A DNA stretch of 64,000 nt, from assembly GCA_041583775.1 (NCBI GenBank), contig JBFHFF010000003.1, positions 28,547 to 92,546 of the forward strand, written 5' to 3'. Below are positions 1 to 64,000 of the stretch, in pieces. The notes under the pieces were generated by a model. That model saw only the letters and a list, made by a program, of their open reading frames with translations. It was not told where the DNA came from and did no database searches. How positions within the stretch are numbered: the stretch's first letter is position 1; each line of letters starts with the position of its first letter. This DNA comes from Candidatus Moraniibacteriota bacterium. Its GTDB lineage: Bacteria; Patescibacteriota; Minisyncoccia; Moranbacterales; DUUL01. The position numbers and the translations under genes are program-made.

Positions 1-318
1 GATACAGTCTGGGGGAGTTATATTGATAAAAAAACTAAGGTTTTCTGAGGAGTTTTCTGTTTGGGAAATAGGCGTCTCATTATTCAAGAGATTTTCAATA
101 ATATTATCTTCTTCTGTTAATTGATTGTTTTCAGAGGATTTTTGTGGAGTCAGTTGATTGCTTTGATTTAAATCCAGTTCCTTACCAGAATATTTTTCGT
201 CATTGGTTGTGTCACCCGTTCCACTTTTTTGTTTCAAAAAGAAATTGACAGGATAATAAATTGCTAAACAGAAAATTATTATAAATAGGATAATGAAGAT
301 TTTTTTAAACTTAGACAT
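1..318 (-). CDS. Partial CDS (N-terminal 106 aa; continues beyond the window start) for a membrane-anchored hypothetical protein. Translation: MSKFKKIFIILFIIIFCLAIYY... followed by a polar, Asn/Ser/Glu-rich low-complexity region.
   Basis: Reverse-complement translation from the ATG at 318..316 is open to the window edge. It has an N-terminal hydrophobic signal-anchor. It lies 11 nt downstream of the stop of the 330..2246 gene on the same strand, so it is probably co-transcribed. It is absent from the ORF track because it is truncated by the window edge. Confidence 0.45.
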   Translation of the reverse strand, partial: MSKFKKIFIILFIIIFCLAIYYPVNFFLKQKSGTGDTTNDEKYSGKELDLNQSNQLTPQKSSENNQLTEEDNIIENLLNNETPISQTENSSENLSFFINITPPDCI

Positions 319-329
319 AGATTTTGGGT

Positions 330-2246
330 TTAATAAAGCGGATCAAGGGAAATTCCTGTATAATAGTATTTCATAATTTTTTTATAATCCCAATCATGAT
401 CTTGTGCGAGTACTACAGATCCATTTGCTGATAAACCAACCATATGATTTCCCGCTGCTTCTAGTTCTGAGGTGGAAAGGTATGGATGTTTTCCATAAGA
501 GTCTGAAACTGATTTGCACCAAGGATAATCACTGGATCCCCAGCGTTCTTTGAAACTCCGTGTTCTCCCATCTGTCCATGAGCTATATGGCGTAAGGGCA
601 ATTTTACTATCATAAGTTGCAACAGATCCCCTAGTTGCTTCAGATGCTTTTTTGATATTTGAATGAGCTGATTCCCACTCATATCCATAATATATTTGAG
701 AACCAGAATCGCTACGAATTTTGAAACCAAGAGGGAGATATTTGGTGGCATTTTCGATGTACCATCTTCCATAGGTGCGGAAAATGGTTGTCATTACTTT
801 TGTATGTTCAATGTCCCCAGTTCCCGTGGTTTCTCCCATACCCCAAACATAATGTTCAAGTGGAAGAGTGTTTATCACCCAAATTTGTGTGACAGTGTCA
901 GATGTTCCGGCGATGATGTTACTTTCTTTATAATATCTAACAGTGATCTTCCCACGATATTCATCGAATGATGAATCTGGTCTGTGAGCATTAAATATCA
1001 TACTTGAATTGTCTCCGTCTGCTGCATCAAATGTCACAGATGTTTTGACTAGTGTTGATGAGATTGAGTCATATACCTCAAGATATCCATCAGAATCATA
1101 GGTGACCTTGGTTGTGGTGTCAGCTCCGATTTGAGCAAGAACATTCCCGTTTCTATCTTTGATGTTGTATGGTTTGTTGGCATCGATTCGAAATGGACTG
1201 TCCTGGATTCCAGATTTATCATAATACCAAAGGCCGACGGACATATCAGGGCCTAATCCGCTTGAAGCTAGATAATTTTTTTCGCCTTCGCTTATGGTGT
1301 AAAAATGATCACTTCCATTAAAAAGTCTGTAAACAGGGTAAGAATTAGTTACCTTAGAGGTGAAAGTGTAAAAGCCAACACCCTCATAGGAATAGGATGG
1401 ATTAGAACTAATAAGTGATTCTTTCTCGTTTTCGCTTGATGTATAGAAATGATCGCCGTTAGTTTTGTTATAAAACCTATAAATTGGTGAGGTGCCACTA
1501 ATCTGATTTTTGTATGCATAAAACGCAGCACCCTCATATTTGTAGGCAAAATTCGGAGTTGCAACAATTTTATTCTTTTCAGATTCATTTGATGTATAGA
1601 AATGATCTCCATTGATGACATTATAGAAACGATAAATAGGATCAGAATTATTTTCAGGAAGAGTGTTTAGCGCTGATGCCTCTCCTTCACTTGCTGTGTA
1701 GAAATGGTCACCATTCGCAATATTATAAAACCGATAAACATTTATTGTATTTTCAACTTGGGTTTTCAATGAGTAGAAGGCAACTCCTTCATATGTATAG
1801 ATAGAACTTAAATTATTTTGCACATTTGCTTTTTCCGTCTCATTTATTGTGTAGAAATGGTCACCATTTGTTTTGTTCAAAAAACGATAAACAGGGGAGG
1901 AGTTGTTTATGGCAGACGGATAAGCATAAAAGACTGTTCCTTCAAACGCATAGGAAGTCATTGAACTTATGATATTGTTTTTTTCTGATTCATTTGTTGT
2001 ATAGAAATGATCGCCATTGGTTTTGTTGTAAAAACGATAGACTGGTGTGGTATTTTCAACTTGAGTGGAATATGTATAAAAAGCAGTGCCTTCAGAGCGA
2101 TAGTCTGTAGGAGTTTCTGGATTTTTGTAGGCATAAAAAGATTCCCCCTCAAAAGAATAATTGGCTTGGGTTGGGAGTGCAGAGAAGATAAAAAATAGAA
2201 AAGATGCAAAAGAAAATAATGATAAAACAGTTGATTTGTAATACAT
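330..2246 (-). CDS. Secreted cell-wall-associated protein. Signal peptide, then about 13 tandem ~22-aa repeats of the type P(V/I)YRFYN.TNGDHFYT..E.EK (DUF5648-like), then a C-terminal SpoIID/LytB-like domain.
   Basis: N-terminal hydrophobic signal sequence. Repeats with the motif YRF(Y/L)NxxNGDHFYT are directly visible about 13 times. The C-terminal ~250 aa carries SpoIID/LytB-like blocks (LEHYVWGMGE, FRTYGRWY, GNHMVGLSANGSVVLAQ...YY.G). Confidence 0.6.
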   Translation of the reverse strand: MYYKSTVLSLFSFASFLFFIFSALPTQANYSFEGESFYAYKNPETPTDYRSEGTAFYTYSTQVENTTPVYRFYNKTNGDHFYTTNESEKNNIISSMTSYAFEGTVFYAYPSAINNSSPVYRFLNKTNGDHFYTINETEKANVQNNLSSIYTYEGVAFYSLKTQVENTINVYRFYNIANGDHFYTASEGEASALNTLPENNSDPIYRFYNVINGDHFYTSNESEKNKIVATPNFAYKYEGAAFYAYKNQISGTSPIYRFYNKTNGDHFYTSSENEKESLISSNPSYSYEGVGFYTFTSKVTNSYPVYRLFNGSDHFYTISEGEKNYLASSGLGPDMSVGLWYYDKSGIQDSPFRIDANKPYNIKDRNGNVLAQIGADTTTKVTYDSDGYLEVYDSISSTLVKTSVTFDAADGDNSSMIFNAHRPDSSFDEYRGKITVRYYKESNIIAGTSDTVTQIWVINTLPLEHYVWGMGETTGTGDIEHTKVMTTIFRTYGRWYIENATKYLPLGFKIRSDSGSQIYYGYEWESAHSNIKKASEATRGSVATYDSKIALTPYSSWTDGRTRSFKERWGSSDYPWCKSVSDSYGKHPYLSTSELEAAGNHMVGLSANGSVVLAQDHDWDYKKIMKYYYTGISLDPLY

Positions 2247-2362
2247 AGTGTATATTTGTTTTTTTATGTAAAATATGTTCTTAGAAGAATTTTATTTTCT
2301 TGATTATAACATATTTTGTTTTTAATAAACATAAACCGTTATGAGTTGTAAAAATTCAAAGA

Positions 2363-2401
2363 AAAAGGGATTGCGCATTTTTTAATACGCAATCCCTTTT
2401 G
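2363..2401. terminator. Rho-independent terminator hairpin (AAAAGGGATTGCG / CGCAATCCCTTTT) flanked by A/T runs on both strands
   Basis: Perfect 13-bp inverted repeat with a 12-nt loop and T-runs on either strand. It lies 30 nt downstream of the stop of the minus-strand gene 2434..3885. Confidence 0.7.
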
Positions 2402-2433
2402 ATTTATTACAGCCTACAATCTATGGACTATAT

Positions 2434-3885
2434 TTATTTCCATCTTGTGTAGCTGCTGAAATTGCTCCCAGTTGAAAGTGAAACATACCAACGTCCATCT
2501 GAGAAGAAAACAACAGCATCAGCCTTTTTATCATTATTAACATCAGCTAACATTTGATTTACTGATCCTGAGCCATGCCCACTTATCCATTGGGTGTAAC
2601 TGCCAAAAGAATTCCCAGTCGAAAGTGAAACATACCAACGTCCATCTGAGAAGAAAACCACAGCATCAGCTTTTCCGTCATTGTTAACGTCAGCTAAGAG
2701 TTGTCTTGTCGATCCAGAGCCATGCCCGCTTATCCATTTGGTATAAGTGCCAAGACTATAACCGAAACTACCTCCAGTCGAAAGTGACACATACCAACTG
2801 CCATTAAGGGCAAAAATTATAGAATCTTTTTTGCCGTCACCATTGACATCAGCAGTTAAAGATTTATCACCAGATTGTGGAATGTAAGCAATCTCTATCA
2901 TCGCAAATGTCGCTACAACCGTGTGGTTCTCGTTTGCATAAGAAACGGTGTATTGATCTGAAAATACTTGATCAATCACCGAAACACCGTTGTCTTTGAG
3001 TTCAGCTAGATAATACCCCTCACTGGCCGCTATGTTCAGCGTTGTGCTGCCCATATAGTCCAGTGCTACAAAACTTGGTGTTATCGAGCCACCATTTCCT
3101 GTGGTAGAAGCAGTTACTGAATAGCAACTACCGAAAACGGGCCTTATGATGTGGCTTTCAGCTGGACTATCAATGCTGTAGAAGCCATCAATAACCTGGT
3201 CGAAAACATCCATTTCGTTATCATACATACCGGTTAGGCACTTTCCAAAGTCTGGAGTTGTGTGAACCTCCATCCTTTCGCCTATGAATGAAGTTATATA
3301 GTCGATGGGGTAGATAGTCCCACCCTCAGCTTGCTGAGTATAAAGAACAATGTCTCCTGGTGCTCTTTGAAAGGTCACCGTGTCGGATTCTCCTCCCGAG
3401 AAGTTCGTCAAGTAATAAGTTTCTGACCCTTGGAATAGCTGTCCATTTACATCGATTACCGGCACGCAAGTACCAGTTTCAGTTTTTGACCCTAAATTTA
3501 TCGGGTTTTTGTTCTCTCCCCAGATAGTGTATGTGTTTGAACTCGCGGCAATTTTACCGCACACTATCTGGGAATACGGACCCATTTCTCCGTCCGATTT
3601 ATATGCTCTGATTGATAAGCATATCTCAGAACTATCAGGAACGGGCTCTAGTGTCACTGAAGTGACATTTCCCAACTTCACGGGTGAATCTCCTATTGAG
3701 AGACCCGTCCCATTGAACGGTTCTGTGTGTCCATCATCCAACCGGTACGAAATCTCATACCCAATCACCTCCGTGTCCGTGGCTGGAGTCCAAGAAAGCT
3801 CATACTCGCCTCCGAATGAACTGACTTGAAAAACTCCAAAAAACAGTACTGCTAACAATAAACTCAACATCCTTGTTTTTTTCAT
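2434..3885 (-). CDS. Secreted protein with an N-terminal fibronectin type III-like domain and three C-terminal FG-GAP/VCBS-like repeats
   Basis: Signal peptide MKKTRMLSLLLAVLFFGV. The FN3-like start reads SWTPATDTEVIGYEISYR. A ~48-aa unit is repeated three times almost identically, and a degenerate fourth copy lies upstream (ADVNGDGKKDSIIFALNGSWYVSLSTGGSFG). A strong Shine-Dalgarno (AAGGAGGAGG) precedes the start. Confidence 0.6.
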   Translation of the reverse strand: MKKTRMLSLLLAVLFFGVFQVSSFGGEYELSWTPATDTEVIGYEISYRLDDGHTEPFNGTGLSIGDSPVKLGNVTSVTLEPVPDSSEICLSIRAYKSDGEMGPYSQIVCGKIAASSNTYTIWGENKNPINLGSKTETGTCVPVIDVNGQLFQGSETYYLTNFSGGESDTVTFQRAPGDIVLYTQQAEGGTIYPIDYITSFIGERMEVHTTPDFGKCLTGMYDNEMDVFDQVIDGFYSIDSPAESHIIRPVFGSCYSVTASTTGNGGSITPSFVALDYMGSTTLNIAASEGYYLAELKDNGVSVIDQVFSDQYTVSYANENHTVVATFAMIEIAYIPQSGDKSLTADVNGDGKKDSIIFALNGSWYVSLSTGGSFGYSLGTYTKWISGHGSGSTRQLLADVNNDGKADAVVFFSDGRWYVSLSTGNSFGSYTQWISGHGSGSVNQMLADVNNDKKADAVVFFSDGRWYVSLSTGSNFSSYTRWK

Positions 3886-4020
3886 AGCCTCCTCCTTTTG
3901 TTGTGAGCAAAATAACTTTTGAAAAGTTACTTGCTCTGTTGAATTTCTCCCGTCCCTATTTTATGGTTTTAGGTTTTAAAAAAACTTTTCCTGCAATATC
4001 CAATCACAGGAACTATTATA

Positions 4021-4062
4021 ATTTTACTGACTTTGGAATAGTATGTCAAGAGTAAAATATAT
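4021..4062 (-). promoter_or_regulatory. Candidate sigma70-type promoter plus conserved operator-like motif upstream of the 2434..3885 gene. On the minus strand it reads CTCTTGACAtactattccaaagtcagTAAAATtataat.
   Basis: A TTGACA -35 element, a 17-nt spacer and a TAAAAT -10 element. The flanking CTTGACATA and AAGTCAGTAAA blocks recur almost verbatim upstream of the 4645..5004 gene (5086..5130). Confidence 0.5.
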
Positions 4063-4169
4063 CAATTGGTTTGAAATGTTATTTTTTTGAATTTAAAAAA
4101 GGAGCTTGTTAAAAAATAAACAAGCTCCCAAACAATTCCAATAAACAAATATGATTCAAACAATTTGCC

Positions 4170-4589
4170 TCAGAGGATTTTAAACTCTTTAATATAGACA
4201 GCCTTCCCCCCAGAGATTATTAGTTTTGCTTCGCTGGAGTGCCCAATTTCTTTTCGTTCCTCGCCAGGTCCAGATTCAAGTCCGAATCCCCTAAAATAAT
4301 AGGTTTCTCCCTCCTCTGGATCCTCCAGATAAAGGTGAACTAAAATCCTCCCATCTATTAGACCGCTGACTCGCTCTGTGTGGGAGAAGGGATATTCATT
4401 GACTTCGGAAGAGTATTTTATCGATACTTTTCCGTAACCAACTTCCACATAGGGCATATAAATACCAACTGGGGGTATGCAGGAAAAGGTAACTCCCAAT
4501 TTTCCTGCCACACAAAGCGTGCTTGTTGTGGCGATAAACACAACTAATAATAGCACTGTTAGTAAAAGTTTGTTTCTCATATCATTCAC
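4170..4589 (-). CDS. Small secreted protein with an FN3-like beta-sandwich C-terminus (GETYYFRGFGLESG)
   Basis: Signal peptide MRNKLLLTVLLLVVFIATTSTLCVA. It shares the G(E/T)TYYF...E(S/G)...S motif with the adjacent 4645..5004 product. It lies 55 nt downstream of that gene, so they are probably co-transcribed. Confidence 0.45.
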   Translation of the reverse strand: MNDMRNKLLLTVLLLVVFIATTSTLCVAGKLGVTFSCIPPVGIYMPYVEVGYGKVSIKYSSEVNEYPFSHTERVSGLIDGRILVHLYLEDPEEGETYYFRGFGLESGPGEERKEIGHSSEAKLIISGGKAVYIKEFKIL

Positions 4590-4644
4590 CTATTGTTTTC
4601 GTTGCGTGATAAAAAAACAACAATAAAGATTATGGCCCGTTTGT

Positions 4645-5004
4645 TCACAAGGCACGCATTTCCGTTATGTCTATAATCATGTTGCCCCCGAGAGGCACTT
4701 CATTAGAATACCCAGATTCCATGCCTTCAGTGTCGAAAGCGGTTGCGGCGAAATAGTAGGTTTCGCCCACTGTTAACTCACCGACATCAAGGGTCATAAT
4801 GACTCTCCCGTTGACAATCGCTGGGCTAGAAAAGGTAACAGTCTTTGTGTATGTATAAGAGCTGCTTCCCCAATGGATTTTATATCCCGCCAAATTCGTT
4901 TCGGTATTTGGAAGGCAACTGAATGTGATTGTTTGTGCCAAGCAGTTGTTGACACTTAAAATCACCAATAACAACACAAACGACAATCCTTTAAATTTTT
5001 TCAT
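4645..5004 (-). CDS. Small secreted FN3-like protein
   Basis: Signal peptide MKKFKGLSFVLLLVILSVNNCLA. The FN3-like signature GETYYFAATAFDTEGMESGYSNEV is present. A strong Shine-Dalgarno (AAGGAGGAATCGAGG ATG) precedes the start. Confidence 0.5.
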   Translation of the reverse strand: MKKFKGLSFVLLLVILSVNNCLAQTITFSCLPNTETNLAGYKIHWGSSSYTYTKTVTFSSPAIVNGRVIMTLDVGELTVGETYYFAATAFDTEGMESGYSNEVPLGGNMIIDITEMRAL

Positions 5005-5085
5005 CCTCGATTCCTCCTTGGAATTTTTTTAGTCAAAAATTTATTTCTTGACTATTTATTAAGGTACTTCATAAAAAGACATATG

Positions 5086-5130
5086 ATAACTTTACTGACT
5101 TTTTGTGTATATGTCAAGAATAAGATACTT
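5086..5130 (-). promoter_or_regulatory. Candidate sigma70-type promoter plus shared operator-like motif upstream of the 4645..5004 and 4170..4589 genes. On the minus strand it reads TTCTTGACAtatacacaaaaagtcagTAAAGTtatcat.
   Basis: A TTGACA -35 element, a 17-nt spacer and a TAAAGT -10 element. The CTTGACATA and AAGTCAGTAAAG blocks are shared with 4021..4062. Confidence 0.5.
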
Positions 5131-5318
5131 TTATTTAGAAATTTTTTATTTATTATATTGATAAAGAAGAGAGTTATTGATTTTTAAAAAAACACAATTA
5201 TTGATTTGTTAAAACGCTCGATTTAGGATATTATTAAAGAATGATAACATTTCTTTTTGCAAATGGTTTTGTTTTGTGTTGCTAAGAGAGAATGTTTTGT
5301 GTGAAATGAAAAAATGAA

Positions 5319-6479
5319 ATGAAAATTCTAACAATTGCAGCAACACCATATTTTTCAGACAGAGGATGTCATATCCGTATTTTTTATGAGGCAAAATATC
5401 TTCAGAAAATGGGGGCGACAATCACTTTGATTACATATCATCTAGGAAAAGATATTGGTGATTTTGATATCAAAAGAACAGGTGAAGTTTTGGGATATAA
5501 AAAAACTTCTCCTGGTTTTGCCTGGGGAAAACTTTGGCTTGACTTGAAACTATTGTGGCTTTGTTTTGTCGAACTTAGAAGGAATAGACCAGATATTATT
5601 CACGCTCATCTATATGAAGGTTTGGCAGTTGCTTATATGGCTAAATACTTAAGTTTAAAGGCCGATATACCAATAGTCTTTGACCTACAAGGGGATTTGA
5701 AGGGTGAATTGGAGGGGTATAATAAAAAAAACAGAACTCTTTTGAAGAATCTTTTTATTTGGCTTTCGAAAGTTTTTATCAATCTTGCTGATTTTATTGT
5801 TGTAAGTAGTGAGAATGTTCTTAGTTCAATTAGACCAATGTATCGTAAAAGGAAGAATATCGAAATTATCAGGGATGGCATTGATCTTGATGTTTTTAGA
5901 GAGCCAAAAAGACTCAATAAAGAAAATAGAGAAGAAATTAAGGAGCTCAAAGAGTGGAAAAAAGGGAAAAAATTGCTTATTTACACAGGTGGAATGGATG
6001 ACAGCAAGGGAGTTTCAGCTTTGATTTCTGAATTTTTAAAAACAAGAGAGGAGCTTGGAGATGATTGGCGATTGCTTTTGTATGGAAGCGGAAATAGTAA
6101 AGAAAGCTACGAGAAGATAGTTAAAGAATCTAATGCATGCGATGTTATTGTTTTTGCAAAGGAAAGAAGTTTTTTTGCATTGCCAAACTTTTTAAAATTG
6201 GCAGATGTTGCAATTGAACCAAAGAAGGATAGTACTGAAAGTAGCGGGAAGTTGATGAATTATATGGCGGCTGACTTGCCAATTATTTGTTTTGAAAATG
6301 AATTTAATAAACTAAGACTTGGTGGAAAGGGAAATTATGTAAAATCAATCTCAGAGATATCGAAAATTCTGAGGAAAAAAGATTTTCAAAAAATTCAGTA
6401 TAATTTAAAAAAAGAAAGTGAGGAGAATCAGGTTGAAAAACTATTTGAAATATTCAAAAAACTAACAAAAACTAAATAA
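5319..6479 (+). CDS. Glycosyltransferase, GT4 family (GT-B fold)
   Basis: The N-terminus KILTIAATPYFSDRGC is typical of GT4. The C-terminal half has a GGMDDSKG block and an E...E-type donor-binding region. It is adjacent to a second GT gene. Confidence 0.6.
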   Translation: MKILTIAATPYFSDRGCHIRIFYEAKYLQKMGATITLITYHLGKDIGDFDIKRTGEVLGYKKTSPGFAWGKLWLDLKLLWLCFVELRRNRPDIIHAHLYEGLAVAYMAKYLSLKADIPIVFDLQGDLKGELEGYNKKNRTLLKNLFIWLSKVFINLADFIVVSSENVLSSIRPMYRKRKNIEIIRDGIDLDVFREPKRLNKENREEIKELKEWKKGKKLLIYTGGMDDSKGVSALISEFLKTREELGDDWRLLLYGSGNSKESYEKIVKESNACDVIVFAKERSFFALPNFLKLADVAIEPKKDSTESSGKLMNYMAADLPIICFENEFNKLRLGGKGNYVKSISEISKILRKKDFQKIQYNLKKESEENQVEKLFEIFKKLTKTK

Positions 6480-6483
6480 GAAT

Positions 6484-7671
6484 ATGAAGCTTTTATTGAT
6501 TAAAGTTGGGAAGGCCTTTGCCACAATCAGGAAAGAAGGATTTATTAGAGGAGGGAAGCGAGTTTTTAAGGGATTTTTTTCACTTTTTGGACGAGTTAAA
6601 AAAGGTGATATTCTAATTGTTACTGGTGGGATAGGTGACAGTGCGAGATATCGTGCTTATCATGTTGCAGAGGAATTGAATTTGAACGGGATAAAAACCT
6701 CTGTTACAATTCAGGACAATCCCTTTTTGGCAAAATATCCTTTAGATTTTCAGATTTTAATTTTTCATAGAGTCCTTTTTACTCCTGCTGTGAAGAAGAT
6801 GATTCAAAAAGCAAAAGATTTAGGGAGGGAGATAATTTTCGATACAGACGATTTGGTTTACGATCCAAAGTTTTTAAAATTTATGGATTATTACAAGCAG
6901 ATGAATTCTTTAGAGAAAAAGCTCTATGAAAATGGTGTTGGCGGGGAAATTATTAAAGATGACTATGTAAAAGTTTGCACGACAACTACAACCTATCTCG
7001 CAGATAAACTAAAAGAAGAGAATAAAAATGTTTTCATTGTTCCCAATAAGTTATCAATGGAAGATTTGAGATGGTCAGTCGATGCACTTGAAATTGCTAA
7101 AAAAGAAAATGATGAAAAAAAAGATACCGTCGTAATCGGTTATTTTAGTGGAACAATAAGTCACAATAAGGATTTTGCAACAATTACAAAGCCACTCATT
7201 GCTATTTTGGAGAAGTTTTCCCAAGTTAAACTTTTTTTAGCGGGACCACTTAATCCTGAAGATGATCTAGTTTCTCGATTTGGTAAAAGAATAATCAACA
7301 CTCCGTATGTGGCAAGAAGGGAACATTTTAAAAATGTTGCGACTGTTGATATTAATATTTCTCCTCTAGAATTAGACAATCCTTTTTGTGAGGCAAAGAG
7401 TGAATTGAAATTTTTTGAGGCTGGAATTGTAAAAGTTCCTACCGTGGCTGTTGCAAATCAAACTTTTTCAGAAGTAATTGAGGATGGTTTAGATGGGTTT
7501 GTAGCAAAAAATGAAAAGGAATGGGAGGAAAAATTGGAAAAATTAATATTAAGCCAGGAGCTAAGGAGGGAGATGGGTCAGGCTGCTTATGAAAAAGTTG
7601 TAGAGAAATATACCACCAAGAATGCTAAAAATATGGTTTATTATGATTTTCTAAAAACAAAAATAAAGTAA
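6484..7671 (+). CDS. Glycosyltransferase, GT4/GT1-like
   Basis: C-terminal GT-B donor domain (FFEAGIVKVPTVAVANQTFSEVIEDGLDGFVAKNEKEWEEKL). It starts 5 nt after the stop of the upstream GT, so the two form an operon. Confidence 0.55.
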   Translation: MKLLLIKVGKAFATIRKEGFIRGGKRVFKGFFSLFGRVKKGDILIVTGGIGDSARYRAYHVAEELNLNGIKTSVTIQDNPFLAKYPLDFQILIFHRVLFTPAVKKMIQKAKDLGREIIFDTDDLVYDPKFLKFMDYYKQMNSLEKKLYENGVGGEIIKDDYVKVCTTTTTYLADKLKEENKNVFIVPNKLSMEDLRWSVDALEIAKKENDEKKDTVVIGYFSGTISHNKDFATITKPLIAILEKFSQVKLFLAGPLNPEDDLVSRFGKRIINTPYVARREHFKNVATVDINISPLELDNPFCEAKSELKFFEAGIVKVPTVAVANQTFSEVIEDGLDGFVAKNEKEWEEKLEKLILSQELRREMGQAAYEKVVEKYTTKNAKNMVYYDFLKTKIK

Positions 7672-7780
7672 TTTTCAGTTTACGATTAAATTCAAGGTAG
7701 AAATTCTGCCTTGAATTATTCCATTCTTATGATTTGGCTCTGGGCGTCTAATAGTGAGTTTAGGCTGTGAAAATAAGTTG

Positions 7781-8368
7781 CTAGACAATCCTTCCTAGCC
7801 AGAGAATAATAAAAATTCCAAAAACATTAAAAACAAAAGAGACTGAAGTAAATGTTCTAAACGAAAAGTCTTTCGAGGCATGAACTAGTGACATTGCGAA
7901 TTCATCAGGGAAAGGAAGTGCTGAAGCTATGCCAGCAAAAACTGGCAAAACATATTTTCGGATGAATCTAGGTGTGAATTTATCTAACTTTTCAATCATC
8001 CAGCGAAAAAGTTTAGTTTGTGAAGCTGAGTCAATTTCTTCAGCATATGAAATTCTGAGATATTCAAAAATCAAAAAATTTCCAATAATGGAACCAATAA
8101 TTGCAATTATTCCGGAAATAAAAAATGGCTGACTATTGCCGATTAGGAGCAATGTTGCAACTGCTGGGCCAAGTGTTAGTCCATGCGAGAAAAACATTCC
8201 AGCAAGAAAGGTTGCTAAAAACCCAAATTTTGTGATGAGTATATGAAAATTAAAATTGTTATCATCGGTATATATTAAAATTCCAAGTATAATTGAAAAT
8301 CCGAAAAGAATAAGTTTCGGATATTTGACTTCGATTAGTAATTTTTCAAATGTTGAAATTTTTTCCAT
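7781..8368 (-). CDS. Hypothetical polytopic membrane protein
   Basis: About 5 predicted hydrophobic helices. No recognisable catalytic motif. Confidence 0.4.
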   Translation of the reverse strand: MEKISTFEKLLIEVKYPKLILFGFSIILGILIYTDDNNFNFHILITKFGFLATFLAGMFFSHGLTLGPAVATLLLIGNSQPFFISGIIAIIGSIIGNFLIFEYLRISYAEEIDSASQTKLFRWMIEKLDKFTPRFIRKYVLPVFAGIASALPFPDEFAMSLVHASKDFSFRTFTSVSFVFNVFGIFIILWLGRIV

Positions 8369-8508
8369 TTTTGTTTTTTATAAATTTTGATATATTAATT
8401 TTGAATTAATTTGCTAATGTATGAATGTTTTATTGCCATTTTCATGCATTGTTGTTTTTTCATTTAATCTAACGGAGCTTGCCTTTGTGGGAATGATATC
8501 TGTTTAGT

Positions 8509-8538
8509 TAAATATGTAATTAATTACTTACATATTTA
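8509..8538. promoter_or_regulatory. Perfect 11-bp palindrome TAAATATGTAA-n8-TTACATATTTA (candidate operator)
   Basis: The inverted repeat is directly visible at 8509..8519 and 8528..8538. It sits in the 5' region of the minus-strand gene 7781..8368 and downstream of tRNA-Thr. Confidence 0.3.
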
Positions 8539-8712
8539 CTGGTTTTAATCGTTTGATTTATCCCCTTAGATTGAGAGGATGTTAGTTGTAGTCAGGAGCG
8601 TCGTGTTTTTGTCTAATCATTGGCAAGTTCAATCCACAGAACTTTAACCTATTCTAATTCTCACTTAATCTAAGAGGGGAGTAGGACTAGGCGCTAAATA
8701 CTCTAAACCTAG

Positions 8713-8785
8713 AGCTTCCTGTCAGGATCGAACTGACGACCTATGCGTTACGAGTGCATTGCTCTACCAACTGAGCTAAGGAAGC
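8713..8785 (-). tRNA. tRNA-Thr (anticodon CGU)
   Basis: Reverse complement folds as a canonical cloverleaf: acceptor GCTTCCT/AGGAAGC, D-arm GCTC-AGTTGGTA-GAGC, anticodon arm ATGCA-CTCGTAA-CGCAT (U33, anticodon CGT, A37), variable AGGTC, T-arm GTCAG-TTCGATC-CTGAC. One A-C mismatch at positions 31-39. No encoded CCA. Confidence 0.8.
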
Positions 8786-8853
8786 AAAAGTACCAAAGTC
8801 ATTGTATACTTATATTTTGATTTTTTCAACAATCTAATATATAATAATAACAT

Positions 8854-9952
8854 ATGACACTAGAAGAATTAAAGAAAAAAGCAAAAGAATTGAGAGATAA
8901 AATCGTCCAGATGGACGACTGTCTTTGACTTAGAAACACAAAGGAAAGAAATGAAGGAGTTGCAAAAAGATTCCGAGAGAGAAAATTTTTGGGATGATTC
9001 TAGGCAGGCGGGAATGGTAATGAAAAAAATCGAAAATATAAAAGAAGAAAGAGAAAGATGGGAGGATATACAAAATAGCAGTATTGGACTATTAGAATTT
9101 TTAGAGATTATAGATGAAAATGGAAAAGAAGATCTAGAAACAGCATTTATTCAATACGAAAAAACCTTAAAGAATTTTAAGTCTGTTGAGATTGAAAAGT
9201 TGTATAGTGGTGCATATGATAAGGGGGATGCAATTATTTCAATTCATGCAGGTGCTGGTGGTGATGATGCGCAGGATTGGGCGGAAATGCTTTTAAGGAT
9301 GTATCTAAGATTTTGTGAGAAGAAAAAATATAAAGTTAAGATTTTACAGGAAACAAAAGGGGCTGAGGCTGGGATTAAAAGTGTGATGTTTGAAGTTGGC
9401 GGAAAATTTGCATATGGGAATTTTAGTGCAGAGGCGGGGGTTCATAGACTTGTTCGTTTATCGCCATTTAATTCAGATAATTTGCGCCAGACATCCTTCG
9501 CTCTTTTGGAAGCAATTCCAATGATTGAGGATAGTGAAGAAATTATAGTAGATCCAAGTGAGTTAAAAGTCGATACATTCCGCTCTTCAGGAGCAGGAGG
9601 ACAATCTGTTAATACGACTGATTCTGCTGTTAGAGTCACTCATTTACCAACTAACACGGTAGTTAGTTGTCAAAATGAAAGATCTCAAATACAAAACAAG
9701 GAAAAAGCAATTGCTATTTTGAAATCAAAACTACTCCAAAAGCAAGAAAATGAAAAAATTGAAAGAGAAAAAAAATTGAAAGGAGAACATGTGTCCGCAG
9801 AGTGGGGAAGTCAAATTCGTTCATATGTTTTACATCCTTATAAAATGATCAAGGATCATAGAACGGATGAACAGACAGCTAATGTCGATTCAGTTTTAAA
9901 CGGAGATATTGAGATTTTTATTGAAAAATTTTTAAAAAAACAAGTTAAATAG
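8854..9952 (+). CDS. prfB: Peptide chain release factor 2 with programmed +1 ribosomal frameshift. Frame-0 segment 8854..8925 ends at CTT-TGA-C; the +1 frame continues from 8927.
   Basis: SPF motif for UGA/UAA recognition (RLVRLSPFNSDNLRQTSF), GGQ motif (SGAGGQSVNTTDSAVRVTHLPT) and the C-terminal SYVLHPY block. The short upstream ORF MTLEELKKKAKELRDKIVQMDDCL ends in the canonical shift heptamer CTT TGA C (8923..8929). After the +1 shift the reading frame matches the listed 8951..9952 ORF exactly. Confidence 0.85.
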
Positions 9953-9980
9953 TCCTAAGATAATAGATTAAAAAATAAAA

Positions 9981-10661
9981 ATGATAAGATTTGAGAATAT
10001 TTCGAAGGTTTATCCTGGAAGTTCTCCAGCCCTAGAAAATATCAATTTGCACATTAAAGAAGGCGAATTTGTTTCTGTGGTTGGGCACTCTGGTGCTGGA
10101 AAATCAACCTTACTTAAATTATTATACACAGAAGAGAGACCAACAACAGGGATAGTTTCTTTTGACAGTGCCAATCTGCTTGATTTAAAGAAGAAGGAAC
10201 TACCTTTGATGAGAAGACTTATTGGGACAGTTTTTCAAGATTATAAACTTTTACAGAAAAAAACACTGGCGGAGAATATTTCTTTTGCGCTTGAAGTTGC
10301 AGGTAAAAGTGATGAGGAGATTAACGAAACAGTTCCTAAGATTTTAGACATTGTAGGTTTGAGTGGGAAGGCAGAGCATTATCCACTGGAAGTTTCTGGA
10401 GGGGAACAGCAACGAGTTGCCTTGGCTAGGGCTTTGGTTAATAAGCCTAAAGTTCTTATTGCTGATGAGCCAACGGGAAATCTTGATCCAGTTTCAACAT
10501 GGGAAATTATGCAACTACTTTTAAAAATAAATGAATTTGGAACGACAGTACTTTTAGCGACTCATGATAAAGGAATTGTTGATAGAATAGCAAAAAGAGT
10601 TGTAGTGATGGAAGATGGAAGAATTGTTAGTGATAAACAAAAAGGAAGGTATCAAATTTAA
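9981..10661 (+). CDS. ftsE: Cell division ABC transporter ATP-binding protein FtsE
   Basis: Walker A (GHSGAGKST), ABC signature (VSGGEQQRVALARAL) and Walker B (LIADEPTGNLD). 226 aa. Immediately followed by ftsX. Confidence 0.85.
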   Translation: MIRFENISKVYPGSSPALENINLHIKEGEFVSVVGHSGAGKSTLLKLLYTEERPTTGIVSFDSANLLDLKKKELPLMRRLIGTVFQDYKLLQKKTLAENISFALEVAGKSDEEINETVPKILDIVGLSGKAEHYPLEVSGGEQQRVALARALVNKPKVLIADEPTGNLDPVSTWEIMQLLLKINEFGTTVLLATHDKGIVDRIAKRVVVMEDGRIVSDKQKGRYQI

Positions 10662-10671
10662 ATAAAAATAA

Positions 10672-11610
10672 ATGTGGATAAAATTAAGAAGAACATTTAA
10701 CTCTGGTGTAAAAAACTTTATAAGAAATGGCTGGCTCTCAATCGCAACTGTTAGTGTGATGGTTATTACGCTTTTTGTTGTTAATATACAATTGGCGATT
10801 ACGGGAGCAAATGACCTGCGCTTAAAAGATGTCCAGAATAGAGTAAACATTTCAATCGAAATTAAACCCGATACAACATTACCAGAATTGAACGATTTTC
10901 AAAGAGAACTCCAGGGTTACGAACAAATTTCATCAGTAGAATTAGTTGACAAAGAGGAAGCTTTGAATGAATTTAAGAGCTTTACTCAAAATGGAAGTAC
11001 GATTCAGAGTGGTATTGAAACACTTGGCGAAAACTTTCTATATGACACCTTAGTTGTGAAAACTAATGACCCTAGTCAGTATGAGGAGGTTGTTAAAAAA
11101 ATTGAGAATAGTGTGTCTGCAAAATATGTTGAAGAGATTAATTATCACAAATATAGAACCATTATTGATGGTTTGAGTAATGAATTAAAAACTACCAGAA
11201 AATTTTCACTAACCCTCGCAATAACACTTTCGCTCGTGGCTATTTTGGTGACATTTAATAGTATCAGAATTACGATGTATTCTTATAAACAAGAGATTGA
11301 GATTATGAAACTTGTAGGTGCATCGAATAATTATGTAAGATTTCCATTTATTTGGGAGGGAATTTTCTATGGTCTAGTTTCAGCTTTTATAGCAATTCCA
11401 CTTTCTTTTTTGTATTTGAAATTTATCACAAGCGGAGAAGCGAGTAGTTCGGTATTTGCTTTTTCGAATACGAAATTTTTGAAAGAATTTTTAGCAGTGT
11501 ATTTTATGAACAATCTTTTTGTTATCATCTCTTTGCAATTTGTCCTGGCTGTTGTTTTGGGAGTAGTGAGTTCTTTGATTGCGATGAGTAAATATCTTAA
11601 GAAATTCTAA
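10672..11610 (+). CDS. ftsX: Cell division permease FtsX
   Basis: N-terminal TM helix, a large periplasmic loop and three C-terminal TM helices (FtsX topology). Located downstream of ftsE. Confidence 0.8.
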   Translation: MWIKLRRTFNSGVKNFIRNGWLSIATVSVMVITLFVVNIQLAITGANDLRLKDVQNRVNISIEIKPDTTLPELNDFQRELQGYEQISSVELVDKEEALNEFKSFTQNGSTIQSGIETLGENFLYDTLVVKTNDPSQYEEVVKKIENSVSAKYVEEINYHKYRTIIDGLSNELKTTRKFSLTLAITLSLVAILVTFNSIRITMYSYKQEIEIMKLVGASNNYVRFPFIWEGIFYGLVSAFIAIPLSFLYLKFITSGEASSSVFAFSNTKFLKEFLAVYFMNNLFVIISLQFVLAVVLGVVSSLIAMSKYLKKF

Positions 11611-11688
11611 GTGCTCCTCTTGCAAAAGATTCTGATAATGATAAAATTTCAAGAGTCGTATGTTAATAAAGTTTAAATAAATAAAAAA

Positions 11689-12021
11689 ATGGGGATTACA
11701 GATTTTTTTAAAAAGAAGAAAGCGGATGATGAAGAGAGCGAAGGAAATAGCAGTGCTAACGAGAAGAAGGGCGTAGATTTTTCCGAGGCAATGACAAATA
11801 TTGATACCTCTCAACTTTCGATGAAGGAAAAAATTGGACTCAAGATGTTTCAAAAAATGTCTCCAAAAAAACAAGAAGAATTATTGCGTCAGGCAATGAA
11901 TCCTGGGGAAATTGCAAAGCACAAAGACAAAATTCTAAAGCAAATTGATGAAATGGTTAAGAACGGACAAATTGACAAGGGGCAAGCAGCAGCAGTCAAA
12001 AGCAAGATGGGCCTTAGATAG
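11689..12021 (+). CDS. Hypothetical small Lys/Glu-rich protein
   Basis: Open frame of 110 aa with a terminator hairpin downstream (12082..12110). No recognisable domain. Confidence 0.35.
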   Translation: MGITDFFKKKKADDEESEGNSSANEKKGVDFSEAMTNIDTSQLSMKEKIGLKMFQKMSPKKQEELLRQAMNPGEIAKHKDKILKQIDEMVKNGQIDKGQAAAVKSKMGLR

Positions 12022-12081
12022 AACTTTTGAGAAACATCAATTAATGATATTATTTAGGTCATTTGGATCCTAATTAACAAA

Positions 12082-12110
12082 AAAACAGGGTTAATTCTCT
12101 GTTTTTTTGT
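12082..12110 (+). terminator. Rho-independent terminator (AAAAAACAG-loop-CTGTTTTTTTG)
   Basis: Inverted repeat followed by a T-run, about 60 nt after the stop of 11689..12021. Confidence 0.55.
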
Positions 12111-12272
12111 ATTGATTTTAACAATGGAAAGTGATATTCTAAGTAGTGTAAATGTTTTTAAAGATTTATTAGATAAATAGACAAGGTAGTATGATTTTAG
12201 ATGTATTTATTTTTAAGAATAGATTAAACAAGGGATATTTACTGGTAGCTATATAAAAGCTAAAAAAAGATA

Positions 12273-13037
12273 ATGCTTGAAGTTAAAAATTTTTCTATAA
12301 AATCAAGGGAGGATAAGTCTATTCTACTTGATAAAGTTAGTTTTAGTGTTAAAAGAGGTGAAATACATTGTGTTTTGGGAATAAATGGGAGTGGAAAAAC
12401 GACTGTTGCATACTCAATTATGGGATTAGAAAGATATGAATATTTGAGTGGAAAAATCATTTTTGAGGGTCAGGATATAACAAAACTAAAACCTCACGAA
12501 AGGGCAAGAAAGGGAATTACAATTGCATTTCAAGAACCAGCAAGGTTCGAAGGTCTTTTAGTTAGTGATTTTCTGCGTGCTGGCAAAAAAAACGCAACAA
12601 AAACAGAAATTGAAAAGTCTTTAGTAACAGTTGGTTTAAAGCCCAAAGACTTCATCAATCGAAGGTTGGATGATAAACTTTCGGGAGGAGAGCGCAAAAG
12701 AATTGAGCTTGCATCTGTGATAATGATGAAGCCAAAGCTCATGATTTTAGATGAACCAGATGCATCATTGGATATTATTGTGTATAACGAGTTATATGAT
12801 TTAATGCTTAGAATTAAAGAAGAGCTTGGTTGCACAATTCTTTTAATCACACACAGAGAGGAAGCAGGAATGATTGCGGATGGAGCAACCCTTGTTTCTG
12901 GGGGCAAGATTGTTGCAACGGGACCGTTTAGACAGGTTATGCGAAAATATTGTGCAAGAGAGGGGAGGAGGGACAGTTGCATGGCTTTTAAAAACAAGAT
13001 GATAAGGGGCTTTGCAAAAAATAATTCAGAAAATTAA
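12273..13037 (+). CDS. sufC: Fe-S cluster assembly ATPase SufC
   Basis: Walker A (GINGSGKTT), ABC signature (LSGGERKRIELASV) and Walker B (LMILDEPDASLD). A soluble ABC ATPase of 254 aa, adjacent to a SufB/D-family gene. Confidence 0.8.
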   Translation: MLEVKNFSIKSREDKSILLDKVSFSVKRGEIHCVLGINGSGKTTVAYSIMGLERYEYLSGKIIFEGQDITKLKPHERARKGITIAFQEPARFEGLLVSDFLRAGKKNATKTEIEKSLVTVGLKPKDFINRRLDDKLSGGERKRIELASVIMMKPKLMILDEPDASLDIIVYNELYDLMLRIKEELGCTILLITHREEAGMIADGATLVSGGKIVATGPFRQVMRKYCAREGRRDSCMAFKNKMIRGFAKNNSEN

Positions 13038-13055
13038 GAATCGGGAATTTAAAAT

Positions 13056-13991
13056 ATGACAAAACTTTCAAAAGAATTTATAAAAACGGCCAAGATTTGC
13101 GGAATAGATCATGCGATTAACCAAAAAGGACATTTTTATGTTGATAAAAATAAAATTATCTCCGAGGAAATGCCAAAAGGTATCTCTGCTAAAACAAGAG
13201 AAACTAAGGAGGGTGTTGTTGCAGAAATTGTTGTCGAAAAAGGAGTCAAAATTAAAGAACCTTTGTTTTTTTGTTTTGGGATTAGTGGTAAGGAGGAAAG
13301 CCAGATGATTCAAACTAACTTGATTCTAAAAGAGGACTCAGAGGTGGAAATTTTAGCTCATTGTAGTTTTCCAAACGCGGTAAAGTCTTCTCATAAAATG
13401 GAGGCTAAATATGAAATTGGGAAAAATGCAAAGCTGGTTTATAAAGAACATCATTATCACGGAACATCGTCTGGAATTCTAGTGATGCCCAAATTAAAAG
13501 TTGTTGTTGATGAAGGAGGAATTTTTTTGAGTGATTTTATTCTTTCAAAGGGATCTGTTGGACAAGTTGGTATCGAAGTAGAAGTGCTCCTAGGGAAAGA
13601 TGCTAAAAGTGAGATAAATAGCAAGGTTTTTGGGAAAGGTGAGAAAGATGTGATTTCAATCATTGACAAAGTTACTATTGAGGGAGACAATAGTAAGAGT
13701 TTGGTGACAATGAGAGCTGCTGCGAAAGATGGAGGAAGAGTCTTTATGCAAGGAGAAACATATGCATTGGGTGCTGATTCCATCGGACACATTGATTGTC
13801 AGGAGATTGTTTCTGGAGAAAATTCTGTCGCAAAAGCTGTCCCAATTGTTGAAGTTTCAAATGATAGGGCGAGAGTTACTCACGAGGCCTCTGTTGGGAA
13901 AATAAATCAGAAAGAGTTGGAAACATTAATGACTCGTGGAATGGATGAGGAGGCAGCAACAGAACTTATCATTGAAGCTATGATGAGATAA
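13056..13991 (+). CDS. Short SufB/SufD-family Fe-S cluster assembly protein (minimal SufBC-type system)
   Basis: C-terminal SufBD-domain blocks (GDNSKSLVTMRAAAKDGGRVFMQGETYALG...HIDCQEIVSGENSVAKAVPIVEVSNDRARVTHEASVGKINQKELETLMTRGMDEEAATELI). Only 311 aa, where SufB/SufD are normally 430-480 aa. Immediately downstream of sufC. Confidence 0.7.
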   Translation: MTKLSKEFIKTAKICGIDHAINQKGHFYVDKNKIISEEMPKGISAKTRETKEGVVAEIVVEKGVKIKEPLFFCFGISGKEESQMIQTNLILKEDSEVEILAHCSFPNAVKSSHKMEAKYEIGKNAKLVYKEHHYHGTSSGILVMPKLKVVVDEGGIFLSDFILSKGSVGQVGIEVEVLLGKDAKSEINSKVFGKGEKDVISIIDKVTIEGDNSKSLVTMRAAAKDGGRVFMQGETYALGADSIGHIDCQEIVSGENSVAKAVPIVEVSNDRARVTHEASVGKINQKELETLMTRGMDEEAATELIIEAMMR

Positions 13992-14039
13992 GATGTTTAT
14001 TCGAGTGGTTTAAATAATTTAATAGTTAAGAATAAAAAA

Positions 14040-14246
14040 ATGAGTGAAAAAAAATTCGAACTTTCAATTGATTCTAATATTATGGAAGTGATCAGTAATT
14101 ATCCTAAGGCTGCAGAAATTTTTGCAAAAAATGGATTGCCATGTGTAGGATGTGCAGCTGCAAGGTTTGAAAGTATCGCTGATATAGTTGGTGAATTTGG
14201 AATTGATGGAGATGCCTTAGTTGAAGAAATCAAAAAGAGTAAATAG
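14040..14246 (+). CDS. DUF1858-type small redox-disulfide protein (CxxC)
   Basis: A 68-aa protein with a GLPCVGCAAA motif, typical of the hybrid-cluster-associated redox disulfide domain. Directly downstream of the Suf genes. Confidence 0.5.
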   Translation: MSEKKFELSIDSNIMEVISNYPKAAEIFAKNGLPCVGCAAARFESIADIVGEFGIDGDALVEEIKKSK

Positions 14247-14345
14247 AAATAAATAACAAACTAAAATAAAAGGGGAGAATTTCCGAAATAAAAAGCCGGA
14301 TTATTGGTTTTTTGCAAATTTTATCCAAAAGAATAAAACATCTTT

Positions 14346-15992
14346 ATGATATCAAGACTAAAAGAGAAAATCATGTACGGTGAGAAATCATCTCAATCAA
14401 TAACCCGTAGTGCAATATTAATTGCGGTGATGGGGATTGCGAGTAGGATTTTAGGTTTATTTCGTGACAGAATTCTTGCTTCTAAGTTTGGTGCTGGAGA
14501 TGTTTTGGATACATATTATGCTGCTTTTAAGATTCCCGATTTTATATATGGGATGTTGGTGCTCGGAGCACTTTCGGCTGCCTTTGTTCCGGTTTTTACT
14601 TCATTAATTTCGCAGGAACGAAAAAAAGAAGCTTGGAGACTCGCAAGAACAATGCTTTCTTTGGGGATTATTCTGTTGTCTCTTATTTCTGCAATTCTTT
14701 TTATTTTTTCACCAACTTTGGTGAAACTAATTGTTTTTGGGTTTGATGACCAAAAACAACAGCATGTAGTTGAATTGACCAGGATTATGCTCTTGTCACC
14801 AATCATTCTCGGAATGTCAGGTATAATAGGGGGAATTCTTAATTCATTTAAAAAATTCTTCTTTTATTCACTAGCTCCAATTTTCTATAATGTAGGAATT
14901 ATTATTGGGGCTTTATTTTTAACAGATTATTTTGGACCAATCGGTTTAGCTCTTGGTGTTGTTTTGGGGGCAGCACTGCATCTTTTAGTTCAGTTACCAG
15001 AAGTTATCCGTTGCGGTTTGCATTTTAGCCCTTTATTTGATTATAAAAGTAAGCAATTGCATCGTGTACTAATGCTTATGATTCCCAGAACAATGGGAAT
15101 TGCGATGACACAAATTAATCTTTTTGTTGTAACAATCTTAGCTTCAACACTAGAGCCTGGTAGTCTTGCAATTTTTAACTTTGCCAATAATCTGCAAAGT
15201 GTGCCATTAGGAGTTTTTGGGATTTCATTTGCAATTGCTTCTTTTCCAGCACTCTCTGGTCTTTGGGCTCAAAATAAAAAAGAGGAATTCATTTCTAAAT
15301 TTACAGGAACATTTAGGAAAATTTTATTTTTTATCATTCCATGTTCTGCGATGATATATATTTTGCGGGCTCAAATTGTGCGAGTTGTCTTGGGGTCGGG
15401 AGATTTCAGTTGGAGTGATACCACGCTTACACTAAGTGCGCTTGGTATTTTCGTTATGTCACTTTGGGCTCAAAGTGTTATTCCATTACTTGCAAGAACT
15501 TTTTATGCAACGCATGATACAAAAACGCCATTTTTTGTAGCACTTTTTTCAGAGGTAATCAATATTGGCTTAGCATTGTTTCTGATTAAAGATTTTGGAA
15601 TACTTGGTTTGGTTTCTGCTTTTTCGATATCAACAAGTGTAAACGCGTTATTATTATTTTTAATGTTGAAGGGTCGAGTCGGCAAATTTCACGAACAAGG
15701 AATTATCGTTTTTGGATTTAAAATATTTTCTGCAACAGCCATAATGATGGTTGTTGCACAGATATTAAAACATTTGGTGGGGGATGATTTATTTGGGGAG
15801 CAAAAAACTTTCCTTGGAGTGTTTACTCAATTAATACTATCATTGATAGGTAGTGGGGTTTCTTTTATTATTCTTGGGAAGATTCTAAAAATTGAAGAAA
15901 TGGATCATTTTGTAAAAGCGTTGAAAAATAAACTGTTTATTAAAAAACCACTTTCTGAAAACGAGAGAAATGAGGTGGGGGGAATTCTATAA
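14346..15992 (+). CDS. murJ: Lipid II flippase MurJ (MviN)
   Basis: 548 aa with about 14 TM helices and MurJ N-terminal blocks (RDRILASKFGAGDVLDTYYAAFKIPDFIYGMLVLGALSAAFVPVF). Confidence 0.8.
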   Translation: MISRLKEKIMYGEKSSQSITRSAILIAVMGIASRILGLFRDRILASKFGAGDVLDTYYAAFKIPDFIYGMLVLGALSAAFVPVFTSLISQERKKEAWRLARTMLSLGIILLSLISAILFIFSPTLVKLIVFGFDDQKQQHVVELTRIMLLSPIILGMSGIIGGILNSFKKFFFYSLAPIFYNVGIIIGALFLTDYFGPIGLALGVVLGAALHLLVQLPEVIRCGLHFSPLFDYKSKQLHRVLMLMIPRTMGIAMTQINLFVVTILASTLEPGSLAIFNFANNLQSVPLGVFGISFAIASFPALSGLWAQNKKEEFISKFTGTFRKILFFIIPCSAMIYILRAQIVRVVLGSGDFSWSDTTLTLSALGIFVMSLWAQSVIPLLARTFYATHDTKTPFFVALFSEVINIGLALFLIKDFGILGLVSAFSISTSVNALLLFLMLKGRVGKFHEQGIIVFGFKIFSATAIMMVVAQILKHLVGDDLFGEQKTFLGVFTQLILSLIGSGVSFIILGKILKIEEMDHFVKALKNKLFIKKPLSENERNEVGGIL

Positions 15993-16011
15993 TCAGTTGC
16001 GATAAGAAATA

Positions 16012-16048
16012 AAAAACGAGAAAGCTTAGCTTTTCTCGTTTTATTTTT
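16012..16048. terminator. Bidirectional rho-independent terminator (AACGAGAAAGC / GCTTTTCTCGTT + T-runs)
   Basis: Inverted repeat between convergent genes murJ (+) and 16115..16606 (-). Confidence 0.6.
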
Positions 16049-16114
16049 ATTCGAAAAGTATAATATTGCGGTATAAACAATTGTAAAAATAGTTAGTGAT
16101 TAATTGGAAGTCGT

Positions 16115-16606
16115 TTATAAAAAAATTGATTTAGCTAATCTGGTGGTTGTGTTGTAAATTGCTATACTGGGAGTATTATTCCACGAAAAAGATGCAGTGC
16201 CAGGATTTATATGAAGACTCCTGTTAACTTCCTTTATTAAGGGTTTGTGTGTGTGCCCAGAAAAAACAGCATCGTATTTTCCGGATTTGAGAAGTGAATT
16301 TAATAATGAAATTGAATCACCATGACACACGGCAATTCTCTGTTGATCAATCTTTTTTCCCATCCAATTTCCTGCGAAATAAACCTTCCCTATAGATTTT
16401 TTCTCATATTTAAATAAGCTCATATCATTATTTCCAAAAACAGAAAATATCTCACAGTTTAGTTTTTCAATTATTTCCAGAGGGAAAAGAGATGACCAAT
16501 CGCCACAATGAAAAACAATCTCAACTCCCGCGGTGTTGAATTTTTTGATAGCCTTTTCGAATAACACAGAGTCATCATGAGTATCTGAAATAATTCCAAT
16601 TAACAT
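16115..16606 (-). CDS. Metallophosphoesterase, YfcE/MJ0936 family
   Basis: Metallophosphatase motifs ISDTHDD, GDW, CHGDS and GHTHKP. 163 aa. Confidence 0.75.
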   Translation of the reverse strand: MLIGIISDTHDDSVLFEKAIKKFNTAGVEIVFHCGDWSSLFPLEIIEKLNCEIFSVFGNNDMSLFKYEKKSIGKVYFAGNWMGKKIDQQRIAVCHGDSISLLNSLLKSGKYDAVFSGHTHKPLIKEVNRSLHINPGTASFSWNNTPSIAIYNTTTRLAKSIFL

Positions 16607-16631
16607 ATTTAAGTGGGGTTAATTTAATGAT

Positions 16632-17102
16632 TTATCTTTTTGTTCTCAGTATTGTTCCAGCTGAAAATCCATGAGCGTATTTACCAAAAGGGATTCCGAA
16701 TTGTTTTGCCCAAGGATCTGCAATTATTTTTTTATTTTGACTAACCTTAATTTCAAGATATTGATGGGGTATTAAAAACCAAATGTTTGTGAGTTTTGTG
16801 TTTATGTCTGCATCTTTAAATTTACCGCTGTTTATCAAGATAGTTCTTAGAAGATAGTTCATTGTTGTGCAGTGTGCATAGCCTTTTGTTTCTAGAATGT
16901 CATCAATGTCAAGTTTATATAATCTGGTGAATTTCGAAAAAACATTTATTCTTTCACCAGAATTTTTAGAAACTACAAAATCAAAACAAGAATGAAGAAG
17001 TTCCTCTTTGTTTTTTTGTCTAGTTAGTTTTTGAATTTGAATCTCCAACTTTTTCGGAATATTTCTTGGAACTGGCAATTTGCGAAATAGATTTGGGATC
17101 AT
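16632..17102 (-). CDS. Small transglutaminase-like (Cys-His-Asp) domain protein. The true start is probably internal.
   Basis: Candidate catalytic Cys in GYAHCTTMNYLLRTIL, His in PHQYLEIKV and Asp in IIADPW, in the order typical of transglutaminase-like cysteine peptidase cores. The first 83 nt overlap the ABC-F gene, so an internal start is likely. Confidence 0.4.
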   Translation of the reverse strand: MIPNLFRKLPVPRNIPKKLEIQIQKLTRQKNKEELLHSCFDFVVSKNSGERINVFSKFTRLYKLDIDDILETKGYAHCTTMNYLLRTILINSGKFKDADINTKLTNIWFLIPHQYLEIKVSQNKKIIADPWAKQFGIPFGKYAHGFSAGTILRTKR

Positions 17103-18738
17103 TTTTTTGTTTTATCTTTATTTCTTTTGTTGCATGAGAATCATTTTTTGAAAGGAAGAGTTCTTTTTCTAGCTCAACATCATCAATAAAATCCTTGTCA
17201 TGTGAAATCACGATTATTGTCCCCGCGTAATCTTTCAGGGTATTTGTTAGTTGTGTGATGCCATTTAAATCAAGATTATTATTTGGTTCATCGAGGATTA
17301 ATAAGTCAGGTGCGATATCAGTTGCTAAGAGGCAAGCGAAAGCAGCGCGTACTCTTTCTCCACCACTTAGAAATTTAACCTTTTTATGAATGTCATTGTC
17401 ATAAAAAAGAAATCTTCCAAGTTGAACTCGTAATTCATCTTCTGAAAGATGTTTTGGTGCGTAGTCAATCACATTTTGAAGAATTGTTTTTTCGTTTTTC
17501 AAAAGTGTAATATTTTGATCAATCACACCAACTCTAGTTGCTAAGCTGGTGATTTCTCCAACAACTGGATCAAGTTCTTTTGTGAGTAATTTAATGAGTG
17601 TACTTTTTCCAGAGCCATTTTTTCCAGCAAAATGCCAGCGTTCTCCTCCTAAGATTTTTAAAGATAGTTTTTTCTTCCAGAGGTTGTCGCCATTTTCAAA
17701 TTGGTAATTAACATTTTTTGCAAAAATAAGTTTTTCGCCCTTTTCTATTTCAGAAGGTCGAAGTTCAATGTGCATCATTCCTTCAGCTATAACCATCGCA
17801 CGAGTTTTAATTAATTCGTCTTTGGCTCTGTCAATGCATTTTGCATGAACCTTCTTTAATTTTTTGAAGGTTTCTTCGGCACGCATTTTACGACGATTGA
17901 TGAAGAATTTGGAGAAGTTTCTGGCCTTTGCTTTTCTGGCGCCAATTCTTGAATTTTCACGATGTGCGTCAAGAGTGTCTTCTTGTTTTTTAATTGCTTT
18001 TCTGTAATCCCTTTCTGCTTGTCGAAATGCGGTCATTTTTGCTTTTTTCTCAATATCCCTTTGTCTTCTGTAAAAATCAAAATTACCTCCATAAATTTCA
18101 ACTTTGTTTTTTCTGATTTCAACTATTTCATCCATTAAGCGTAACAATTGCCTGTCGTGACTGATAATCAAGAGCTTCCCAGGATAATTTTTTATAAAGC
18201 TGTATAAAAAATCACGAGATTCCTGATCCAAATGATTTGTCGGTTCATCCATCAATGCTAAATCAGGTTTTTTTGTAAGTAGGGAGGTGAAAAACAACTT
18301 TGATGTTTCTCCTCCACTTAAGGATGAAATTTTTCTATCAAAATCTAAATGTCCCAGAGCTGCTTTTTCTAGCAAAGCTTGAGTTCTTTCTTTAATCTCC
18401 CAGTCATCATCTAATATTAGAAGCTCTTTGTTTGTTCCAACACCCTCCATAATATGCTCCAATGCCTTTATTTTCTGGGTTATTCCAAGAACATCGCTTA
18501 CACTTTGGTGAGCAAAAGATGCGAAATTTTGTGGAAGTTCTAAGAAATTACCCTCCTTGTTAACTTTTCCTTTTTGAGGCTTTAATTCGCCCAAAATAAC
18601 CTTTAATAAGGTTGATTTACCTGTTCCATTTTCACCAACCAACCCAGTTCTGTTTTTTTTAACTGAAAAATTTAGACCAGAAAAAAGAACATCACCATTT
18701 TGGTGTTTGTAGGAAAGATCTTTGATAGATAAAAACAC
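17020..18738 (-). CDS. ABC-F family ATPase (two tandem ABC domains, EttA/Uup-like translation factor)
   Basis: Two Walker A motifs (GENGTGKST and GKNGSGKST) and two LSGGE signature motifs. The linker and the Lys-rich C-terminal tail are typical of ABC-F proteins. Confidence 0.8.
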   Translation of the reverse strand: MFLSIKDLSYKHQNGDVLFSGLNFSVKKNRTGLVGENGTGKSTLLKVILGELKPQKGKVNKEGNFLELPQNFASFAHQSVSDVLGITQKIKALEHIMEGVGTNKELLILDDDWEIKERTQALLEKAALGHLDFDRKISSLSGGETSKLFFTSLLTKKPDLALMDEPTNHLDQESRDFLYSFIKNYPGKLLIISHDRQLLRLMDEIVEIRKNKVEIYGGNFDFYRRQRDIEKKAKMTAFRQAERDYRKAIKKQEDTLDAHRENSRIGARKAKARNFSKFFINRRKMRAEETFKKLKKVHAKCIDRAKDELIKTRAMVIAEGMMHIELRPSEIEKGEKLIFAKNVNYQFENGDNLWKKKLSLKILGGERWHFAGKNGSGKSTLIKLLTKELDPVVGEITSLATRVGVIDQNITLLKNEKTILQNVIDYAPKHLSEDELRVQLGRFLFYDNDIHKKVKFLSGGERVRAAFACLLATDIAPDLLILDEPNNNLDLNGITQLTNTLKDYAGTIIVISHDKDFIDDVELEKELFLSKNDSHATKEIKIKQKNDPKSISQIASSKKYSEKVGDSNSKTN

Positions 18739-18809
18739 AAACTTGATTATAAAAATTTATATTATAAGTGTAGCAGAGAATTGCTTATCTTTGCAACCTT
18801 TTTTAAGGT

Positions 18810-19328
18810 TTATTCAATTTCGATATCAAAAGTATTGAGAAGACTGATAACTTCAGGGAAAGAAAATTTTGTTTTTTTGAGAATGTTTTTTCCAGGGTCA
18901 AAAACATAATTTATCGCTCCACGAAAAGAAGTTTTTGTCATATTTGTATCATCAAATCTTGTTCCTTTTAGATCAGAGCCTCGAAAATCAACACCGGAAA
19001 GGTCGGTACCGAAAAAATCACAAAACTGAATCTGGCAATCTTGAAAATTAGCATCTTGAATTTTTAGATTTGAAAAAACAGAAGTTGATATCAAGCAATC
19101 GAAGAAATGGAAACTGAATAAAAAACGGCCACACTCCTCAAAATTCAAGCCCAATATTTTACAATTTTTAAATATTGCGTTTTGAAAACGAGCCCCATTT
19201 ATTTTGGTGTTGGAAAAATTACACTTTGAAAAAACACAATCCACAAAGATTGTGTTGGAAAGATTTTTTTCGCTGAAATTTATTTTTTCAAATGTTTGTG
19301 ATTCAAATTCTTGATTTTCAAAATTCAT
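18810..19328 (-). CDS. Pentapeptide-repeat protein
   Basis: Tandem A(D/N)LxG-type pentapeptide repeats visible throughout the ORF (FENQEFESQTFEKINFSEKNLSNTIFVDCVFSKCNFSNTKINGARFQNAIFKNC...). Confidence 0.7.
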   Translation of the reverse strand: MNFENQEFESQTFEKINFSEKNLSNTIFVDCVFSKCNFSNTKINGARFQNAIFKNCKILGLNFEECGRFLFSFHFFDCLISTSVFSNLKIQDANFQDCQIQFCDFFGTDLSGVDFRGSDLKGTRFDDTNMTKTSFRGAINYVFDPGKNILKKTKFSFPEVISLLNTFDIEIE

Positions 19329-19973
19329 TTATTTTTTCTTTCTCATTAAAAAATCCAAAATTCCTTGTATAAACTTCTTTTTCTCAAAGTTTATAAATAA
19401 AAACAAGAAAATTGCTAGGGCTAAAATTGCCCAGCCAGCAAATTTGATGTATTTCTCAATTTCTTCTGCAAGTCCTCCAAAAAAATAACCAAGCGCGACA
19501 AGAAAACCACTCCAAACTATTCCTCCTAAAGCAGAGAATTGCAGAAATTTTAAAAACTTCATTTTCATTGTTCCTGCAAGAATGAAGGTGATAAGACTAA
19601 GGCCTGTTGAAATTTTAACATAAAAAATTATTTTGGCACCCCTTTTCTCGAATCTATTTTCCAGGTATTCTATGGAGGATCGTTTTATCCGTAATTTTCT
19701 TTTGAATTTATCCAAGATTTTACGACCACCAAAGAAACCGATAAAATAAAAAATGATGTCACCAACAATATCTCCAAAAATGCTTAATATGTAGACTATG
19801 TGCCATTCAAAAAAGCCCAATGATGACAAAAAAGAAGCGATTATTGTGACGATTGGACCTTCGATAATCATTAAGAGAAGCATAATTGGATAACCCCAAA
19901 CTTGCAGTTGCCGGGTTAGGTCTTGATAAAAAGGATCCATAGAAGATGTGTTTGTTATTTTTATAAAAAACAA
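19329..19973 (-). CDS. DedA/VTT (SNARE-associated) family membrane protein
   Basis: VTT-domain core (GPIVTIIASFLSSLGFFEWHIVYILSIFGDIVGDIIFYFIG) and a polytopic topology. The stop is adjacent to the start of the pentapeptide-repeat gene. Confidence 0.65.
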   Translation of the reverse strand: MFFIKITNTSSMDPFYQDLTRQLQVWGYPIMLLLMIIEGPIVTIIASFLSSLGFFEWHIVYILSIFGDIVGDIIFYFIGFFGGRKILDKFKRKLRIKRSSIEYLENRFEKRGAKIIFYVKISTGLSLITFILAGTMKMKFLKFLQFSALGGIVWSGFLVALGYFFGGLAEEIEKYIKFAGWAILALAIFLFLFINFEKKKFIQGILDFLMRKKK

Positions 19974-20072
19974 TGTAATGTTATAAGTTTAGAATTTTTT
20001 CCAAAAATTTGCAATCTATGCTATAATATATTTAATAAAAAGTGTCTTTAAAGTAAGAAATAAAATAAACAT

Positions 20073-20444
20073 ATGGCGAATGAGAAGAAAACAGAAAAAG
20101 TAGATGACATTTTTGGAGGATTTTCACCGGTTCGGGATATTTTACTTCGATTTATTGGTAGTTTTTTTGGAAATTTTATTGATCAATTACAGGAAAATAT
20201 CACTGAGCGTGTTGAAGAAATTCAAGCTGATTTGAAAGTGAAGGCAGCACTATTTATCAAAAAGGCAATTCAGGCTTTTGTGATTTTCTTTCTCTTGACT
20301 TTTGGTGCAATTTTTCTATTTTTCGGCTTGGCAAATGTGTTGGATTATATTTTCAAAATTGAAGGGGCGGGATTTTTATTGGTGGGATCGGTGATGACAT
20401 TTTTGGGTCTTATAATTGCAGCTATCAGTATGAGGCAAAAATAG
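20073..20444 (+). CDS. YqjE/Phage_holin_3_6-like small membrane protein
   Basis: 123 aa with an N-terminal amphipathic segment and two TM helices. Immediately upstream of a YqjD/ElaB-like gene, as in the E. coli yqjD-yqjE neighbourhood. Confidence 0.4.
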   Translation: MANEKKTEKVDDIFGGFSPVRDILLRFIGSFFGNFIDQLQENITERVEEIQADLKVKAALFIKKAIQAFVIFFLLTFGAIFLFFGLANVLDYIFKIEGAGFLLVGSVMTFLGLIIAAISMRQK

Positions 20445-20470
20445 TTAATTTAAAAAGTAAACATAAAAAT

Positions 20471-20824
20471 ATGGAGAAAAAAGTAGATAAAAAAAGCAAT
20501 AAACAAGAGGTTGATTGTTGTGAAGATGACATTTTGTGTTGTGCAAAAGAGGGAATGAAAGATACTAAAAAAAGTTTCAATAAACTTAAGAATAAATTCA
20601 AAAATGAGGCACAAGAGCTGAAAGAGACCGCAACAAATGAGATGAAAAAACTTAAAAAAGATGTTGAAAAAGGAGCACAAAAAGTTGAAGACTATGCAAA
20701 AGAAAACCCTAAAAAAGCAGCAGCAATTTCAGCGGGAATTGGAGCGGCTCTAGGCGCAAGTCTTGCAGGTCTTCTTTTAAAAAAGAAGAAAAAAGTTGAT
20801 AAAAATAATAAAAAGAAGAAGTAA
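20471..20824 (+). CDS. ElaB/YqjD (DUF883)-like C-tail-anchored membrane protein
   Basis: Lys/Glu-rich coiled-coil N-terminus and a single C-terminal TM anchor (AAAISAGIGAALGASLAGLLL) followed by a poly-Lys tail. A terminator follows at 20845..20875. Confidence 0.45.
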   Translation: MEKKVDKKSNKQEVDCCEDDILCCAKEGMKDTKKSFNKLKNKFKNEAQELKETATNEMKKLKKDVEKGAQKVEDYAKENPKKAAAISAGIGAALGASLAGLLLKKKKKVDKNNKKKK

Positions 20825-20844
20825 AATTCTTGATTGTTGATTTT

Positions 20845-20875
20845 TTAAACGCTCATTATTTGAGCGTTTTTTATT
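20845..20875 (+). terminator. Rho-independent terminator (AAACGCTCA-ttatt-TGAGCGTTT + T-run)
   Basis: Perfect 9-bp inverted repeat plus TTTTATTT, 20 nt after the stop of 20471..20824. Confidence 0.65.
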
Positions 20876-20928
20876 TAAAAGAAAGTTTTTTTACTTGTAA
20901 AAAAAAATAAGTCGCTTATAATCTAGAT

Positions 20929-21645
20929 ATGAAAATATTTGAAAAATTTTTAGGAGGAAATACTCTTTATTATCCTGGGTGTCTTACAAAATTTGCTTGT
21001 AAGGATCAAATGGAGAAATACAAAAAAATCCTTTCCTTGGAAAAGATTGATTTTATTATGCTGAAAGATAACGAGTTGTGTTGTGGTTCTCCTGTAAAAA
21101 ATGCTGGAGCAAAAAAAGTGTTTGAAGATTTAGCTAGAAAAAACTTAGCTGTCTTTAGTGAACATAGTATTGATCGAATTATCACAAATTGTCCTTCTTG
21201 TGCGCTAGTTTTTAAAAAAGACTATAAGGAAATTTTAGGCAAAGAATGGGGCATTGAGGTTTTGCATATTTCTGAAGTTATTGACAAATCACTTTCTGTG
21301 TTAAAAAAAGTTGAAAATGGGGGAAGGGCGACATTTCATGACCCATGTCATCTTGGAAGAGCTTTGGGGATTTTTGAGCAGCCCAGAAATGTAATTAAGA
21401 AAGCTGGTTATGAGCTTGTGGAAATGGAATATTCGCGAGAAAAAAGTGTTTGTTGTGGAGCTGGTGGTGGTGTCAAAGGCAACAATCTTGAGCTTTCAAA
21501 TAGAATTGGAAAGGATAGAACAAAACAAGCAAAAGAGACTGGTGCTGATGTTTTGGTGACAAATTGTCCAATGTGCTTTAAACAATTGACAGAAAATGGG
21601 CAGGGAATGAAAGTTTTGGAGTTATGTGATTTGTTTGAGCTATAA
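20929..21645 (+). CDS. LutA/GlpC-like (Fe-S) oxidoreductase with two cysteine-rich CCG domains
   Basis: Two CCG-domain signatures (ELCCGSPV...NCPSCA and SVCCGAGGG...NCPMCFKQL). 238 aa, matching the size of LutA/YkgE. Confidence 0.65.
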   Translation: MKIFEKFLGGNTLYYPGCLTKFACKDQMEKYKKILSLEKIDFIMLKDNELCCGSPVKNAGAKKVFEDLARKNLAVFSEHSIDRIITNCPSCALVFKKDYKEILGKEWGIEVLHISEVIDKSLSVLKKVENGGRATFHDPCHLGRALGIFEQPRNVIKKAGYELVEMEYSREKSVCCGAGGGVKGNNLELSNRIGKDRTKQAKETGADVLVTNCPMCFKQLTENGQGMKVLELCDLFEL

Positions 21646-21699
21646 AGTAAGCCAATAAAGAAAACTGTAATTTAAATAAAAATAGAAAAAGAAAAATAA

Positions 21700-22257
21700 A
21701 TGAAACAGTTTAGTATCGAAATTATAGAAGGTGCAGAATGTGTGGTGAGGAAGAACAGTTTAGCTAAGAAAGTTTCAATTAAAATAAATACAAGAGGTGA
21801 GGTGAGAGCCACAATTCCTTGGTGGGTTTCCAAGAAAAACGCAATCTCTTTTGTTCAAGAAAACAAAGGTTGGATTTTGAATAAATTGGAAAAAATGAAG
21901 AATATAAAGGCTGAGAGTATTTTGCAACTGGGAGATAGAGAAGATTATTTAATTCATAAAAAAACTGCAAAAGATTTTGTTTTGGGAAGACTGGAATATT
22001 TTAATCAGTTTTATGGTTTTTCGTTTGAGCGAGTTGCAATTAGGGATCAGCGCACAAGATGGGGAAGTTGTAGTGGGAAGAGGAATCTGAACTTTAACTA
22101 TCGCATTATTCATCTTCCGGGAGAGTATGCGGACTATTTAATTGTTCATGAGTTGTGCCATCTTAAACAAATGAATCACTCTAGTGATTTTTGGAAATTA
22201 GTAGCTCAAACTATTCCAGATTATCGCAGGATTTCAAAAGAATTGCGTAGAATGTAG
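21700..22257 (+). CDS. YgjP-like (DUF45/M48-type) zinc metallohydrolase
   Basis: HEXXH motif in VHELCHLKQMNHSSDFW, the hallmark of this family. 185 aa. Confidence 0.7.
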   Translation: MKQFSIEIIEGAECVVRKNSLAKKVSIKINTRGEVRATIPWWVSKKNAISFVQENKGWILNKLEKMKNIKAESILQLGDREDYLIHKKTAKDFVLGRLEYFNQFYGFSFERVAIRDQRTRWGSCSGKRNLNFNYRIIHLPGEYADYLIVHELCHLKQMNHSSDFWKLVAQTIPDYRRISKELRRM

Positions 22258-22268
22258 AAGTTAGAAAT

Positions 22269-23366
22269 CTAGGCTAAGCGCTTTAAAATTTCAATTCCTT
22301 TTTCTAATTCAGAAAAAGGAACCGCAAAAGAGATACGAAAGTAACCCTTTTTTTCAGAGAAAGCTTCACTGGGCACAACAAGAAGTTTATTTTCTAAAAG
22401 ATTTTTGATGAAGTTTTCTTTATTTTCAGGAATTTTCAAGAAAGCATAAAAAGCTCCCTCGGGAACCCTAAATTCGAATTTATTTTTCAAAGAATCGCAC
22501 AAGAAGTCGCGATTTTTTTTATAATATTCTGTAAATTCTGAAATATCTAGTTCAAACTGCTCTGTTAGTGCTCTTTGAGCAAAGGATGGGGCGCAGACAA
22601 AAGTATATTGTTGTAATTTATTAATTGCCTCGATAATTTCAACAGGAGCATGCAAATAACCAACACGCCAGCCTGTAACAGAGTGGCTTTTTGAGAAACC
22701 GTTTAGGGTGATAGTATTATTGTAAACACTTCCAATGCTAAAAAAGTCACCTTCATAATTGAAGCGTTCATAGATTTCGTCGGATAGGATTAGAAGATTT
22801 TTTTCTTCTGCAATTTTTACAACTCCTCGTAGATTTTTTTCTGAATAAACAGCACCAGTTGGGTTATTTGGAGAGTTGATGATAATCATCTTTGTTTTTT
22901 TCGTTATCAACTTCTTCAAATTTTCAAGGTTTAAATCGAAGTTTGGATATGTATCGAGATAGACAATTTTAGCACCTAGATAATTTAAAACTTGTTTATA
23001 TAAAACGAAATATGGATCTGGCAAAATAACCTCATCACCAGGGTTGATTGTTGCGCTGAGTGCAAGAAAAATTCCTCCAGCCGCTCCGGTTGTTATCATA
23101 ACTTCTTCCAAGTTTGCTTTTATTTGGTTTTCCGTTCTGAGTTTTTTAGTAATTTTCTCTCTCAATTCCATAGAGCCTAAAGTCGGAAAGTACGCATTGT
23201 GGTCTTCGTCAATAGCTTTTTTTGCCGACTCTTTTAACGCCTGAGGTGTCTTGAAATGAGGTTGGCCGATAGAGAGATTTGTATATTCTCCTTTATTTTT
23301 AGTAGCTAATTCAAACACTTTACGGATACCAGATTCTTCAATTTGATTTATTCTTTTTGATAGCAT
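22269..23366 (-). CDS. Class I/II PLP-dependent aminotransferase (aspartate/aromatic aminotransferase-like). Start assigned at the internal Met (MLSKRINQIEESGIRK); the track ORF extends to 23423.
   Basis: SGIRKVF N-terminal block, NSPNNPTG, and the PLP lysine in FSKSHSVTGWRVGY. The internal start avoids overlap with tyrA and matches the family N-terminus. Confidence 0.75.
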   Translation of the reverse strand: MLSKRINQIEESGIRKVFELATKNKGEYTNLSIGQPHFKTPQALKESAKKAIDEDHNAYFPTLGSMELREKITKKLRTENQIKANLEEVMITTGAAGGIFLALSATINPGDEVILPDPYFVLYKQVLNYLGAKIVYLDTYPNFDLNLENLKKLITKKTKMIIINSPNNPTGAVYSEKNLRGVVKIAEEKNLLILSDEIYERFNYEGDFFSIGSVYNNTITLNGFSKSHSVTGWRVGYLHAPVEIIEAINKLQQYTFVCAPSFAQRALTEQFELDISEFTEYYKKNRDFLCDSLKNKFEFRVPEGAFYAFLKIPENKENFIKNLLENKLLVVPSEAFSEKKGYFRISFAVPFSELEKGIEILKRLA

Positions 23367-23367
23367 T

Positions 23368-24432
23368 TTATTTTTGATAATTATAACTTTCTTTGAAAAT
23401 AACATCGTAGAGCTTTTCCACAAAGTCTGAGTTTAGTTTTGTGGCCTGTTTTCTTTTTTGAATAATTTCTTTTTCTCGTTTAGTATCAACAATCGTTAGC
23501 CTGTTTCTTTTCTTGTATGCACCTATTTTCTTTGCACAAGTCATTCTTTCTTCTAAGAGAGTAAAAATTTTTTGATCAATTGAATTAATCAACTTTCGGT
23601 TTGAATTAAACTCATTTGTTGTGCTCGCTTCTAAGATTTTCCCTTCAATTAAATCACAAGCTCTTAGGAATTCGACCCTAATTTTCGAAGAATAAGAATT
23701 ATAATTGTTCATATCATAAAAAAGCTGCCAGTCATCATTGTTGGTGTGGGGCAAGATTCTTAATAGATCTGTATATCCAGGGGTAAAAATTTCTTGTTCC
23801 CCGATCCCAGCCTTAGTAAGGGAGCGTCCCAAAAAATGAACAAAACTCAGGGTTTTAGCATTTTGTTTGTCATGTTCTTTGGGTGAGACTATTAAGACTT
23901 TTAGTTTAAGCTTTTCTAGGAAAATTTTCAAAGAAGCTAGTTTCTCTTCAGAAACTCTTATTGGACATAAAACTACTTGTTTATTTTCTAATTCAAAATA
24001 TTTTTTATTAAGATTGAATTTTGTTGTTACCGAACCAAACATAGGATGGGATCCAATAATTTCATTTTCTTTTGGAAGATATTTTTTTAACCATTTGCAC
24101 GGCAACTCTTTAACAGAGCAGGTGTCAATTATGGTTGTTTTTGGTTTTAATAAGGGGGCTATTTTTTTAATCAAATTTTCTGTTTTTGAGATAGGAACTG
24201 ATAGAAGAAGATAGTCACAATCAATAACCTCCTTAAAATCAACCAATTTAATTCCTATTTTATTGGCTATTTCTAAATCCGCATCCCTTTTTCGATAATG
24301 GAAAACCTTTACATCAAAAAAACTACTTAAAACAGTCGCCATTAAAACACCAAATCTACCAAAACCAATTATTCCAATTTCAATCTTATTTTTCATATAA
24401 ATGTCAAACTTAATTTCTTTTAGTTGCAGCAA
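23368..24432 (-). CDS. tyrA: Bifunctional prephenate dehydrogenase / chorismate mutase, with the AroQ-type CM domain at the C-terminus
   Basis: N-terminal Rossmann motif (IGIIGFGRFGVLMA) and the TyrA catalytic region. The C-terminal ~85 aa (RKLINSIDQKIFTLLEERMTCAKKIGAYKKRNRLTIVDTKREKEIIQ) match the chorismate mutase type II helix-bundle pattern. Confidence 0.7.
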   Translation of the reverse strand: MLQLKEIKFDIYMKNKIEIGIIGFGRFGVLMATVLSSFFDVKVFHYRKRDADLEIANKIGIKLVDFKEVIDCDYLLLSVPISKTENLIKKIAPLLKPKTTIIDTCSVKELPCKWLKKYLPKENEIIGSHPMFGSVTTKFNLNKKYFELENKQVVLCPIRVSEEKLASLKIFLEKLKLKVLIVSPKEHDKQNAKTLSFVHFLGRSLTKAGIGEQEIFTPGYTDLLRILPHTNNDDWQLFYDMNNYNSYSSKIRVEFLRACDLIEGKILEASTTNEFNSNRKLINSIDQKIFTLLEERMTCAKKIGAYKKRNRLTIVDTKREKEIIQKRKQATKLNSDFVEKLYDVIFKESYNYQK

Positions 24433-24979
24433 TAAAGCTAGTAAAATTGAATTTTAAATCTTGAACGCCTTCTTCTAAAATGTCTAAATTGTATAGTTTG
24501 GCGCAATTGCTTGAAGCAATTACAGCGGTACTTGGATCTAGTGTTCCGGAACTGAGATCATTTGCAGCGCTTGCCGTGTCTGTGTATTCCTCAAGTTCTG
24601 TTTCGGTCCATTTTCTTTTTAGGTACATTCTGCACTGTTTGAGTGCTTGTGGATGTGAGGCAATTTTATTTATAGCGGAAGTATTTGCCCCGGGTTTTAC
24701 TAAAAGACAGTGTTTGATGTCAATTTCAAAGATATTTTCAATATCAAAGTTGTGTTTTGACATAGCAACAACAGCTTCGTGAACAATTCCCCCATTTGAG
24801 TTTTCAATTGGAAAGATTGCCTTATCGATTTTTTCAGCTTCTAATTCAGTTAATGTTTTTTCAACGCTAAGTAAATAGAGTAATTCAAAATCATTAATAT
24901 TGTTCTCCAAGCAGTAATGTTTCGCCGCCTCTTCTGAAAAACTGCCTTCATTACCAGATACTCCTATTTTTATAGTCAT
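24410..24979 (-). CDS. pheA: Prephenate dehydratase (PDT domain only, no ACT regulatory domain)
   Basis: PDT blocks PIENSNGG, SHPQALKQC, TASAAN, AVIASS and AKLYNLDIL, plus an NFTSF relative of the TRF motif. 189 aa. Overlaps tyrA by 23 nt. Confidence 0.7.
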   Translation of the reverse strand: MTIKIGVSGNEGSFSEEAAKHYCLENNINDFELLYLLSVEKTLTELEAEKIDKAIFPIENSNGGIVHEAVVAMSKHNFDIENIFEIDIKHCLLVKPGANTSAINKIASHPQALKQCRMYLKRKWTETELEEYTDTASAANDLSSGTLDPSTAVIASSNCAKLYNLDILEEGVQDLKFNFTSFIAATKRN

Positions 24980-25128
24980 CCTGTTATTTTTAATTTTTAA
25001 AACAATATAAGTTTAGCCAAATTTTTTCAAAAGAACAAGGAATGTATCGAATAGTTCCTTCTTTTGAATTGCAAAAAGAATTACGACAAGCTATTATTGA
25101 GGTGTATTATAAGAAATGACTCTTTGAT

Positions 25129-25851
25129 ATGCCAAAAATTATATTTGATATTGAGACTGTTGGGGAAAACTGGAAGACAATGGATAAAAAAACGCAAGAA
25201 ATAATTAAACAGAGGGTTATTAAAGTTGTTGGTGATGTAAAAAATAAAAAGGCCATAAAAGAAGCTTTGCTTGCTGAAATTGAAACATTTAGCCATTCTC
25301 CATTGACGGGACAAATTATTTCGATTGGAATGCTAGATATAGACACCAAAAAAGGCGCTGTTTATTTTCAGTCACCTGATGTAGAAATTGAAGATTTCGA
25401 GGAAGATGGGATTAAATACAAATTGATGACAGAAAAAGAAATTATTGAAGGTTTCTGGCAGATTGCAAAGCATGCAGATGAGTTCATTAGTTTTAATGGA
25501 AGATCCTTTGATATTCCCCATATTCTAATCAGGGGAGCTGTTCATAGTATTCGTCCATCAAAAGATTTGATGGCGAGCAGATATATAAATATGCAAAAAA
25601 CTGGGTCAAAACACATTGATCTTTTAGACCAGCTTACTTTTTATGGTAGTATCTCAAACAATGAAGGTGATTCGCATATGTGGACACGCGCTTTTGGAAT
25701 TAAAGATGTAAAGGAAAAAGATATTGATAGTGAAGATGTTGTGAAAATGTTTGCTGATAAAAAATATTTGGAAATTGCTCAATATAATGCTAGTAATTTA
25801 CATTTAACCAGAGAGTTATTTGAACACTGGGAAAAGTATTTAAGGTTCTAA
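25129..25851 (+). CDS. RNase H-like 3'-5' exonuclease (YprB / PolB-exonuclease-domain-like)
   Basis: Exo I-like FDIET, Exo II-like FNGRSFDIPHI, and a later acidic HIDLLD block. 240 aa. Confidence 0.55.
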   Translation: MPKIIFDIETVGENWKTMDKKTQEIIKQRVIKVVGDVKNKKAIKEALLAEIETFSHSPLTGQIISIGMLDIDTKKGAVYFQSPDVEIEDFEEDGIKYKLMTEKEIIEGFWQIAKHADEFISFNGRSFDIPHILIRGAVHSIRPSKDLMASRYINMQKTGSKHIDLLDQLTFYGSISNNEGDSHMWTRAFGIKDVKEKDIDSEDVVKMFADKKYLEIAQYNASNLHLTRELFEHWEKYLRF

Positions 25852-25861
25852 ATATAGAAAA

Positions 25862-26188
25862 ATGTTGGTTTTTAATTTTTTCTTAAAGATTTTTATTGTA
25901 ATTTTAGTGGGGACTATTTTTCTTCTAATTGTTGGGAAAATTCCTCCAAGTGGTGCAATTGGCTTTCGACCAATTGACGATGGATGTTATGGGATCGGAT
26001 TTGAAAATAAAGAGGTTTATGATAAATTTCCAAAAGGAAAAATTAGAATAGAATCTTTTAATCTTGAATATTATGTTCCTAATGAATCAGAAAAAAAATC
26101 TCCAGATGGATTTTGCTTAGGAAAAAATTTTTGGGATAAGAAAAAATGGGAAGAAGAAAAGAAACTTCAAATTAATCAAGTAAAATAG
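25862..26188 (+). CDS. Small membrane-anchored protein, paralog A (N-terminal TM, conserved Cys pair)
   Basis: One N-terminal TM helix. The shared core with 26267..26563 is (I/L)GFRP(I/V)(D/Q)D(G/E)C(Y/F)GI...NLEY(Y/D)VP....GFCLG(K/Q). Confidence 0.45.
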   Translation: MLVFNFFLKIFIVILVGTIFLLIVGKIPPSGAIGFRPIDDGCYGIGFENKEVYDKFPKGKIRIESFNLEYYVPNESEKKSPDGFCLGKNFWDKKKWEEEKKLQINQVK

Positions 26189-26266
26189 AGATGAAGAGGG
26201 TGTGAATAGGGAATTTAATGGAGTTGATTGTTAAAGGACTGAATAATAAAATAATATAAAATAAAA

Positions 26267-26563
26267 ATGTTTAAATTAATTGGATTGATTTTAAAAATAG
26301 CAATTATTATTTTTGTTTTAGGTTTTGTTCATAGATATATTTCAGAGCGATGGGATTTGGGGTCACTTGGCTTTAGACCTGTTCAAGATGAGTGTTTTGG
26401 AATTATAATAGAAGCTGATGATGTTTATAAATCCTATGATTCACTTCCTTTTTTACCAAAAGGACAGCTAAAAACGAAATATTTTAATTTAGAATATGAT
26501 GTCCCGAGAAGTAAGGCCGAGGCTATGAATGGTTTTTGTTTGGGGCAAGATAAGAAAAAATAA
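26267..26563 (+). CDS. Small membrane-anchored protein, paralog B
   Basis: Same architecture and conserved motifs as 25862..26188 (LGFRPVQDECFGI...NLEYDVP...GFCLGQDKKK). This is a tandem duplicate. Confidence 0.45.
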   Translation: MFKLIGLILKIAIIIFVLGFVHRYISERWDLGSLGFRPVQDECFGIIIEADDVYKSYDSLPFLPKGQLKTKYFNLEYDVPRSKAEAMNGFCLGQDKKK

Positions 26564-26572
26564 TTAAAAACT

Positions 26573-27832
26573 ATGACAGAATTTTTTGAAGATAGTGCTA
26601 GAAACGCTATTCAAAAGACTATTGCAGATTCCCGAAGGAAAAGAAATGTTCTTTTTGATGAAATGGGAATTGCAGAAGAGGATTTTAAGTCAGAGGTGAC
26701 AGAAATTCGTAAAAAAATATTTTCAAATTTTGAGAAAAACCTAAATGAGGCAAAAGTAAACTTTAAGAAAAAAGGTTTTATTTTGCACGAAGCAAAAGAA
26801 GTGAAGGATGTCGGGGTGATTTTGAAGGATGTTTTAAGTGACTCAAAGATAATTGCAAGAACCAAAACAAATACAGGAAGAGAGATTGGGTTGGATGGTT
26901 TTCTGAGTGAATTTGATAGCTTCGAAACTGACCTAGGTGATTATATTGTTGAACTATTCAATGAAGAGGACCAACACTATGTTCTTCCTGCAATTCATGT
27001 CAATGCTAAAAAAATAGCTCAAAAAATAAAAGAAGTTTTCAATGAAGACATTGAGGCCGATCCAACAAAATTAACACATTTTTTATGTTCAAAAATTAGA
27101 GAAAAAATCTTGAAGGCTGACACTGGGATAACTGGTGCAAATTTTATTACAAAAAAGGGTCAAGTTGTTTTGCTTGAGAATGAAGGAAATATTTCATTGG
27201 TTTCAAGACTTCCTAAAAAACACATCGTTATTGTTGGTATTGATAAGTTGGTTGAAACTGTTGAAGATGCAACAAAGTTATGTAGGGCTGCAGCTATGTT
27301 TGGAACTGGTCAAGATATCACGCAGTATATTTCTATTATTTCAGGACCCTCAAAAACCGCTGACATTGAATCGCAACTCGTTGTAGGTGCGCAGGGTGCA
27401 AAAGAGGTGCATATTATTCTTATTGACAATATGCGTAGAAATATGCTCAAAGAAGGACTTGGTGATATGTTGAGATGTATAAATTGTGGCTCTTGTATTA
27501 ATTTTTGTCCAGTATATCATCAAAAAGGGAATAAATTCGGTGGAGGGAAATACATTGGGGCAAGAGGGATTATTAACACTGCTTTTCGTGATTCTTCTTT
27601 GTTATCAAAAGAGAAGGGTAGTTTTGATTGTATGCTTTGCGGAGCATGCTATGTAAACTGTCCAATGAAAATTGAATTGCCAAGAATGATTAGAGATGTC
27701 AGGCAAAAACAAAATAAAAAAGGAGAGCAAACAAAAGAAAACAGGCAAATGATTGAGAATATCGAGAAAAATGGCAATCCATTTGGTGAAATTTCGGAAA
27801 AGGAGGTTCCAGACAAGCTTTATTGTTGCTAG
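26573..27832 (+). CDS. LutB-like iron-sulfur protein (LUD/DUF162 domain + 2x[4Fe-4S] ferredoxin motifs)
   Basis: C-terminal CINCGSCINFCPVY and CMLCGACYVNCPMK ferredoxin-type cluster motifs. The preceding ~300 aa match the LutB/YkgF arrangement (LUD domain). Confidence 0.55.
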   Translation: MTEFFEDSARNAIQKTIADSRRKRNVLFDEMGIAEEDFKSEVTEIRKKIFSNFEKNLNEAKVNFKKKGFILHEAKEVKDVGVILKDVLSDSKIIARTKTNTGREIGLDGFLSEFDSFETDLGDYIVELFNEEDQHYVLPAIHVNAKKIAQKIKEVFNEDIEADPTKLTHFLCSKIREKILKADTGITGANFITKKGQVVLLENEGNISLVSRLPKKHIVIVGIDKLVETVEDATKLCRAAAMFGTGQDITQYISIISGPSKTADIESQLVVGAQGAKEVHIILIDNMRRNMLKEGLGDMLRCINCGSCINFCPVYHQKGNKFGGGKYIGARGIINTAFRDSSLLSKEKGSFDCMLCGACYVNCPMKIELPRMIRDVRQKQNKKGEQTKENRQMIENIEKNGNPFGEISEKEVPDKLYCC

Positions 27833-28102
27833 ATGTTGGGTATAATTTTTTCAAGTAGCCCTTTAAGTTATTTAAAGTTTTTTTGATTTTCATTGACAAA
27901 TGAACACTGAAGGTGATACCATTTAAGCTAGAAACAGAAGAAAAAATAAAAATGAAAAAATTTTAATAAGTAAAAGAAGAATCGCTTGGTAAGGGAAAGT
28001 GGTGTGGTTGTGTTATTGCTTTAATTCTAGCAAGCAATTATTTATTAGTTGAGGAAAATGGGTTTAGTTTTAGGATAGATAATATGATTAATTTTTTGTT
28101 CC

Positions 28103-28798
28103 ATGTATTACGATAAATTTATCGAATTTGCGATTATACGAGGTGGAGTACCGGATGCAACGGTTGTGCTTATTTTAATGTTGCCAATTGTTGTTACGAT
28201 AATAGCGTTTTTTAGACAAGTGATTGGAATTAAGGCATTTGGTATTTACACCCCTGCCCTTATAACATTTGCATTTGCTGCGATTGGCTCAGAAGCAGAA
28301 AGTGTTTGGAAGGGTGGTGTCTACGGAGTCACCATTTTCATTGCTGTTATTTTTGTGGGGACAATGGTGAGATATGTTTTGAAGGGATTTCGCCTTTTAT
28401 ATCTTCCAAGAGTGGCACTGCTTATTACTATTGTTTCGTTATCAACTCTAGTTCTTTTAATAATTGGGGGAATGTCTCAAAGGACTGGGTTAGCAAGCGT
28501 TTCCATTTTTCCGATTTTGATTATGATTGCACTTGTTGAAAAATTTGTAGCAACTCAAATCGAAAAAGGTGCTAGAGCTGCAATCATTCTTTCATTTGAA
28601 ACATTGTTAATTTCATTAGTTTGTTATGCTGTTTTGACATGGGAGTCTTTGATTAGATTTGTATCGGTACATTCCTGGGTCGTGCTTTTTACAATTATAA
28701 TAAATATCTTTCTTGGAAAATGGACGGGACTTCGTTTAAGTGAAATGTTTAGATTTAAAGATGTTATCAAAAATGCTGAACACAATGATAAGAACTAA
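28103..28798 (+). CDS. Polytopic (about 7 TM) membrane protein of the type associated with RimK-like ligase/protease systems (7TM_transglut-like)
   Basis: 231 aa with about 6-7 hydrophobic helices. Its 3' end overlaps the ATP-grasp/protease gene. This is the canonical 7TM partner position in the three-component ATP-grasp/retropepsin systems. Confidence 0.5.
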   Translation: MYYDKFIEFAIIRGGVPDATVVLILMLPIVVTIIAFFRQVIGIKAFGIYTPALITFAFAAIGSEAESVWKGGVYGVTIFIAVIFVGTMVRYVLKGFRLLYLPRVALLITIVSLSTLVLLIIGGMSQRTGLASVSIFPILIMIALVEKFVATQIEKGARAAIILSFETLLISLVCYAVLTWESLIRFVSVHSWVVLFTIIINIFLGKWTGLRLSEMFRFKDVIKNAEHNDKN

Positions 28799-30176
28799 GG
28801 GAATTCTGGGAATGAATGCCCGGAACCTAAAATATATAAGACCATACAATCTTAAGGGTCCAAAGCGTTTAGCAGATGATAAACTTCGTTGCAAGAACGT
28901 TTTTAAAAAAGGTGGAATTCCAGTGCCAGAGTTGATTGCTAAAATTAAAACAAAAGAAGAGCTTGATAAATTTGATTTCTCTTCTTTGCCAAACAGTTTC
29001 GTTTTGAAACCGAACTTTGGTTTTGGTGGGGAGGGAATTTTGGTTGTTTATGGAAAGAAAAAAAAGAAAGATAATGTTTGGGTGAAAGCAAATAGAGATC
29101 CGGTAACGGAGGATGACTTAAGAACTCACATTTGGAATATTTTAGATGGTTCTTTTTCTCGAACTAACACTGCTGATATTGCATTTTTCGAAGAAAGAAT
29201 TCAACTTTTAAAACTTTTTAAGCCGTATGCATTTAAGGGAATTCCTGATATTCGCGTAATTGTTTTCAATCGCGTTCCAGTTATGGCAATGCTCAGACTT
29301 CCAACAGAAGCTTCTGGTGGAACTTCAAACGTTCATCAAGGAGGAATCGCTGTTGGAATTGATATGGCTACAGGTGTAACAACAACAGCCATTCAATATA
29401 ACCGTACAGTTGAATATGCCCCAGGAACAAGATTGCTTTTGAGCGGAATCAGAATTCCAAATTGGAAGGAGATATTAAGGTTAGCAATCAAATCACAGGA
29501 TGTTTCAAAATTGGGCTATTTAGGTGCTGATATTGCAATTGATAGAATTAAGGGACCAGTTTTTATGGAAATCAACGCCCGTCCAGGTCTTGCAATTCAA
29601 AATGCCAACCAAGATGGACTTCTTTCCCGTCTTCAGAGAGTTGAGGGCTTGAAAGTGAAAACTGTTTCACAGGGCGCCGCTTTAGCACAGAATCTTTTTG
29701 GAGGAGAAATCGAAGAAGAGATTGAGGAGCTCTCGGGAAAGAAAATTATTGGCTTGATTGAGAAAGTGAAACTGAAAAGTACTGACGGAAGGATTATCGA
29801 AATAGAAGCAAAGATAGATACAGGGGCAGATTCTTCTTCAATTGACACTGAGTTGGCAAGACAACTAGGTTTTGGCTCGACAATTGATGAGTTTCATAAG
29901 ATAGATATTTCTGGATATGATATTTTGCCCGAAAAAGAGAAAAAAATAAAAGAAGATTTTATGAAAAAATTTGGAGAACAAGTTCCAAATTTAGAAAATA
30001 TTGCAGTTGTTTTTTCTTCCTCAGGAAAATCAATTCGTCCTGTTGTTAAATGTTTATTCTCCATGGATGATGAGGTAGTAATATCCAAGATGAATATTAC
30101 AGATAGAAGTAAATTGAAATACCAAATGATTGTTGGAAGAAAGGATTTGAAGAAATTTTTAATTGAAATCAGCTAA
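28785..30176 (+). CDS. Alpha-L-glutamate-ligase-like ATP-grasp enzyme fused to a C-terminal retropepsin-like aspartic protease domain (DUF785/Zn_protease type). The track ORF starts at 28740; an internal start at MIRTKGILGMNARN is likely.
   Basis: The N-terminus (GILGMNARNLKYIRPYN...DDKL...K) matches the rimK-related ligase family start. ATP-grasp core (GFGGEGI, ...EINARPG). C-terminal ~140 aa carry a retropepsin-like aspartyl-protease DTGA motif (GRIIEIEAKIDTGADSSSID). Confidence 0.7.
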   Translation: MIRTKGILGMNARNLKYIRPYNLKGPKRLADDKLRCKNVFKKGGIPVPELIAKIKTKEELDKFDFSSLPNSFVLKPNFGFGGEGILVVYGKKKKKDNVWVKANRDPVTEDDLRTHIWNILDGSFSRTNTADIAFFEERIQLLKLFKPYAFKGIPDIRVIVFNRVPVMAMLRLPTEASGGTSNVHQGGIAVGIDMATGVTTTAIQYNRTVEYAPGTRLLLSGIRIPNWKEILRLAIKSQDVSKLGYLGADIAIDRIKGPVFMEINARPGLAIQNANQDGLLSRLQRVEGLKVKTVSQGAALAQNLFGGEIEEEIEELSGKKIIGLIEKVKLKSTDGRIIEIEAKIDTGADSSSIDTELARQLGFGSTIDEFHKIDISGYDILPEKEKKIKEDFMKKFGEQVPNLENIAVVFSSSGKSIRPVVKCLFSMDDEVVISKMNITDRSKLKYQMIVGRKDLKKFLIEIS

Positions 30177-30192
30177 TCCTTGAAAGAAAAAA

Positions 30193-31845
30193 ATGTTTAA
30201 AGAAAATCAATTTCTGAGAAAAATTAGTGAAAGAGAGGGGAATAATGGGAAAGTAGTTGAATATTCCGAGAAAGCATATGATGATTTGGATGAAAATGTT
30301 AAAAATAGATTTTTAGAAAAAAAACAAAAAGAACTTGGTTTCAGCTATGTTAACGGTGGAGAAGAGACCTCTATTTTGATTTCTGGCTCACACGCCGCAG
30401 ATTTAGCAAAAACTAGTTTAAACATAGATAAAGATGAGATAGAATTCCTAAACAAGGAAGAGGAAAGAGGAGAGAGATATCGAATGGATGATGATGAAAA
30501 GTTGATGATAGGGAAACATTATATTAACGCTTCAGTGAGGGAGAAAAAAATAGGAGAATACAAGGCAGATTCTGGTGTTAGTGCAATGGGTATCGAATTG
30601 CAAGACGATTTAATATTAAAAGATTCAAAGAGGGCTCCAAACTTATTGTTATATGAACTGCCACAAGTTTTTTCGGAACCAAACAAGGTTGATTCAAAAA
30701 GTAGGCCAATGGCAGTGGTTGATTTGTCTGTGTATAATAAATTTGGAATTCATAAGTTAGAACAATTTATAACAAGAAAAGGAGTGAGTTCCATAACCTC
30801 AGAAGAAGTAGCGCTTGTTAGGAGAGGAGACTATTCTAAAATTTCCGAAGATGAAATTGACTTAGATAAGAAAGGGGCCCTATTGGAGTGTGAAAAAATT
30901 GTTCAGGATTCAAAAGGGGACGAAGGAAAATATAGAAAAATCATAGCTTCTTTGGGAATTTTAAAAATTCACAGGAAATATTATGAGAAACAAGAAGAAT
31001 TATTATATGGAAATCCAGATGCTAAATTCCCAATAAATCTGGATATACACACAGCGTTTGATTCTCTAAAACAAGAAGAAGGCTTTGACGCTATCATAGG
31101 GTCACGAATGGGAAGTAGCGTTAGTGACCCAGAAGTTGAAATGCTATTCTCTTTAATTCTGAAAAAACATGGATTTAAAGTAAATCTTTCAAGTTTTAAC
31201 AATTTCCCCATAAAAGCTGGTGAAAAAGAAAAGGATGGGCTCAGGAGACTCTTGGAATCGACAAAAGCAATTTTGAGTCAGGAACAAGTGCAATTGCTTG
31301 ATGGAACTGAAGAAATGAAACAAAAGGAAGATGTCCTGGCACATTTAGATATTTTATTTGATAGAAGATTGGAAAAAATGGGAGATTCTAGAAAGCTTTT
31401 GTTAAGATTTTTAGACTGGAAAGATAAGCAAAACTTAGTTAATGAAAATAGTACAGATGATGAAATTAGGGATATTGCAAAGAAAGTTTTTCTAGAGGAA
31501 GCTACTGAATTTTCCTTGGAAAATCTTGTTCTTTTATTAAAACAAAACCTAGTTAATTTATTTTTAAGTGGCAAAACTCATGATGATCGCTTTAGAGGTG
31601 GTTTAATGGGCCTTTCATCTTTGCAGGATAAATTTGATGCCAAGGATAAATATGAAAAAGCTAGGGGTAGTAAAATTAATCCAGAGATTTTTCAAATAGA
31701 AATTATTGCAAGTATCATGAAGAATAAAAGCAAAAGAAAGGATTTTGAAGATGCTATAGAAGAATTTTTTAGTTTGGTGCAACAGAAAGATTTTGAGCCC
31801 AAAGAAGTGTTGAAAAAAATAATAAATCAACAGAATTTTAAATGA
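30193..31845 (+). CDS. Hypothetical 550-aa acidic/charged protein with no recognisable domain, embedded in the ATP-grasp operon
   Basis: Open frame with an ATGA stop/start overlap to the next ATP-grasp gene. Highly Glu/Lys/Asp-rich. No motifs recognised. Confidence 0.45.
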   Translation: MFKENQFLRKISEREGNNGKVVEYSEKAYDDLDENVKNRFLEKKQKELGFSYVNGGEETSILISGSHAADLAKTSLNIDKDEIEFLNKEEERGERYRMDDDEKLMIGKHYINASVREKKIGEYKADSGVSAMGIELQDDLILKDSKRAPNLLLYELPQVFSEPNKVDSKSRPMAVVDLSVYNKFGIHKLEQFITRKGVSSITSEEVALVRRGDYSKISEDEIDLDKKGALLECEKIVQDSKGDEGKYRKIIASLGILKIHRKYYEKQEELLYGNPDAKFPINLDIHTAFDSLKQEEGFDAIIGSRMGSSVSDPEVEMLFSLILKKHGFKVNLSSFNNFPIKAGEKEKDGLRRLLESTKAILSQEQVQLLDGTEEMKQKEDVLAHLDILFDRRLEKMGDSRKLLLRFLDWKDKQNLVNENSTDDEIRDIAKKVFLEEATEFSLENLVLLLKQNLVNLFLSGKTHDDRFRGGLMGLSSLQDKFDAKDKYEKARGSKINPEIFQIEIIASIMKNKSKRKDFEDAIEEFFSLVQQKDFEPKEVLKKIINQQNFK

Positions 31846-33617
31846 AAATTTCAGTAATAACCAAAAAAGAAACTTGGCAAACAAGGGAGTTGCAGAAAGA
31901 GTCTCGTAAAATGGGAATAGAGTTGGAGCTGAGAGATTTGGAGAATCTAAACCAGGGGATTGATGAGCTTGGGGATGTTGTGTTTTGGAGAGCAAATTCA
32001 ATGAATCTGTTCGATGGCGGAGCAGCTACAATTTCTCTTATCAAAAAGAGTGGTAGAATTATTGTGAGTCAAGGTATTTCAGAATTTCCATTTATTAGGA
32101 ACAAGCTTTTTCAGCAGAAATTTATAGAGGGTTTCAGTGGTATTAACACTATTGAAACATTTACTTTTGCAAACAAAGAAGATCTTGCCAGCTCTTTAGA
32201 AGAAGGAATTTTAAATTTTCCTTTTGTTCAAAAACCAGCAGTAGGCAGAAGAGGCGAGGGTGTTAAACTAATAGATTCTTGTGAATCTATGGAAAAACAA
32301 AGAGGTGAATATAGTAAAGTTGTTTATCAAAATTTTATAAAAAACAAAGGTGATTTTAGAGTGTTGGTATTGGGAGGAAAACCTCTCGGCGCAATAAAAA
32401 GGGTTGCAAGAAAAGGAAGCTTTTTAAATAATTTTTCTAAGGGAGGGACTTGCACCAACATTGATGATAAGGAAGTTAGAGAAATTTTGTTTGGAATTGC
32501 GATTAAAGTTGCTTCATATTTTAAATTAGCTTTTTGTGGTGTAGATATTATTTTTGATGAAAATAAAAAAAAGTATTTCTTCTTGGAAGTAAATACTCTC
32601 CCTCAATGGGAGGGTTTTCAGGGTGCTACAAATATTAATGTTTCTTTTGAGTTGCTGAATTTTTTTAAAGTTATGCACGAGAGGGGGAGAAGGGGTAGTA
32701 GAGAATTGGTATCCGAATATTATGAGGATAATTTAGACAAGCTTAGTTTTGAGAAGTCTTTTCATTATATTTCACGTTTGTTTCTTTGGGAAAACAGAAA
32801 AGAACTGTCAGTAAAATTAGAGTGTTTTAAGCAGGGTTTTATTGGTGAAACAGAAGATGATATTTTGGGAAATTTTAGAAAAACTTTTTCTGAAGTTGAA
32901 AAATATCAAGAAAGAGTGAAAAATGATATTTCAGCCAGAGAAAAATATATCAAAAAGTATCCTTTGCTGGGAGTTTATAATAGAATATTGTTTCAAGCGC
33001 TTATATCTAAAACAGTCTATAAAAAGGATGTGGCTGATATAGTTTCAAAAGTTTTGGACAGGGAACATGCTCTTAAAATGAGAGATGAACTCATGGGAGA
33101 TGAGGAGGCACTAAAATCTCTTTCTACGCATGCAATTAATTTTCTTTATTTTTCACAAGAGATTTTTGGTAAATTTTTTGAAGTCGATGTAAAAAAGTTA
33201 CACAGAATTTCAATTAGCGATTTTGGGAAGAGCGATGAGAGTTTGCTGCTTAAAATTTATTTCTTAACACACTGTATTATTGGTGAGTCGAGATTTTATT
33301 CTCAAGCAGTTAATGATGAAAAGGGTATTTATACAGAGATGATAAAAGCACTTGAAGAAATTATTAAAGAAAATTATTTTAGAGTTAGTTTGGACAATAA
33401 AATGGAGTTTCTTGTTTGTTCAAGAATGTGTGGCTTTAAGTCCTCAGTTGAGAAAATTTTGATTGCAGAGGCAGAAAGCTCTATGTCAGAAATTGGAAAC
33501 TATATTGTTGATATTTTAAATGCAAAAGGGGGGGATAAAAGAAAAAAAGATTTTTGGAACTCAGAACATAGAAATGTTTTATATTTAATGGCTACAAGTA
33601 AACTAAAAAAATGGTAA
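31842..33617 (+). CDS. RimK-family ATP-grasp ligase with a ~300-aa C-terminal all-helical extension of unknown function
   Basis: N-terminal ~290 aa are RimK-like (MKISVITKKETWQTRELQKESRKMGIELELRD...GDFRVLVLGGKPLGAIKRVARKGSFLNNFSKGGTCTNI...FFLEVNTLPQWEGF). The C-terminal 300 aa have no recognisable motif. Confidence 0.65.
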   Translation: MKISVITKKETWQTRELQKESRKMGIELELRDLENLNQGIDELGDVVFWRANSMNLFDGGAATISLIKKSGRIIVSQGISEFPFIRNKLFQQKFIEGFSGINTIETFTFANKEDLASSLEEGILNFPFVQKPAVGRRGEGVKLIDSCESMEKQRGEYSKVVYQNFIKNKGDFRVLVLGGKPLGAIKRVARKGSFLNNFSKGGTCTNIDDKEVREILFGIAIKVASYFKLAFCGVDIIFDENKKKYFFLEVNTLPQWEGFQGATNINVSFELLNFFKVMHERGRRGSRELVSEYYEDNLDKLSFEKSFHYISRLFLWENRKELSVKLECFKQGFIGETEDDILGNFRKTFSEVEKYQERVKNDISAREKYIKKYPLLGVYNRILFQALISKTVYKKDVADIVSKVLDREHALKMRDELMGDEEALKSLSTHAINFLYFSQEIFGKFFEVDVKKLHRISISDFGKSDESLLLKIYFLTHCIIGESRFYSQAVNDEKGIYTEMIKALEEIIKENYFRVSLDNKMEFLVCSRMCGFKSSVEKILIAEAESSMSEIGNYIVDILNAKGGDKRKKDFWNSEHRNVLYLMATSKLKKW

Positions 33618-34501
33618 AAAACTTCCTAATACTCTCGAGTGAGGGTGTGAAATTTGACTTTAGAAACAAAAGATTATCAGAAGAGATAGAAAAGAAAGGG
33701 TCCAGATTCGATATTGTTTTTGTTCAGGATCTTAGTATTTCTTGTGATAAAGTCGTTTTCAGAGATGAAGAAATAGATTTTTATAAATATGATTATATTA
33801 TCTCGGTAGGAACTCCTGATGCAAATCTTTACATAATTGATTTAGCAACTAAAAAAAATCCAAAAATTAAAGCCTGGCCAAATGTCCAGAACCATGGAAT
33901 GGTAGATAAATTTACAGAAGGAACGACTCTTGAGGCTATTGGAATCCCAATTCCGAAGACCACCCTCCTCGCTTTTTTGGAAGATGATTATATAAATAAA
34001 GAGGCTGAAATTGTCGGAGGTTTTCCTTGTGTGGCCAAAAAAGTTACAGGTGCTTCTGGAGATTATGTTGAGTTGGTTAATTCTTCTGATGAAATAAAAA
34101 AGTTTATTGAAAAACTTTCGGTTCCAAGCATAATTGGCAAAAGAAATATAATTTTACAAGAATATATAGAAGAGTCAAAGGGGACAGACTTTAGAGTTTA
34201 CTGTGTTGGAGATAAAGTTCTTGGTGCAATAAAAAGAACCGCCAAAGACGGCGGATTTAAAGCAAATGTCTCTTTGGGTGGAGATGCCGAAAAGGCTGAA
34301 ATTTCGAAAGAAATGAAGGAATATGCCCAAAAGATCATGCAAGCTAGTGGGCTTATGTTTGCTGGTATAGATTTTATCAAAAGCAATAGAGGTTATTTAG
34401 TTTTGGAGATAAATATATCAGCAAACTTTCAAGGATTTGAAACTGCAACCGGAGTTAATGTCGCAGGAGAAATTATTGAGAAATTCTTGGCATATGAATA
34501 G
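33611..34501 (+). CDS. RimK-family ATP-grasp ligase, paralog 3
   Basis: 296 aa, RimK-sized. ATP-grasp blocks GTDFRVYCVGDKVLGAIKRTAKDGGFKANVSLGG and GYLVLEINISANFQGFE. 7-nt overlap with the upstream gene. Confidence 0.75.
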   Translation: MVKNFLILSSEGVKFDFRNKRLSEEIEKKGSRFDIVFVQDLSISCDKVVFRDEEIDFYKYDYIISVGTPDANLYIIDLATKKNPKIKAWPNVQNHGMVDKFTEGTTLEAIGIPIPKTTLLAFLEDDYINKEAEIVGGFPCVAKKVTGASGDYVELVNSSDEIKKFIEKLSVPSIIGKRNIILQEYIEESKGTDFRVYCVGDKVLGAIKRTAKDGGFKANVSLGGDAEKAEISKEMKEYAQKIMQASGLMFAGIDFIKSNRGYLVLEINISANFQGFETATGVNVAGEIIEKFLAYE

Positions 34502-34529
34502 GCGTAATTATTATTCTTAAATAACACAC

Positions 34530-35423
34530 ATGAAGCATTTTTTAATTATATTCAAGGATAAAGTGAAAAGCGGATATAGAATTGATAGAGTTGTCACAGA
34601 GATAAAAAACGCTGGGCACGATGTTGATTTGGTTTGTAGTGTTGGAATGAAAATTACGGCTGCAGGCTTTTTGGTAGACAATAAAATTTTGAATTTGGCT
34701 AAGTACGATATCGTTTTTTCGATTGGCAATGGTGAACTACAGCATCAGCTTGCTACAGTTATTTCCTGTTATACCAAATCAGTTTTCTGGCCTGATAAAG
34801 AAGCTCTTTTTTATGATGATAAATTTAATGAAGCAGTTTTTATGGAGTCAATTGGTGTGCCTAAGCCGAAAACAATATTATTGACAAGTACGAAAAGTAA
34901 AGATATTGATGATTTGATTAAAGAGGTCGAGGGGTACCCATGCATTATTAAAAAAGCTATGGGCTCAGGAGGAGAATTTGTCGAGCTAGCGAATTCTAGC
35001 TCTGATGTATTGGATTTTTTAGATAAAGTGCCACATCCAAGTATAAGTGGAAAAAGAAACATTATTTTGCAAGAATACATAAAAGAATCAAAAGGCACTG
35101 ATTTTAGGGTTTTTTGTGTGGGAGAAAAAGTTCTCGGTACAATTAAAAGGACATCCAGAAACGGTGGATTTAAGGCAAATGTTTCTTTAGGAGGAAAAGC
35201 AGAGAAAGTTGAAATTTCTAAAGAGATGAAGGCATATGCTAAAAAGATTATGAAAGAGAGTAAACTTCTGATTGCTGGGATTGATTTCATAAAAAGCAAT
35301 AGAGGTTATTTAGTTTTGGAGATAAATATATCACCCGGTATTGAAGGTTTTGAAAAGGCAACCGGAGTTAATGTAGCTAAAAAGATTGTTTTAGGACTTC
35401 TCGAAAGAACACAACAAAAATAG
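34530..35423 (+). CDS. RimK-family ATP-grasp ligase, paralog 4 (recent tandem duplicate of 33611..34501)
   Basis: 297 aa. The C-terminal half is largely identical to paralog 3 (GTDFRVFCVGEKVLGTIKRTSRNGGFKANVSLGGKAEKVEISKEMKAYAKKIM...IDFIKSNRGYLVLEINIS). Confidence 0.75.
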   Translation: MKHFLIIFKDKVKSGYRIDRVVTEIKNAGHDVDLVCSVGMKITAAGFLVDNKILNLAKYDIVFSIGNGELQHQLATVISCYTKSVFWPDKEALFYDDKFNEAVFMESIGVPKPKTILLTSTKSKDIDDLIKEVEGYPCIIKKAMGSGGEFVELANSSSDVLDFLDKVPHPSISGKRNIILQEYIKESKGTDFRVFCVGEKVLGTIKRTSRNGGFKANVSLGGKAEKVEISKEMKAYAKKIMKESKLLIAGIDFIKSNRGYLVLEINISPGIEGFEKATGVNVAKKIVLGLLERTQQK

Positions 35424-35486
35424 CTGGCAAAAATAAAACAAACTTGTTAGAATAAAGAGAATAAAAATATTAACAAATTTTAATAT

Positions 35487-37919
35487 ATGTTGTTAGTGAA
35501 ACTAGCGTTTCTTGCTATAGGAGTTTGGATATTGGCAAAGCTATTGCTGTCAAATAAAAACTTTAGAAATATGGGGAAGAAAAAAAATCGTAAAATGGAG
35601 ACTGATGAGAAAAAAGCGGAAAAGAAAAATCTCCTTAAAAAAATTCTCTGGGCCTCATTCTATTTTGGTGGGGTGGTTTTTTTGCTTGTAGTTGCTGCAA
35701 TTAGCTACTCCTTTGTTAAATATGCAAAGGATTTGCCGAACCCAGAAAAAGTCAATAGTCGTGTCGTTGCTGAATCGACAAAGATTTTTGATAGAACAGG
35801 AGATGTTTTGTTGTATGAAGTTTTCGGAGAAGAAAAAAGAACTATAATCCCAATGGAAGAAATTCCCGATTCAGTTAAATATGCAACAATCTCTTTAGAA
35901 GATAATATTTTTTACTCACATAATGGTTTTGACACAGGCGGTCTTATTAAGGCTGTTTGTCATGAGGTTTCTTCAAGGATTGGATTGGGAGATTTAGGCG
36001 GTCTTTGTCCTCAAAGAGGTGGTTCTACCATTACTCAACAATTTATCAAAAATTCAATTTTAACATCTGAAAGAAGCTATGAAAGAAAATTAAAAGAGCT
36101 TATTTTAGCAGTGGAAATGGAACAGAAATTTTCTAAGGATGAGATTTTGAGAATGTATCTAAACGAGATTCCCTATGGTTCCAATGCTTATGGTATTGAG
36201 GCCGCAGCACAAACCTTTTTCGGAGTACATGCAAGGGAATTAACATTAGCACAATCAGCTTTGTTGGCTGGGTTGCCCAATGCTTCAACTTTTTATTCTC
36301 CCCATGGTTCGAATACTGATCGTTTATTGGTTCGTTGGAAGAAAGCTTTGAATTTGATGACCGATTTGGGTTATATAACAAGAGAGCAGGCAGACGCAGC
36401 AATGACAGAGGATATTTTAGGTCAGATAAAACCAATAAAGGCGGATATCAAGGCGCCTCATTTTGCATTATATGTCAGGGAGAAATTGATTGAGGAATTT
36501 GGCGAAGAAAAATTGAAAGAAAAAGGCTTGAAAATTTATACAACACTTGATTGGGACCTGCAACAACTTGGTGAACGAGTTGTTAAAGAAGGTGTCGAAA
36601 AAAATGGCGAAAGGTATGGATTTACAAATTCAGCATTAGTTGCAACAAATCCTAAAAATGGACAAGTTTTGGCAATGGTTGGGTCAAAGGATTATTTTGA
36701 TGAATCAATTGATGGGAATGTTAATGTTACGACGCGTTTGAGACAGCCTGGTTCGTCTGTGAAGCCATATGTATATGCGCAAGCTTTTGCTGAAGGTTTT
36801 CAGCCAGATACAATGCTTTATGATGTCGAGACTAAGTTTTCTGAATCTGAAAATGAAGACGAAGAATATAAACCACAGAATTATGATGGTAAATTTAGAG
36901 GACCAGTAACTATGAAACAAGCATTGGCAACCTCGCTTAATGTTCCAGCAGTTAAAACACTATATCTAGCGGGAATGAAGCCAACAATAAAATTGATGAA
37001 TTCTATGGGGATAACAACTCTTACCGATCCTTCTCGTTATGGACTTTCCTTGGTGTTGGGAGGTGGAGAAGTTAAATTGATTGAACATGTTGGAGCTTTT
37101 GGAGTTTTTGCAAACGAGGGTGTAAAACAGGAGCAATCAGTTATTTTGAAAGTAGAAGATGCAGACGGGAATATTTTAAGGGAATTTAAAGAAAGCGAGG
37201 GAAAGCAAGTTTTGGATAAAAAAGTTGCTGCACAAATTTGTTCTATTTTATCTGATAACAACCTAAGAGCATCCGCATTTGGAGTGCAAAATCCTTTGAA
37301 TATCGAGGGAAAAAGTGTAATTGCAAAAACTGGAACAACAAATGAATATCGTGATGGTTGGTTAGTTGGAGCTTCTCGTTCTTTGGCAGCTGGTGTTTGG
37401 TCTGGGAATAACGATAATACAGCTATGAAAGTTGGAGCTGCTGGTGCAAACATTTCTGGTCCAACTTGGCACGCTTTTATGGAGGAGGCACTAAAGAATT
37501 ATCAAGATGAAGAGTTCCCAAAAATAGAAGATATAGAAGCAGAGTCTGATGGTGACAGTGAGGAGGGGCAGGATGATGAAGAAAAAGTGAGTTATGAAAA
37601 GAAGACAGGTATGTTATATGGGAAAGTTGATTTTGTTCAACAAGTTAAAGTTTGTAAATATGACGATGGTAAATATTGTTTAGAAAATAGTAGCTGTCCC
37701 GAGAAAAAAGTTGAAAAGAAAAAATATTTCACAGGACATACTATTTTATATTATATAGACAAGGACGACCCAACCGGGGATGCTCCAAAAGATCCAAATA
37801 AGGATCCTCAATATAAAAATTGGGAAAAGGCGGTTACGAAGTGGGGAGAGGAGCATGCTGATGACAAAGGGCGTGATTTGCCCCCAGAAAAGGAATGCAA
37901 GGACAGTTATTTTGACTAG
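35487..37919 (+). CDS. Class A penicillin-binding protein (bifunctional transglycosylase/transpeptidase, PBP1A-like) with a Cys-containing C-terminal extension
   Basis: GT51 motifs (EDNIFYSHNGFD, GGSTITQQFIKN, RMYLNEIPYG). Transpeptidase motifs (SSVKP, SLN, KTGTT). An N-terminal TM anchor. A ~130-aa C-terminal tail with Cys residues. Confidence 0.8.
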   Translation: MLLVKLAFLAIGVWILAKLLLSNKNFRNMGKKKNRKMETDEKKAEKKNLLKKILWASFYFGGVVFLLVVAAISYSFVKYAKDLPNPEKVNSRVVAESTKIFDRTGDVLLYEVFGEEKRTIIPMEEIPDSVKYATISLEDNIFYSHNGFDTGGLIKAVCHEVSSRIGLGDLGGLCPQRGGSTITQQFIKNSILTSERSYERKLKELILAVEMEQKFSKDEILRMYLNEIPYGSNAYGIEAAAQTFFGVHARELTLAQSALLAGLPNASTFYSPHGSNTDRLLVRWKKALNLMTDLGYITREQADAAMTEDILGQIKPIKADIKAPHFALYVREKLIEEFGEEKLKEKGLKIYTTLDWDLQQLGERVVKEGVEKNGERYGFTNSALVATNPKNGQVLAMVGSKDYFDESIDGNVNVTTRLRQPGSSVKPYVYAQAFAEGFQPDTMLYDVETKFSESENEDEEYKPQNYDGKFRGPVTMKQALATSLNVPAVKTLYLAGMKPTIKLMNSMGITTLTDPSRYGLSLVLGGGEVKLIEHVGAFGVFANEGVKQEQSVILKVEDADGNILREFKESEGKQVLDKKVAAQICSILSDNNLRASAFGVQNPLNIEGKSVIAKTGTTNEYRDGWLVGASRSLAAGVWSGNNDNTAMKVGAAGANISGPTWHAFMEEALKNYQDEEFPKIEDIEAESDGDSEEGQDDEEKVSYEKKTGMLYGKVDFVQQVKVCKYDDGKYCLENSSCPEKKVEKKKYFTGHTILYYIDKDDPTGDAPKDPNKDPQYKNWEKAVTKWGEEHADDKGRDLPPEKECKDSYFD

Positions 37920-38077
37920 AAATTATTTTTCATTGATTTTGAATTAGATTTGATTTAGGAGGTGATTTTTTAAATTCATCTATTGTTTTAGTTATATAAA
38001 TTAAGAGAATCTAAATAAATCTTGACAATAATTTTAGGCTAGTTACAATATAAAGTAATTAGCAGACAAGAAGCTAG

Positions 38078-39877
<1,800 letters not shown>

Positions 39878-39905
39878 TATTCTGAAAAACAATTTTGAAA
39901 AATAA

Positions 39906-39945
39906 AAGACAGCCTAGCAAATTTCGTTGAGCTGTCTTTTTAGTA
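39906..39945 (+). terminator. Rho-independent terminator (AAAAGACAGC-loop-GCTGTCTTTTT)
   Basis: 10-bp inverted repeat plus a T-run, 30 nt after the groEL stop. Confidence 0.7.
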
Positions 39946-40087
39946 AAAATTTAAACCTTAAAGCGGAATAAACTTATTATTAAACTTCTAAATGTTAGAC
40001 AGAAGATTGACTATAGAAGAGTGTGTATTGATTAATGTTATGTAATTATTACTTAACATCTTTAAGTTTTAATTTAAAATATTGAAA

Positions 40088-40816
40088 CTATGCATTTATT
40101 TTCATTTCAAGTATGACGGGTAGATGGTCTGAAAGTTGATTGTTCAAGACTCTTGTTTTGGTCTTTAGATCCTTTGATAGAAGAAATATATCCAAGTTTT
40201 TTTTCGGCTTAAAGGCCGGAAAAGTAGGTTCTTTACAAGAAAGTCTTAAATTTGATTTTTCCATTAAAGAGTTGATTTCAATAAGTCCCTTAAAAATGTT
40301 AAAATCACCACAAACTATCTTCGATTCAATTTTTTTAAAAGTTTGATGTATTTCTTCAAATTGTTTTGCTCTAACTTTTTTATTTAAAGAAAAATGTACC
40401 AAGAAGAGGCTAGTATTATTTGGAAGGATGACCTCGTAGAGTAATTTTTTTGTTCCATTTTTTAAATAATGTTTTTTGAAAATTAAACTTTCTTTAGCAA
40501 TTATGGCATTACCTCTGATTTCAAAAGGTTTGATTTTTCTTAGAAAACTCTTTTTTCCATATTTATTAGCAATATCATAAAAAGGATAATTATTATTAGC
40601 GAAAGATAGAATTTGTTTCCCTTTTTTAATTTCTGTAAGACAAATAAGGTCTGGTTTTTCTTCAAAAATAAGTTTCTTTAATTCATCAAGTACCTCAGCT
40701 TCCTTCCTTTTGGATAAAAGGGAATATCGATGAAATTTTGTAATATAATCTCTTGTTGACCCATTAAGTTTTGTGCAATATCCAAGATTTAATAAAAGGA
40801 TTTTATAATCTTTCAA
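40088..40816 (-). CDS. Endonuclease/exonuclease/phosphatase (EEP) family protein
   Basis: C-terminal LSDHLPVILEM catalytic His block, plus the N-terminal metal-binding blocks (ICLTE) of the EEP fold. Confidence 0.65.
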   Translation of the reverse strand: MKDYKILLLNLGYCTKLNGSTRDYITKFHRYSLLSKRKEAEVLDELKKLIFEEKPDLICLTEIKKGKQILSFANNNYPFYDIANKYGKKSFLRKIKPFEIRGNAIIAKESLIFKKHYLKNGTKKLLYEVILPNNTSLFLVHFSLNKKVRAKQFEEIHQTFKKIESKIVCGDFNIFKGLIEINSLMEKSNLRLSCKEPTFPAFKPKKNLDIFLLSKDLKTKTRVLNNQLSDHLPVILEMKINA

Positions 40817-41361
40817 GTATTTTTTGTGTTAATTTTATTTTTCAATCTGTGTCATTCAAGTTTAACATGCCTTTTTAAATTTAAGAAGGGTTTTCTTGAT
40901 TTTGGTGAGACTCTCGATTAATCATCAAATAATGGTTTCCGATATCTTCTTTCGGGGATGGCTATTCTTTTAAACCCAATTGGATTTAGGTTAAATATTT
41001 TATGAGTATTTTATTTTTCTCGAGTTATTTTTTCTCGAGTTTATCAAAATGAATAACCCTTTCGTTTTTACAAAAAGAGTGAATGTGTTTTGTTTCAGAG
41101 ATTATAATCGCGACATAATTAGGAAGTCCATCTTTTTTATTATTAAATACCCCTTATTTTAATATATCTGAAAAATTCTTCCATTGACTTTACCCTTATT
41201 CCAAAGTAAGATTGACATAGATAATTCCCATAAAAAAGGTTTTTATAAAAAAATTAAGTTAAAATAATTTAACTATGAATAGTTAAAAATAGTTCCCTAC
41301 TTATTTTTGATATAGAAAAAATCAATAGAATTTAATGAATTTGTGAATTTAGAAATCCCAA

Positions 41362-43146
41362 ATGAAGAATATTAGAAATTTTTGTATTATTGCTCATATA
41401 GATCATGGAAAATCAACTTTGGCTGATCGTCTTTTGGAGATGACCGAAACCGTTGAAAAAAGGAAGGTATATGAACAAATGATGGACACGATGGAGCTTG
41501 AACAAGAAAAGGGTATTACGATCAAGTTGCAACCGGCGACAATGAAATATAAGGAATATACTTTAAACCTAATCGATACGCCAGGTCATGTTGATTTTGG
41601 CTATGAAGTTTCTCGTTCGCTGGCAGCTGTAGAGGGGGCTATTTTACTTGTTGACTGTACTCAGGGGGTACAAGCTCAGACGCTTGCAAATTTATACCAA
41701 GCAATTGATCAGGATTTGGAAATTATTCCAGTTTTGAATAAAATTGATTTGCCAAATGCTGATATTGAGAAAACTAAAAAAGAAATTGTGCACATTCTTG
41801 GATGTGATGAAAAGGATATTCTTTGTGTTAGTGGAAAAACAGGGGAAGGCGTTGACTTGCTCTTAGATGAAATTGTTCAAAAAGTTCCTTCGCCAGAAGG
41901 AGATGAGAATGCCCCATTAAGGGCGATGATTTTTGATTCTAAATATGATTCATATAAAGGAGTGTTGGCTTATGTGAGAATTGTTGATGGAAGTGTGAAG
42001 GCAGAAGATGATATAAGATTGATAGTTGGTGGAAGAGACGCTCATGTTATTGAAGTAGGAAAATTTACACCAGCACTTGTAAAGCTGGAATCTTTAAACA
42101 CAGGTGATATTGGGTATATCGCAACTGGGTTGAAAAGCGTTGATCAGTGTAAGGTGGGGGATACAATAAGTTTTCAAGCAAGCGTTAAAAAAGGTGAAGT
42201 CAAAACTTTACCTGGATATAAAGATGTGAGACCAATGGTTTATGCCAGTTTCTATCCAACGGATGGGGAAGATTATAACCAGTTTCGCGATGCATTGGAT
42301 AAATTGAAGCTTAACGATGCTTCGCTGGTATTTGAAGGGGAAAGCTCCATGGCTCTAGGCAGAGGCTTTAGGATAGGCTTTTTGGGGCTTCTACACCTAG
42401 AGATTATTCGAGAGAGACTTTTGCGAGAGTTTGGTTTTGAGCCAGTTATTACCACTCCAAGTGTTGTATATGAAATTGTTCTTTCAAATGGAGAGGATAA
42501 GAAAATTTATGCAGCAGCTGAGATGCCAGAAGCAAATCTAATAAAAGAGATTCGTGAGCCACATGTTAAATTAGACATCATCACTCCTTCTCAATATCTA
42601 GGTAGTGTGATGGAGCTTGTGCGAACTGTGACAAGAGCTAAATATCTAAGCACTGAATATATTGATGAAACAAGATTAGTGCTTTCTTTTGATGCACCGC
42701 TTGCAGAAGTGATTGTGAATTTGCACGATGGGATTCAGTCAGCGACAAGTGGGTTTGCATCTTTTTCGTATGAAGTAAGTGGATATGTCCAAGCAGATCT
42801 TGTTAAGATGGATATCTATGTTGCAGAAGAAAAAATAGAAGCTTTTTCACAAATTGTGCCAAGGGAGAAAGTCGCCACGGAAGGAAACAGGATTGTAAAG
42901 AAATTGAAAGATGTAATTCCAAGACAAAATTTTTTGGTGAAATTACAAGCTGCTGTGGGCGGAAAGATGGTGGGGCGTGAAAACATTACTCCATATAGAA
43001 AAGATGTTACTGGCTATCTATATGGTGGTGATATTACAAGAAAGAGGAAACTTTTAGAGAAACAAAAGAGGGGAAAAAAGAGAATGAAGGGTGTGGGAAA
43101 GGTTGATATTCCGCAAAAAGCATTTTTGGAAGTTTTAAAAAGATAG
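41362..43146 (+). CDS. lepA: Elongation factor 4 (LepA)
   Basis: GTPase motifs (AHIDHGKST, DTPGH, NKID) and the LepA-specific C-terminal domain. 594 aa. Confidence 0.9.
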   Translation: MKNIRNFCIIAHIDHGKSTLADRLLEMTETVEKRKVYEQMMDTMELEQEKGITIKLQPATMKYKEYTLNLIDTPGHVDFGYEVSRSLAAVEGAILLVDCTQGVQAQTLANLYQAIDQDLEIIPVLNKIDLPNADIEKTKKEIVHILGCDEKDILCVSGKTGEGVDLLLDEIVQKVPSPEGDENAPLRAMIFDSKYDSYKGVLAYVRIVDGSVKAEDDIRLIVGGRDAHVIEVGKFTPALVKLESLNTGDIGYIATGLKSVDQCKVGDTISFQASVKKGEVKTLPGYKDVRPMVYASFYPTDGEDYNQFRDALDKLKLNDASLVFEGESSMALGRGFRIGFLGLLHLEIIRERLLREFGFEPVITTPSVVYEIVLSNGEDKKIYAAAEMPEANLIKEIREPHVKLDIITPSQYLGSVMELVRTVTRAKYLSTEYIDETRLVLSFDAPLAEVIVNLHDGIQSATSGFASFSYEVSGYVQADLVKMDIYVAEEKIEAFSQIVPREKVATEGNRIVKKLKDVIPRQNFLVKLQAAVGGKMVGRENITPYRKDVTGYLYGGDITRKRKLLEKQKRGKKRMKGVGKVDIPQKAFLEVLKR

Positions 43147-43221
43147 ATTTTTATTTTGTCGTTTTTTGGCAGTTAAATGAAAAATAAAGTTTTAGGAAAA
43201 ATAAAAATATAATAAATAAAT

Positions 43222-44751
43222 ATGTTTGAAAATATTAAAATTCCAAACAACCCAAATCAAGAATTGGGGAGGAATAGAAGACGCGAAGAATTTTCGAGAA
43301 GCCAAAAAAATGAAGGTGAGAGTCTGTTGGACAGAAGAAGTCTTTTGAAAGCAGGACTTGCGATGGCCACAGTTTATGGCATAGGAGATTCATTGGTTGG
43401 TTTATTAGAGAGAGAAAGCGCTGAGGATGAAAAGGATGACAAAGAAGAAGTCTTCAGGGAAAGTTCGGAAGGTTTGCCAACAGAGGAACAATTGAAAATT
43501 GAAGATGATGACAAAATAGCAATTGGCGACACAATCAAACATCAACTTGAAAAGGGCGGTGAAATAAAATTAGATATGTCAACAAAAAAAGCTCTTTATG
43601 TCAGTTGGATGCAAAAATATAGAAAGAGGCCAGAGGGTTGGCCGGAAATGGATAAATGGACAGGAAGTAACCATTTAGGTCTTTTGCAGTCAATGGAAAA
43701 GATGCAACCCTGGATTGGATTAATAAAGGAGGAATTTGCAAAAATTGGTGTTCCTGAAAAATATGCATATCTTGCAATTCCAGAGTCTCATTTTGATATT
43801 AGTGCAAATTCAAGAGCGAGGGCTGGAGGACCATATCAATTTACAGCAGGAACAGCAGAAGGTTACGGGTTAGCAGTTGGTGGTGGAATTGATGAGCGTC
43901 GTGATCCAATTGAGAGTGCAAGGGCTTGTGCTGAGCATTTAAAATATAGTTATGAAAGATTTAATAATGATTGGGACTTGGCATTCTCCGATTATAATGG
44001 TGGGTTTACCCAAGAATATGAGAAATTTCGTCCTAAAAAAGAAGATAGAAACTATCAAGATTATCTTGCTTGGCGAGAAGGAAGATTGAACGAGTTTGTT
44101 TCAAGGGATCATTATGAACATGAGGTCACGAGTAATGACGGTAATCTTGGCAATATTGCAGGATACTATGGATTATCAACAGATGAATTGTTGAATATAA
44201 ACGGATTAACAAATGATCAGATTAAAATTGGGCAAGTATTGAAACTTCCTGATACAGTCTCTGTTAAACTTTTTAAATTGCGTGATTCACTTGAAAATTT
44301 AAATTACCCAGAAAAGTTTTATGCAGTTTTGGATGTTATTGAGGAAGAAGAATTGGAAAAAAAATTTCCTGCTAGGCCATTAAGTTTTTATGAAAAAAGA
44401 ATCCCTAAGGTTTCTACGGAGGAATTTTCGCATATTATTAAAAAGGGGGAGGGTTTGTTTGGGATAGCTAGAAAAATCCAAGCAAGAACAATGGAAAGAG
44501 GTTCGAAAGTAAAATTTTCAGCTTCTAAAATTCAAAAGTTAATTGAAACGCAAAATGGGATTTTTAATTCTAGAACAATTCGTCCGGGGAAGGAATTAAA
44601 AGTTGAACTTCCCCTAGAAGAAGGAATTTCGCTTGCAAAAATTGCAGTTACAAATAAAATTCCAATAGAGAAATTGATTGAAATTAATCCATCAATTATT
44701 GATAGAAATATCATTTTGGAGGAGGGAATTAAAATTAGGATTCCAAGATAA
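43222..44751 (+). CDS. Lytic transglycosylase (SLT domain) with C-terminal LysM repeats and a twin-arginine-like N-terminal signal
   Basis: SLT catalytic region (AIPESHFDISANSRARAGGPYQFTAGTAEGYGL). At least two LysM-like segments (HIIKKGEGLFGIARKI...; ...ISLAKIAVTNKIPIEKLIEINP). An RRSLLKAGLAMATVYG motif before a hydrophobic stretch. Confidence 0.65.
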   Translation: MFENIKIPNNPNQELGRNRRREEFSRSQKNEGESLLDRRSLLKAGLAMATVYGIGDSLVGLLERESAEDEKDDKEEVFRESSEGLPTEEQLKIEDDDKIAIGDTIKHQLEKGGEIKLDMSTKKALYVSWMQKYRKRPEGWPEMDKWTGSNHLGLLQSMEKMQPWIGLIKEEFAKIGVPEKYAYLAIPESHFDISANSRARAGGPYQFTAGTAEGYGLAVGGGIDERRDPIESARACAEHLKYSYERFNNDWDLAFSDYNGGFTQEYEKFRPKKEDRNYQDYLAWREGRLNEFVSRDHYEHEVTSNDGNLGNIAGYYGLSTDELLNINGLTNDQIKIGQVLKLPDTVSVKLFKLRDSLENLNYPEKFYAVLDVIEEEELEKKFPARPLSFYEKRIPKVSTEEFSHIIKKGEGLFGIARKIQARTMERGSKVKFSASKIQKLIETQNGIFNSRTIRPGKELKVELPLEEGISLAKIAVTNKIPIEKLIEINPSIIDRNIILEEGIKIRIPR

Positions 44752-44775
44752 TGGATGTTGCATTGTTTGAGTCAA

Positions 44776-44805
44776 AAAAAGAAGCCCAGTGCTTCTTTTT
44801 TTACT
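44776..44805. terminator. Bidirectional rho-independent terminator (AAAAAAAGAAGC-ccagt-GCTTCTTTTTTT)
   Basis: Inverted repeat with A/T runs on both sides, between convergent genes 43222..44751 (+) and 44832..45233 (-). Confidence 0.7.
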
Positions 44806-44831
44806 CAAACTAGATTATTAATTATTTTGAC

Positions 44832-45233
44832 TTATCGACTTTCAATAAACCCAAAATGTTTCAATGTTGGAATTATGTTTGGAGCGATCTCTTTATTTTC
44901 TAAATTGTTAAAATCGATCCATTCCCATTTCAAAATCTCCTCTCCGGGAACTATCTCTCCTACTCTTTTTGAAAGAAAATGAACAAGGATGATATCGAAA
45001 ACTCCTTCGGGCGTTTCTTTCTTTGTGTGTAGAAAAAAAGGTTTTTCATCGAGAATCTCGATGTCAATTCCCACTTCTTCTTTTGCTCTTCGGATTGCAG
45101 TTTCTATTAGATCTTCATTTTCTTTTATTTTTCCTCCGCAAAATTTCCAAAATTTATCGTCTCCATGTTGATTTAGGAGAACTTTTTCATTTTCAACGAT
45201 TACTGGTCCTGATGCAATGATTATTTTTTGCAT
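44832..45233 (-). CDS. Nudix hydrolase
   Basis: Nudix box GGKIKENEDLIETAIRRAKEEVGI (GX5EX7REUXEEXGU). Confidence 0.75.
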   Translation of the reverse strand: MQKIIIASGPVIVENEKVLLNQHGDDKFWKFCGGKIKENEDLIETAIRRAKEEVGIDIEILDEKPFFLHTKKETPEGVFDIILVHFLSKRVGEIVPGEEILKWEWIDFNNLENKEIAPNIIPTLKHFGFIESR

Positions 45234-45278
45234 AGATTTATTTTTAATTGTTAAAAAATTTTAAAACCACAATGAAAA

Positions 45279-46874
45279 TCACTTAAGTTTTTTTGTCATA
45301 TATTCATCCTCTAGTGTGTATCCAAATTTTTTATAATATTCTCTTACGCCAACTCCTGAAATAATGGCGATTTTTTTAAAGGAGAATTCTTCTTTGGCTA
45401 TTTTTTCTGCTTCTAATAGAAGTTTTTTGCCAAGCCCAATATGTTGAGGGGAGTGTATATCCTTTTCATCTATTTTAGCAAGTTTTCCAAAAGTATGCAC
45501 CTCTCTAATGAGCGCACTTTTAGAAAGCGCGGGGATTATGTTTCCGAGTTGGCTATTTATAGATGGAATTCTGAGCCTTAGCATTGCATACAACTTCATT
45601 TTGTCAGGAGAAACATATTGTAGAAAGATTTCTTTCCCTCCAGAGGCATCGTAGTCAATCCTGTCTAGAATAATATTATCTTCTGTTGTAAAGCTAGAAC
45701 GGACCTCGCGACAACGAATGCATTCGCAATGAACCCCTTCTTGTTGCAAGATTTGACGCATATTAGAAATATTTGGACCAGCGATGATTGATTCCTCGGG
45801 AATATCGCGAATAAGGCGTGTTATTCTTACGAATTGGGGTATAGTGGCTTTAATTTTCTTAAGAAGTTCCTTGTTCTGGTTGTTTGTAAGAGGTTTATAT
45901 TTACCTTGTTTCCAAAGCTTGAACAATTCAGAATTGTCAGTGACCACACAAGGATAAATTTTCATCAAGTCTGGCATAAATCTTTCGTCTGTGAAAAGTT
46001 TCTTGAACATTTCTAGGTCTTTTTTTGGTGTACTGCCATACATGCCAGGCATCATATGATAGTTAATTTTAAAACCAGCATCCTTGAGGAGTGCTGTAGC
46101 ATCCACTGTTGCTGTAATTGAATGTCCTCGTTTGTTTTTCTTTAAGATTTCATCAAATATGTTTTGGACTCCAATCTCTACTCTTGTTGCTCCAAGTTTT
46201 CTGAATTTTAAAATTTCCTTTGGAGTTATGTAATCCTGCCTTGTTTCAAGAGTTAATCCAATTATGCGGTTTTTTGTTTTTTCGTTTCTCTCTTTTTCTT
46301 TTTCTAATGAAGTTCTTTTTTTATTTTCTAAAAGATTTTCAGGGAAATCATTAGCAGCGCGAAAACATTCTTTAACAAACCAATATTGATATTGTGGGGT
46401 AAAATATGAAAAAGTTCCTCCCATCACAATCATTTCAAGTTTTTCTGTTGAATGTCCATTGAGTTGTAATGCTGTCATTCTGGAATGTACTTGTTTGTAT
46501 GGATGAAAATCTGTTTTTATTGCACGCATCACAGCTGGCTCATTAGAGAGATAGCTTTTGGGCATATTTTCTTCATCTGGGCAATAAATGCATTTTCCAG
46601 GACATTTACTTGGTTTCGTTAAAACAGCAATAACCGCGACCCCTGAGAGAGTACGAATTTTTTTTGTGATAAGAAGTTTTTCGAGTTTTTCGTTTGAATT
46701 AATTTCATTGTTCTTAATCATCTCAAAATATACTTTGCTGATATCAGCATTCTTGATGAAAGAAGTTTTTTCTTTGATAGCGAAATCTTTTTTAATTCTT
46801 TCCAAAGACTCAGCCGTTGAGAGTTGAGATGACAGGGCTTTTAAAATAAACTTTTTTATGGTAGATTTTCTCAT
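45279..46874 (-). CDS. Elp3-like protein (radical SAM + GNAT acetyltransferase; tRNA U34 carboxymethyl-modification enzyme family)
   Basis: Radical-SAM cysteine cluster (KCPGKCIYCPDE), a central Elp3-specific region, and a C-terminal GNAT fold (IGLGKKLLLEAEKIAKEE...ISGVGVREYYKKFGY). 531 aa, a typical Elp3 length. Confidence 0.75.
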   Translation of the reverse strand: MRKSTIKKFILKALSSQLSTAESLERIKKDFAIKEKTSFIKNADISKVYFEMIKNNEINSNEKLEKLLITKKIRTLSGVAVIAVLTKPSKCPGKCIYCPDEENMPKSYLSNEPAVMRAIKTDFHPYKQVHSRMTALQLNGHSTEKLEMIVMGGTFSYFTPQYQYWFVKECFRAANDFPENLLENKKRTSLEKEKERNEKTKNRIIGLTLETRQDYITPKEILKFRKLGATRVEIGVQNIFDEILKKNKRGHSITATVDATALLKDAGFKINYHMMPGMYGSTPKKDLEMFKKLFTDERFMPDLMKIYPCVVTDNSELFKLWKQGKYKPLTNNQNKELLKKIKATIPQFVRITRLIRDIPEESIIAGPNISNMRQILQQEGVHCECIRCREVRSSFTTEDNIILDRIDYDASGGKEIFLQYVSPDKMKLYAMLRLRIPSINSQLGNIIPALSKSALIREVHTFGKLAKIDEKDIHSPQHIGLGKKLLLEAEKIAKEEFSFKKIAIISGVGVREYYKKFGYTLEDEYMTKKLK

Positions 46875-46942
46875 AGAGATTGCAAAGGGAGATGAATTAT
46901 TTTTTACTTTCTTTATTATTCAACTTATTAAGACAAATGTAA

Positions 46943-47635
46943 ATGATGGGGCATTATGAAATTCGTAAAGAGTTAAAGGAATTCTATAATCAAATAGCTG
47001 AAAATTTTTCTAGTACTAGGAAATATTGGTGGAGAGATCTTAACTTTATCAAAAAATATCTAAAGAGTGAAGGAAAGATTTTGGATTTTGGTTGTGGTAA
47101 CGGAAGGCTTGTTGATTTTTTGGAGGGAACTGAGCTTGATTATGTTGGGGTAGATACTTCCCATAAACTAATAGAAATAGCAAGAAAAGAATATCCATCA
47201 AAATCTTTTGTGAAAATTGAAGATGAGAAAAGGTTACCATTCGATGATAACGAGTTTGATATGGTTTTTTCAATTGCAGTTTTTCATCATTTTACTCCTA
47301 AAATGACCGACAACGCTTTAATGGAAATCAACAGGGTTATAAAAAAAGATGGGATTTTGATTTTGACGATTTGGAATCTTTGGAATCCCAAGTACCTTAA
47401 CTTTTTATTTAGAAGCTTTTTTTTGGGAAAGTTTGATCTAAGTGCTAAAATATCATTTAAATATAAAAATCAAACAAAGTGGAGATTTTGCTATTGGTGG
47501 ACCAAAAAAAGAATTACCAAGAAAGTCAAAAGTTTTGGGTTTAGAATTATTGATAGTGGGTTTACCTTTGGTGAAAAAAAGAAAACCAAAAAGAAATTTA
47601 AACGAAATATTTTTGTTGTGGCTGAAAAGAAATAG
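46943..47635 (+). CDS. Class I SAM-dependent methyltransferase, Trm9/ALKBH8-MTase-like
   Basis: SAM motif I (ILDFGCGNGRL), post-I (YVGVDTS), and a FDMVFSIAVFHHF block matching the Trm9 family SIAV(I/F)HHF signature. Divergently transcribed from the Elp3 gene. Confidence 0.55.
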   Translation: MMGHYEIRKELKEFYNQIAENFSSTRKYWWRDLNFIKKYLKSEGKILDFGCGNGRLVDFLEGTELDYVGVDTSHKLIEIARKEYPSKSFVKIEDEKRLPFDDNEFDMVFSIAVFHHFTPKMTDNALMEINRVIKKDGILILTIWNLWNPKYLNFLFRSFFLGKFDLSAKISFKYKNQTKWRFCYWWTKKRITKKVKSFGFRIIDSGFTFGEKKKTKKKFKRNIFVVAEKK

Positions 47636-47823
47636 TTTTGAGGAATTTTTTCGAAAATAATTGCAAAAAATAAAAGAGGTTTATAGATTTCACAATATTG
47701 TTATTTGTGATATAATTAATTAAGAAAGTGTTAACAGGAAAACAGTTGTTCGTGACTGGTTCTTTGTGTGATGAAAAACACACCCAAAAATATAAATAAA
47801 AAGAATCTATTATAAGCTAAAAA

Positions 47824-49146
47824 GTGCAAATAAAGAAGCCCAAAGTATTAATGTTTGGTTGGGAATTCCCACCGTATAGTGTGGGTGGTCTTGGTGTTGC
47901 TTGTTATGGCCTAACTAAGAGTATGACAAAGCTTGGTATGGAAATCACCTTTGTTGTTCCGAAAGCTCCGAAAAACGCTAAAAACCACTTCCTAAATTTG
48001 TTAGTCGCTGATAGGATAGCGATAGGGATGAGTGATGTGGAGGAGATCGAGGGAATTAATTTGCAAAAAGTTGATTCTTTGTTAATGCCCTATATGGACG
48101 CTAAAAAATATTCTTCATTGGTTGAATATTTGAAAAAAAGAGGTGGAACAATTGAAAATTTTATTTATTCAAGTGAGTCTAAGGACTTTGATTCTAAAAA
48201 TCAATATGGCCTAAACCTATATGAAGAAGTTTGGCGATATGCAAATAAAGCTGCTATAATAGCAAGAAAGGAGAATTTTGATGTAATTCATGTGCATGAC
48301 TGGATGACTTTTCAAGCAGGAATAATTGCAAAAGAAATTAGTGGAAAACCCCTTGTTATTCACATTCACAATACAGCTTTTGATAGAAGCGGGGGGCATC
48401 CTGGACGAAGAGAATTTGAAATTGAAAAAGAAGGTTTCGAGAAAGCCGACAGAATCATTGCAATTAGTAATTATGTAAAAAATAAATTGCTAAAACATTA
48501 CGGAGTGGATCCTAACAAAATTATTGTTGCACACAATGGAATTGACGCGGAGGATTATTGTTTTAAAAACTCAGAAAGAAATATTAATAACAAAATAGTT
48601 TTGTATGCAGGAAGAGTTACTTTACAAAAAGGACCAGAATACTTTGTAAAAGCAGCTGCAAAAATTTGTCAAACAAGAGATGACATCACATTTATTTTAG
48701 CTGGTGGTGGTGATATGTTAATCAGTATGATTGAACTCGCTGCCCATTTAAAAATTTCCGATAAATTTGTTTTTACTGATTGGTATAGCAAACAAGAGGG
48801 GGAGAAATTAATGAATATGGCTGATGTATTTGTAATGCCTTCAGTATCAGAACCATTTGGACTCGTTCCTCTTGAGGCAATGTTGCAACGCACGCCAACG
48901 ATAATCTCAAAGCAGTCTGGAGTAAGTGAGGTCTTGGAAAATTCTTTAAAAGTTGATTTTTGGGATATAGATGAGCTGGCAAATAAAATAGCATCAGTGT
49001 TGGATTATGATTCTCTTAGAAGTCATCTTGTTGAAATGGGAGAGAAAGAGGCAAAATCAATGACATGGGACAAGGCCGCTTTGGAATGTAAAAGAGTTTT
49101 TGAAAAATTGATTTATGAACACAAGATGTCAGAAAATTGTTACTAA
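47824..49146 (+). CDS. Glycogen/alpha-glucan synthase-like glycosyltransferase (short archaeal-type GT-B)
   Basis: N-terminal FPPYSVGGLGVACYGL, analogous to the K-T-G-G-L donor motif of glycogen synthases. C-terminal EPFGLVPLEAM. 440 aa. Followed by GH57 and GH15 genes. Confidence 0.55.
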   Translation: MQIKKPKVLMFGWEFPPYSVGGLGVACYGLTKSMTKLGMEITFVVPKAPKNAKNHFLNLLVADRIAIGMSDVEEIEGINLQKVDSLLMPYMDAKKYSSLVEYLKKRGGTIENFIYSSESKDFDSKNQYGLNLYEEVWRYANKAAIIARKENFDVIHVHDWMTFQAGIIAKEISGKPLVIHIHNTAFDRSGGHPGRREFEIEKEGFEKADRIIAISNYVKNKLLKHYGVDPNKIIVAHNGIDAEDYCFKNSERNINNKIVLYAGRVTLQKGPEYFVKAAAKICQTRDDITFILAGGGDMLISMIELAAHLKISDKFVFTDWYSKQEGEKLMNMADVFVMPSVSEPFGLVPLEAMLQRTPTIISKQSGVSEVLENSLKVDFWDIDELANKIASVLDYDSLRSHLVEMGEKEAKSMTWDKAALECKRVFEKLIYEHKMSENCY

Positions 49147-49167
49147 CTAATTTTACCAAGAGATAAG

Positions 49168-50379
49168 ATGCCAAATATTTGTTTTTATTTTCAAGTTCAT
49201 CAACCATATAGAGTTAAAAACTATAAAGTTTTTGACATTGGAAAGGATCATGAGTATTTTAATGATAACTCTGAAGGTGATTTGAATAATAGCTGGATTA
49301 TTCAAAAAGTTGCTAGAAAATGTTATTTACCAACAAATAAACTTCTATTAGAGTTACTGAAAAAACACCCTGAATTTAGGATAAGCTTTTCCTTTTCCGG
49401 TGTTTATCTCGATCAATTGGAACGATTTGCTCCAGCAGTTCTAAGTTCATTTCAAGACTTAGTTGCAACTGGAAGGGCTGAGGTCTTGAGTGAAACCTAT
49501 TATCATTCATTGGCATTTTTATATTCAAAAGATGAATTTGTTTTCCAAGTGGAAAAGCACAAGGATAAGGTGGCAAAGTTATTTGGTGTTAAGCCAACAG
49601 TTTTTCGTAATACCGAATTGATATATAACAATGATTTAGCGAAAAAAGTCGAATCAATGGGCTATAAGGGGGTTATAGCCGAGGGTGCGGACAAGGTATT
49701 GTCATGGAAGAGCCCAAATTTTCTTTATGAGGCCGCAGGATGTGATAATTTGAAGTTATTGTTGAAAAATTACAAATTATCTGATGATATAGCATTTCGT
49801 TTTTCGGATCACAATTGGGCAGAGCATCCATTGTCAGCAAAGACTTTTGCTGATTGGGTTTCAAATCACAACGGGGAAGGAGAGCTTATAAATTTATTTA
49901 TGGATTATGAGACATTTGGAGAGCATCAATGGGAGGATTCTGGGATATTTGATTTTCTTCGGCATCTTCCAGACTTTGTTTTACAAAATCCTTCAAATGG
50001 ATTCATAACTCCAAGCGAAGCCATTGAAACTCTTGAAAGTAGAGGCAAAATAGATTTTTTTGATTTTATTTCATGGGCTGATGAAGAGAGGGATCTTTCT
50101 GCTTGGCGCTCAAATGTTTTACAGACTGATGCCCTAGAAAAGGTTTATGCAATTGAAAAAGATGTTTTGAATACTAAAGATGAAAAAATAATTGATGATT
50201 GGAGGAAGCTGCAAACTTCTGACCATTTCTATTATATGTGTACAAAATATTTTGCCGATGGTGATGTTCATAAATATTTTAATCCATACGAAACTCCGCA
50301 TGATGCATTTATTTCTTTTATGAACGCTTTAAGTGATATGAAAATTAGAGTTAATAGGCACAATGTGGCAAATGTTTAA
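49168..50379 (+). CDS. Glycoside hydrolase family 57 protein (alpha-glucan-acting)
   Basis: The N-terminal FYFQVHQPYR block is the GH57 hallmark. (beta/alpha)7-barrel catalytic region. 403 aa. Confidence 0.6.
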   Translation: MPNICFYFQVHQPYRVKNYKVFDIGKDHEYFNDNSEGDLNNSWIIQKVARKCYLPTNKLLLELLKKHPEFRISFSFSGVYLDQLERFAPAVLSSFQDLVATGRAEVLSETYYHSLAFLYSKDEFVFQVEKHKDKVAKLFGVKPTVFRNTELIYNNDLAKKVESMGYKGVIAEGADKVLSWKSPNFLYEAAGCDNLKLLLKNYKLSDDIAFRFSDHNWAEHPLSAKTFADWVSNHNGEGELINLFMDYETFGEHQWEDSGIFDFLRHLPDFVLQNPSNGFITPSEAIETLESRGKIDFFDFISWADEERDLSAWRSNVLQTDALEKVYAIEKDVLNTKDEKIIDDWRKLQTSDHFYYMCTKYFADGDVHKYFNPYETPHDAFISFMNALSDMKIRVNRHNVANV

Positions 50380-50441
50380 AGAATAAATAAAAAAGTTAAA
50401 ATTGAATCAAATCAAAATATTTAAATTTTATTAAAAACAAA

Positions 50442-50948
50442 ATGAGTTTATTTAAAAGACTTATTGTTCAGTCAGAAGAAGATGAAAATGGGGACAATAA
50501 TAATGATGTAGTGACAAAAGAAGATATTAAGGAGGTGTCAACGGAAGATGTTGTAGTAAAAGAGCAAGCCATCCAGAAAGAGCTAATAGAAGAAGATACA
50601 GTGGCTCAAGAAAATAAAATGGAGAAGTTATTGCGGGGCAATGATAGTGAAGAAAAAGAAGAGGAGATGGAGCAAAAAGATGTTGTCAAAAAAATAAGAG
50701 TTTTCGATACATCCCCGAATGAAGATTTTTGGTTTCACTATGGACCAGTTGTAAAAAATCTTGCCGAACTAAGGGATGCTTTTTTGCAGATTGATGATAA
50801 TCTTTATAATTATCACGCAAACGGAAATGAAAACGATTTTGAAGTTTGGATTAAAGATGTTTTTGGATATGAAGAGTTAGCTAAAAAAATCGGGAGTGCT
50901 AAGACTAGAAAAAAAGCTCATAAGATACTAGAAGATGCAGTGGAATAA
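50442..50948 (+). CDS. Hypothetical acidic protein (Glu/Asp-rich N-terminus, conserved C-terminal ~70 aa)
   Basis: Open 168-aa frame between the GH57 and GH15 genes. No recognisable motif. Confidence 0.35.
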   Translation: MSLFKRLIVQSEEDENGDNNNDVVTKEDIKEVSTEDVVVKEQAIQKELIEEDTVAQENKMEKLLRGNDSEEKEEEMEQKDVVKKIRVFDTSPNEDFWFHYGPVVKNLAELRDAFLQIDDNLYNYHANGNENDFEVWIKDVFGYEELAKKIGSAKTRKKAHKILEDAVE

Positions 50949-51023
50949 GAATTGGAAGGAAAGTATATTTTAGCTAATTGGTTTTTAAAAAGATGATAAA
51001 ATAAGTTTTGAGACAAAAGTAAA

Positions 51024-52985
51024 ATGCCAAAATCTTTAGTACTAGGAAACGGAAACATGCTTTTATGCTTTGACAACAAAGCGCGTGTTTGTGACTTTTA
51101 TTATCACTATGTTGGCTTGGAAAATCATGCTGGCAGTGGTTGTGTCCATAGAATTGGAATTATGATTGATGGTCAGTTTTCATGGATTGAAGAGTCTGCT
51201 TGGAAAGTTGAGATGGCGTATCAAAAAGACTCTTTAGTTTCAAAAGTTAGTATGAATAATGAGCAACTTGGAATCAGACTTAATTTTAGAGATGCGGTGT
51301 ATAATGAAAAGTGTATCTTTCTAAGAAAGGTTACTGTGGAAAATTTATGGGATAACAAGAGACAAATAAAAATATTTTTTCATCAACAATTTAGAATCTA
51401 TGATACTGAGAGAAGAGATACTGGTTATTATGATCCTGATAGAAAAGTAATAACTCACTATGAGGGGCGAAGAGTTTTTGTTGTTGGTGGAAGACAAGGG
51501 CAAAAGAGTTTTGATGATTATTGTGTTGGTAATTATGGCATTGAAGGCAAGATAGGGACCTGGAAAGATGCTGAAGATGGTATATTAGAAAAAAACCCAA
51601 TTGAGCATGGGCCAGTTGACTCTGTTATTGCCTTCACTTTCGAAGTTGAGGGGAATGGTAGAAAAACTGTTAATTATTGGATTGCTGCAGCTAAAGTATT
51701 AGCAGAAGCTAGGAATTTACATGAGTATGTTCTGGCAAGAACGCCCAATCATTTATTGGAATCAACAGAAGATTATTGGAGGGCTTGGGTGAATAAAAAT
51801 AAGATAGATTTTAAAAATCTGGATGAGGAATCAATTGATTTATTTAAAAGATCTTTATTGGTAATAAGTACACACTCAGGTAATGAAGGTGGGATAGTGG
51901 CATCCGCTGATTCAGATATGTTGCAATACGGGCGTGATACATATGCATATGTATGGCCAAGAGATGGAGCTTTTGTTGCCATGTCATTAATTCAAACTAA
52001 ACATTTTTCAATTGCCAGAAAGTTTTTTGAATTTTGTAATGATGTAATTAGTGAGGATGGTTATTTCTTTCATAAATATCGAAGTGATAAATCAATCGGA
52101 AGTTCTTGGCATCCTTGGTCTAGAGACGGGAAAAAACAACTTGCAATTCAAGAAGATGAAACTGCTTTAATATTGTATTCGCTTTGGGAGTATTATGAGG
52201 CAAGTTTAAATATCGAATTTATTGAAAGTGTTTATAACTCATTGATTAAAAAAGCAGCTGAGTTTATGTATCACTATCGAGATAAAAGAACTGGCTTGCC
52301 AAAAGAGAGTTATGATTTATGGGAGCAAGATTACGGGATATCAACATTTACTTCCAGTACAGTGTATGGGGGTCTTATGGCAGCAAGTAAGTTTGCTGAA
52401 GTGCTTGGTAAAGAGGAGGACGCAAAGAAATATAGTCACGAAGCAGAGGAAATAAAAACTCTTATTATAAAATATTTGCATAACAGCAATAATGGTTATT
52501 TTTACAAGAGAATTACTTCGAGTAAAGAGGATTTTGGTTTTGATGACACGATTGATATCAGTAGTTTTTTCGGTTTGTTTTATTTTGGTATAATTGACAT
52601 TGACGATCCGATGCTTGGTGATGCTTTTGATGTCGTTGAAAGAGAACTTTTTTGTAAAACTAAAATTGGTGGAGTGATGAGATATGTTGGTGATAAATAT
52701 CACCAAGTTCATAATGATATGACCGGAAATCCATGGATTATTACAACTCTTTGGGTTGCTCAATATCGAATAAAGAAGGCAAAAAATATTAATGATTTAA
52801 ATGAAGTTAAAAATATTTTTAAATGGGTTTGTGATAGAATGACAACTGCAGGTATTTTGCCGGAACAGGTAAATTCAGACACGGGAGAGCATCTTTCTGC
52901 GGCACCGCTTACATGGAGCCATTCTGAATATGTGACAACAGTTATTCAATATTTAAACAAAAGAGAAGAAATCGAGAATCATTAG
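51024..52985 (+). CDS. GH15 family glucoamylase/glucodextranase-like enzyme (archaeal-type, with N-terminal beta-sandwich domain)
   Basis: (alpha/alpha)6-barrel region with YVWPRDGAFVAMSL and LWEQDYG-type acid/base blocks typical of GH15. N-terminal GNGNMLLCFD domain. 653 aa. Confidence 0.6.
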   Translation: MPKSLVLGNGNMLLCFDNKARVCDFYYHYVGLENHAGSGCVHRIGIMIDGQFSWIEESAWKVEMAYQKDSLVSKVSMNNEQLGIRLNFRDAVYNEKCIFLRKVTVENLWDNKRQIKIFFHQQFRIYDTERRDTGYYDPDRKVITHYEGRRVFVVGGRQGQKSFDDYCVGNYGIEGKIGTWKDAEDGILEKNPIEHGPVDSVIAFTFEVEGNGRKTVNYWIAAAKVLAEARNLHEYVLARTPNHLLESTEDYWRAWVNKNKIDFKNLDEESIDLFKRSLLVISTHSGNEGGIVASADSDMLQYGRDTYAYVWPRDGAFVAMSLIQTKHFSIARKFFEFCNDVISEDGYFFHKYRSDKSIGSSWHPWSRDGKKQLAIQEDETALILYSLWEYYEASLNIEFIESVYNSLIKKAAEFMYHYRDKRTGLPKESYDLWEQDYGISTFTSSTVYGGLMAASKFAEVLGKEEDAKKYSHEAEEIKTLIIKYLHNSNNGYFYKRITSSKEDFGFDDTIDISSFFGLFYFGIIDIDDPMLGDAFDVVERELFCKTKIGGVMRYVGDKYHQVHNDMTGNPWIITTLWVAQYRIKKAKNINDLNEVKNIFKWVCDRMTTAGILPEQVNSDTGEHLSAAPLTWSHSEYVTTVIQYLNKREEIENH

Positions 52986-53042
52986 ATATTGGTTTAAAAA
53001 GATAAATTTAGAATATAATTTAAAAGTAAGTAGATTATACAA

Positions 53043-53276
53043 ATGAAAATCAAAATTGATCAAGAAAGGTGCGTTGGTTGTGGTAGGTGCGCGGAGATGT
53101 GTCCATCAGTTTTTAAATTAAACGAAGAGGGGAAAGCGATTGTGCTTAATGATAAAATAGAGGAGTGTGAACAGGAGCCAACAGGAGAAGAGTGTGCAAT
53201 TGTTAGTGATGTTGTTAAGAAAACTGCTGATGAATGTATTGTTGAGGCGATCGATATCGATATGGAAATAAGTTAA
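53043..53276 (+). CDS. Small [4Fe-4S] ferredoxin
   Basis: CVGCGRCAEMCP cluster motif plus a distal Cys. 77 aa and acidic. Confidence 0.6.
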   Translation: MKIKIDQERCVGCGRCAEMCPSVFKLNEEGKAIVLNDKIEECEQEPTGEECAIVSDVVKKTADECIVEAIDIDMEIS

Positions 53277-53321
53277 ATTTTTCAACAATATTTAAAATTA
53301 TCTCTAGAATTATTATAAATT

Positions 53322-53350
53322 AAAAAACCCAAAAAATCTGGGTTTTTTAA
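53322..53350. terminator. Bidirectional rho-independent terminator (AAAAAACCCA-aaaaatct-GGGTTTTTT)
   Basis: Inverted repeat with flanking A/T runs, between convergent ferredoxin (+) and gpmI (-). Confidence 0.65.
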
Positions 53351-53395
53351 TTTATAGTATAAGATTAGACGACAAAGTGAGTCTTTTTTTAAAAA

Positions 53396-54985
53396 TTATT
53401 GTTTCGTTGATAGTACATCCAAAAGATCTTGTCCTGTCATTTCTGGGTCTCTCTGGATTTCTAGCAATTTTAAAATTGTAGGTGCAAGGTCAACTAACAT
53501 TCCTTCAATTGGAGGGAGTGAGACCTCTTCCAATGGCTGGTTACGATGATTAGTGGCATTGACATACCAGCAAGGGACGGGGTTGGTTGAGTGTTCCGTG
53601 TCTCTTTCTCCCGTTCTTAGATTTACCATTTCCTCAACATTGCCATGATCAGCTGTTATTATAAGACAACCATTTTCTTCTAGTACAGTTGTAATCAATC
53701 TGTCGAGACATTTATCAGTTACTTCAAGAGCCTTAACTGCAGCGTTTATGTCACCAGTATGTCCAACCATATCAGGGTTGGCATAATTTACTAAAATAAA
53801 ATCATAGTTTTTGTTTTTATTTCTGATTGCTTCAATGAGCTTATCTGTCACTTCATGGGCACTCATTTCTGGAATTTCAGCATAAGAAGAGACACTTTTT
53901 GAGAGAACTGGGATTCGATCTTCCCCCTTGTATGGTTTTTCTGTCCCACCGTTAAAAAAATAAGTAACATGAGCAAATTTTTCTGTTTCAGCAATTCTAA
54001 GTTGAGAAAGTCCATTTTCTTCAAATATTTGTCCTAGTCTTGTAGTAATTTCTTGAGCAGGAAAGGCGATGTTTTCGCAAAGACCTTTTTCATACTCAGC
54101 AAAACAAGCGAAAAATAAATTTTCAACCCTTTTTGCTTTTTCAAAATTTTTAAAATCTTTTTCTTCAAAAGCTTGTGTGATTTGTCTTGCTCGATCTTTT
54201 CTGAAATTGAAAAAAATTACCGCATCATTTTCTTTGATGTTTCCAACCGGTTCACCATTTGAGTCTGTTATTACAATTGGCTTGATATACTCATCCGTTA
54301 CATCCTCATTATATTGTTTTTTTATTCCTTCTATGGGATCAACTTCTTTAACTCCCTCACCTTCTGTCATCGCCCTGAATCCCTTTTCAATTCGGTCCCA
54401 ATTTGTATTTCTGTCCATTGTGAAATACCTTCCAGTGAGACTTGCAATTTTACCAACTCCTAAGCTAGCAGATTTTTTTTGTATTTTTTGAATAAAATCA
54501 ACAGCAGCCTTTGGGGCAGTATCGCGCCCATCTGTGATTCCATGGATGAATACATTCTCAAGCTTTTGTTCACTTGCAAATTCCAATAGTGCACTTAGAT
54601 GATCTATGTGAGAATGTACAGCACCGTTGCTGATCATTCCCATAAAATGAAGGTTGGAGTTGTGTTTTTTTGTCCATTCAACGGCTTCTAGGAAAACATC
54701 ATTTTTGAAGAATTTACCATTTTCAATAGCGGCTGTAATGACGGGCAGGAATTGATAGATAATTTGACCAGTTCCCATTGTTTGATGTCCAACCTCAGAA
54801 TTTCCATAAATTCCCCAAGGTAAACCGACAGACATTCCAGACGCCTGAAGTAATGTCTTTGGGTAATATCTGTTTAATTTGTCAATTGTTGGTAGGTTGG
54901 AGATTGGTATTGGATTTCCTTGCTGATTATTCCATTCACCCCAACCATCAAGCACAACAAGTACAACAGGCTTTTGTTTCGCCAT
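53396..54985 (-). CDS. gpmI: 2,3-bisphosphoglycerate-independent phosphoglycerate mutase
   Basis: iPGM N-terminal block (VLVVLDGWG) and metal-binding/phosphoserine region (TADHGN). 529 aa. Confidence 0.85.
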   Translation of the reverse strand: MAKQKPVVLVVLDGWGEWNNQQGNPIPISNLPTIDKLNRYYPKTLLQASGMSVGLPWGIYGNSEVGHQTMGTGQIIYQFLPVITAAIENGKFFKNDVFLEAVEWTKKHNSNLHFMGMISNGAVHSHIDHLSALLEFASEQKLENVFIHGITDGRDTAPKAAVDFIQKIQKKSASLGVGKIASLTGRYFTMDRNTNWDRIEKGFRAMTEGEGVKEVDPIEGIKKQYNEDVTDEYIKPIVITDSNGEPVGNIKENDAVIFFNFRKDRARQITQAFEEKDFKNFEKAKRVENLFFACFAEYEKGLCENIAFPAQEITTRLGQIFEENGLSQLRIAETEKFAHVTYFFNGGTEKPYKGEDRIPVLSKSVSSYAEIPEMSAHEVTDKLIEAIRNKNKNYDFILVNYANPDMVGHTGDINAAVKALEVTDKCLDRLITTVLEENGCLIITADHGNVEEMVNLRTGERDTEHSTNPVPCWYVNATNHRNQPLEEVSLPPIEGMLVDLAPTILKLLEIQRDPEMTGQDLLDVLSTKQ

Positions 54986-55076
54986 AGAGTTTTGTTTTTT
55001 AAAACATATATTCTTAATATTGAAAAAAGAATATTAGTTTATTTTAATATAATTCAAAATTTATTTTTTGATATTT

Positions 55077-55532
55077 TTAATTTTCAATTACTTCCTCTTC
55101 TTTTTTGATTTCAGTTTCTGTTTCTAACTCAATTGGTTCTGGCGCTTTTTGTGGTGAAGGTTTTTCGTCAATTTGTTTGGCGCTTGTTTTTTTGAAGGAA
55201 ACTGCAAAATTAGGTTCGTATAAATTGTTGTATTCATCAACAACTTCAATCGGTTTGCCTTCCATTAAAGTTGTCATCGCTATGTCACTTTGGATTTGTT
55301 TTAAATCTGCAATTGTTAGTTTTAAATCTTCAATTTTATCCCAGCGACTTCCCATTTGGGATTGTGTAATTGTTTCAAGTTCCTTTTTTCGCATTTTTAG
55401 CTCCTCTAACTGTTCGGATAATTCTTGATATTCTTGATTTTGTCCTAGAGCATCTTTGTATTCAGAGCGAATTTCAGATTGTTCTCTTTTTGCTTCTTTC
55501 AATTCATTGAAGATTTCTTGAATCTCTTTCAT
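55077..55532 (-). CDS. Hypothetical coiled-coil protein
   Basis: Heptad-rich Glu/Lys/Gln sequence of 151 aa. No motif recognised. Confidence 0.35.
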   Translation of the reverse strand: MKEIQEIFNELKEAKREQSEIRSEYKDALGQNQEYQELSEQLEELKMRKKELETITQSQMGSRWDKIEDLKLTIADLKQIQSDIAMTTLMEGKPIEVVDEYNNLYEPNFAVSFKKTSAKQIDEKPSPQKAPEPIELETETEIKKEEEVIEN

Positions 55533-55674
55533 TTTTGTTTTTTTAAAACTTGGTTAAAAATAAAACTCTCTTGATATTTTTTAAAATATCTTAAAGTAGT
55601 TTTTAGTAAAATTTCAAATATAATTATATCTTATTTTTTTGCCCTGAACAAATTCTAGATAAGGGTAAAGAATG

Positions 55675-56460
55675 TTATTTTTCAATAAGTGTTATTTTTT
55701 CAATAATAACAGGTTCTGTTGGTCTGTCTCCTGATTGAGTTGGAGTTGTTTCTATCTTTTTAACAACATCCATACCGTTAGTGACAAAGCCAAAATTTGT
55801 ATGCTTTCCATCCAACCAACTAGTCTCATCTTTTGTGACGATGAAAAATTGTGAACCATTTGTGTCTGGACCAGAGTTTGCCATAGCAAGAGATCCACTT
55901 ATCAACTTATGAGAGTTTATCTCGTCAGGAAAAGAATAGCCAGGGTCACCAGTTCCCCAGGTATTTGGTGCATTATCATTTTTCGAATTTTGATCTCCTG
56001 CCTGAATCATAAAATCTTCTATGACTCTATGGAATTTTGTATTATCATAAAAGCCCTCACTCGCTAATTTCATAAAATTATTTACAGTAGCAGGGGAGTC
56101 ATCTGAATAAAATTCAACTTCAATTTTTCCAAAATTTGTCTCAATTTGAGCTCCTTTATATTTGTCTTTATAGTCTAATGATGACAATTCCGTTAGTTCC
56201 ATTGTTTTTTTTGTTAGTTGTTTATTTGCAGAATCTTGTGAAGTCTGTGTTTTTGAGGAACTCTGAGTTTGTTTTTTAGTTCCCAAAGCTTCTTGTTGTC
56301 TTTTTTGTTGCGCTTCTAATTCGTATTCGCTTATTTTAGAATTTTTATTTTCTCCGATGTTTTTTCCTGTAATTTTTTCATTTGGTAAATTTGAGGAAGA
56401 ACACCCAGATATAATTAGAGCAAAAAGCCCTAAAAATGCACCATTTACTAGTATTTTCAT
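55675..56460 (-). CDS. Lipoprotein peptidyl-prolyl cis-trans isomerase (cyclophilin type)
   Basis: Lipobox (LIISGCSS) and a cyclophilin core (FHRVIEDFMIQAGD...GSQFFIV). Confidence 0.8.
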   Translation of the reverse strand: MKILVNGAFLGLFALIISGCSSSNLPNEKITGKNIGENKNSKISEYELEAQQKRQQEALGTKKQTQSSSKTQTSQDSANKQLTKKTMELTELSSLDYKDKYKGAQIETNFGKIEVEFYSDDSPATVNNFMKLASEGFYDNTKFHRVIEDFMIQAGDQNSKNDNAPNTWGTGDPGYSFPDEINSHKLISGSLAMANSGPDTNGSQFFIVTKDETSWLDGKHTNFGFVTNGMDVVKKIETTPTQSGDRPTEPVIIEKITLIEK

Positions 56461-56727
56461 TTTTATTTCAGTAATATTAATAAATAAGACATTAAATAGT
56501 ATAGACTATTTTCTTTTTATAATCCAGTGCTAAAATTTTAAAAGTTAATAAAACCTGTTTAAGGATTGACTTTTATTGGACAATACCCCATAATATAATT
56601 GTATGTAAGGTTATACGGTTTTTTCTGATAAGATTTGGACTTAGTGTGTGCGATTTTTGTTGCCAAATTAATTTAGACAAACAGATAACGGAACTTGCAA
56701 ACAGGTATAAATTTTTTAAGTGTACAC

Positions 56728-57021
56728 ATGGAACAAGAAGTTAACAAGAAAAAACTTTTCGTAGGAAACATTAGCTACGGAGTAACAGATGAATCATTAG
56801 CAGAACATTTTGCACAAGTTGGAACAGTTGAATCAGCAAAGATCATCGTTGATAAAATGACTGGTCGTTCAAAAGGATTCGGATTCGTTGAAATGTCAAC
56901 TGAAGAAGAGGCTCAAAAAGCAATTGCTGAGTTAGATCAAAAAGAACTTGATGGACGAGAATTGAATGTAAATGAAGCTCAACCACCAAAGAGACATTAC
57001 GAAAATAGAGGGAATTTCTAG
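56728..57021 (+). CDS. RRM-type RNA-binding protein. The track ORF begins at 56695; the internal Met at MEQEVNKKKLFVGN is more likely.
   Basis: RNP-2 (KLFVGNISY) and RNP-1 (KGFGFVEM) motifs. Confidence 0.7.
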   Translation: MEQEVNKKKLFVGNISYGVTDESLAEHFAQVGTVESAKIIVDKMTGRSKGFGFVEMSTEEEAQKAIAELDQKELDGRELNVNEAQPPKRHYENRGNF

Positions 57022-57556
57022 ATATTGTCTATCTGAGGACATGGAGGGAAAAGACAGGGAGCGCACAGCCCTGTTTTTGTTTGCTTGAAAATTGAAATAT
57101 CCAGAACAATATAAAGGTTTATAGGGTTGGTAATGTTTGTAAAGTTAGGATGTATGATAAATTCCAAATTCCAATTTACAATTTATGTTGAATTTTCAAT
57201 AAAAAATTCAACATAACAACTAAACGAAGGAGGTTGTCATTCCCGAGAAGTTGGGAATCTATTGGAATGAATAACGAAAAATATAGCACGAGACGCAAAA
57301 GCCATGCTTTTTTGTATTAAGAAAGATTCAAGCTAGAATGGTTTGTACCAAAAATTACTAAATATAGCATAATGGATCCCCATATGCACGGGGATGAAAA
57401 ACCAAAACATGCGTGTATTAGAAAATTTGCGTTGGAGCGGGTTTGTAACCCAGTCCCATATTTCAAGTCAACATTGTTGTATCTTCACTATGTCTTAAGA
57501 TAAAAGGTCTGAGTTACGAACTCTGACTATCACAAAAACAGGATTAACTTAAAATA

Positions 57557-57590
57557 AAAGGTACCTCTAAAGGTACCTTTTATTTTGTTG
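57557..57590. terminator. Bidirectional rho-independent terminator (AAAAGGTACC-tctaa-GGTACCTTTT + T-run)
   Basis: Perfect 10-bp inverted repeat, 10 nt downstream of the stop of the minus-strand gene 57601..57930. It also closes the long non-coding stretch that begins at 57040. Confidence 0.7.
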
Positions 57591-57600
57591 AAAAGAAATT

Positions 57601-57930
57601 CTATTTTGGTCGAATTGCAACTAGAATTGAGGTTATTGTGAGTCCTGCAAATCCCCCGTATAACAATGCTTGGATGTTTGTGATTTTTAACTTAGCAATA
57701 TCAAGATAAGCCAAAGCTGAAGTCAATAAAAGGAGTATAAATAAAGTGAAGAATATTTGATAGACTGGCACAACTTCTTTTTTTGTTTCAAATAAGAAAG
57801 GGAGCACTGCTAGAAAAAGAGCAGTTGCAGCAAAAGACCACATAAAGAAATTAAAAAAATCACTTTCAAATAGATTTATTGTGGCAATGAATCCGCAAGC
57901 GATCGGAATAAGAAGGATAATAATTCGCAT
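57601..57930 (-). CDS. Hypothetical small membrane protein (3-4 TM)
   Basis: Hydrophobic 109-aa ORF with a terminator immediately downstream. Confidence 0.35.
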   Translation of the reverse strand: MRIIILLIPIACGFIATINLFESDFFNFFMWSFAATALFLAVLPFLFETKKEVVPVYQIFFTLFILLLLTSALAYLDIAKLKITNIQALLYGGFAGLTITSILVAIRPK

Positions 57931-58072
57931 TTTGTTTTATTTATTCTGAATGTCATTATTATAACATTTATTTGAGGGAAATAAAATAAGAAGAGCACTC
58001 CTTGAAAAAAACCATTAATTGGGATAAGCTTATCAATGATCGTTAGATGAATTTTAAACAAAATCACATATT

Positions 58073-61000
58073 ATGAAAAAAGGAAGAATTGTTCCACAAT
58101 ATAATTTTGCTAAAATCGAGAAAAAATGGCAAAAATCTTGGCAAGAGAAAAAAGTTTATGAGGTTGATATAAATAACGCCAAAAAACCTTTTTATAATTT
58201 GATGATGTTTCCGTATCCTTCAGCAGAAGGGTTGCATGTTGGAGGAGTTTATACTTATACGGGAGTTGATGCTTTTGGAAGATTTAAAAGAATGCAAGGG
58301 TATGATGTTTTTGAGCCAATGGGGTTAGATGGTTTTGGAATTCATAGTGAAAATTATGCAATGAAAATTGGTGAACACATTGATGATGTTTCAAAGCGAA
58401 CAGAGAAAAACTTTTATCGACAACTTTCTTCAATTGGAAATATGTTTGATTGGTCAAGAACAGTTGAGACCTATAAACCAGAGTACTACCGTTGGACGCA
58501 ATGGTTGTTTTTGCAACTTTTTAAAAAAGGATTGGCATATCAAAAGAAAGCCAAAGTGAATTGGTGTCCTTCTTGTAAAACTGTTCTTTCTGATGAACAA
58601 GTGATTCAAGGGCAATGTGAGCGATGTGACAGTTTTGTAGAAAAAAGAGAATTAAAACAATGGTTTTTTCGTATCACAAAATATGCAGATCGACTTTTGA
58701 AAAATTTAGATTGGATTGATTGGCCAGAAGATGTAAAAACTAATCAAAGAAATTGGATTGGTAAAAGCGAGGGGGCAAATATCAAGTTTCAAGTTGAAGT
58801 TGCTGGTGAGAACAAGGGTGAATTGGAAGTTTTTACAACTCGTCCAGATACGCTTTTCGGTGCGACTTATATGGTTTTAGCTCCAGAACACGAATTAGTT
58901 CAAAGTGCAAAAGAGGTTATTGAAAATTGGAGTGAGGTGGATAAATATGTCAAAAAAGCAATTAGCAAATCGGAGCAGGAAAGAAAAAATGATGAGAAAA
59001 CTAAAACAGGGGTTGAGTTGAAAGGAATCTCGGCTATCAACCCTGCAAGTGGGGAAAAAATCCCTGTTTGGGTTGCTGACTATGTCTTGGCAGGATATGG
59101 AACAGGAGCAATTATGGCTGTTCCAGCACATGATGCTCGTGATTTTGAATTTGCAAAGAAATTTGGTATTGAAGTTAAATGTGTTGTTGAACCTAAAGAT
59201 TCCAAAACAGGACTTATTTTTAGACTAGGTACTCCAAAAGAGGATCCACAAGAAAAATTAGAAAAAATTTATAAAGGAGAGGAATGTTATGAGGGACTTG
59301 GTGTTTCAATGAATTCAGGATTTTTAAATGGAAAATCAACAACCGAAGCGAAAGCCGAAATGTTGGAATGGTTGGAGAAAAAAAATGTTGGTAAAAAATC
59401 AATTGACTTTAAACTTCGAGATTGGTGTGTTTCTCGTCAGAGATATTGGGGACCTCCAATTCCGATTGTGTGGTGCAAAGAATGTGCGAAGAATCAAAAC
59501 AAACGAAAAGTTTTGATGATTCACGGATTTGAAGGCGTTGGAGACGGAAATTGGTTTCCTCACCTAAAAAAAGAGCTTGAAGAAAAAGGTTGTGAGGTCT
59601 TCACTCCAACATTAGAAACTAATACCAAGCCAGATTTAGAACAATGGATGAAACAATTAAAGCCATATTTGGACAAGTTGGACGAAAATAGTGTTATTAT
59701 TGGTCACAGCCTTGGTTCAAAGGCAATTTTGCATTTATTGGAAGGAAACAAACAAAAAGTTGATAAAATTTTCTTAGTCGCTTCCGCAATTGGCAATCTA
59801 AAGAGAGATTGGAAATGGTTGGCAGATCGATGGAAAAATTCAGATGTAGAGTCTTTGCGCAAATTCTGGGAAGCAGAATTGGATTGGAGCAAGATCAATC
59901 CAAAAGTGAATGAATCTTTTGCAATCGTTTCAAAAGATGATCTATATGTTGATGTTAGTAATTATGAAGCGATGGAGCTTGATGGTTTGAATGTTGAAAT
60001 TTGGGATGGACATAGACACTTTCAACAAACAGAAAATGCTGCATTAAAAGATTTTATTTTCGAAAACCTATTTAGTAATAGCGAAGCGGTTGCAGTTCCT
60101 GTTCCAGACAATCAGTTGCCAGTAAAATTGCCGCCAATGAAAGATTTTCTCCCTGAAGGAACCGGGAAAGGTCCTTTGGCAAAGAATGCTGAGTTTGTGA
60201 AAACAACTTGCCCTGTTTGCGGGGCTGACGCAGAAAGAGAAACTGATGTTTCGGATCCTTTTGTGGATTCTTCTTGGTATTTTTTTAGATATCCGTCAAC
60301 AGAGTTTGATGATGTTGCTTTTGATAAAGAAAGGACTAAGAAATGGCTTCCCGTAGACAGCTATATTGGTGGCAAAGAACACACAGTTTTGCATCTTTTG
60401 TATTCTAGATTTATAACTATGGTGCTTAAGGATTCGGGATATATTGATTTTGATGAGCCATATAAAAAATTCTTTGGGCACGGATTGATTACTAAAGAAG
60501 GTGCTAAAATGTCAAAATCAAAAGGAAATGTTGTAAATCCAGATGTTATGATTGAAAAATATGGGGCTGATACAACAAGAATGTATTTGAGATTTTTAGG
60601 AGACTTTTCTCAGGGAGGGGATTGGCGAGATTCTGGAATAGAAGGTATGAATAGATTTACGAAAAGACTTTGGTCACTCTTTTTTGAACTAGAAGGAAAT
60701 GGAAAAGGGGTTGATGATTTTTCAATGATAGATAAAACAATTAAAGTTGTTGGCGAGGACTTGGAAAAACTTTCATTTAATACTGCCGTTGCTCGTTTGA
60801 TGGAGTTTGTGAATTGGGTAAAAGAGAATAAAAATCAATTCAATGAAAAACAAGTTAAAAAAATCAAAGAAACGATGGCACTTATATTTGCCCCGATGAT
60901 GCCACATATAGCAGAGGAATTTTGGCAAGAAATTGGAGGGGAAAGCTTTGTTTGTGAGCAAAGATGGCCAAACTATGATAAGGACAAAATCATTGATAAT

Positions 61001-61186
61001 GAGATTGAACTTGTGATTCAGGTAAATGGAAAACTTCGAGATAAAATCAAAACACCACGAGATATTACTGAAAATGAAGCAAAAAAAATATCTTTGGAAA
61101 GCGAAAATATACAGAAATTTATCAATGGGAAAGAAGTAAGAAAAGTAATATATGTGCCAGGAAAGCTTGTGAATATAGTTATTTAA
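58073..61186 (+). CDS. leuS: Leucyl-tRNA synthetase carrying an inserted ~200-aa YdeN/RBBP9-type alpha/beta serine hydrolase domain (about 59486..60094), with HIGH motif variant HVGG
   Basis: LeuRS blocks throughout: FPYPSAEGLHVGG, the first zinc knuckle CPSCKT...CERCDS, the CP1 editing domain with TTRPDT and AVPAHDARDFEFA, then RDWCVSRQRYWGPPIPIV, VPDNQLPVKLPP, GAKMSKSKGN and the anticodon-binding C-terminus. After WCKEC lies a complete Ser-hydrolase fold (VLMIHGFEGVGDGNWFPHL...VIIGHSLGS...IFLVASA...SKDDLYVDV...WDGHRHFQ) before CPVCGA. Confidence 0.85.
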   Translation: MKKGRIVPQYNFAKIEKKWQKSWQEKKVYEVDINNAKKPFYNLMMFPYPSAEGLHVGGVYTYTGVDAFGRFKRMQGYDVFEPMGLDGFGIHSENYAMKIGEHIDDVSKRTEKNFYRQLSSIGNMFDWSRTVETYKPEYYRWTQWLFLQLFKKGLAYQKKAKVNWCPSCKTVLSDEQVIQGQCERCDSFVEKRELKQWFFRITKYADRLLKNLDWIDWPEDVKTNQRNWIGKSEGANIKFQVEVAGENKGELEVFTTRPDTLFGATYMVLAPEHELVQSAKEVIENWSEVDKYVKKAISKSEQERKNDEKTKTGVELKGISAINPASGEKIPVWVADYVLAGYGTGAIMAVPAHDARDFEFAKKFGIEVKCVVEPKDSKTGLIFRLGTPKEDPQEKLEKIYKGEECYEGLGVSMNSGFLNGKSTTEAKAEMLEWLEKKNVGKKSIDFKLRDWCVSRQRYWGPPIPIVWCKECAKNQNKRKVLMIHGFEGVGDGNWFPHLKKELEEKGCEVFTPTLETNTKPDLEQWMKQLKPYLDKLDENSVIIGHSLGSKAILHLLEGNKQKVDKIFLVASAIGNLKRDWKWLADRWKNSDVESLRKFWEAELDWSKINPKVNESFAIVSKDDLYVDVSNYEAMELDGLNVEIWDGHRHFQQTENAALKDFIFENLFSNSEAVAVPVPDNQLPVKLPPMKDFLPEGTGKGPLAKNAEFVKTTCPVCGADAERETDVSDPFVDSSWYFFRYPSTEFDDVAFDKERTKKWLPVDSYIGGKEHTVLHLLYSRFITMVLKDSGYIDFDEPYKKFFGHGLITKEGAKMSKSKGNVVNPDVMIEKYGADTTRMYLRFLGDFSQGGDWRDSGIEGMNRFTKRLWSLFFELEGNGKGVDDFSMIDKTIKVVGEDLEKLSFNTAVARLMEFVNWVKENKNQFNEKQVKKIKETMALIFAPMMPHIAEEFWQEIGGESFVCEQRWPNYDKDKIIDNEIELVIQVNGKLRDKIKTPRDITENEAKKISLESENIQKFINGKEVRKVIYVPGKLVNIVI

Positions 61187-61203
61187 TAATTCTGTTTTGG
61201 TAG

Positions 61204-63075
61204 ATGAACACTGAAAAGAAAAGAAAAAAGAAGAAAATTTTAGACCAAATTAATTTTCCACGAGATATCAAAAAAGTAGCAGAAGGGGATTTGAAAATTC
61301 TTTGTAACGAAGTTCGCAATTTTGTTATTGAAACAGTTTCAAAAACAGGCGGGCATTTTGGTTCTAATTTAGGTGTTGTAGAACTAACAGTTGCTTTGCA
61401 TCGTGTCTTTGATACACCAAGAGATCTTTTGGTTTGGGATGTCGGACATCAAGCCTATCCTCACAAAATACTCACCGGGAGAAAAGATCAGATGTGTACT
61501 ATTCGAAAAAAAGGAGGGCTTTCTCCATTTCCTCGGAGAAGTGAAAGTGAATATGATGCTCTTAGTGTGGGACACTCAAGCACTTCAATTAGCGCTGCAA
61601 TTGGAATGGCTCTTGCGAATAAAGGTGAAGTGAAGCCACCAAAAGTAATTGCCGTTATTGGCGATGCAGCACTTACGGGAGGAATGGCGATGGAAGCGCT
61701 TAATCATGCAGGGGATACAAAGGCTGATATTCTTGTCGTGCTTAATGATAATAAAATGTCAATTTCTCCGAATGTAGGAGGAATGAGGAAATATCTTACA
61801 AGAATTATTTCATCAGAACCTTATTTGAAACTAAGAGATAAGGGTGAGAAGGCCTTGGATAAATTTTCTCCTAAGATACAAGATTTAGTTCGCAGGGCGG
61901 ATTCGTATACCAGGGGACTTATAACGAGAGGGACTTTGTTTGAGGAGTTGGGCTTTAAATATTATGGACCAATTGATGGTCATGACATCGAACTTCTTAC
62001 TCAAGTTTTGGAAAATTTAAAGAAAATTGAGGGTCCTAAACTTTTGCATTTGGTAACAACAAAAGGGAAAGGATGTAAATTTGCAGAGGATGACGAATTC
62101 TCTTTGCATGCTGTTAAGCCCTTCGATCCAGTTACTGGGAAAAGATGTGAGAATAAAAAGCCAAAATTAACTTATACAAAAGTTTTTTCAGAGTGGGTTT
62201 GTGATAAGGCCAAAGATGATAAAAATTTACATGCTATTACTCCAGCGATGTGCGAGGGGTCTGGTTTGTCTGAATTTAGCCATAAATTTCCCAACAGATA
62301 TCATGATGTCGGAATTGCTGAACAACATGCAGTGACTTTTGCTGCAGGAATTGCTTGTGAAAAAAAGAAGCCAGTTGTAGCAATATATTCATCTTTCTTG
62401 CAACGGGCATATGATCAGCTTATTCATGATGTTGCGTTGCAAAAACTAGATATACTTTTTGCAATTGATAGGGCGGGAATCGTTGGAGCTGATGGAGCTA
62501 CTCATACCGGAGGATTTGATCTAGCTTTTTTACGCTCCATTCCAGAATTTATTGTGATGGTTCCATCTTCTGAAGATGAATGTTTTGCGATGCTTGATTT
62601 TGGTTATCATCAAGCAGGTCCAGTAGCGGTTAGATATCCACGAGGATGTGGTAATGGAGAATATCAAAATAAAAAGACAGTTTCAATTGAACTTGGAAAG
62701 GCTAAGATTCTATCTCGGGGGAAAAAGATTGCAATATTGGCCTTTGGTCCAATGGTAGAGATTTCTAGAAAAGCAGTGGAAAAACTAGGAGCAACTCTGG
62801 TGGATATGAGGTTTGTTAAACCTTTAGATGAGAAATTATTAAAAAAGCTTGCAAAAACACATAAATATTTTATTACGGTTGAGGATGGTGTAGTTTTGGG
62901 AGGTGCTGGAAGTGCAATTAATGAATTTGTGATGAAGGAGAAATTAAGTGTAAAGGTTGATAATCTTGGACTTCCTGATTGTTTTGTTTCACATGGGAGA
63001 AGGGAGGAAATTCTAGAAGAGGTAGGGCTTTCGAAAGATGGCATTTTGAAGAGTGTAAGAGAATTTGTGGGGTAG
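61204..63075 (+). CDS. dxs: 1-deoxy-D-xylulose-5-phosphate synthase
   Basis: The N-terminal LCNEVRNFVIETVSKTGGHFGSNLGVVELTVALH block is DXS-specific. ThDP-binding GDAALTGGMAMEALNHAG. Transketolase-like C-terminal domains. 623 aa. Confidence 0.9.
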   Translation: MNTEKKRKKKKILDQINFPRDIKKVAEGDLKILCNEVRNFVIETVSKTGGHFGSNLGVVELTVALHRVFDTPRDLLVWDVGHQAYPHKILTGRKDQMCTIRKKGGLSPFPRRSESEYDALSVGHSSTSISAAIGMALANKGEVKPPKVIAVIGDAALTGGMAMEALNHAGDTKADILVVLNDNKMSISPNVGGMRKYLTRIISSEPYLKLRDKGEKALDKFSPKIQDLVRRADSYTRGLITRGTLFEELGFKYYGPIDGHDIELLTQVLENLKKIEGPKLLHLVTTKGKGCKFAEDDEFSLHAVKPFDPVTGKRCENKKPKLTYTKVFSEWVCDKAKDDKNLHAITPAMCEGSGLSEFSHKFPNRYHDVGIAEQHAVTFAAGIACEKKKPVVAIYSSFLQRAYDQLIHDVALQKLDILFAIDRAGIVGADGATHTGGFDLAFLRSIPEFIVMVPSSEDECFAMLDFGYHQAGPVAVRYPRGCGNGEYQNKKTVSIELGKAKILSRGKKIAILAFGPMVEISRKAVEKLGATLVDMRFVKPLDEKLLKKLAKTHKYFITVEDGVVLGGAGSAINEFVMKEKLSVKVDNLGLPDCFVSHGRREEILEEVGLSKDGILKSVREFVG

Positions 63076-63139
63076 GAGTAAAAGTGAATATTATATGTTT
63101 ATTATATAATAATGAGAAATTAATATTTTCGTTATTGTT

Positions 63140-63172
63140 TAAGTCATGAAAATATTTAAAAACATGACTTTG
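63140..63172. promoter_or_regulatory. Inverted repeat AAGTCATG-n17-CATGACTT in the cas12a upstream region (candidate operator or leader hairpin); a TATAAT box lies at 63243..63248
   Basis: Perfect 8-bp inverted repeat directly visible. A TTATAATG -10-like element sits about 30 nt before the Cas12a ATG. Confidence 0.3.
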
Positions 63173-63279
63173 ATTGGCAATGTTTATATCCATTCCAAAG
63201 TTGTTTTATTTGTATATTTAGTAAAAATAGTTAAAAAGAGTTATAATGTATTTGATTATAAACCTTTAACAACAAAAAG

Positions 63280-64000
63280 ATGGATCCTCAAATGTTTAAA
63301 GATTTTACAAATCTCTACGAATTATCTAAGACACTTAGATTTGAATTAAGGCCGACAGGTAAAATAATTGATTCTATAGATTTAAAAACAGGAGAGATCA
63401 AAAAGATAACAATGACCGAAAAGATGTTATTGGAGAACGGGGTTTTTGATAATGACAAGTTAATTCAGGAAAAATATAAAAAAACGAAACCATATTTTGA
63501 TAGATTGCACAGAGAATTTGTTGAAGAATCGTTGTCGGATATTTTACTAAGAGAATTAGATGATTATGAAATCATTTTATCTGATTGGAAAAAGGATAAA
63601 AAAAATAAAGATAAACAAAAAAGATTACAAATTAAGGAAGCTGAATTAAGAAAGCAGGTGGTTAATTTTTTTAATGAAAAAGCGAGAGAGTGGATTCAGC
63701 GATATAGCAACTTGAGGTTTAAAGGTGAGGGAGTAGAATTGTTTTTTGAAGAAGGTGTATTTGCTTTACTAAAGGAAAAATATGGAAAAGAGGATGATGC
63801 AAATATTAAAAACGAGAAGTTTAATAAAGTTGTTTCGATTTTTGATTCTTGGAGGGGTTTTACTGGGTATTTTAAAAAATTTCAAGAAACAAGAAAGAAT
63901 TTTTATAAGGATGATGGTACATCTACAGCATTGGCTACAAGAATAATTGATCAAAATTTAAGAAGATTTACTGATAATTTGCAAGATTTTAAAAGAGTTA
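63280..64000 (+). CDS. cas12a: Type V-A CRISPR effector Cas12a (Cpf1), N-terminal ~240 aa; the gene continues beyond the window end
   Basis: Translation MDPQMFKDFTNLYELSKTLRFELRPTGKI... carries the Cas12a N-terminal hallmark (F-T-N-L-Y-x-L/V-SKTLRFEL-x-P-x-GKT). Later FTGYFKKFQETRKNFYKDDGTSTALATRIIDQNLRRF matches the Cas12a WED/REC1 block (T/S-x-F-x-x-x-RKN-x-Y/F...STA..(H/T)RI(V/A)D-N...F). It is absent from the ORF track only because it is truncated by the window edge. Confidence 0.85.
   Translation, partial: MDPQMFKDFTNLYELSKTLRFELRPTGKIIDSIDLKTGEIKKITMTEKMLLENGVFDNDKLIQEKYKKTKPYFDRLHREFVEESLSDILLRELDDYEIILSDWKKDKKNKDKQKRLQIKEAELRKQVVNFFNEKAREWIQRYSNLRFKGEGVELFFEEGVFALLKEKYGKEDDANIKNEKFNKVVSIFDSWRGFTGYFKKFQETRKNFYKDDGTSTALATRIIDQNLRRFTDNLQDFKRV

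Follow-up and report, generated by a model that had tools for sequence, protein, structure and literature searches.

The 64,000-nucleotide stretch analysed here (the window) comes from a Candidatus Moraniibacteriota bacterium and carries three closely packed minus-strand genes for a prephenate/arogenate dehydratase-domain protein, a dehydrogenase fused to a chorismate mutase, and an aminotransferase. The ORF listing places them at 24410-24979, 23368-24432 and 22269-23423, exactly the limits given in the initial annotation. The likely true starts of the second and third genes are ATG 24396 (342 aa) and ATG 23366 (365 aa), which are also the starts in public gene calls for identical proteins. 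The genes and their principal features are as follows:

25106..25135, minus strand: promoter-like candidate TTGGCA-18-TATAAT, 11/12 consensus matches, recognised by consensus match alone
24410..24979, minus strand: gene 1 (189 aa), prephenate/arogenate dehydratase-domain protein without ACT (Pfam PDT)
24434..24442, minus strand: T180-S181-F182 codons of gene 1, counterpart of the 'TRF' motif, with Ser in place of Arg (from alignment with E. coli PheA)
23368..24396, minus strand: gene 2, bifunctional TyrA with C-terminal AroQ chorismate mutase, 342 aa (Pfam PDH_N and CM_2)
23626..24396, minus strand: TyrA catalytic core of gene 2, residues 1-257, Rossmann and helical substrate domains (similarity to soybean PDH1)
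23734..23736, minus strand: Asp221 codon of gene 2, counterpart of the soybean PDH1 Asn222 specificity switch (alignment)
23371..23613, minus strand: AroQ-type chorismate mutase domain of gene 2, residues 262-342 (CM_2)
22269..23366, minus strand: gene 3, class-I (AspAT/aromatic AT-like) PLP aminotransferase, 365 aa (Pfam Aminotran_1_2)
22689..22691, minus strand: Lys226 codon of gene 3, predicted PLP-binding lysine in an FSKSH motif (sequence reading)

The genes had been described as abutting or overlapping; they do abut, but the overlap disappears once realistic starts are used, leaving a 13-nt spacer between the PDT stop and the ATG of TyrA-CM and 1 nt between the TyrA-CM stop and the ATG of the aminotransferase. 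The promoter-like candidate lies ~127 nt 5' of gene 1, within a divergent intergenic region. The G+C content of the trio is 0.330, compared with 0.338 for the window, and recent horizontal transfer into this genome was considered and rejected, as composition gives no sign of it.

The sole Pfam match of gene 1 is the PDT domain (PF00800; E 1.8e-45, 155 bits versus a 25.2-bit cutoff), which spans residues 5-187 of 189 and profile positions 1-178 of 181, in keeping with the earlier description of a dehydratase without the ACT regulatory domain. Pfam gave no ACT match on gene 1, the protein stops 7 residues beyond the TSF motif, and the next gene starts 13 nt after the PDT stop, too close for an ACT remnant to fit between them. 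Compared with canonical ACT-bearing PDTs (its best solved relative, Chlorobium tepidum PDT 2qmx, and four other solved chains; 276-313 aa), gene 1 keeps the full catalytic domain and shares the motifs GxxGS.S, P.ENS, SHPQ and N.T.F, including the Thr of 'TRF', but lacks the ACT domain, and hence the allosteric Phe site. The claim that this absence implies no Phe feedback control was an overstatement, since a protein without ACT can no longer bind Phe allosterically but may still be subject to competitive product inhibition.

The 'TRF' motif is described as critical for catalysis (PMC13217925), and its complete form is missing in gene 1, which keeps the Thr and Phe and carries Ser in place of the Arg. 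The Arg is likewise replaced in 30 of 30 short relatives, by Thr in 26 and by Ser in 4, while it is kept in 15 of 16 ACT-bearing relatives. The short proteins (~30 non-redundant relatives of 185-205 aa) share a common end point and have invariant acidic residues of their own (E17, D141 and D174), with E-values under 1e-30 for 66 representatives. Judged by sequence, the short dehydratases are a coherent class in which the 'TRF' Arg is always Thr or Ser. The gene 1 ORF is thus not the pseudogene fragment that, by the initial annotation, would have refuted its reading.

The C-terminal AroQ chorismate mutase proposed for gene 2 was confirmed by a CM_2 match (PF01817; E 4e-20, 72.2 bits versus a 27-bit cutoff) that takes up the last 76 residues of the protein and runs through positions 2-80 of the 80-position profile. 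All seven catalytic residues are present: R267, R284, K295, D304, E308, S337 and Q341 align with E. coli R11, R28, K39, D48, E52, S84 and Q88, and are conserved in 82-100% of the sequences in an alignment of 84 fused TyrA-CM homologues. The domain ends one residue past the last catalytic Gln, and its AlphaFold2 monomer model consists of three helices (262-297, 305-318 and 323-341; pLDDT 97-99). AroQ mutases are obligate dimers, and the TyrA fusion probably supplies a scaffold for the AroQ dimer and fixes the stoichiometry of the two activities.

The dehydrogenase part of gene 2 matches PDH_N (E 2.9e-21, residues 39-179 of ORF 2; 76 bits versus a 26.5-bit cutoff). Its GxGxxG motif reads GFGRFG, with G11 and G16 invariant and G13 conserved at ≥90%, and S94, H117, H175, H187 and R191 are also invariant. 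S94 and H117 (the catalytic Ser and the His of HPMFG) align with S101 and H124 of soybean PDH1, and are invariant across 115 sequences. Soybean PDH1 is the best PDB sequence match of the core in phmmer (E 1e-18, the next TyrA being at 1e-12 or weaker). It is also the best Foldseek match of the AlphaFold2 model of gene 2 (pLDDT 96.4, pTM 0.88), with a target-normalised TM-score of 0.89-0.90 and an rmsd of 2.3 Å, as against 0.55-0.73 and 6-10 Å for other TyrA structures. The assignment of the core as plant-like reflects closeness in phmmer and Foldseek. Its nearest relatives outside CPR are delta-proteobacterial, a group that belongs to the plant-like TyrA clade (PMC5681985).

The initial annotation named this enzyme a prephenate dehydrogenase, and here the residue at the specificity position points the other way. 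In TyrA proteins, prephenate-specific enzymes carry Asn or Gln at position 222, and arogenate-specific ones carry Asp or Glu; among the TyrA of plants, spirochaetes and alpha-proteobacteria, an acidic residue there accompanies activity on arogenate only, and Asp-to-Asn or Gln-to-Glu exchanges shift specificity, although few enzymes have been tested and the effects of microbial mutants are partial (PMC5681985). Plant-like clade-I TyrA (plants, spirochaetes, alpha- and delta-proteobacteria) provides the best sequence and fold match of gene 2, which shares the acidic residue of the arogenate-specific members. Soybean PDH1 (5t95, 5t9e, 5whx), the structural representative of this clade, itself has Asn222 and uses prephenate, whereas gene 2 has Asp221, a residue shared by all 115 family members aligned. 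Thr218 of gene 2 aligns with soybean Met219, and residue 219 is Thr in the M219T/N222D PDH1 mutant (5t95). From these residues, gene 2 is more likely an arogenate dehydrogenase, and its cofactor is probably NADP+, as it carries His33-Tyr-Arg-Lys-Arg where NAD+-type family members carry Asp.

Gene 3 is a class I aminotransferase, as first described (Aminotran_1_2, E 3e-66, 224 bits); the Pfam E-values of all three genes are much too low to be due to chance. It matches class-I enzymes of the 1-beta/archaeal type (1dju, Thermus thermophilus 1b5p and Arabidopsis 5wmh) over its full length, with the PLP lysine and cofactor motifs NPTG, DEIY and GYFRIS also present. Among solved structures it is closest to 1dju, an aromatic aminotransferase of Pyrococcus horikoshii (E 1e-71), the match to the Arabidopsis prephenate aminotransferase 5wmh having E 7e-53, and it scores under every NCBIfam equivalog cutoff. 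Prephenate use by 1-beta aspartate aminotransferases reportedly involves N-terminal loop residues (Lys/Arg/Gln) together with residues that are Thr84 and Lys169 in the plant enzyme. The corresponding loop positions of gene 3, aligned by eye, are presumably Glu and Ile, so that the loop markers of prephenate competence would be absent; this reading was not counted as evidence.

[quoted passage not shown] The close packing of the genes downstream of a single promoter-like candidate speaks for this reading. In this pathway, the AroQ domain of gene 2, given its catalytic residues, would turn chorismate into prephenate, which the gene 3 aminotransferase would convert to arogenate. The TyrA core of gene 2, with an arogenate preference predicted from the published residue rule, would then oxidatively decarboxylate arogenate to tyrosine. 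The gene 1 dehydratase would form phenylalanine from arogenate or, alternatively, phenylpyruvate from prephenate, to be finished by the gene 3 aminotransferase. Tyrosine is probably made via arogenate because the TyrA is of the plant-like type and has the invariant Asp at its specificity position; if gene 2 is an arogenate dehydrogenase, the aminotransferase would therefore act in mid-pathway, between mutase and dehydrogenase, and not last. An allosteric domain is lacking in all three proteins, and control, if any, would lie in transcription or in product competition at the active sites.

A credible though less probable alternative is the classical keto-acid route to the same two amino acids, which the initial annotation had assumed. 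Here the mutase supplies prephenate, TyrA works as a prephenate dehydrogenase and produces 4-hydroxyphenylpyruvate, the dehydratase produces phenylpyruvate, and the aminotransferase finishes both. In its favour, the names of the families and the NCBIfam hits both point to prephenate dehydrogenase and prephenate dehydratase, and the aminotransferase is the last gene of the operon and is most similar to the P. horikoshii enzyme, which would fit a final transamination of phenylpyruvate or 4-hydroxyphenylpyruvate. The E. coli mutase-dehydrogenase fusion joins consecutive steps, while under the arogenate pathway the gene 2 fusion would join steps 1 and 3. CM-PDT and PDT-CM fusions within the same dehydratase class likewise suggest prephenate as the dehydratase substrate. 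Against the keto-acid route stand the invariant Asp221, where Asn or Gln marks prephenate-specific enzymes (PMC5681985), and a core fold of the plant-like type, on which that residue rule was established.

The initial annotation called the retained branch notable for a reduced genome. It is no isolated case: the trio recurs in many Patescibacteria lineages, and is neither unique nor a pseudogene remnant. Among 19 non-redundant loci with the fused gene, a PDT gene lies directly upstream in 15 and an aminotransferase directly downstream in 16, and the trio proteins are 50-76% identical between divergent lineages. The same three domains also occur fused as TyrA-PDT, CM-PDT, PDT-CM and PDT-TyrA-CM, which supports a functional link between them, and in some relatives the same genes adjoin complete shikimate clusters. 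The trio is an intact operon for the post-chorismate Phe/Tyr branch, a variant of ordinary metabolism across the lineage and no new type of system.

This conservation bears on two further explanations. The first, a decaying remnant of a lost pathway comprising a truncated pheA and other genes without current function, is hardly credible: the absent ACT domain and the replaced 'TRF' Arg are what it would predict, as is the failure to find upstream pathway genes in the sequence examined, but no reading frame is disrupted, no catalytic motif has been lost, the short dehydratase belongs to a conserved class (30 non-redundant loci) that has invariant residues of its own, the trio proteins share 50-76% identity between divergent lineages, and the 13-nt spacer leaves no space for a decayed ACT. 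A pseudogene reading of the trio was ruled out by the intact frames and the conserved short dehydratase class. The second explanation is a non-proteinogenic product in place of Phe and Tyr, for example p-aminophenylalanine by a PapB/PapC-like route, or a secondary metabolite for which the genes would supply 4-hydroxyphenylpyruvate or phenylpyruvate. Such pathways also employ AroQ-like mutases and an aminotransferase. [quoted passage not shown] This explanation is very improbable, as the 64-kb window contains no aminodeoxychorismate synthase, tailoring or secondary-metabolite gene nearby, the conserved trio includes a dehydratase gene, relatives keep the same genes inside plain shikimate clusters, and the trio is conserved in many streamlined genomes.

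A further point against the favoured pathway is the lack of a chorismate source within the ~84 kb examined. The search for shikimate-pathway genes suggested in the initial annotation was run on this part of the genome: Pfam detected none among the 40 ORFs of the 64-kb window, none were present in a 10-kb extension at either end (~84 kb overall), and tblastn with eight shikimate-pathway proteins from relatives gave no match in the examined sequence of this genome. Among the best 120 of 8000 candidates, chorismate synthase was found on contigs of at least three relatives (275724, 149443 and 80372 bp), the matches listed there having 65-68% identity. The DAHP synthase gene adjoining the trio in one relative (locus L001) looks like a one-off acquisition; the next-best match among 5.8 billion proteins, from Desulfobacterota, reaches only 59% identity, and there is therefore no close orthologue in this genome. 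A bacterium with no shikimate pathway of its own, in which the unregulated module finishes Phe and Tyr from chorismate, prephenate or arogenate supplied by a host, is a rather unlikely reading. The module could work in this direction alone, since its dehydratase and dehydrogenase catalyse irreversible decarboxylations. If true, the reading would amount to 'last-mile' amino-acid synthesis in an episymbiont, with the mutase fused to an arogenate-type dehydrogenase.

The individual parts of the module have counterparts in well-known systems. The E. coli T-protein (AroQ-TyrA) and P-protein (AroQ-PheA-ACT) are built from the same CM_2, TyrA and PDT families, with the mutase likewise fused to a branch enzyme, and the mutase active-site residues of the P-protein are identical to those of gene 2. 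The domain order is opposite to that of both E. coli proteins, as initially noted, the mutase being C-terminal here and N-terminal in E. coli. Further differences are that a single mutase copy serves both branches, that the dehydratase lacks ACT and has TSF for 'TRF', that the aminotransferase lies within the operon, and that the TyrA core is plant-like with Asp at the specificity position. The type with an N-terminal mutase is represented among solved structures by Haemophilus influenzae TyrA, which superposes on gene 2 at an rmsd of ~10 Å.

TyrA followed by AroQ is an arrangement already known from Archaeoglobus, where it was described as the opposite of that in enteric bacteria (PMC1173090). 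In the Archaeoglobus fulgidus TyrA-AroQ-PheA-ACT protein the mutase is likewise C-terminal to TyrA, but PheA and ACT follow in the same chain. Other archaeal proteins may be comparable, among them Iho_0892 of Ignicoccus hospitalis, which is annotated 'prephenate dehydrogenase/chorismate mutase' (PMC3149612). Some archaeal clade II TyrA orthologues are bifunctional with a mutase, and clade II almost always has a non-acidic residue 222 and prefers prephenate (PMC5681985). Compared through these descriptions, the proteins suggest that the CPR TyrA-CM fusion is independent of the archaeal ones and arose within another TyrA lineage.

CPR/Patescibacteria are commonly portrayed as incapable of amino-acid synthesis. 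A conserved, apparently unregulated end-module for Phe and Tyr qualifies this picture of auxotrophy, especially given the full shikimate clusters of some relatives, and makes the trio a concrete target for defining which compounds CPR cells have to take from their hosts. To enzymologists, the family presents natural permutations of three domains (TyrA-CM and the alternative fusions listed above), a bacterial plant-like TyrA that bears a mutase, and a large class of dehydratases without ACT and without the Arg of the supposedly essential 'TRF'. To our knowledge, no clade-I TyrA with a chorismate mutase domain has been described. The cluster was not found in the literature on the aromatic pathway (shikimate, chorismate, prephenate) of CPR, Patescibacteria or Parcubacteria. 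The trio proteins themselves are already present in public databases, under generic names that make no mention of the mutase domain.

Three open reading frames (ORFs) on the minus strand, described in the initial annotation as a prephenate dehydratase, a prephenate dehydrogenase with a C-terminal chorismate mutase and a class I aminotransferase, were recovered in an ORF listing of the window, and Pfam searches matched the expected domains in each:

24979-24410, minus strand: gene 1, dehydratase (PDT); Pfam PDT only, E = 1.8e-45, residues 5-187 of 189
24432-23368, minus strand: gene 2, TyrA-CM (TyrA dehydrogenase with C-terminal AroQ chorismate mutase); Pfam PDH_N, E = 2.9e-21, residues 39-179, and CM_2 (PF01817), E = 4e-20, last 76 residues
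23423-22269, minus strand: gene 3, class I aminotransferase; Pfam Aminotran_1_2, E = 3e-66

NCBIfam gave the same families, and none of the three proteins reached an equivalog cutoff. The mechanical ORF limits of genes 2 and 3 are set by upstream TTG codons; the true starts are likely ATG 24396 and ATG 23366, in agreement with identical proteins in public gene calls (189, 342 and 365 aa for the three genes). With these starts, a 13-nt spacer lies between the PDT stop and the TyrA-CM ATG, and one base separates the TyrA-CM stop from the aminotransferase ATG. A strong promoter-like site (TTGGCA-18-TATAAT) is located ~127 nt upstream of gene 1, and a convergent gene ends 11 nt past gene 3. The trio is a compact operon, and its G+C content (0.330) matches that of the window (0.338).

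The C-terminal mutase of gene 2 is borne out by its active site as well as by the CM_2 match. Alignment with the mutase domains of E. coli PheA and TyrA (from NC_000913) showed that 7/7 active-site residues of the E. coli P-protein are kept (R267, R284, K295, D304, E308, S337 and Q341), with the protein ending one residue beyond Q341, the last of these. Across 84 fused homologues, three of the residues are invariant and the others 82-99% conserved, and the linker is nearly constant (24 residues in 75/84). An AlphaFold2 model built on a 115-sequence alignment (mean pLDDT 96.4, pTM 0.88) gives the C-terminal tail the three-helix AroQ topology.

The dehydrogenase core, by sequence and predicted structure, is of the plant-like TyrA type. 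Its best solved sequence relatives are soybean PDH1 entries (E = 1e-18), with the next TyrA at 1e-12, and soybean PDH1 also fits the model best in fold, at a target-normalised TM-score of 0.89-0.90 and an rmsd of 2.3 Å, compared with 6-10 Å for the Aquifex, Synechocystis, Bacillus, Streptococcus and Haemophilus TyrA structures. In a gap-free alignment of the substrate pocket, soybean Asn222 and Met219 correspond to Asp221 and Thr218. An acidic residue at the former position accompanies arogenate-only activity in the plant, spirochaete, α- and δ-proteobacterial TyrA clade; Asp-to-Asn substitution brings in prephenate activity, and in an archaeal enzyme Gln-to-Glu substitution brings in arogenate activity (Schenck et al., PMC5681985). 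Asp221 and the catalytic residues Ser94 and His117 do not vary in the alignment of relatives (115/115), and the nearest non-CPR relatives belong to Desulfobacterales and Bdellovibrionota. Judged by this residue rule, arogenate is the more probable substrate of the dehydrogenase, in place of the prephenate originally proposed. The family is further split where the second Rossmann strand ends: some members carry Asp there, typical of NAD+ enzymes, and others His followed by basic residues. Gene 2 belongs to the latter group, and its H33-Y-R-K-R, in place of Asp, suggests NADP+ as cofactor.

Gene 1 lacks an ACT domain by Pfam, as initially reported, while ACT is present in 5/5 solved PDT chains found. 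In the loci retrieved for related TyrA genes, the dehydratases form two groups: one of 272-289 aa, with ACT and an N-x-T-R-F motif, and one of 185-205 aa, without ACT, in which the motif Arg is replaced by Thr (26/30) or Ser (4/30) and the protein stops 5-12 residues past the altered motif. The remaining catalytic-domain motifs are common to both groups, and the short group has invariant acidic residues of its own (E17, D141 and D174). When 1.84 billion representatives were searched exhaustively, 66 relatives scored below E = 1e-30, many of 185-210 aa. As a member of this distinct short dehydratase class, gene 1 is not a pseudogene fragment. The ‘TRF’ triad is described as critical for catalysis (PMC13217925), and its complete form is a textbook PDT feature missing from gene 1; the Arg replacement may stem from losing the interaction with ACT, or from a change of substrate preference toward arogenate. 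The short PDT domain also occurs in TyrA-PDT, CM-PDT, PDT-CM and PDT-TyrA-CM fusions (proteins P0366, P0408, P0463, P0369, P0384 and P0110); the three domains have been combined several times over, in differing orders.

Gene 3 encodes a full-length class I aminotransferase that has both the PLP lysine (K226) and the cofactor motifs. It is most closely related to the Pyrococcus horikoshii aromatic aminotransferase (E = 1e-71) and also matched a Thermus aspartate aminotransferase and the Arabidopsis prephenate aminotransferase.

Both the dehydratase and the dehydrogenase carry out irreversible decarboxylations, so that the module depends on incoming chorismate or prephenate, which may be provided by the rest of the genome or by the host. 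No shikimate genes were found in the 64-kb window or 10 kb beyond each end, and a database search found no close DAHP synthase orthologue for the source genome. Some relatives do have such genes. The closest (proteins 50-76% identical) contain the bare trio, with a DAHP synthase upstream in two, while in more distant CPR relatives (Moraniibacteriota, Peri- and Peregrinibacteria, one Saccharibacteria MAG, Gracilibacteria and two groundwater Patescibacteria) TyrA-CM lies within complete shikimate clusters. In the groundwater Patescibacteria (loci L006/L012, 1-8900, and L013, 200-9050), the full cluster adjoins PDT and TyrA-CM, has an archaeal-type pathway entry (DeoC-like aldolase and PF01959 dehydroquinate synthase II), and also holds aspartate kinase and aspartate-semialdehyde dehydrogenase; the same entry pair occurs in Desulfobacterales (L054, L065, L074). 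In locus L001, on a 530-kb JGI contig, the trio is directly preceded by a DAHP synthase gene (8137-9174) whose nearest relatives among 5.8 billion proteins belong to Desulfobacterota and do not exceed 59% identity, suggesting that it was gained in a single, isolated horizontal transfer.

The fusion is recognisable in 19 non-redundant loci; the dehydratase is directly upstream in 15 of them and the aminotransferase directly downstream in 16. The anatomy initially proposed stands, whereas the reaction order, the supposed rarity of the trio and the conclusion that Phe feedback control is absent need qualification. The fusion is nearly confined to Patescibacteria-labelled genomes, and trio homologues are labelled Patescibacteria, Falkowbacteria, Moranbacteria or Parcubacteria in their source records; among species-representative genomes, ‘Patescibacteria group bacterium UBA2772’ is the nearest (TyrA-CM identity 64%). 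Unfused relatives were seen in other CPR groups, Desulfobacterales, Bdellovibrionota, Sericytochromatia and a few archaea. Archaeoglobus fulgidus TyrA-AroQ-PheA-ACT likewise has its mutase on the C-terminal side of TyrA (PMC1173090), archaeal ‘prephenate dehydrogenase/chorismate mutase’ annotations exist (PMC3149612), and further archaeal cases are mentioned in PMC11237513. We found no description in the literature of a plant-like, Asp222-type TyrA fused to a mutase, or of a conserved CPR operon of such a fusion with an ACT-less, ‘TRF’-altered dehydratase and an aminotransferase. Public names of these proteins (‘prephenate dehydrogenase/arogenate dehydrogenase family protein’, ‘hypothetical protein’) leave the mutase unmentioned.

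The rest of the window (G+C ~33%) carries typical bacterial housekeeping genes (including RF1, FtsEX, MurJ, class-A PBP, GroEL, LepA, iPGM, DXS, LeuRS). On the opposite strand, the trio is flanked by a LutA-like CCG-domain protein (20929-21645, +) and a LutB-like LUD and 4Fe-4S protein (26573-27832, +), with no LutC-like gene seen between them. Two adjacent small paralogues (25862-26188 and 26267-26563, +; 108 and 98 aa), neither with a Pfam match, both carry a hydrophobic segment at the N-terminus and have the motifs GFRP..D.C.G, FNLEY.VP and DGFCLG in common. A row of ATP-grasp genes (28103-35423, +), encoding a 7TM_transglut membrane protein, a sugar-transfer-associated ATP-grasp protein, a 550-aa protein without a Pfam match and three RimK-like ligases, resembles a module for ligating peptides or amino acids. 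LeuRS (58073-61186, +; 1037 aa) contains a serine-hydrolase/α/β-hydrolase domain (PF06821, E = 6.6e-16; PF00561, E = 1e-6) inserted at about residues 480-630, between the editing domain and the remainder of the catalytic core. A Cas12a (Cpf1) gene (~63280-64000, +) begins just after DXS and passes the window end (12077-18028 in the fetched locus L091), with Cas4, Cas1 and Cas2 downstream, beyond the window end.

Follow-up and report, generated by a model that had tools for sequence, protein, structure and literature searches.

Two bacterial systems in which ATP-grasp ligases work alongside retropepsin-like proteases have recently been named. RloABC of Pseudomonas aeruginosa has been characterized genetically (Lormand et al., mBio 2025, PMC12239564), and for the RimABK system there is biochemistry on RimB-RimK, the RimBK hybrid enzyme from Desulfotalea psychrophila included (Little et al., JBC 2025, PMC11957791). 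Poly-glutamate is cleaved by both RloA and RimB (PMC12239564, PMC11957791). RimB also stimulates RimK to produce free poly-alpha-glutamate, and the RimB-RimK hybrid enzyme is active (PMC11957791). In P. aeruginosa, deletion of either rloB or rloC relieves the defects of the triple rloA mutant (PMC12239564), which fits a ligase and a seven-transmembrane (7TM) protein making something that the protease must remove. From the phenotypes of Rlo mutants, which concern cell shape, sensitivity to beta-lactams and lysis under hypo-osmotic conditions, the authors suspected a part in peptidoglycan homeostasis, and 96% of RloB matches come from Proteobacteria (PMC12239564). No product or substrate of the RloABC model system has been reported in the literature.

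Here we analyse an operon from an ultra-small bacterium of the Patescibacteria (CPR), contained in a 64,000-nt stretch of Candidatus Moraniibacteriota DNA (henceforth the window). A preliminary description of this DNA regarded the three-part core of 7TM protein, ligase and retropepsin as functionally uncharacterised, a view superseded by the genetics of RloABC (PMC12239564) and the biochemistry of RimB-RimK (PMC11957791). As it had supposed, we found no characterization of this exact operon in the literature.

Organization and conservation of the operon

ORF calling recovered six genes on the plus strand (28103-35423), all abutting or overlapping their neighbours, with junctions of, in order, -14, +16, -4, -7 and +28 nt, negative values denoting overlaps (Table 1). 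The coordinates, common strand and tight junctions given in the preliminary description were all reproduced, and its domain calls (7TM, ligase-retropepsin fusion, three RimK ligases) agree with the Pfam and NCBIfam profiles; its count of seven genes has to be corrected to six, the number in its own list as well. The six-gene operon is real and conserved. Identical gene order is found on independent contigs, where the 550-aa orphan is only 39–77% identical, and the core of 7TM protein plus ligase-retropepsin fusion occurs in 25 of the 80 genome loci compared at species level; because the order recurs in this way, the arrangement is not a chance one.

A promoter-like site sits in the 270-bp gap 5' of gene 1 and is followed by a purine-rich leader. 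Both hexamers and about 40 nt of this leader are kept in the closest genome (L012), and the leader itself presented no detectable structure (z=0.37) and no Rfam match. None of the six proteins matched the PADLOC models of anti-phage defence.

Table 1. Features of the operon and its flanks, in window coordinates.
Feature	Coordinates	Strand	Evidence or remark
Promoter-like site	27893..27922	+	TTGACA, 18-nt spacer, TACCAT, extended -10 TG; 10/12 matches
Gene 1, 7TM membrane protein, 231 aa	28103..28798	+	PF14402 7TM_transglut, E=7e-28
Gene 2, ligase-retropepsin fusion, 463-478 aa depending on start	28785..30176	+	PF14397 + PF05618
Glu-rich interdomain linker, LFGGEIEEEIEELSGKKIIG	29694..29753	+	directly before protease domain
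Retropepsin catalytic motif D-T-G-A	29817..29828	+	alignment to RloA structure
Gene 3, 550-aa orphan, very rare family	30193..31845	+	ORF call
Gene 4, N-terminal half, RimK-family ATP-grasp domain	31842..32666	+	PF08443, E=2e-23, 83 bits
Gene 4, C-terminal half, DUF3541-like (alpha/alpha)6 toroid	32694..33617	+	homology and fold matches
Gene 5, RimK-family ligase, 296 aa	33611..34501	+	TIGR00768, 174.5 bits, cutoff 143.4
Gene 6, RimK-family ligase, 297 aa	34530..35423	+	TIGR00768, 165.9 bits, cutoff 143.4
Class A PBP (PBP1A)	35487..37919	+	PF00912 + PF00905; 63 nt 3' of gene 6

The 7TM protein and the ligase-retropepsin fusion

Gene 1 has seven hydrophobic segments and covers positions 39–247 of the 248 in PF14402, so that the protein amounts to the seven TM helices alone. 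The NCBIfam RloB model aligns to it over positions 312–508 of 508 only (74 bits, cutoff 900); it is RloB-like without the N-terminal inactive-transglutaminase ectodomain.

Gene 2, for which alternative starts exist at 28740 (GTG) and 28773 (ATG), joins an RloC-type ATP-grasp ligase (about aa 1–300) to a RimB/RloA-type retropepsin (about aa 320–463). The ligase matches PF14397 ATPgrasp_ST strongly (E=2e-69, 234 bits, cutoff 31.4) and falls just below the cutoff of TIGR02291 (292.6 bits, cutoff 314.2). The protease is recognized by PF05618 (E=6e-8, 33 bits, cutoff 27) and by the RloA3 model (E=8e-10), and aligns with the RloA crystal structure 9G58 over K-x-DTGA, RPV and TDRS. No signal peptide was found on this retropepsin, which forms the C-terminus of a cytoplasmic ligase. 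Of 26 distinct fusion proteins, 24 keep the Glu-rich linker almost unchanged between variable flanks, and it might be a self-processing site or a pseudo-substrate of the retropepsin.

The RimK-family ligases

Genes 5 and 6 are clear members of PF08443 (E=3e-41 and E=1e-42), and both match E. coli RimK structures at E=8e-30 (5zct and 4iwx for gene 5); the N-terminal domain of gene 4 (31842-33617 as a whole, 591 aa) reached 113.2 bits against TIGR00768, below its cutoff of 143.4. Identity is 51% between genes 5 and 6 and 31–33% between them and the gene 4 ligase domain, and the ligase of gene 2 falls into another subfamily. All four ATP-grasp domains retain the ATP-binding Lys and the D...E-x-N triad. 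The assignment of all four as RimK-family or RloC-type alpha-L-glutamate-ligase-like enzymes, made in the preliminary description, is supported. Glutathione synthase (GshB; 33–61 bits against cutoffs of 272–299) and cyanophycin synthetase (18–39 bits, cutoff 850), which had been named as families to which the ligases might instead belong, score far too low. The LysX/ArgX model TIGR02144 (132 and 119 bits, cutoff 275.6) and the graspetide maturases of MvdC, MvdD and SAV_5884 type (15–26 bits, cutoffs 350–475), the latter with no precursor ORF either, are also far under their cutoffs. Which amino acid each ligase adds cannot be read from sequence.

Among solved structures genes 5 and 6 are closest to the RimK of E. 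coli and Pseudomonas, and RimB/RimK pairs and hybrids are widespread; at the Saccharibacteria loci a RimB-like protein and a RimK carrying the Rimk_N domain form classic pairs that adjoin DUF3541 (see below). Such similarities would suit canonical ribosome modification, in which the RimK paralogs poly-glutamylate S6 or another C-terminus, the retropepsin trims it and the extra genes are regulators. However, genes 5 and 6 miss the RpsF--glutamate ligase equivalog PRK10446 widely (115.9 and 119.9 bits, cutoff 331), the retropepsin is joined to the RloC-type ligase instead of a RimK, and ribosome modification has no place for a 7TM membrane partner. Profile search of the operon gave no RimA/EAL regulator and rpsF was not found within the window, and we consider this explanation quite unlikely.

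A DUF3541-like toroid fused to RimK

The C-terminal 307 aa of gene 4, previously taken for a novel helical domain of 300 aa, are homologous to proteins carrying PF12060 (DUF3541). Direct membership is borderline, at 16.0 bits against a Pfam cutoff of 28.2. Since 14 of the 27 database relatives of the domain (30–44% identical to it) carry PF12060, and its family member in L092 scores 174 bits against that profile, homology to DUF3541 is nonetheless clear. The domain is present in at least 177 Patescibacteria genomes, in nearly all cases with RimK ligases and retropepsins as neighbours and in some as part of a fusion with both. Across the 80 genome loci with a DUF3541-like domain, at least one ATP-grasp ligase lies within 6.5 kb in 75 and a retropepsin in 68; a RimK+DUF3541 fusion is found in 24 and a triple fusion with retropepsin in 10. 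The family keeps several invariant motifs (LST..N..Y, THCIIGES, LDNK.E, SEHRN). DUF3541 has no published function or structure, and its (alpha/alpha)6-toroid fold and its association with RimK and retropepsins are established here. The closest folds act on sugars or thioethers, not on peptides.

The 550-aa protein

The preliminary description found no known domain in the product of gene 3, and the Pfam and NCBIfam profile searches were likewise empty. The acidity it ascribed to the protein is only mild (pI 5.5; D+E 18.9%, K+R 16.7%). Three divergent branches of its family all adjoin RimK-type ligases.

This protein was the proposed target of a tagging cascade, whereby each ligase in turn would attach a different amino acid to it, or to a peptide, and the protease would take the tag off again. 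The divergence of the ligase paralogs is in keeping with such a scheme, and RimK and LysX are precedents for modifying protein C-termini. The orphan is nevertheless an unlikely substrate, because its C-terminus is neither acidic nor conserved, its invariant His, Asp, Glu, Asn and Gln-x-Glu residues are enzyme-like, it is missing from 78 of the 80 loci that carry the remaining machinery, and it is disrupted in L012. Nor do the scores of the LysX and graspetide models favour tagging, and the only sizeable gap of the cluster holds no small carrier or precursor ORF on the plus strand, a LysW carrier included. The cascade, with its sequential, substrate-specific additions to a protein, is conceivable but improbable.

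The invariant residues suggest that the protein is probably a rare accessory enzyme. An FGase-like Zn-amidohydrolase fold is no more than a weak lead; of five tests made of it, three failed. There was no significant match to PF05013 (N-formylglutamate amidohydrolase) or to the poly-gamma-glutamate hydrolases PghP and YndL, and neither Foldseek nor PDB profile searches nor hhalign against PghP gave support. In comparison with FGase, PghP and YndL, the orphan has two to three times the length and large helical inserts.

Genomic neighbourhood

Clusters of this lineage most commonly have three ligase genes, and four are found in L012 and L037. Three or four ligases per cluster are thus normal for the lineage, and the locus comparison removes the four-ligase expansion from the unrecognised configurations among which it had been placed.

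The PBP1A gene does lie directly 3' of the operon, as first described. Between it and gene 6 no terminator-like site was seen, and there is a weak promoter-like site (35424-35453). PBP1A is a conserved neighbour, adjoining 16 of the 25 clusters of 7TM type, and may be co-transcribed with the operon. It was also the sole basis for the cell-envelope setting claimed earlier, which is not supported. Its adjacency is mostly inherited synteny: the conserved backbone YebC-RuvC-[cluster]-PBP1A-RuvA is present in L087 without a 7TM cluster.

The same neighbourhood bears on a reading in which the system decorates a cell-wall precursor or envelope glycopolymer. At the inner membrane face, a carboxylate of a lipid-linked cell-wall intermediate would receive amino acids from the ligases; a uronic acid is one example of such a site, and the alpha-carboxyl left free on D-iso-Glu of the peptidoglycan stem peptide is another. 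Binding of the glycan would fall to the toroid, editing of the product to the hydrolases, and its export and polymerisation to the 7TM protein together with PBP1A. In this direction point the best structural matches of the toroid, which are sugar-acting six-hairpin enzymes (GH105, GH88, GH15, N-acylglucosamine epimerases), a GT4 glycosyltransferase inside four clusters (L007, L043, L050, L056), FemAB and a Mur ligase near the first of these, the PBP1A gene adjoining 16 of the 25 clusters and its movement along with the cluster in the lineage of the window and L012, and the phenotypes of the Rlo mutants. The name that Pfam gave to PF14397, 'sugar-transfer associated', also counts in its favour. 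Against this, the toroid likeness is at fold level only (5–12% identity), the PBP1A adjacency derives mostly from the backbone, and the Saccharibacteria loci, with RimK, retropepsin and DUF3541, have neither a 7TM protein nor a link to PBP1A. The characterized retropepsin homologs, furthermore, cut peptide poly-glutamate and not glycopeptides. Decoration of the envelope appears to us unlikely.

Proposed function

We consider it about an even bet (probability near 0.5) that the operon specifies an Rlo/Rim-type system, associated with the membrane, whose enzymes build amino-acid chains of glutamate type on an acceptor and trim them. Each of the four ATP-grasp ligases, one of RloC type (gene 2) and three of RimK type (gene 4 N-terminal half, gene 5 and gene 6), would convert a carboxylate into an acyl-phosphate and then add an alpha-amino acid, most probably L-glutamate. 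Jointly they could produce an acidic chain resembling oligo- or poly-alpha-glutamate, which may be free or carried by an acceptor with a terminal Glu-type carboxylate. By analogy with RimB, the cytoplasmic retropepsin would cut such chains, setting their length or turnover, and possibly stimulate the ligase. The toroid on the gene 4 RimK may bind or process the acceptor, the 550-aa protein may act as an accessory enzyme (perhaps another amidohydrolase), and the 7TM protein may anchor the machinery in the membrane or carry the product out. Counting against this proposal, no ORF in the window has an acidic run of at least 6 residues or a C-terminal Glu-Glu that would mark an acidic acceptor, genes 5 and 6 score low against the RimK equivalog, and the substrates of the toroid's closest folds are not peptides.

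Comparison with the Rlo and Rim systems

With RloABC the operon shares a ligase of TIGR02291/PF14397 type, a seven-TM protein of PF14402 and a PF05618 retropepsin with DTGA, in which the basic residues that bind poly-glutamate in RloA are apparently kept (K-x-D, RPV, TDRS). In contrast to RloABC, its ligase stays just under the TIGR02291 cutoff, its 231-aa 7TM protein is without the ectodomain of RloB, and its host belongs to the Patescibacteria, RloB being mostly proteobacterial; it also adds three RimK paralogs, the DUF3541 toroid (a copy below the Pfam cutoff of PF12060 and fused to a RimK) and the rare 550-aa protein. RloA is a stand-alone secreted protein with a signal peptide, whereas the protease of the window is fused to the C-terminus of a cytoplasmic ligase, and therefore the genetic logic of Rlo may not transfer. 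With RimBK the operon has in common the physical coupling of a cytoplasmic retropepsin to a ligase (in RimBK a glutamate ligase) and the presence of RimK-family ligases; the Rim system also shows that a protease-ligase fusion can be active and that a protease can stimulate poly-alpha-glutamate synthesis. The protease is N-terminal to RimK in RimBK but C-terminal to an RloC-type ligase here, and, compared with RimABK, the operon is without RimA (EAL), has a membrane partner, and carries RimK paralogs that miss the RimK equivalog cutoff. The operon is an elaboration of the recently named Rlo/Rim-type system, and through its gene fusions new partner proteins come to light.

Operon organization and domain assignments

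The operon comprises six co-oriented ORFs and not the seven of the preliminary description, whose picture of abutting or overlapping neighbours on a single strand was borne out: all lie on the plus strand, and neighbouring ORFs overlap by 14 nt at the first junction, 4 nt (ATGA) at the third and 7 nt at the fourth, with gaps of 16 nt at the second and 28 nt at the fifth. The 270-bp gap 5' of gene 1 contains the best promoter-like site of the region. Its −35 element and extended −10 are kept, along with some 40 nt of purine-rich leader (CTAGAAACAGAAGAAAAAATAAAAATGAAAAAA), in L012, the corresponding locus of the closest related genome, even though the proteins have much diverged (the toroid domain described below is 56% identical between the two). 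No stable fold was detected in the leader (z=0.37), and a search against Rfam matched no family, riboswitch or leader RNA. At the other end, the 63-nt interval between gene 6 and the gene for penicillin-binding protein PBP1A holds a weak promoter-like site and no convincing terminator. G+C content of the window is ~33%. Upstream of a LutB-like gene we noted two paralogous small proteins, each with an N-terminal TM helix, which share the motif G.GFRP..D.C.GI...Y......K......FNLEY.VP.... and are assigned to no Pfam family by the precomputed annotation; the same trio lies 5' of the cluster in L012.

Coordinates of the operon and associated features, counted within the window
Feature	Position (nt)	Strand	Description
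Paralogous small protein	25862-26188		108 aa
Paralogous small protein	26267-26563		98 aa
Promoter-like site	27893-27922		TTGACA, 18-nt spacer, TG-n-TACCAT
Promoter and leader kept in L012	27893-27965		
Operon	28103-35423	+	genes 1-6
Gene 1	28103-28798	+	7TM protein, 231 aa
Gene 2	28785-30176	+	RloC-type ligase fused to retropepsin
Glu-rich linker of gene 2	29694-29753		LFGGEIEEEIEELSGKKIIG; between ligase and retropepsin domains, just before the latter
DTGA motif of gene 2	29817-29828	+	retropepsin domain
Gene 3	30193-31845	+	550-aa orphan protein
Gene 4	31842-33617	+	RimK-type ligase with C-terminal DUF3541-like toroid
Gene 5	33611-34501	+	RimK-type ligase
Gene 6	34530-35423	+	RimK-type ligase

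Gene 1 encodes a 7TM protein of family PF14402 (E=7e-28), in which seven hydrophobic segments can be recognised. The NCBIfam RloB model aligns to it only over positions 312-508 of 508, the C-terminal 7TM part (74 bits against a cutoff of 900), so the inactive-transglutaminase ectodomain that defines RloB is absent. The N-terminal part of gene 2 is an RloC-type ATP-grasp ligase (PF14397, 234 bits; TIGR02291, 292.6 bits, below its cutoff of 314.2), and its retropepsin domain (PF05618, 33 bits; RloA3, E=8e-10) aligns with an RloA crystal structure (PDB 9G58) over K-x-DTGA, RPV and TDRS. The ligase part of gene 4 is RimK-type (PF08443, 83 bits), while genes 5 and 6 score above the RimK-family cutoff of 143.4 (174.5 and 165.9 bits), gene 5 also matching E. 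coli RimK structures (E=8e-30). These last two share 51% identity, and 31-33% with the ligase domain of gene 4. In all four ATP-grasp domains the ATP-binding Lys is present, as is the D...E-x-N triad that binds Mg, and by these residues none looks inactive. Models for glutathione synthetase, cyanophycin synthetase, LysX, MptN, CofF and graspetide maturase fell far below their cutoffs on the operon ligases, and these identities were rejected. None of the operon proteins matched defence-system models; a LysW-type carrier and a graspetide precursor were sought and not found, and the window encodes neither a poly-acidic substrate nor rpsF.

A DUF3541-like toroid shared across Patescibacteria

The C-terminal 307 aa of gene 4, taken earlier for a novel helical domain, gave a weak match to DUF3541 (E=0.0056) and correspond to a DUF3541-like (alpha/alpha)6 toroid with many relatives. 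Searching with this domain retrieved 27 proteins, mostly stand-alone and ~310 aa long, of which 14 were already annotated with PF12060 and two (P0032 and P0033) carry a PF05618 retropepsin domain. When one genome per species was scanned, 177 genomes contained a relative, and the best 80 of these, all Patescibacteria though some bear wrong titles, were examined by an iterated HMM scan. Within 6.5 kb of the domain, 75 of these best 80 loci have at least one ATP-grasp ligase gene and 68 a retropepsin domain. The toroid is a stand-alone gene in 46/80, fused to RimK in 24/80, and part of a RimK+DUF3541+retropepsin triple fusion in 10/80, i.e. L026 (9125-11428; 767 aa, Pfam-verified) and nine similar Saccharibacteria loci (e.g. 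L032, L035, L044, L047), with polypeptides of ~760 aa. Other combinations occur as well: retropepsin+RimK hybrids beside a stand-alone DUF3541 gene (L069, L072, L074, L085), or a separate 314-aa toroid gene at the position of the RimK+toroid fusion (L006). Such fusions are strong evidence that ligase, toroid and protease act together.

Residues invariant in the toroid family (domain numbering) are H24, R28, S144, N149, Y152, Y189, T192-H193-C194, Y202, Y213, D234, E238 and E291-H292-R293-N294, a polar set that is, judging from the alignment, enzyme-like. A LanC-type zinc site seems unlikely, because C194, invariant in 22 stand-alone members, is replaced in two fused relatives in a wider alignment. 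Our literature search found no paper on DUF3541 or on the Patescibacteria clusters, and this so far uncharacterised family now has a fold and a functional neighbourhood.

Variation among clusters

Clusters of the window type, with a 7TM gene followed by an RloC-type ligase and then by more ligases and a toroid, were found at 25 of the best 80 of 177 loci, and in 22 of these 25 a first scan showed the RloC-type ligase fused to a retropepsin. The number of ligase genes is most often three (13 loci), with two in eight loci and one in two, some of these contigs being truncated, and four, as in the window, in L012 and L037. Counted over these 25 loci, the four-ligase arrangement that the preliminary description did not recognise is thus one end of the normal range of the lineage. 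A gene for a GT4 glycosyltransferase is found within the cluster in L007 (6992-8032), L043, L050 and L056, where it separates the RimK gene from a stand-alone DUF3541 gene, whose start it overlaps. Saccharibacteria loci combine a RimB-like protease, RimK ligases and DUF3541, without a 7TM protein or an RloC-type ligase. In two loci of this type (L010 and L009) a DUF192 gene follows the RimB-like/RimK pair, and L010 also has an unannotated 340-aa gene after its second RimK-like ligase; either may be a further component of the module. AbiEii-family toxin genes lie a few kb from the cluster in two unrelated loci (L002, 6538-7134; L007, 708-1481), probably by coincidence.

The Glu-rich linker of gene 2

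The linker between the two domains of gene 2 follows the motif LFGGE[IV]EEE[IVLM]E[EDS][ILV]SG[KR][KRS][IV]I[GS], which 24 of 26 distinct fusion proteins retain almost without change, while the sequence flanking it drifts. RloA and RimB both cleave Glu-rich stretches, RloA requiring at least eight consecutive Glu (PMC12239564 for RloA). For this reason we infer that the linker may be a site of self-processing, or a pseudo-substrate filling the basic substrate channel.

The 550-aa orphan protein

Homologs of gene 3 are very rare, with six relatives in 5.8 billion proteins and 18 in 1.84 billion cluster representatives; a further homolog search with a broadened family profile, bound by its word index, added no members. 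Full-length relatives that could be placed (39-77% identity) are located alike on independent contigs: in L001 and L005 they lie between the fusion gene and the long RimK gene, in L006 ahead of a stand-alone toroid gene, and in L002 within a rearranged RimK cluster. Two remote branches likewise neighbour RimK-type ligases, one with the order retropepsin, DUF3541, RimK and P0045, a protein 22% identical to the orphan (L092), and the other with P0042 followed by a RimK-like ATP-grasp (L094). The family profile found no member in the other 78 of the best 80 loci, and in many window-type loci the slot is filled by another divergent ATP-grasp (313 aa). It was on account of this shared slot that we considered a degenerate ATP-grasp, an idea dropped when predicted secondary structure and motifs did not fit.

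The orphan had been put forward as a possible tagged substrate. Its C-terminus is neither acidic nor conserved, the family is missing from those 78 loci, and in L012 (7507-9141; Patescibacteria bacterium UBA2772, DEIO01000006.1) an in-frame TAG (7921-7923) and a frameshifted stretch at ~8150-8235 disrupt the homolog, all other cluster genes being intact. Whether pseudogene or MAG assembly error, its fragments are listed as separate database proteins, matching P0038, P0041 and P0043 by length and matched region. Across 16 diverse members D126, E135, N164, H286, G303, Q501 and E503 are invariant and H67 nearly so, a signature that points to an accessory enzyme, which the orphan probably is, rather than to a substrate. 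What kind of enzyme is a more tentative matter. When all members were scanned against Pfam, NCBIfam and PHROGs, sub-threshold FGase matches were the sole consistent signal, and an amidohydrolase-like protein is a rather doubtful lead. PDB searches with three different orphan profiles gave nothing relevant, hhalign put the probability of a match between the family and phage PghP at 0.1%, and the structure model is poor (pLDDT 62, conserved N-terminal motifs unconfident), Foldseek returning only helical noise.

Association with PBP1A

The PBP1A gene directly downstream had been read as a cell-envelope setting, and the adjacency stands. PBP1A is near 16 of the 25 clusters of 7TM type (best 80 of 177 loci) and near three more (L024, L028, L064) whose truncated contigs do not allow the type to be called; among loci that lack an RloC-type ligase and whose upstream sequence is intact, none has PBP1A directly downstream. 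The usual arrangement is YebC, RuvC, the cluster, PBP1A, RuvA and then FemAB, and a backbone of this order, with PBP1A between ruvC and ruvA, recurs in L007, L029, L043, L050, L055, L056 and L087. The 7TM/ligase cluster appears to have been inserted between RuvC and PBP1A. Since the backbone is conserved, also in L087 where YebC, RuvC, PBP1A and RuvA occur without the inserted cluster, we regard the adjacency as mostly inherited synteny and have downgraded it as functional evidence. In the lineage of the window and L012, cluster and PBP1A were relocated together, with LutB upstream and GroEL downstream. This is the sole independent evidence for a connection with the cell wall, which we treat as a modestly supported hypothesis.

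A multi-ligase variant of the Rlo and Rim systems

Taken together, the preliminary description was largely right in what it observed and only in part in its interpretation. The most fitting description of the locus is a multi-ligase variant of the Rlo/Rim family (ATP-grasp ligases plus retropepsin) specific to one Patescibacteria lineage; at the membrane it most likely assembles and trims an acidic chain of glutamate type on an acceptor. More specifically, a lineage-wide, previously undescribed RimK/DUF3541-toroid/retropepsin module (with or without the rare amidohydrolase-like protein, and with 7TM and PBP1A in one large branch) might make and edit an acidic chain of alpha-linked amino acids, carried by a cell-wall precursor or some other acceptor in the envelope, a reading to which we give a probability of roughly 0.15. 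If true, ultra-small bacteria would modify their envelope in a novel way, and the class of product made by the Rlo systems of pathogens, long sought, would come to light; the cell-wall link, if it holds, bears on how tiny, often epibiotic bacteria build their envelope. The main value of the analysis lies in the fusions that name new partners, in the fold and context of DUF3541 and in the testable linker hypothesis. In Patescibacteria the system takes compact forms rich in fusions (ligase-protease, ligase-toroid, ligase-toroid-protease), and these fusions indicate DUF3541 and the orphan family, on nobody's list before, as physical partners, besides offering single-polypeptide targets for biochemistry.

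Such systems were reportedly first predicted by Iyer et al. in 2009. In Pseudomonas aeruginosa, RloABC influences cell shape, biofilm formation and tolerance to antibiotics; the Vibrio cholerae orthologs are strongly induced by cell-wall damage signalling. The RloA proteases are secreted retropepsins that cut poly-Glu in vitro; loss of all three leads to hypo-osmotic lethality, antibiotic sensitivity and shape defects, which deletion of rloB or rloC suppresses (hypo-osmotic growth fully, the others partly), and the authors speculate on peptidoglycan homeostasis (PMC12239564). RimB strips Glu tails off RpsF and stimulates RimK to produce free poly-alpha-Glu of up to ~28-36 residues (PMC11957791). 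The system in the window resembles RloABC in its Rlo-type ligase and 7TM partner and Rim in that its protease is cytoplasmic and physically joined to the ligase, and goes beyond both in adding further components.

Follow-up and report, generated by a model that had tools for sequence, protein, structure and literature searches.

A RimK-type ATP-grasp ligase fused to a conserved alpha/alpha-toroid domain in a Rim/Rlo-like operon of Patescibacteria

Results

The window analysed here, a stretch of 64,000 nucleotides from a Candidatus Moraniibacteriota bacterium, carries an operon of genes resembling those of the Rim and Rlo systems (Table 1). One of its ORFs encodes a RimK-family ATP-grasp domain, which we call X-type, followed by a helical domain, which we call X. 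The first gene of the operon encodes a 7TM protein, present in 20 related loci, that matches the RloB profile NF052267 only over profile positions 312–508 of 508 (74 bits; cutoff 900). The product of the second gene aligns full-length with TIGR02291, scoring 292.6 bits where the cutoff is 314.2, and its C-terminal part, residues ~330–478, is a retropepsin with an intact DTGA motif. Homologs of the 550-aa protein encoded by the third gene were found only in locus L010 and, fragmented, in L008; a paralogous relationship between this protein and X was also considered, and BLASTP found nothing.

Table 1. Genes, domains and conserved motifs of the operon (positions in the window).
Feature	Position	Strand	Remarks
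7TM membrane protein	28103..28798	+	RloB C-terminal half, lacking the inactive transglutaminase domain; PF14402 7e-28
RloC-like ATP-grasp (ATPgrasp_ST / TIGR02291) fused to RimB/RloA-like retropepsin	28740..30176	+	PF14397 2e-69, PF05618 6e-8
550-aa charged protein, lineage-specific operon insert	30193..31845	+	No Pfam, NCBIfam or PADLOC match
RimK::X fusion ORF	31842..33617	+	591 aa, ATG start
X-type RimK-family ATP-grasp ligase domain, about aa 1–289	31842..32708	+	Pfam, Foldseek, invariant catalytic residues
Domain X, about aa 290–591 and stop	32709..33617	+	Alpha/alpha-toroid, DUF3541-like, Patescibacteria family
Motif HYISRLFLW	32763..32789	+	H308 100%, R312 99%, W316 95% (169 sequences)
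Motif LSTHAINFLY	33120..33149	+	S428, T429, N433, Y436 at 93–98%
Motif THCIIGES	33267..33290	+	T476, H477; H477 99%; Cys not kept family-wide
Motif LDNKMEFLV	33390..33416	+	D518 and E522 100%, K520 98%
Motif SEHRNVLY	33561..33584	+	E575 and H576 100%, R577 96%, N578 98%
Canonical RimK paralog 2	33611..34501	+	TIGR00768 174.5 bits (passes; cutoff 143.4)
Canonical RimK paralog 3	34530..35423	+	TIGR00768 165.9 bits (passes; cutoff 143.4)
Class A PBP (transglycosylase and transpeptidase)	35487..37919	+	PF00912 and PF00905; conserved downstream neighbour

The fusion ORF shares 4 nt (ATGA) with the stop of the preceding gene and, at its own end, 7 nt with the following gene, which starts at 33611. 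The initial annotation had raised the possibility that it is a mis-joined pair of genes with an internal frameshift. In many relatives the two parts are indeed separate genes with a 4-nt stop/start overlap (for example, 7063–8004 and 8001–8924 in locus L004), and with such an overlap a single indel, or an error of assembly or sequencing, could join an adjacent RimK gene to a stand-alone X gene. However, the nearest relative, a 592-aa orthologue from Patescibacteria bacterium UBA2772 (locus L008), is 58% identical over 586 aa and collinear with the window protein without a gap at the junction, which rules out a mis-joined ORF. The RimK::X architecture also recurs in dozens of independent assemblies: 42 of the 168 homologs fetched in an exhaustive search are 560–620 aa long, with X at ~285–600 in the search table and the ligase N-terminal in all ten that were scanned or aligned, and ORF analysis found a single RimK::X ORF in 37 of 88 loci. 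Moreover, the ligase domains of the fusions form a conserved subfamily of their own, and in an AF2 model of the full-length protein (pLDDT 93.8; pTM 0.92, a mere proxy for a fixed interface) the junction residues 280–300 lie in continuous, confident helices (pLDDT 93–96). An artefact is therefore exceedingly improbable, and the two-domain fusion protein is genuine. The same model predicts that the ligase and X of the fusion form one rigid body.

RimK/LysX-type ATP-grasp ligases attach amino acids to a C-terminal carboxylate by way of an acyl-phosphate intermediate. The initial annotation had aligned the first ~290 residues with RimK-type enzymes, and all searches agreed with this assignment. 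Pfam RimK (PF08443) matched residues 101–273 with 83.4 bits against a cutoff of 21 (2e-23), accompanied by a weak match of Rimk_N to residues 1–58, and phmmer matched E. coli RimK (5zct/4iwx) at 9e-13. Foldseek with the full-length model returned ArgX (3vpb) as the best match (E 4e-16, TM 0.81 over the target), followed by RimK and LysX; with TM values of 0.74–0.81 to these enzymes, the domain has the three-subdomain ATP-grasp fold. On the family-level models the fused ligase scored 113.2 with TIGR00768, under the cutoff that both neighbouring paralogs exceed, and 70.5 with NCBIfam LysX, against a cutoff of 275.6. K131, Q163, D171, R173, R187, N196, N197, G201, D235 and E249 are invariant in 43 fusion homologs, and N251 is at least 90% conserved among them. 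Since the residues that bind ATP and Mg vary little or not at all, the ligase appears competent: the N-terminal domain is a complete ligase with intact catalytic residues, and is predicted to be active.

The lower substrate loop of the fused ligase, in contrast, is not canonical. It reads FLNNFSKGG in the window protein, as against the canonical FRSNLHRGG, and the pattern NN.S.GG is kept throughout the fused-ligase subfamily. The equivalents of R211 and H215 of E. coli RimK are replaced by L and S, respectively, whereas those of R189 and N262 are retained. The roles of the substrate-loop residues of the E. coli enzyme, including R211, H215 and R216, have been described (PMC10092738), and the changed loops suggest that X-type ligases may have an altered specificity.

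X begins at about residue 288, inside the 'SRELVSEYYEDNLDKL' stretch from which the initial annotation had counted a helical extension of ~300 aa. X is indeed predicted to be all-helical, and we agree that canonical RimK/LysX enzymes have no such extension. Most of X can be matched structurally to several unrelated toroid families, which identifies it as an alpha/alpha-toroid (six-hairpin) fold. By sequence, 76 of 101 X-family members match DUF3541 (PF12060) at E<=1 in a consistent register, with a best E of 9e-10, while no other Pfam family is matched by more than 5 of the 101. The window X scores 16.0–17.2 bits over profile positions 74–300 of 330, under the gathering threshold of 28.2, as do most of its relatives; few exceed it (for example P0043, 29.4 bits). 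X is thus an alpha/alpha-toroid of a Patescibacteria family, distantly related to DUF3541. The extension, in which the initial annotation could recognise no motif, therefore matches a DUF family rather than any widespread domain of established function.

Further searches added little to this assignment. Only chance matches were obtained in the PDB by sequence, with either the single sequence or a 101-sequence profile, and a second profile search of a large database returned just more 'hypothetical proteins' of Patescibacteria, without reaching canonical DUF3541 members. X had no matches in NCBIfam, PHROGs or PADLOC and by these searches is not a defence or phage protein, and no relatives of X were found on viral contigs. 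Literature searches for DUF3541, PF12060 and IPR021928 gave nothing relevant, and no biochemical or genetic data on X were found.

Conservation within X was analysed with 169 sequences clustered at <=50% identity. About 20 polar residues (His, Asp, Glu, Arg, Asn and Tyr) are near-invariant despite an overall identity of only ~30–35%: H308, Y473, D518, E522, E575 and H576 are conserved in 100% of the sequences, and R312, R366, N433, H477, Y486, K520, R577 and N578 in 96–99%. This pattern points to a defined pocket, catalytic or ligand-specific, rather than to a passive docking module. The conserved motifs (Table 1) are located at helix N-termini, and it is at helix N-termini that alpha/alpha-toroid enzymes build their active sites. 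The conserved residues would form a single pocket, probably oriented to the ATP-grasp active site.

Several specific roles for X were considered and rejected. A LanC-like zinc cyclase would require a Cys/Cys/His zinc site, which is absent: none of the Cys residues reaches 90% conservation, and C478, the single one that comes near, gives way to V in P0002 and to A in P0026 and P0027. X is also unlikely to be a LysW-like carrier modified at its C-terminus, since the C-termini of X are variable, non-acidic and, in triple fusions, internal. With a median pI of 6.25, X domains as a whole are not basic, which leaves a global poly-anion binder unsupported and disfavours simple electrostatic binding of poly-glutamate.

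X occurs as a stand-alone protein (~60%), as RimK::X, or as RimK–X–retropepsin. Seven of the 168 fetched homologs are 744–770 aa long; Pfam scans found RimK, X and PF05618 in P0098, P0102 and P0123, and X with PF05618 is found in P0026 and P0027 (precomputed Pfam) and in P0092. A rough neighbour-joining/parsimony estimate gives ~10 or more changes of architecture within the family. In gene clustering, the X cluster is present in 81 of 84 non-duplicate loci. The initial annotation had proposed looking for the same domain fused or adjacent to ATP-grasp genes in other genomes; besides the fusions, RimK-type ligase genes adjoin X in almost every locus that extends far enough to reveal its neighbours. 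X is therefore an extension of the ligase, as it was first described, in the fusions, but is more often a separate gene. The retropepsin is present in most loci, as a stand-alone cluster in 30, fused to ATPgrasp_ST, as in the window, in 25, and fused to X in ~10.

The pairing of X with its ligase is specific for the subfamily. In 21 Saccharibacteria-type loci examined, the RimK next to X was best matched by the fused N-domain of the window in 21 of 22 cases, while the RimK on the other side of X matched the canonical paralogs in 21 of 21; in L001, the locus checked, the latter adjoins RimB. Where the sequences were printed, the X-adjacent RimK shares the E[VI]NSQPQ loop of the fused domain, and hLNNtSxGG is found in two of four loci. 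At the syntenic site of the cultivated Saccharibacterium S. epibionticum ML1 there are only RimK and the protease, with neither X nor the second ligase gene. RimK and RimB are dispensable in the sole Saccharibacterium with Tn-seq data, so the module may matter only conditionally.

These data bear on the suggestion of the initial annotation that the extension is a substrate-recognition or partner-binding module specific to its system. Specificity to the system is borne out by the gene linkage, and passive docking is disfavoured by the near-invariant polar residues; substrate recognition is a possible role. A related alternative is that X acts without catalysis, as a regulatory or scaffold subunit that tunes the ligase or holds it together with the retropepsin, possibly under the control of a small-molecule ligand; parallels would be the control of Pseudomonas RimK by RimA and RimB, or the inactive GH15-like domains in phosphorylase kinase alpha/beta. 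The predicted rigid docking of X to the ligase and its position between ligase and peptidase in triple fusions would fit such a role, as would the known control of RimK activity by partner proteins (PMC10092738; PMC7343187). However, twenty near-invariant polar residues, six of them at 100%, exceed the conservation usual for a scaffold, although a ligand-sensing pocket explains them equally well, and we regard a regulatory subunit as rather unlikely.

In another alternative, X is an autonomous six-hairpin enzyme, similar in type to glycoside hydrolases, lyases or epimerases, whose substrate is a sugar-containing precursor of the cell envelope. The ligases would then add amino acids to a glycan-linked substrate, such as peptidoglycan or a teichuronopeptide-like one, and the operon would be an envelope-modification pathway, not a protein-tail system. 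The strictly invariant Asp, Glu, His and Tyr of X are what one typically finds in enzymes of this kind. In the window the gene for PBP1a directly follows the module; in 19 related loci it also adjoins the module, almost always immediately downstream and on the same strand. A 'sugar-transfer-associated' ATP-grasp and a 7TM protein are further members of the operon. In addition, rlo mutants of Pseudomonas have phenotypes in cell shape, osmotic response and beta-lactam (PMC12239564). On the other hand, X carries neither a signal peptide nor a TM segment, and the ligase to which it is fused is cytoplasmic. None of 101 X members match a glycosidase Pfam family (GH88/GH105 included), and ArgX, LysX and RimK, which the ligase domain resembles most closely in structure, all modify protein C-termini. 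Furthermore, the Saccharibacteria module adjoins DnaJ/DnaK and lacks PBP, 7TM and ATPgrasp_ST, so that the link to the PBP may reflect lineage synteny. We therefore consider an envelope-glycan enzyme improbable.

Discussion

On balance we favour, with moderate confidence, the reading that X is an obligate substrate-handling, possibly catalytic, partner of the X-type ligase in a Rim/Rlo-like ligase–peptidase operon. The fusion ORF would thus encode a bifunctional protein, in which an active RimK/LysX-type ligase is joined to the toroid. The two would act as an obligate pair, fused as one rigid body or encoded side by side, and in the split forms may associate in a physical complex; in Saccharibacteria the pair is additionally fused to the RimB-like retropepsin. 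It lies among canonical RimK paralogs and a retropepsin and, in the lineage of the window, also a 7TM protein and PBP1a. The conserved polar pocket, putatively at one mouth of the toroid, would engage the acceptor or the product of the ligase, either selecting or holding it, or performing a follow-up acid/base or metal-dependent step. The recurrent ligase–X and ligase–X–protease fusions strongly indicate that X works on the same substrate as its partners, and ligase, X and peptidase may all act upon one molecule.

A more far-reaching version, which we put forward only tentatively, is that X represents an unrecognised family of alpha/alpha-toroid enzymes that performs a new step on a peptide-tailed substrate, such as trimming, isomerising or editing the addition made by the ligase. 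Ligase, X and retropepsin would then constitute a three-enzyme cycle for a Patescibacteria-specific modification of protein or envelope, distinct from poly-glutamylation of RpsF.

The operon shares features with several known systems. With RimK/RimABK of E. coli and Pseudomonas, in which an RpsF poly-alpha-L-glutamate ligase works with the retropepsin RimB, it has in common the ATP-grasp fold and catalytic residues, the genomic coupling of a ligase to a PF05618 retropepsin-like peptidase, and, in its own paralogs, canonical RimK. Unlike in RimABK, the fused ligase does not reach the TIGR00768 cutoff and has L and S at the R211 and H215 equivalents, the RimA (EAL) gene is absent, and the toroid partner X occurs in no described Rim system. 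The gene for the organism's own RpsF lies outside the window. ArgX, the best structural match of the fused N-domain, belongs to the LysX/ArgX–LysW systems, in which an amino acid is ligated onto the C-terminus of a partner protein docked on the ligase; in contrast to these, the cluster showed neither a LysW-like zinc-ribbon carrier nor genes of lysine or arginine biosynthesis.

Like RloABC of Pseudomonas aeruginosa (mBio 2025, PMC12239564), the window operon has an RloA-like retropepsin and an RloB-like 7TM protein, together with a putative RloC-like ATP-grasp. However, RloA is secreted with a signal peptide, whereas the retropepsin here is fused to a cytoplasmic ATP-grasp and lacks one, and of the two parts of RloB, an inactive transglutaminase domain and a 7TM module, the operon has just the latter. 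The Rlo-like genes are also merged here with RimK paralogs and X, which is absent from the described Rlo system. In LanM/LanKC lanthipeptide synthetases a toroid is likewise fused to an ATP-using domain, but X lacks their conserved Cys/Cys/His zinc site and sequence similarity to them, and no precursor-peptide gene is evident.

To our knowledge, RimK/RimB and the recently described Rlo are among the few bacterial machineries that build and trim post-translational peptide tails. Patescibacteria have very small genomes, and many of their lineages retain a cluster of four to seven ligase and peptidase genes together with X, a component of no described system. The fusion offers a compact, single-polypeptide version of the system for expression and assay. 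Identification of the ligand of the X pocket could reveal what such ligases modify in these hard-to-study organisms, and a function for X would be the first for the DUF3541 superfamily. X is thus a testable candidate for a third player in bacterial peptide-tail modification.

The RimK::X fusion

The first part of RimK::X (aa 1-~287) is a RimK-type ATP-grasp domain (Pfam RimK 2e-23, 83 bits against a cutoff of 21; weak match to Rimk_N), and phmmer matched this ligase half to E. coli RimK at 9e-13. A Foldseek search with the full-length AlphaFold model retrieved ArgX (3vpb; E 4e-16, TM 0.81 over the target), as well as RimK and LysX, as the closest structural relatives of the ligase half. The ligase half looks catalytically competent, because the ATP- and Mg-binding residues K131, Q163, D171, R173, R187, D235 and E249 are invariant among 43 fusion homologs, and N251 is conserved in at least 90% of them. 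The remaining ~300 residues (aa ~288-591) are predicted to be wholly helical, so that the initial annotation of a RimK-type ligase with a helical C-terminal extension was correct.

The same annotation had raised the possibility of a mis-joined ORF. The closest relative found, a 592-aa protein of Patescibacteria bacterium UBA2772 (locus L008), is 58% identical over 586 aa and aligns without gaps across the ligase/X junction. When 1.84 billion cluster representatives were searched exhaustively with an HMM of the X domain, 651 proteins matched at E<=1e-3 (326 at E<=1e-30). Among 168 fetched sequences, 42 share the architecture of the window ORF (560-620 aa, X at ~285-600), 101 are stand-alone X proteins of 295-350 aa, and seven are long forms of 744-770 aa, three of which (P0098, P0102, P0123) comprise RimK, X and a PF05618 retropepsin in Pfam scans. 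Fragments joining X to retropepsin were also seen (P0092 by Pfam scan; P0026 and P0027 by precomputed Pfam). The fusion is therefore real, and an assembly artefact is refuted; X was found both fused and adjacent to ATP-grasp genes elsewhere, as had been proposed for checking. In split loci such as L004 the ligase and X genes overlap by ATGA, and therefore a single mutation would be enough for either fusion or fission; among 83 X domains, about 10 or more architecture changes are estimated by a rough NJ/parsimony count. The high scores of the full-length model (pLDDT 93.8, pTM 0.92; pLDDT 93-96 at junction residues 280-300) suggest that the two domains form one rigid body and are not loosely strung together.

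Ten Saccharibacteria loci (L022, L029, L032, L042, L043, L045, L050, L052, L055 and L057) encode single polypeptides of ~755-773 aa, matched in most of them at about 7100-9400 and followed by a canonical RimK gene. They are as long as P0098, P0102 and P0123, and from this size and the Pfam scans of those three we expect each to combine an X-type ligase with X and a RimB-like retropepsin.

Domain X

The window copy of X matches Pfam DUF3541 (PF12060) at 16-17 bits, under the 28.2 cutoff (profile positions 74-300 of 330). DUF3541 is, however, matched by 76 of 101 stand-alone family members (best 9e-10), and any other family by at most five. On these profile matches X belongs to the DUF3541 superfamily as a divergent branch, with the window copy below threshold; this is a DUF family, not a common characterised domain of the kind that would have counted against the annotation. 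X matched nothing in NCBIfam, PHROGs or PADLOC, its relatives are labelled 'hypothetical' in source records, and no paper on DUF3541 was found in the literature searched.

The alpha/alpha-toroid architecture of X is established, but its placement in any one toroid enzyme family is not; sequence identity to terpene cyclases, GH88, GH15, transcobalamin and phosphorylase kinase regulatory subunits is 5-13%. A true six-hairpin protein, the GH15 enzyme, is encoded in the window itself; its sequence is unrelated to that of X. Over 169 sequences (library clustered at 50% identity), H308, Y473, D518, E522, E575 and H576 are 100% conserved; R312, W316, R366, S428, N433, T476, H477, Y486, K520, E543, R577 and N578 are 95-99% conserved, and T429 and Y436 93%. 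Helix prediction places the conserved motifs at the N-terminal ends of helices; toroid enzymes have their active sites at such ends. A LanC-type zinc site is argued against by the Cys of the 'THC' motif, which is V or A in several members.

Pairing of X with a divergent ligase

The window ligase half would work like RimK, LysX and ArgX, yet it differs from canonical RimK in two respects: it scores under the TIGR00768 cutoff, and FLNNFSKGG stands in its lower substrate loop in place of the FRSNLHRGG of RimK_EC. RimK_EC R211 and H215 are not preserved in the window domain; it does retain equivalents of R189 and N262, residues that touch the poly-Glu chain in RimK_PA (residue roles: PMC10092738). 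NN.S.GG and E.NT.PQW are conserved across the whole fused subfamily. By these features the fused ligase domain is divergent from canonical RimK.

ORFs were called in all X loci and searched with the window's proteins, revealing two recurring arrangements. Type B (Saccharibacteria) reads RimK(-) RimB(-) X(+) RimK(-), adjoining dnaJ/dnaK, or alternatively RimK::X::retropepsin followed by RimK. In 21 type B loci examined, 21 of the 22 RimK genes adjacent to X had the window's fused N-domain as their best match, whereas the RimK on the other side of X matched the canonical paralogs every time (21 of 21); in the one locus checked (L001) the latter adjoins RimB. The X-adjacent genes inspected in four type B loci have the fused domain's E[VI]NSQPQ loop, and those of two of the four also its hLNNtSxGG. 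At the syntenic site by dnaJ (genes SEML1_0781-0784), the cultivated Saccharibacterium Southlakia epibionticum ML1 has only RimK and a PF05618 protease, both scored non-essential by Tn-seq, with neither X nor a second (X-type) ligase gene there (PMC10633639 supplement). A 1053-aa DUF2339-like protein lies at the position of X/X-type ligase. Because of the type B pairing and this joint absence, X and its ligase behave as a unit, present or absent together and apart from the canonical RimK-RimB pair.

Distribution and operon context

X is present in 176 genomes (scan with one genome per species). The great majority of the best 80 are Patescibacteria (Moraniibacteriota, Paceibacteria, Saccharibacteria, Gracilibacteria, Dojkabacteria, Altimarinota, Minisyncoccota); a few X genomes are bulk-submitted MAGs with record names like 'uncultured Bdellovibrionales'. 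From these pattern-based scans we infer that X is restricted to Patescibacteria. No viral relatives were found in a search of viral contigs.

Features of the window
Feature	Position	Strand	Remarks
638-aa protein	330-2246	-	three DUF5648 repeats, then SpoIID domain (cell-wall related)
Prephenate dehydrogenase, C-terminal chorismate mutase type II fusion	23368-24432	-	adjoins class I/II aminotransferase
RloB-like 7TM protein	28103-28798	+	231 aa; NCBIfam RloB profile positions 312-508 of 508
RloC-like ATP-grasp::retropepsin	28740-30176	+	TIGR02291 292.6 bits, cutoff 314.2; retropepsin RloA-like
550-aa K/E/D-rich protein	30193-31845	+	between ATPgrasp_ST::retropepsin and RimK::X; stop overlaps RimK::X start
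RimK::X	31842..33617	+	ATG start, 591 aa
Canonical RimK paralog	33611..34501	+	
Canonical RimK paralog	34530..35423	+	
Class A PBP	35487-37919	+	also beside ligase/X cluster in 19 related loci
Glycogen-like cluster	47824-52985	+	GT4/GT5 glycosyltransferase, GH57, GH15
Leucyl-tRNA synthetase	58073-61186	+	1037 aa; inserted Ser_hydrolase / alpha-beta-hydrolase domain

Type A, found in the window and mainly in records named Moraniibacteriota, Paceibacteria or Parcubacteria, runs from the 7TM protein through ATPgrasp_ST::retropepsin, zero or more RimK genes, RimK::X (or an ATP-grasp gene then X) and zero or more further RimK genes to the class A PBP. The gene set around RimK::X is tightly packed and probably co-translated, since RimK::X overlaps the upstream gene's stop by 4 nt and the next gene's start by 7 nt. 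As it holds Rlo-like genes, two canonical RimK paralogs (both above the TIGR00768 cutoff) and X, the operon reads as a merger of an Rlo-like set, a Rim-like set and X.

The ATPgrasp_ST::retropepsin fusion recurs in 25 related loci, and in the window the retropepsin DTGA is intact. Pseudomonas RloA is secreted, whereas the window retropepsin is presumably cytoplasmic because it is fused to the RloC-like ATP-grasp. As annotated, with a GTG start, this gene shares 59 nt with the 7TM gene; translation may in fact begin at a Met further on. Proteobacterial RloB is defined by a periplasmic inactive-transglutaminase domain, which is absent from the window protein (7TM half only); homologs in related loci are similarly short (median about 230 aa). 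The 550-aa protein has no match in Pfam, NCBIfam or PADLOC, and among related loci has homologs only in L010 (558 aa) and L008 (split into three ORFs).

In the 19 related loci, from diverged Patescibacteria, the class A PBP is nearly always directly downstream on the same strand, which may reflect a functional link or conserved synteny only. This PBP1a neighbour, the cell-shape phenotypes of Rlo and the resemblance of X to GH105/GH88/AGE would fit X as a six-hairpin enzyme that works on its own, with a glycan-linked precursor of the envelope as substrate; X is, however, cytoplasmic and the PBP link is missing in Saccharibacteria, and we consider such an enzyme improbable. In L004, RuvA, FemAB and a Mur ligase come after the PBP.

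Elsewhere in the window, the leucyl-tRNA synthetase insert (PF06821, 6.6e-16, aa 480-630) lies between the editing and anticodon-binding domains, which is unusual for LeuRS. The prephenate dehydrogenase fusion and its aminotransferase neighbour point to aromatic amino-acid biosynthesis, which one would not quite expect of a Patescibacteria-like genome.

Discussion

In the RimK family, a C-terminal carboxylate is converted to an acyl-phosphate before an amino acid is added; for ArgX, LysX and RimK alike, the substrate is a protein that docks on the ligase and is modified at its C-terminus. We lean, with modest confidence, towards X being the substrate-handling partner of the X-type ligase, on the grounds of the Rosetta-stone fusions that place X between ligase and peptidase, the predicted rigid docking, the pairing with one ligase subfamily, and the strict conservation of acid/base and basic residues. 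X would offer a putative pocket with one of two roles, either to choose the acceptor or product and keep it in place, or to carry out a follow-up acid/base or metal-dependent step; specific binding and catalysis seem roughly equally likely. Poly-Glu is cleaved by RimB and RloA (PMC12239564). A simple poly-anion clamp is argued against by the neutral-to-acidic character of X domains (median pI 6.25). That X is instead a non-catalytic regulator or scaffold seems to us unlikely.

The initial annotation considered such an extension not normal for RimK/LysX enzymes, and indeed no described Rim, Rlo or LysX system has an X-like component, nor is one mentioned in the literature searched. The toroid fold is known and no new principle is implied; what is new is a conserved, uncharacterised toroid partner of a RimK-type ligase module, a well-supported lead, open to experiment, on peptide-tail modification in Patescibacteria and on what DUF3541 does.
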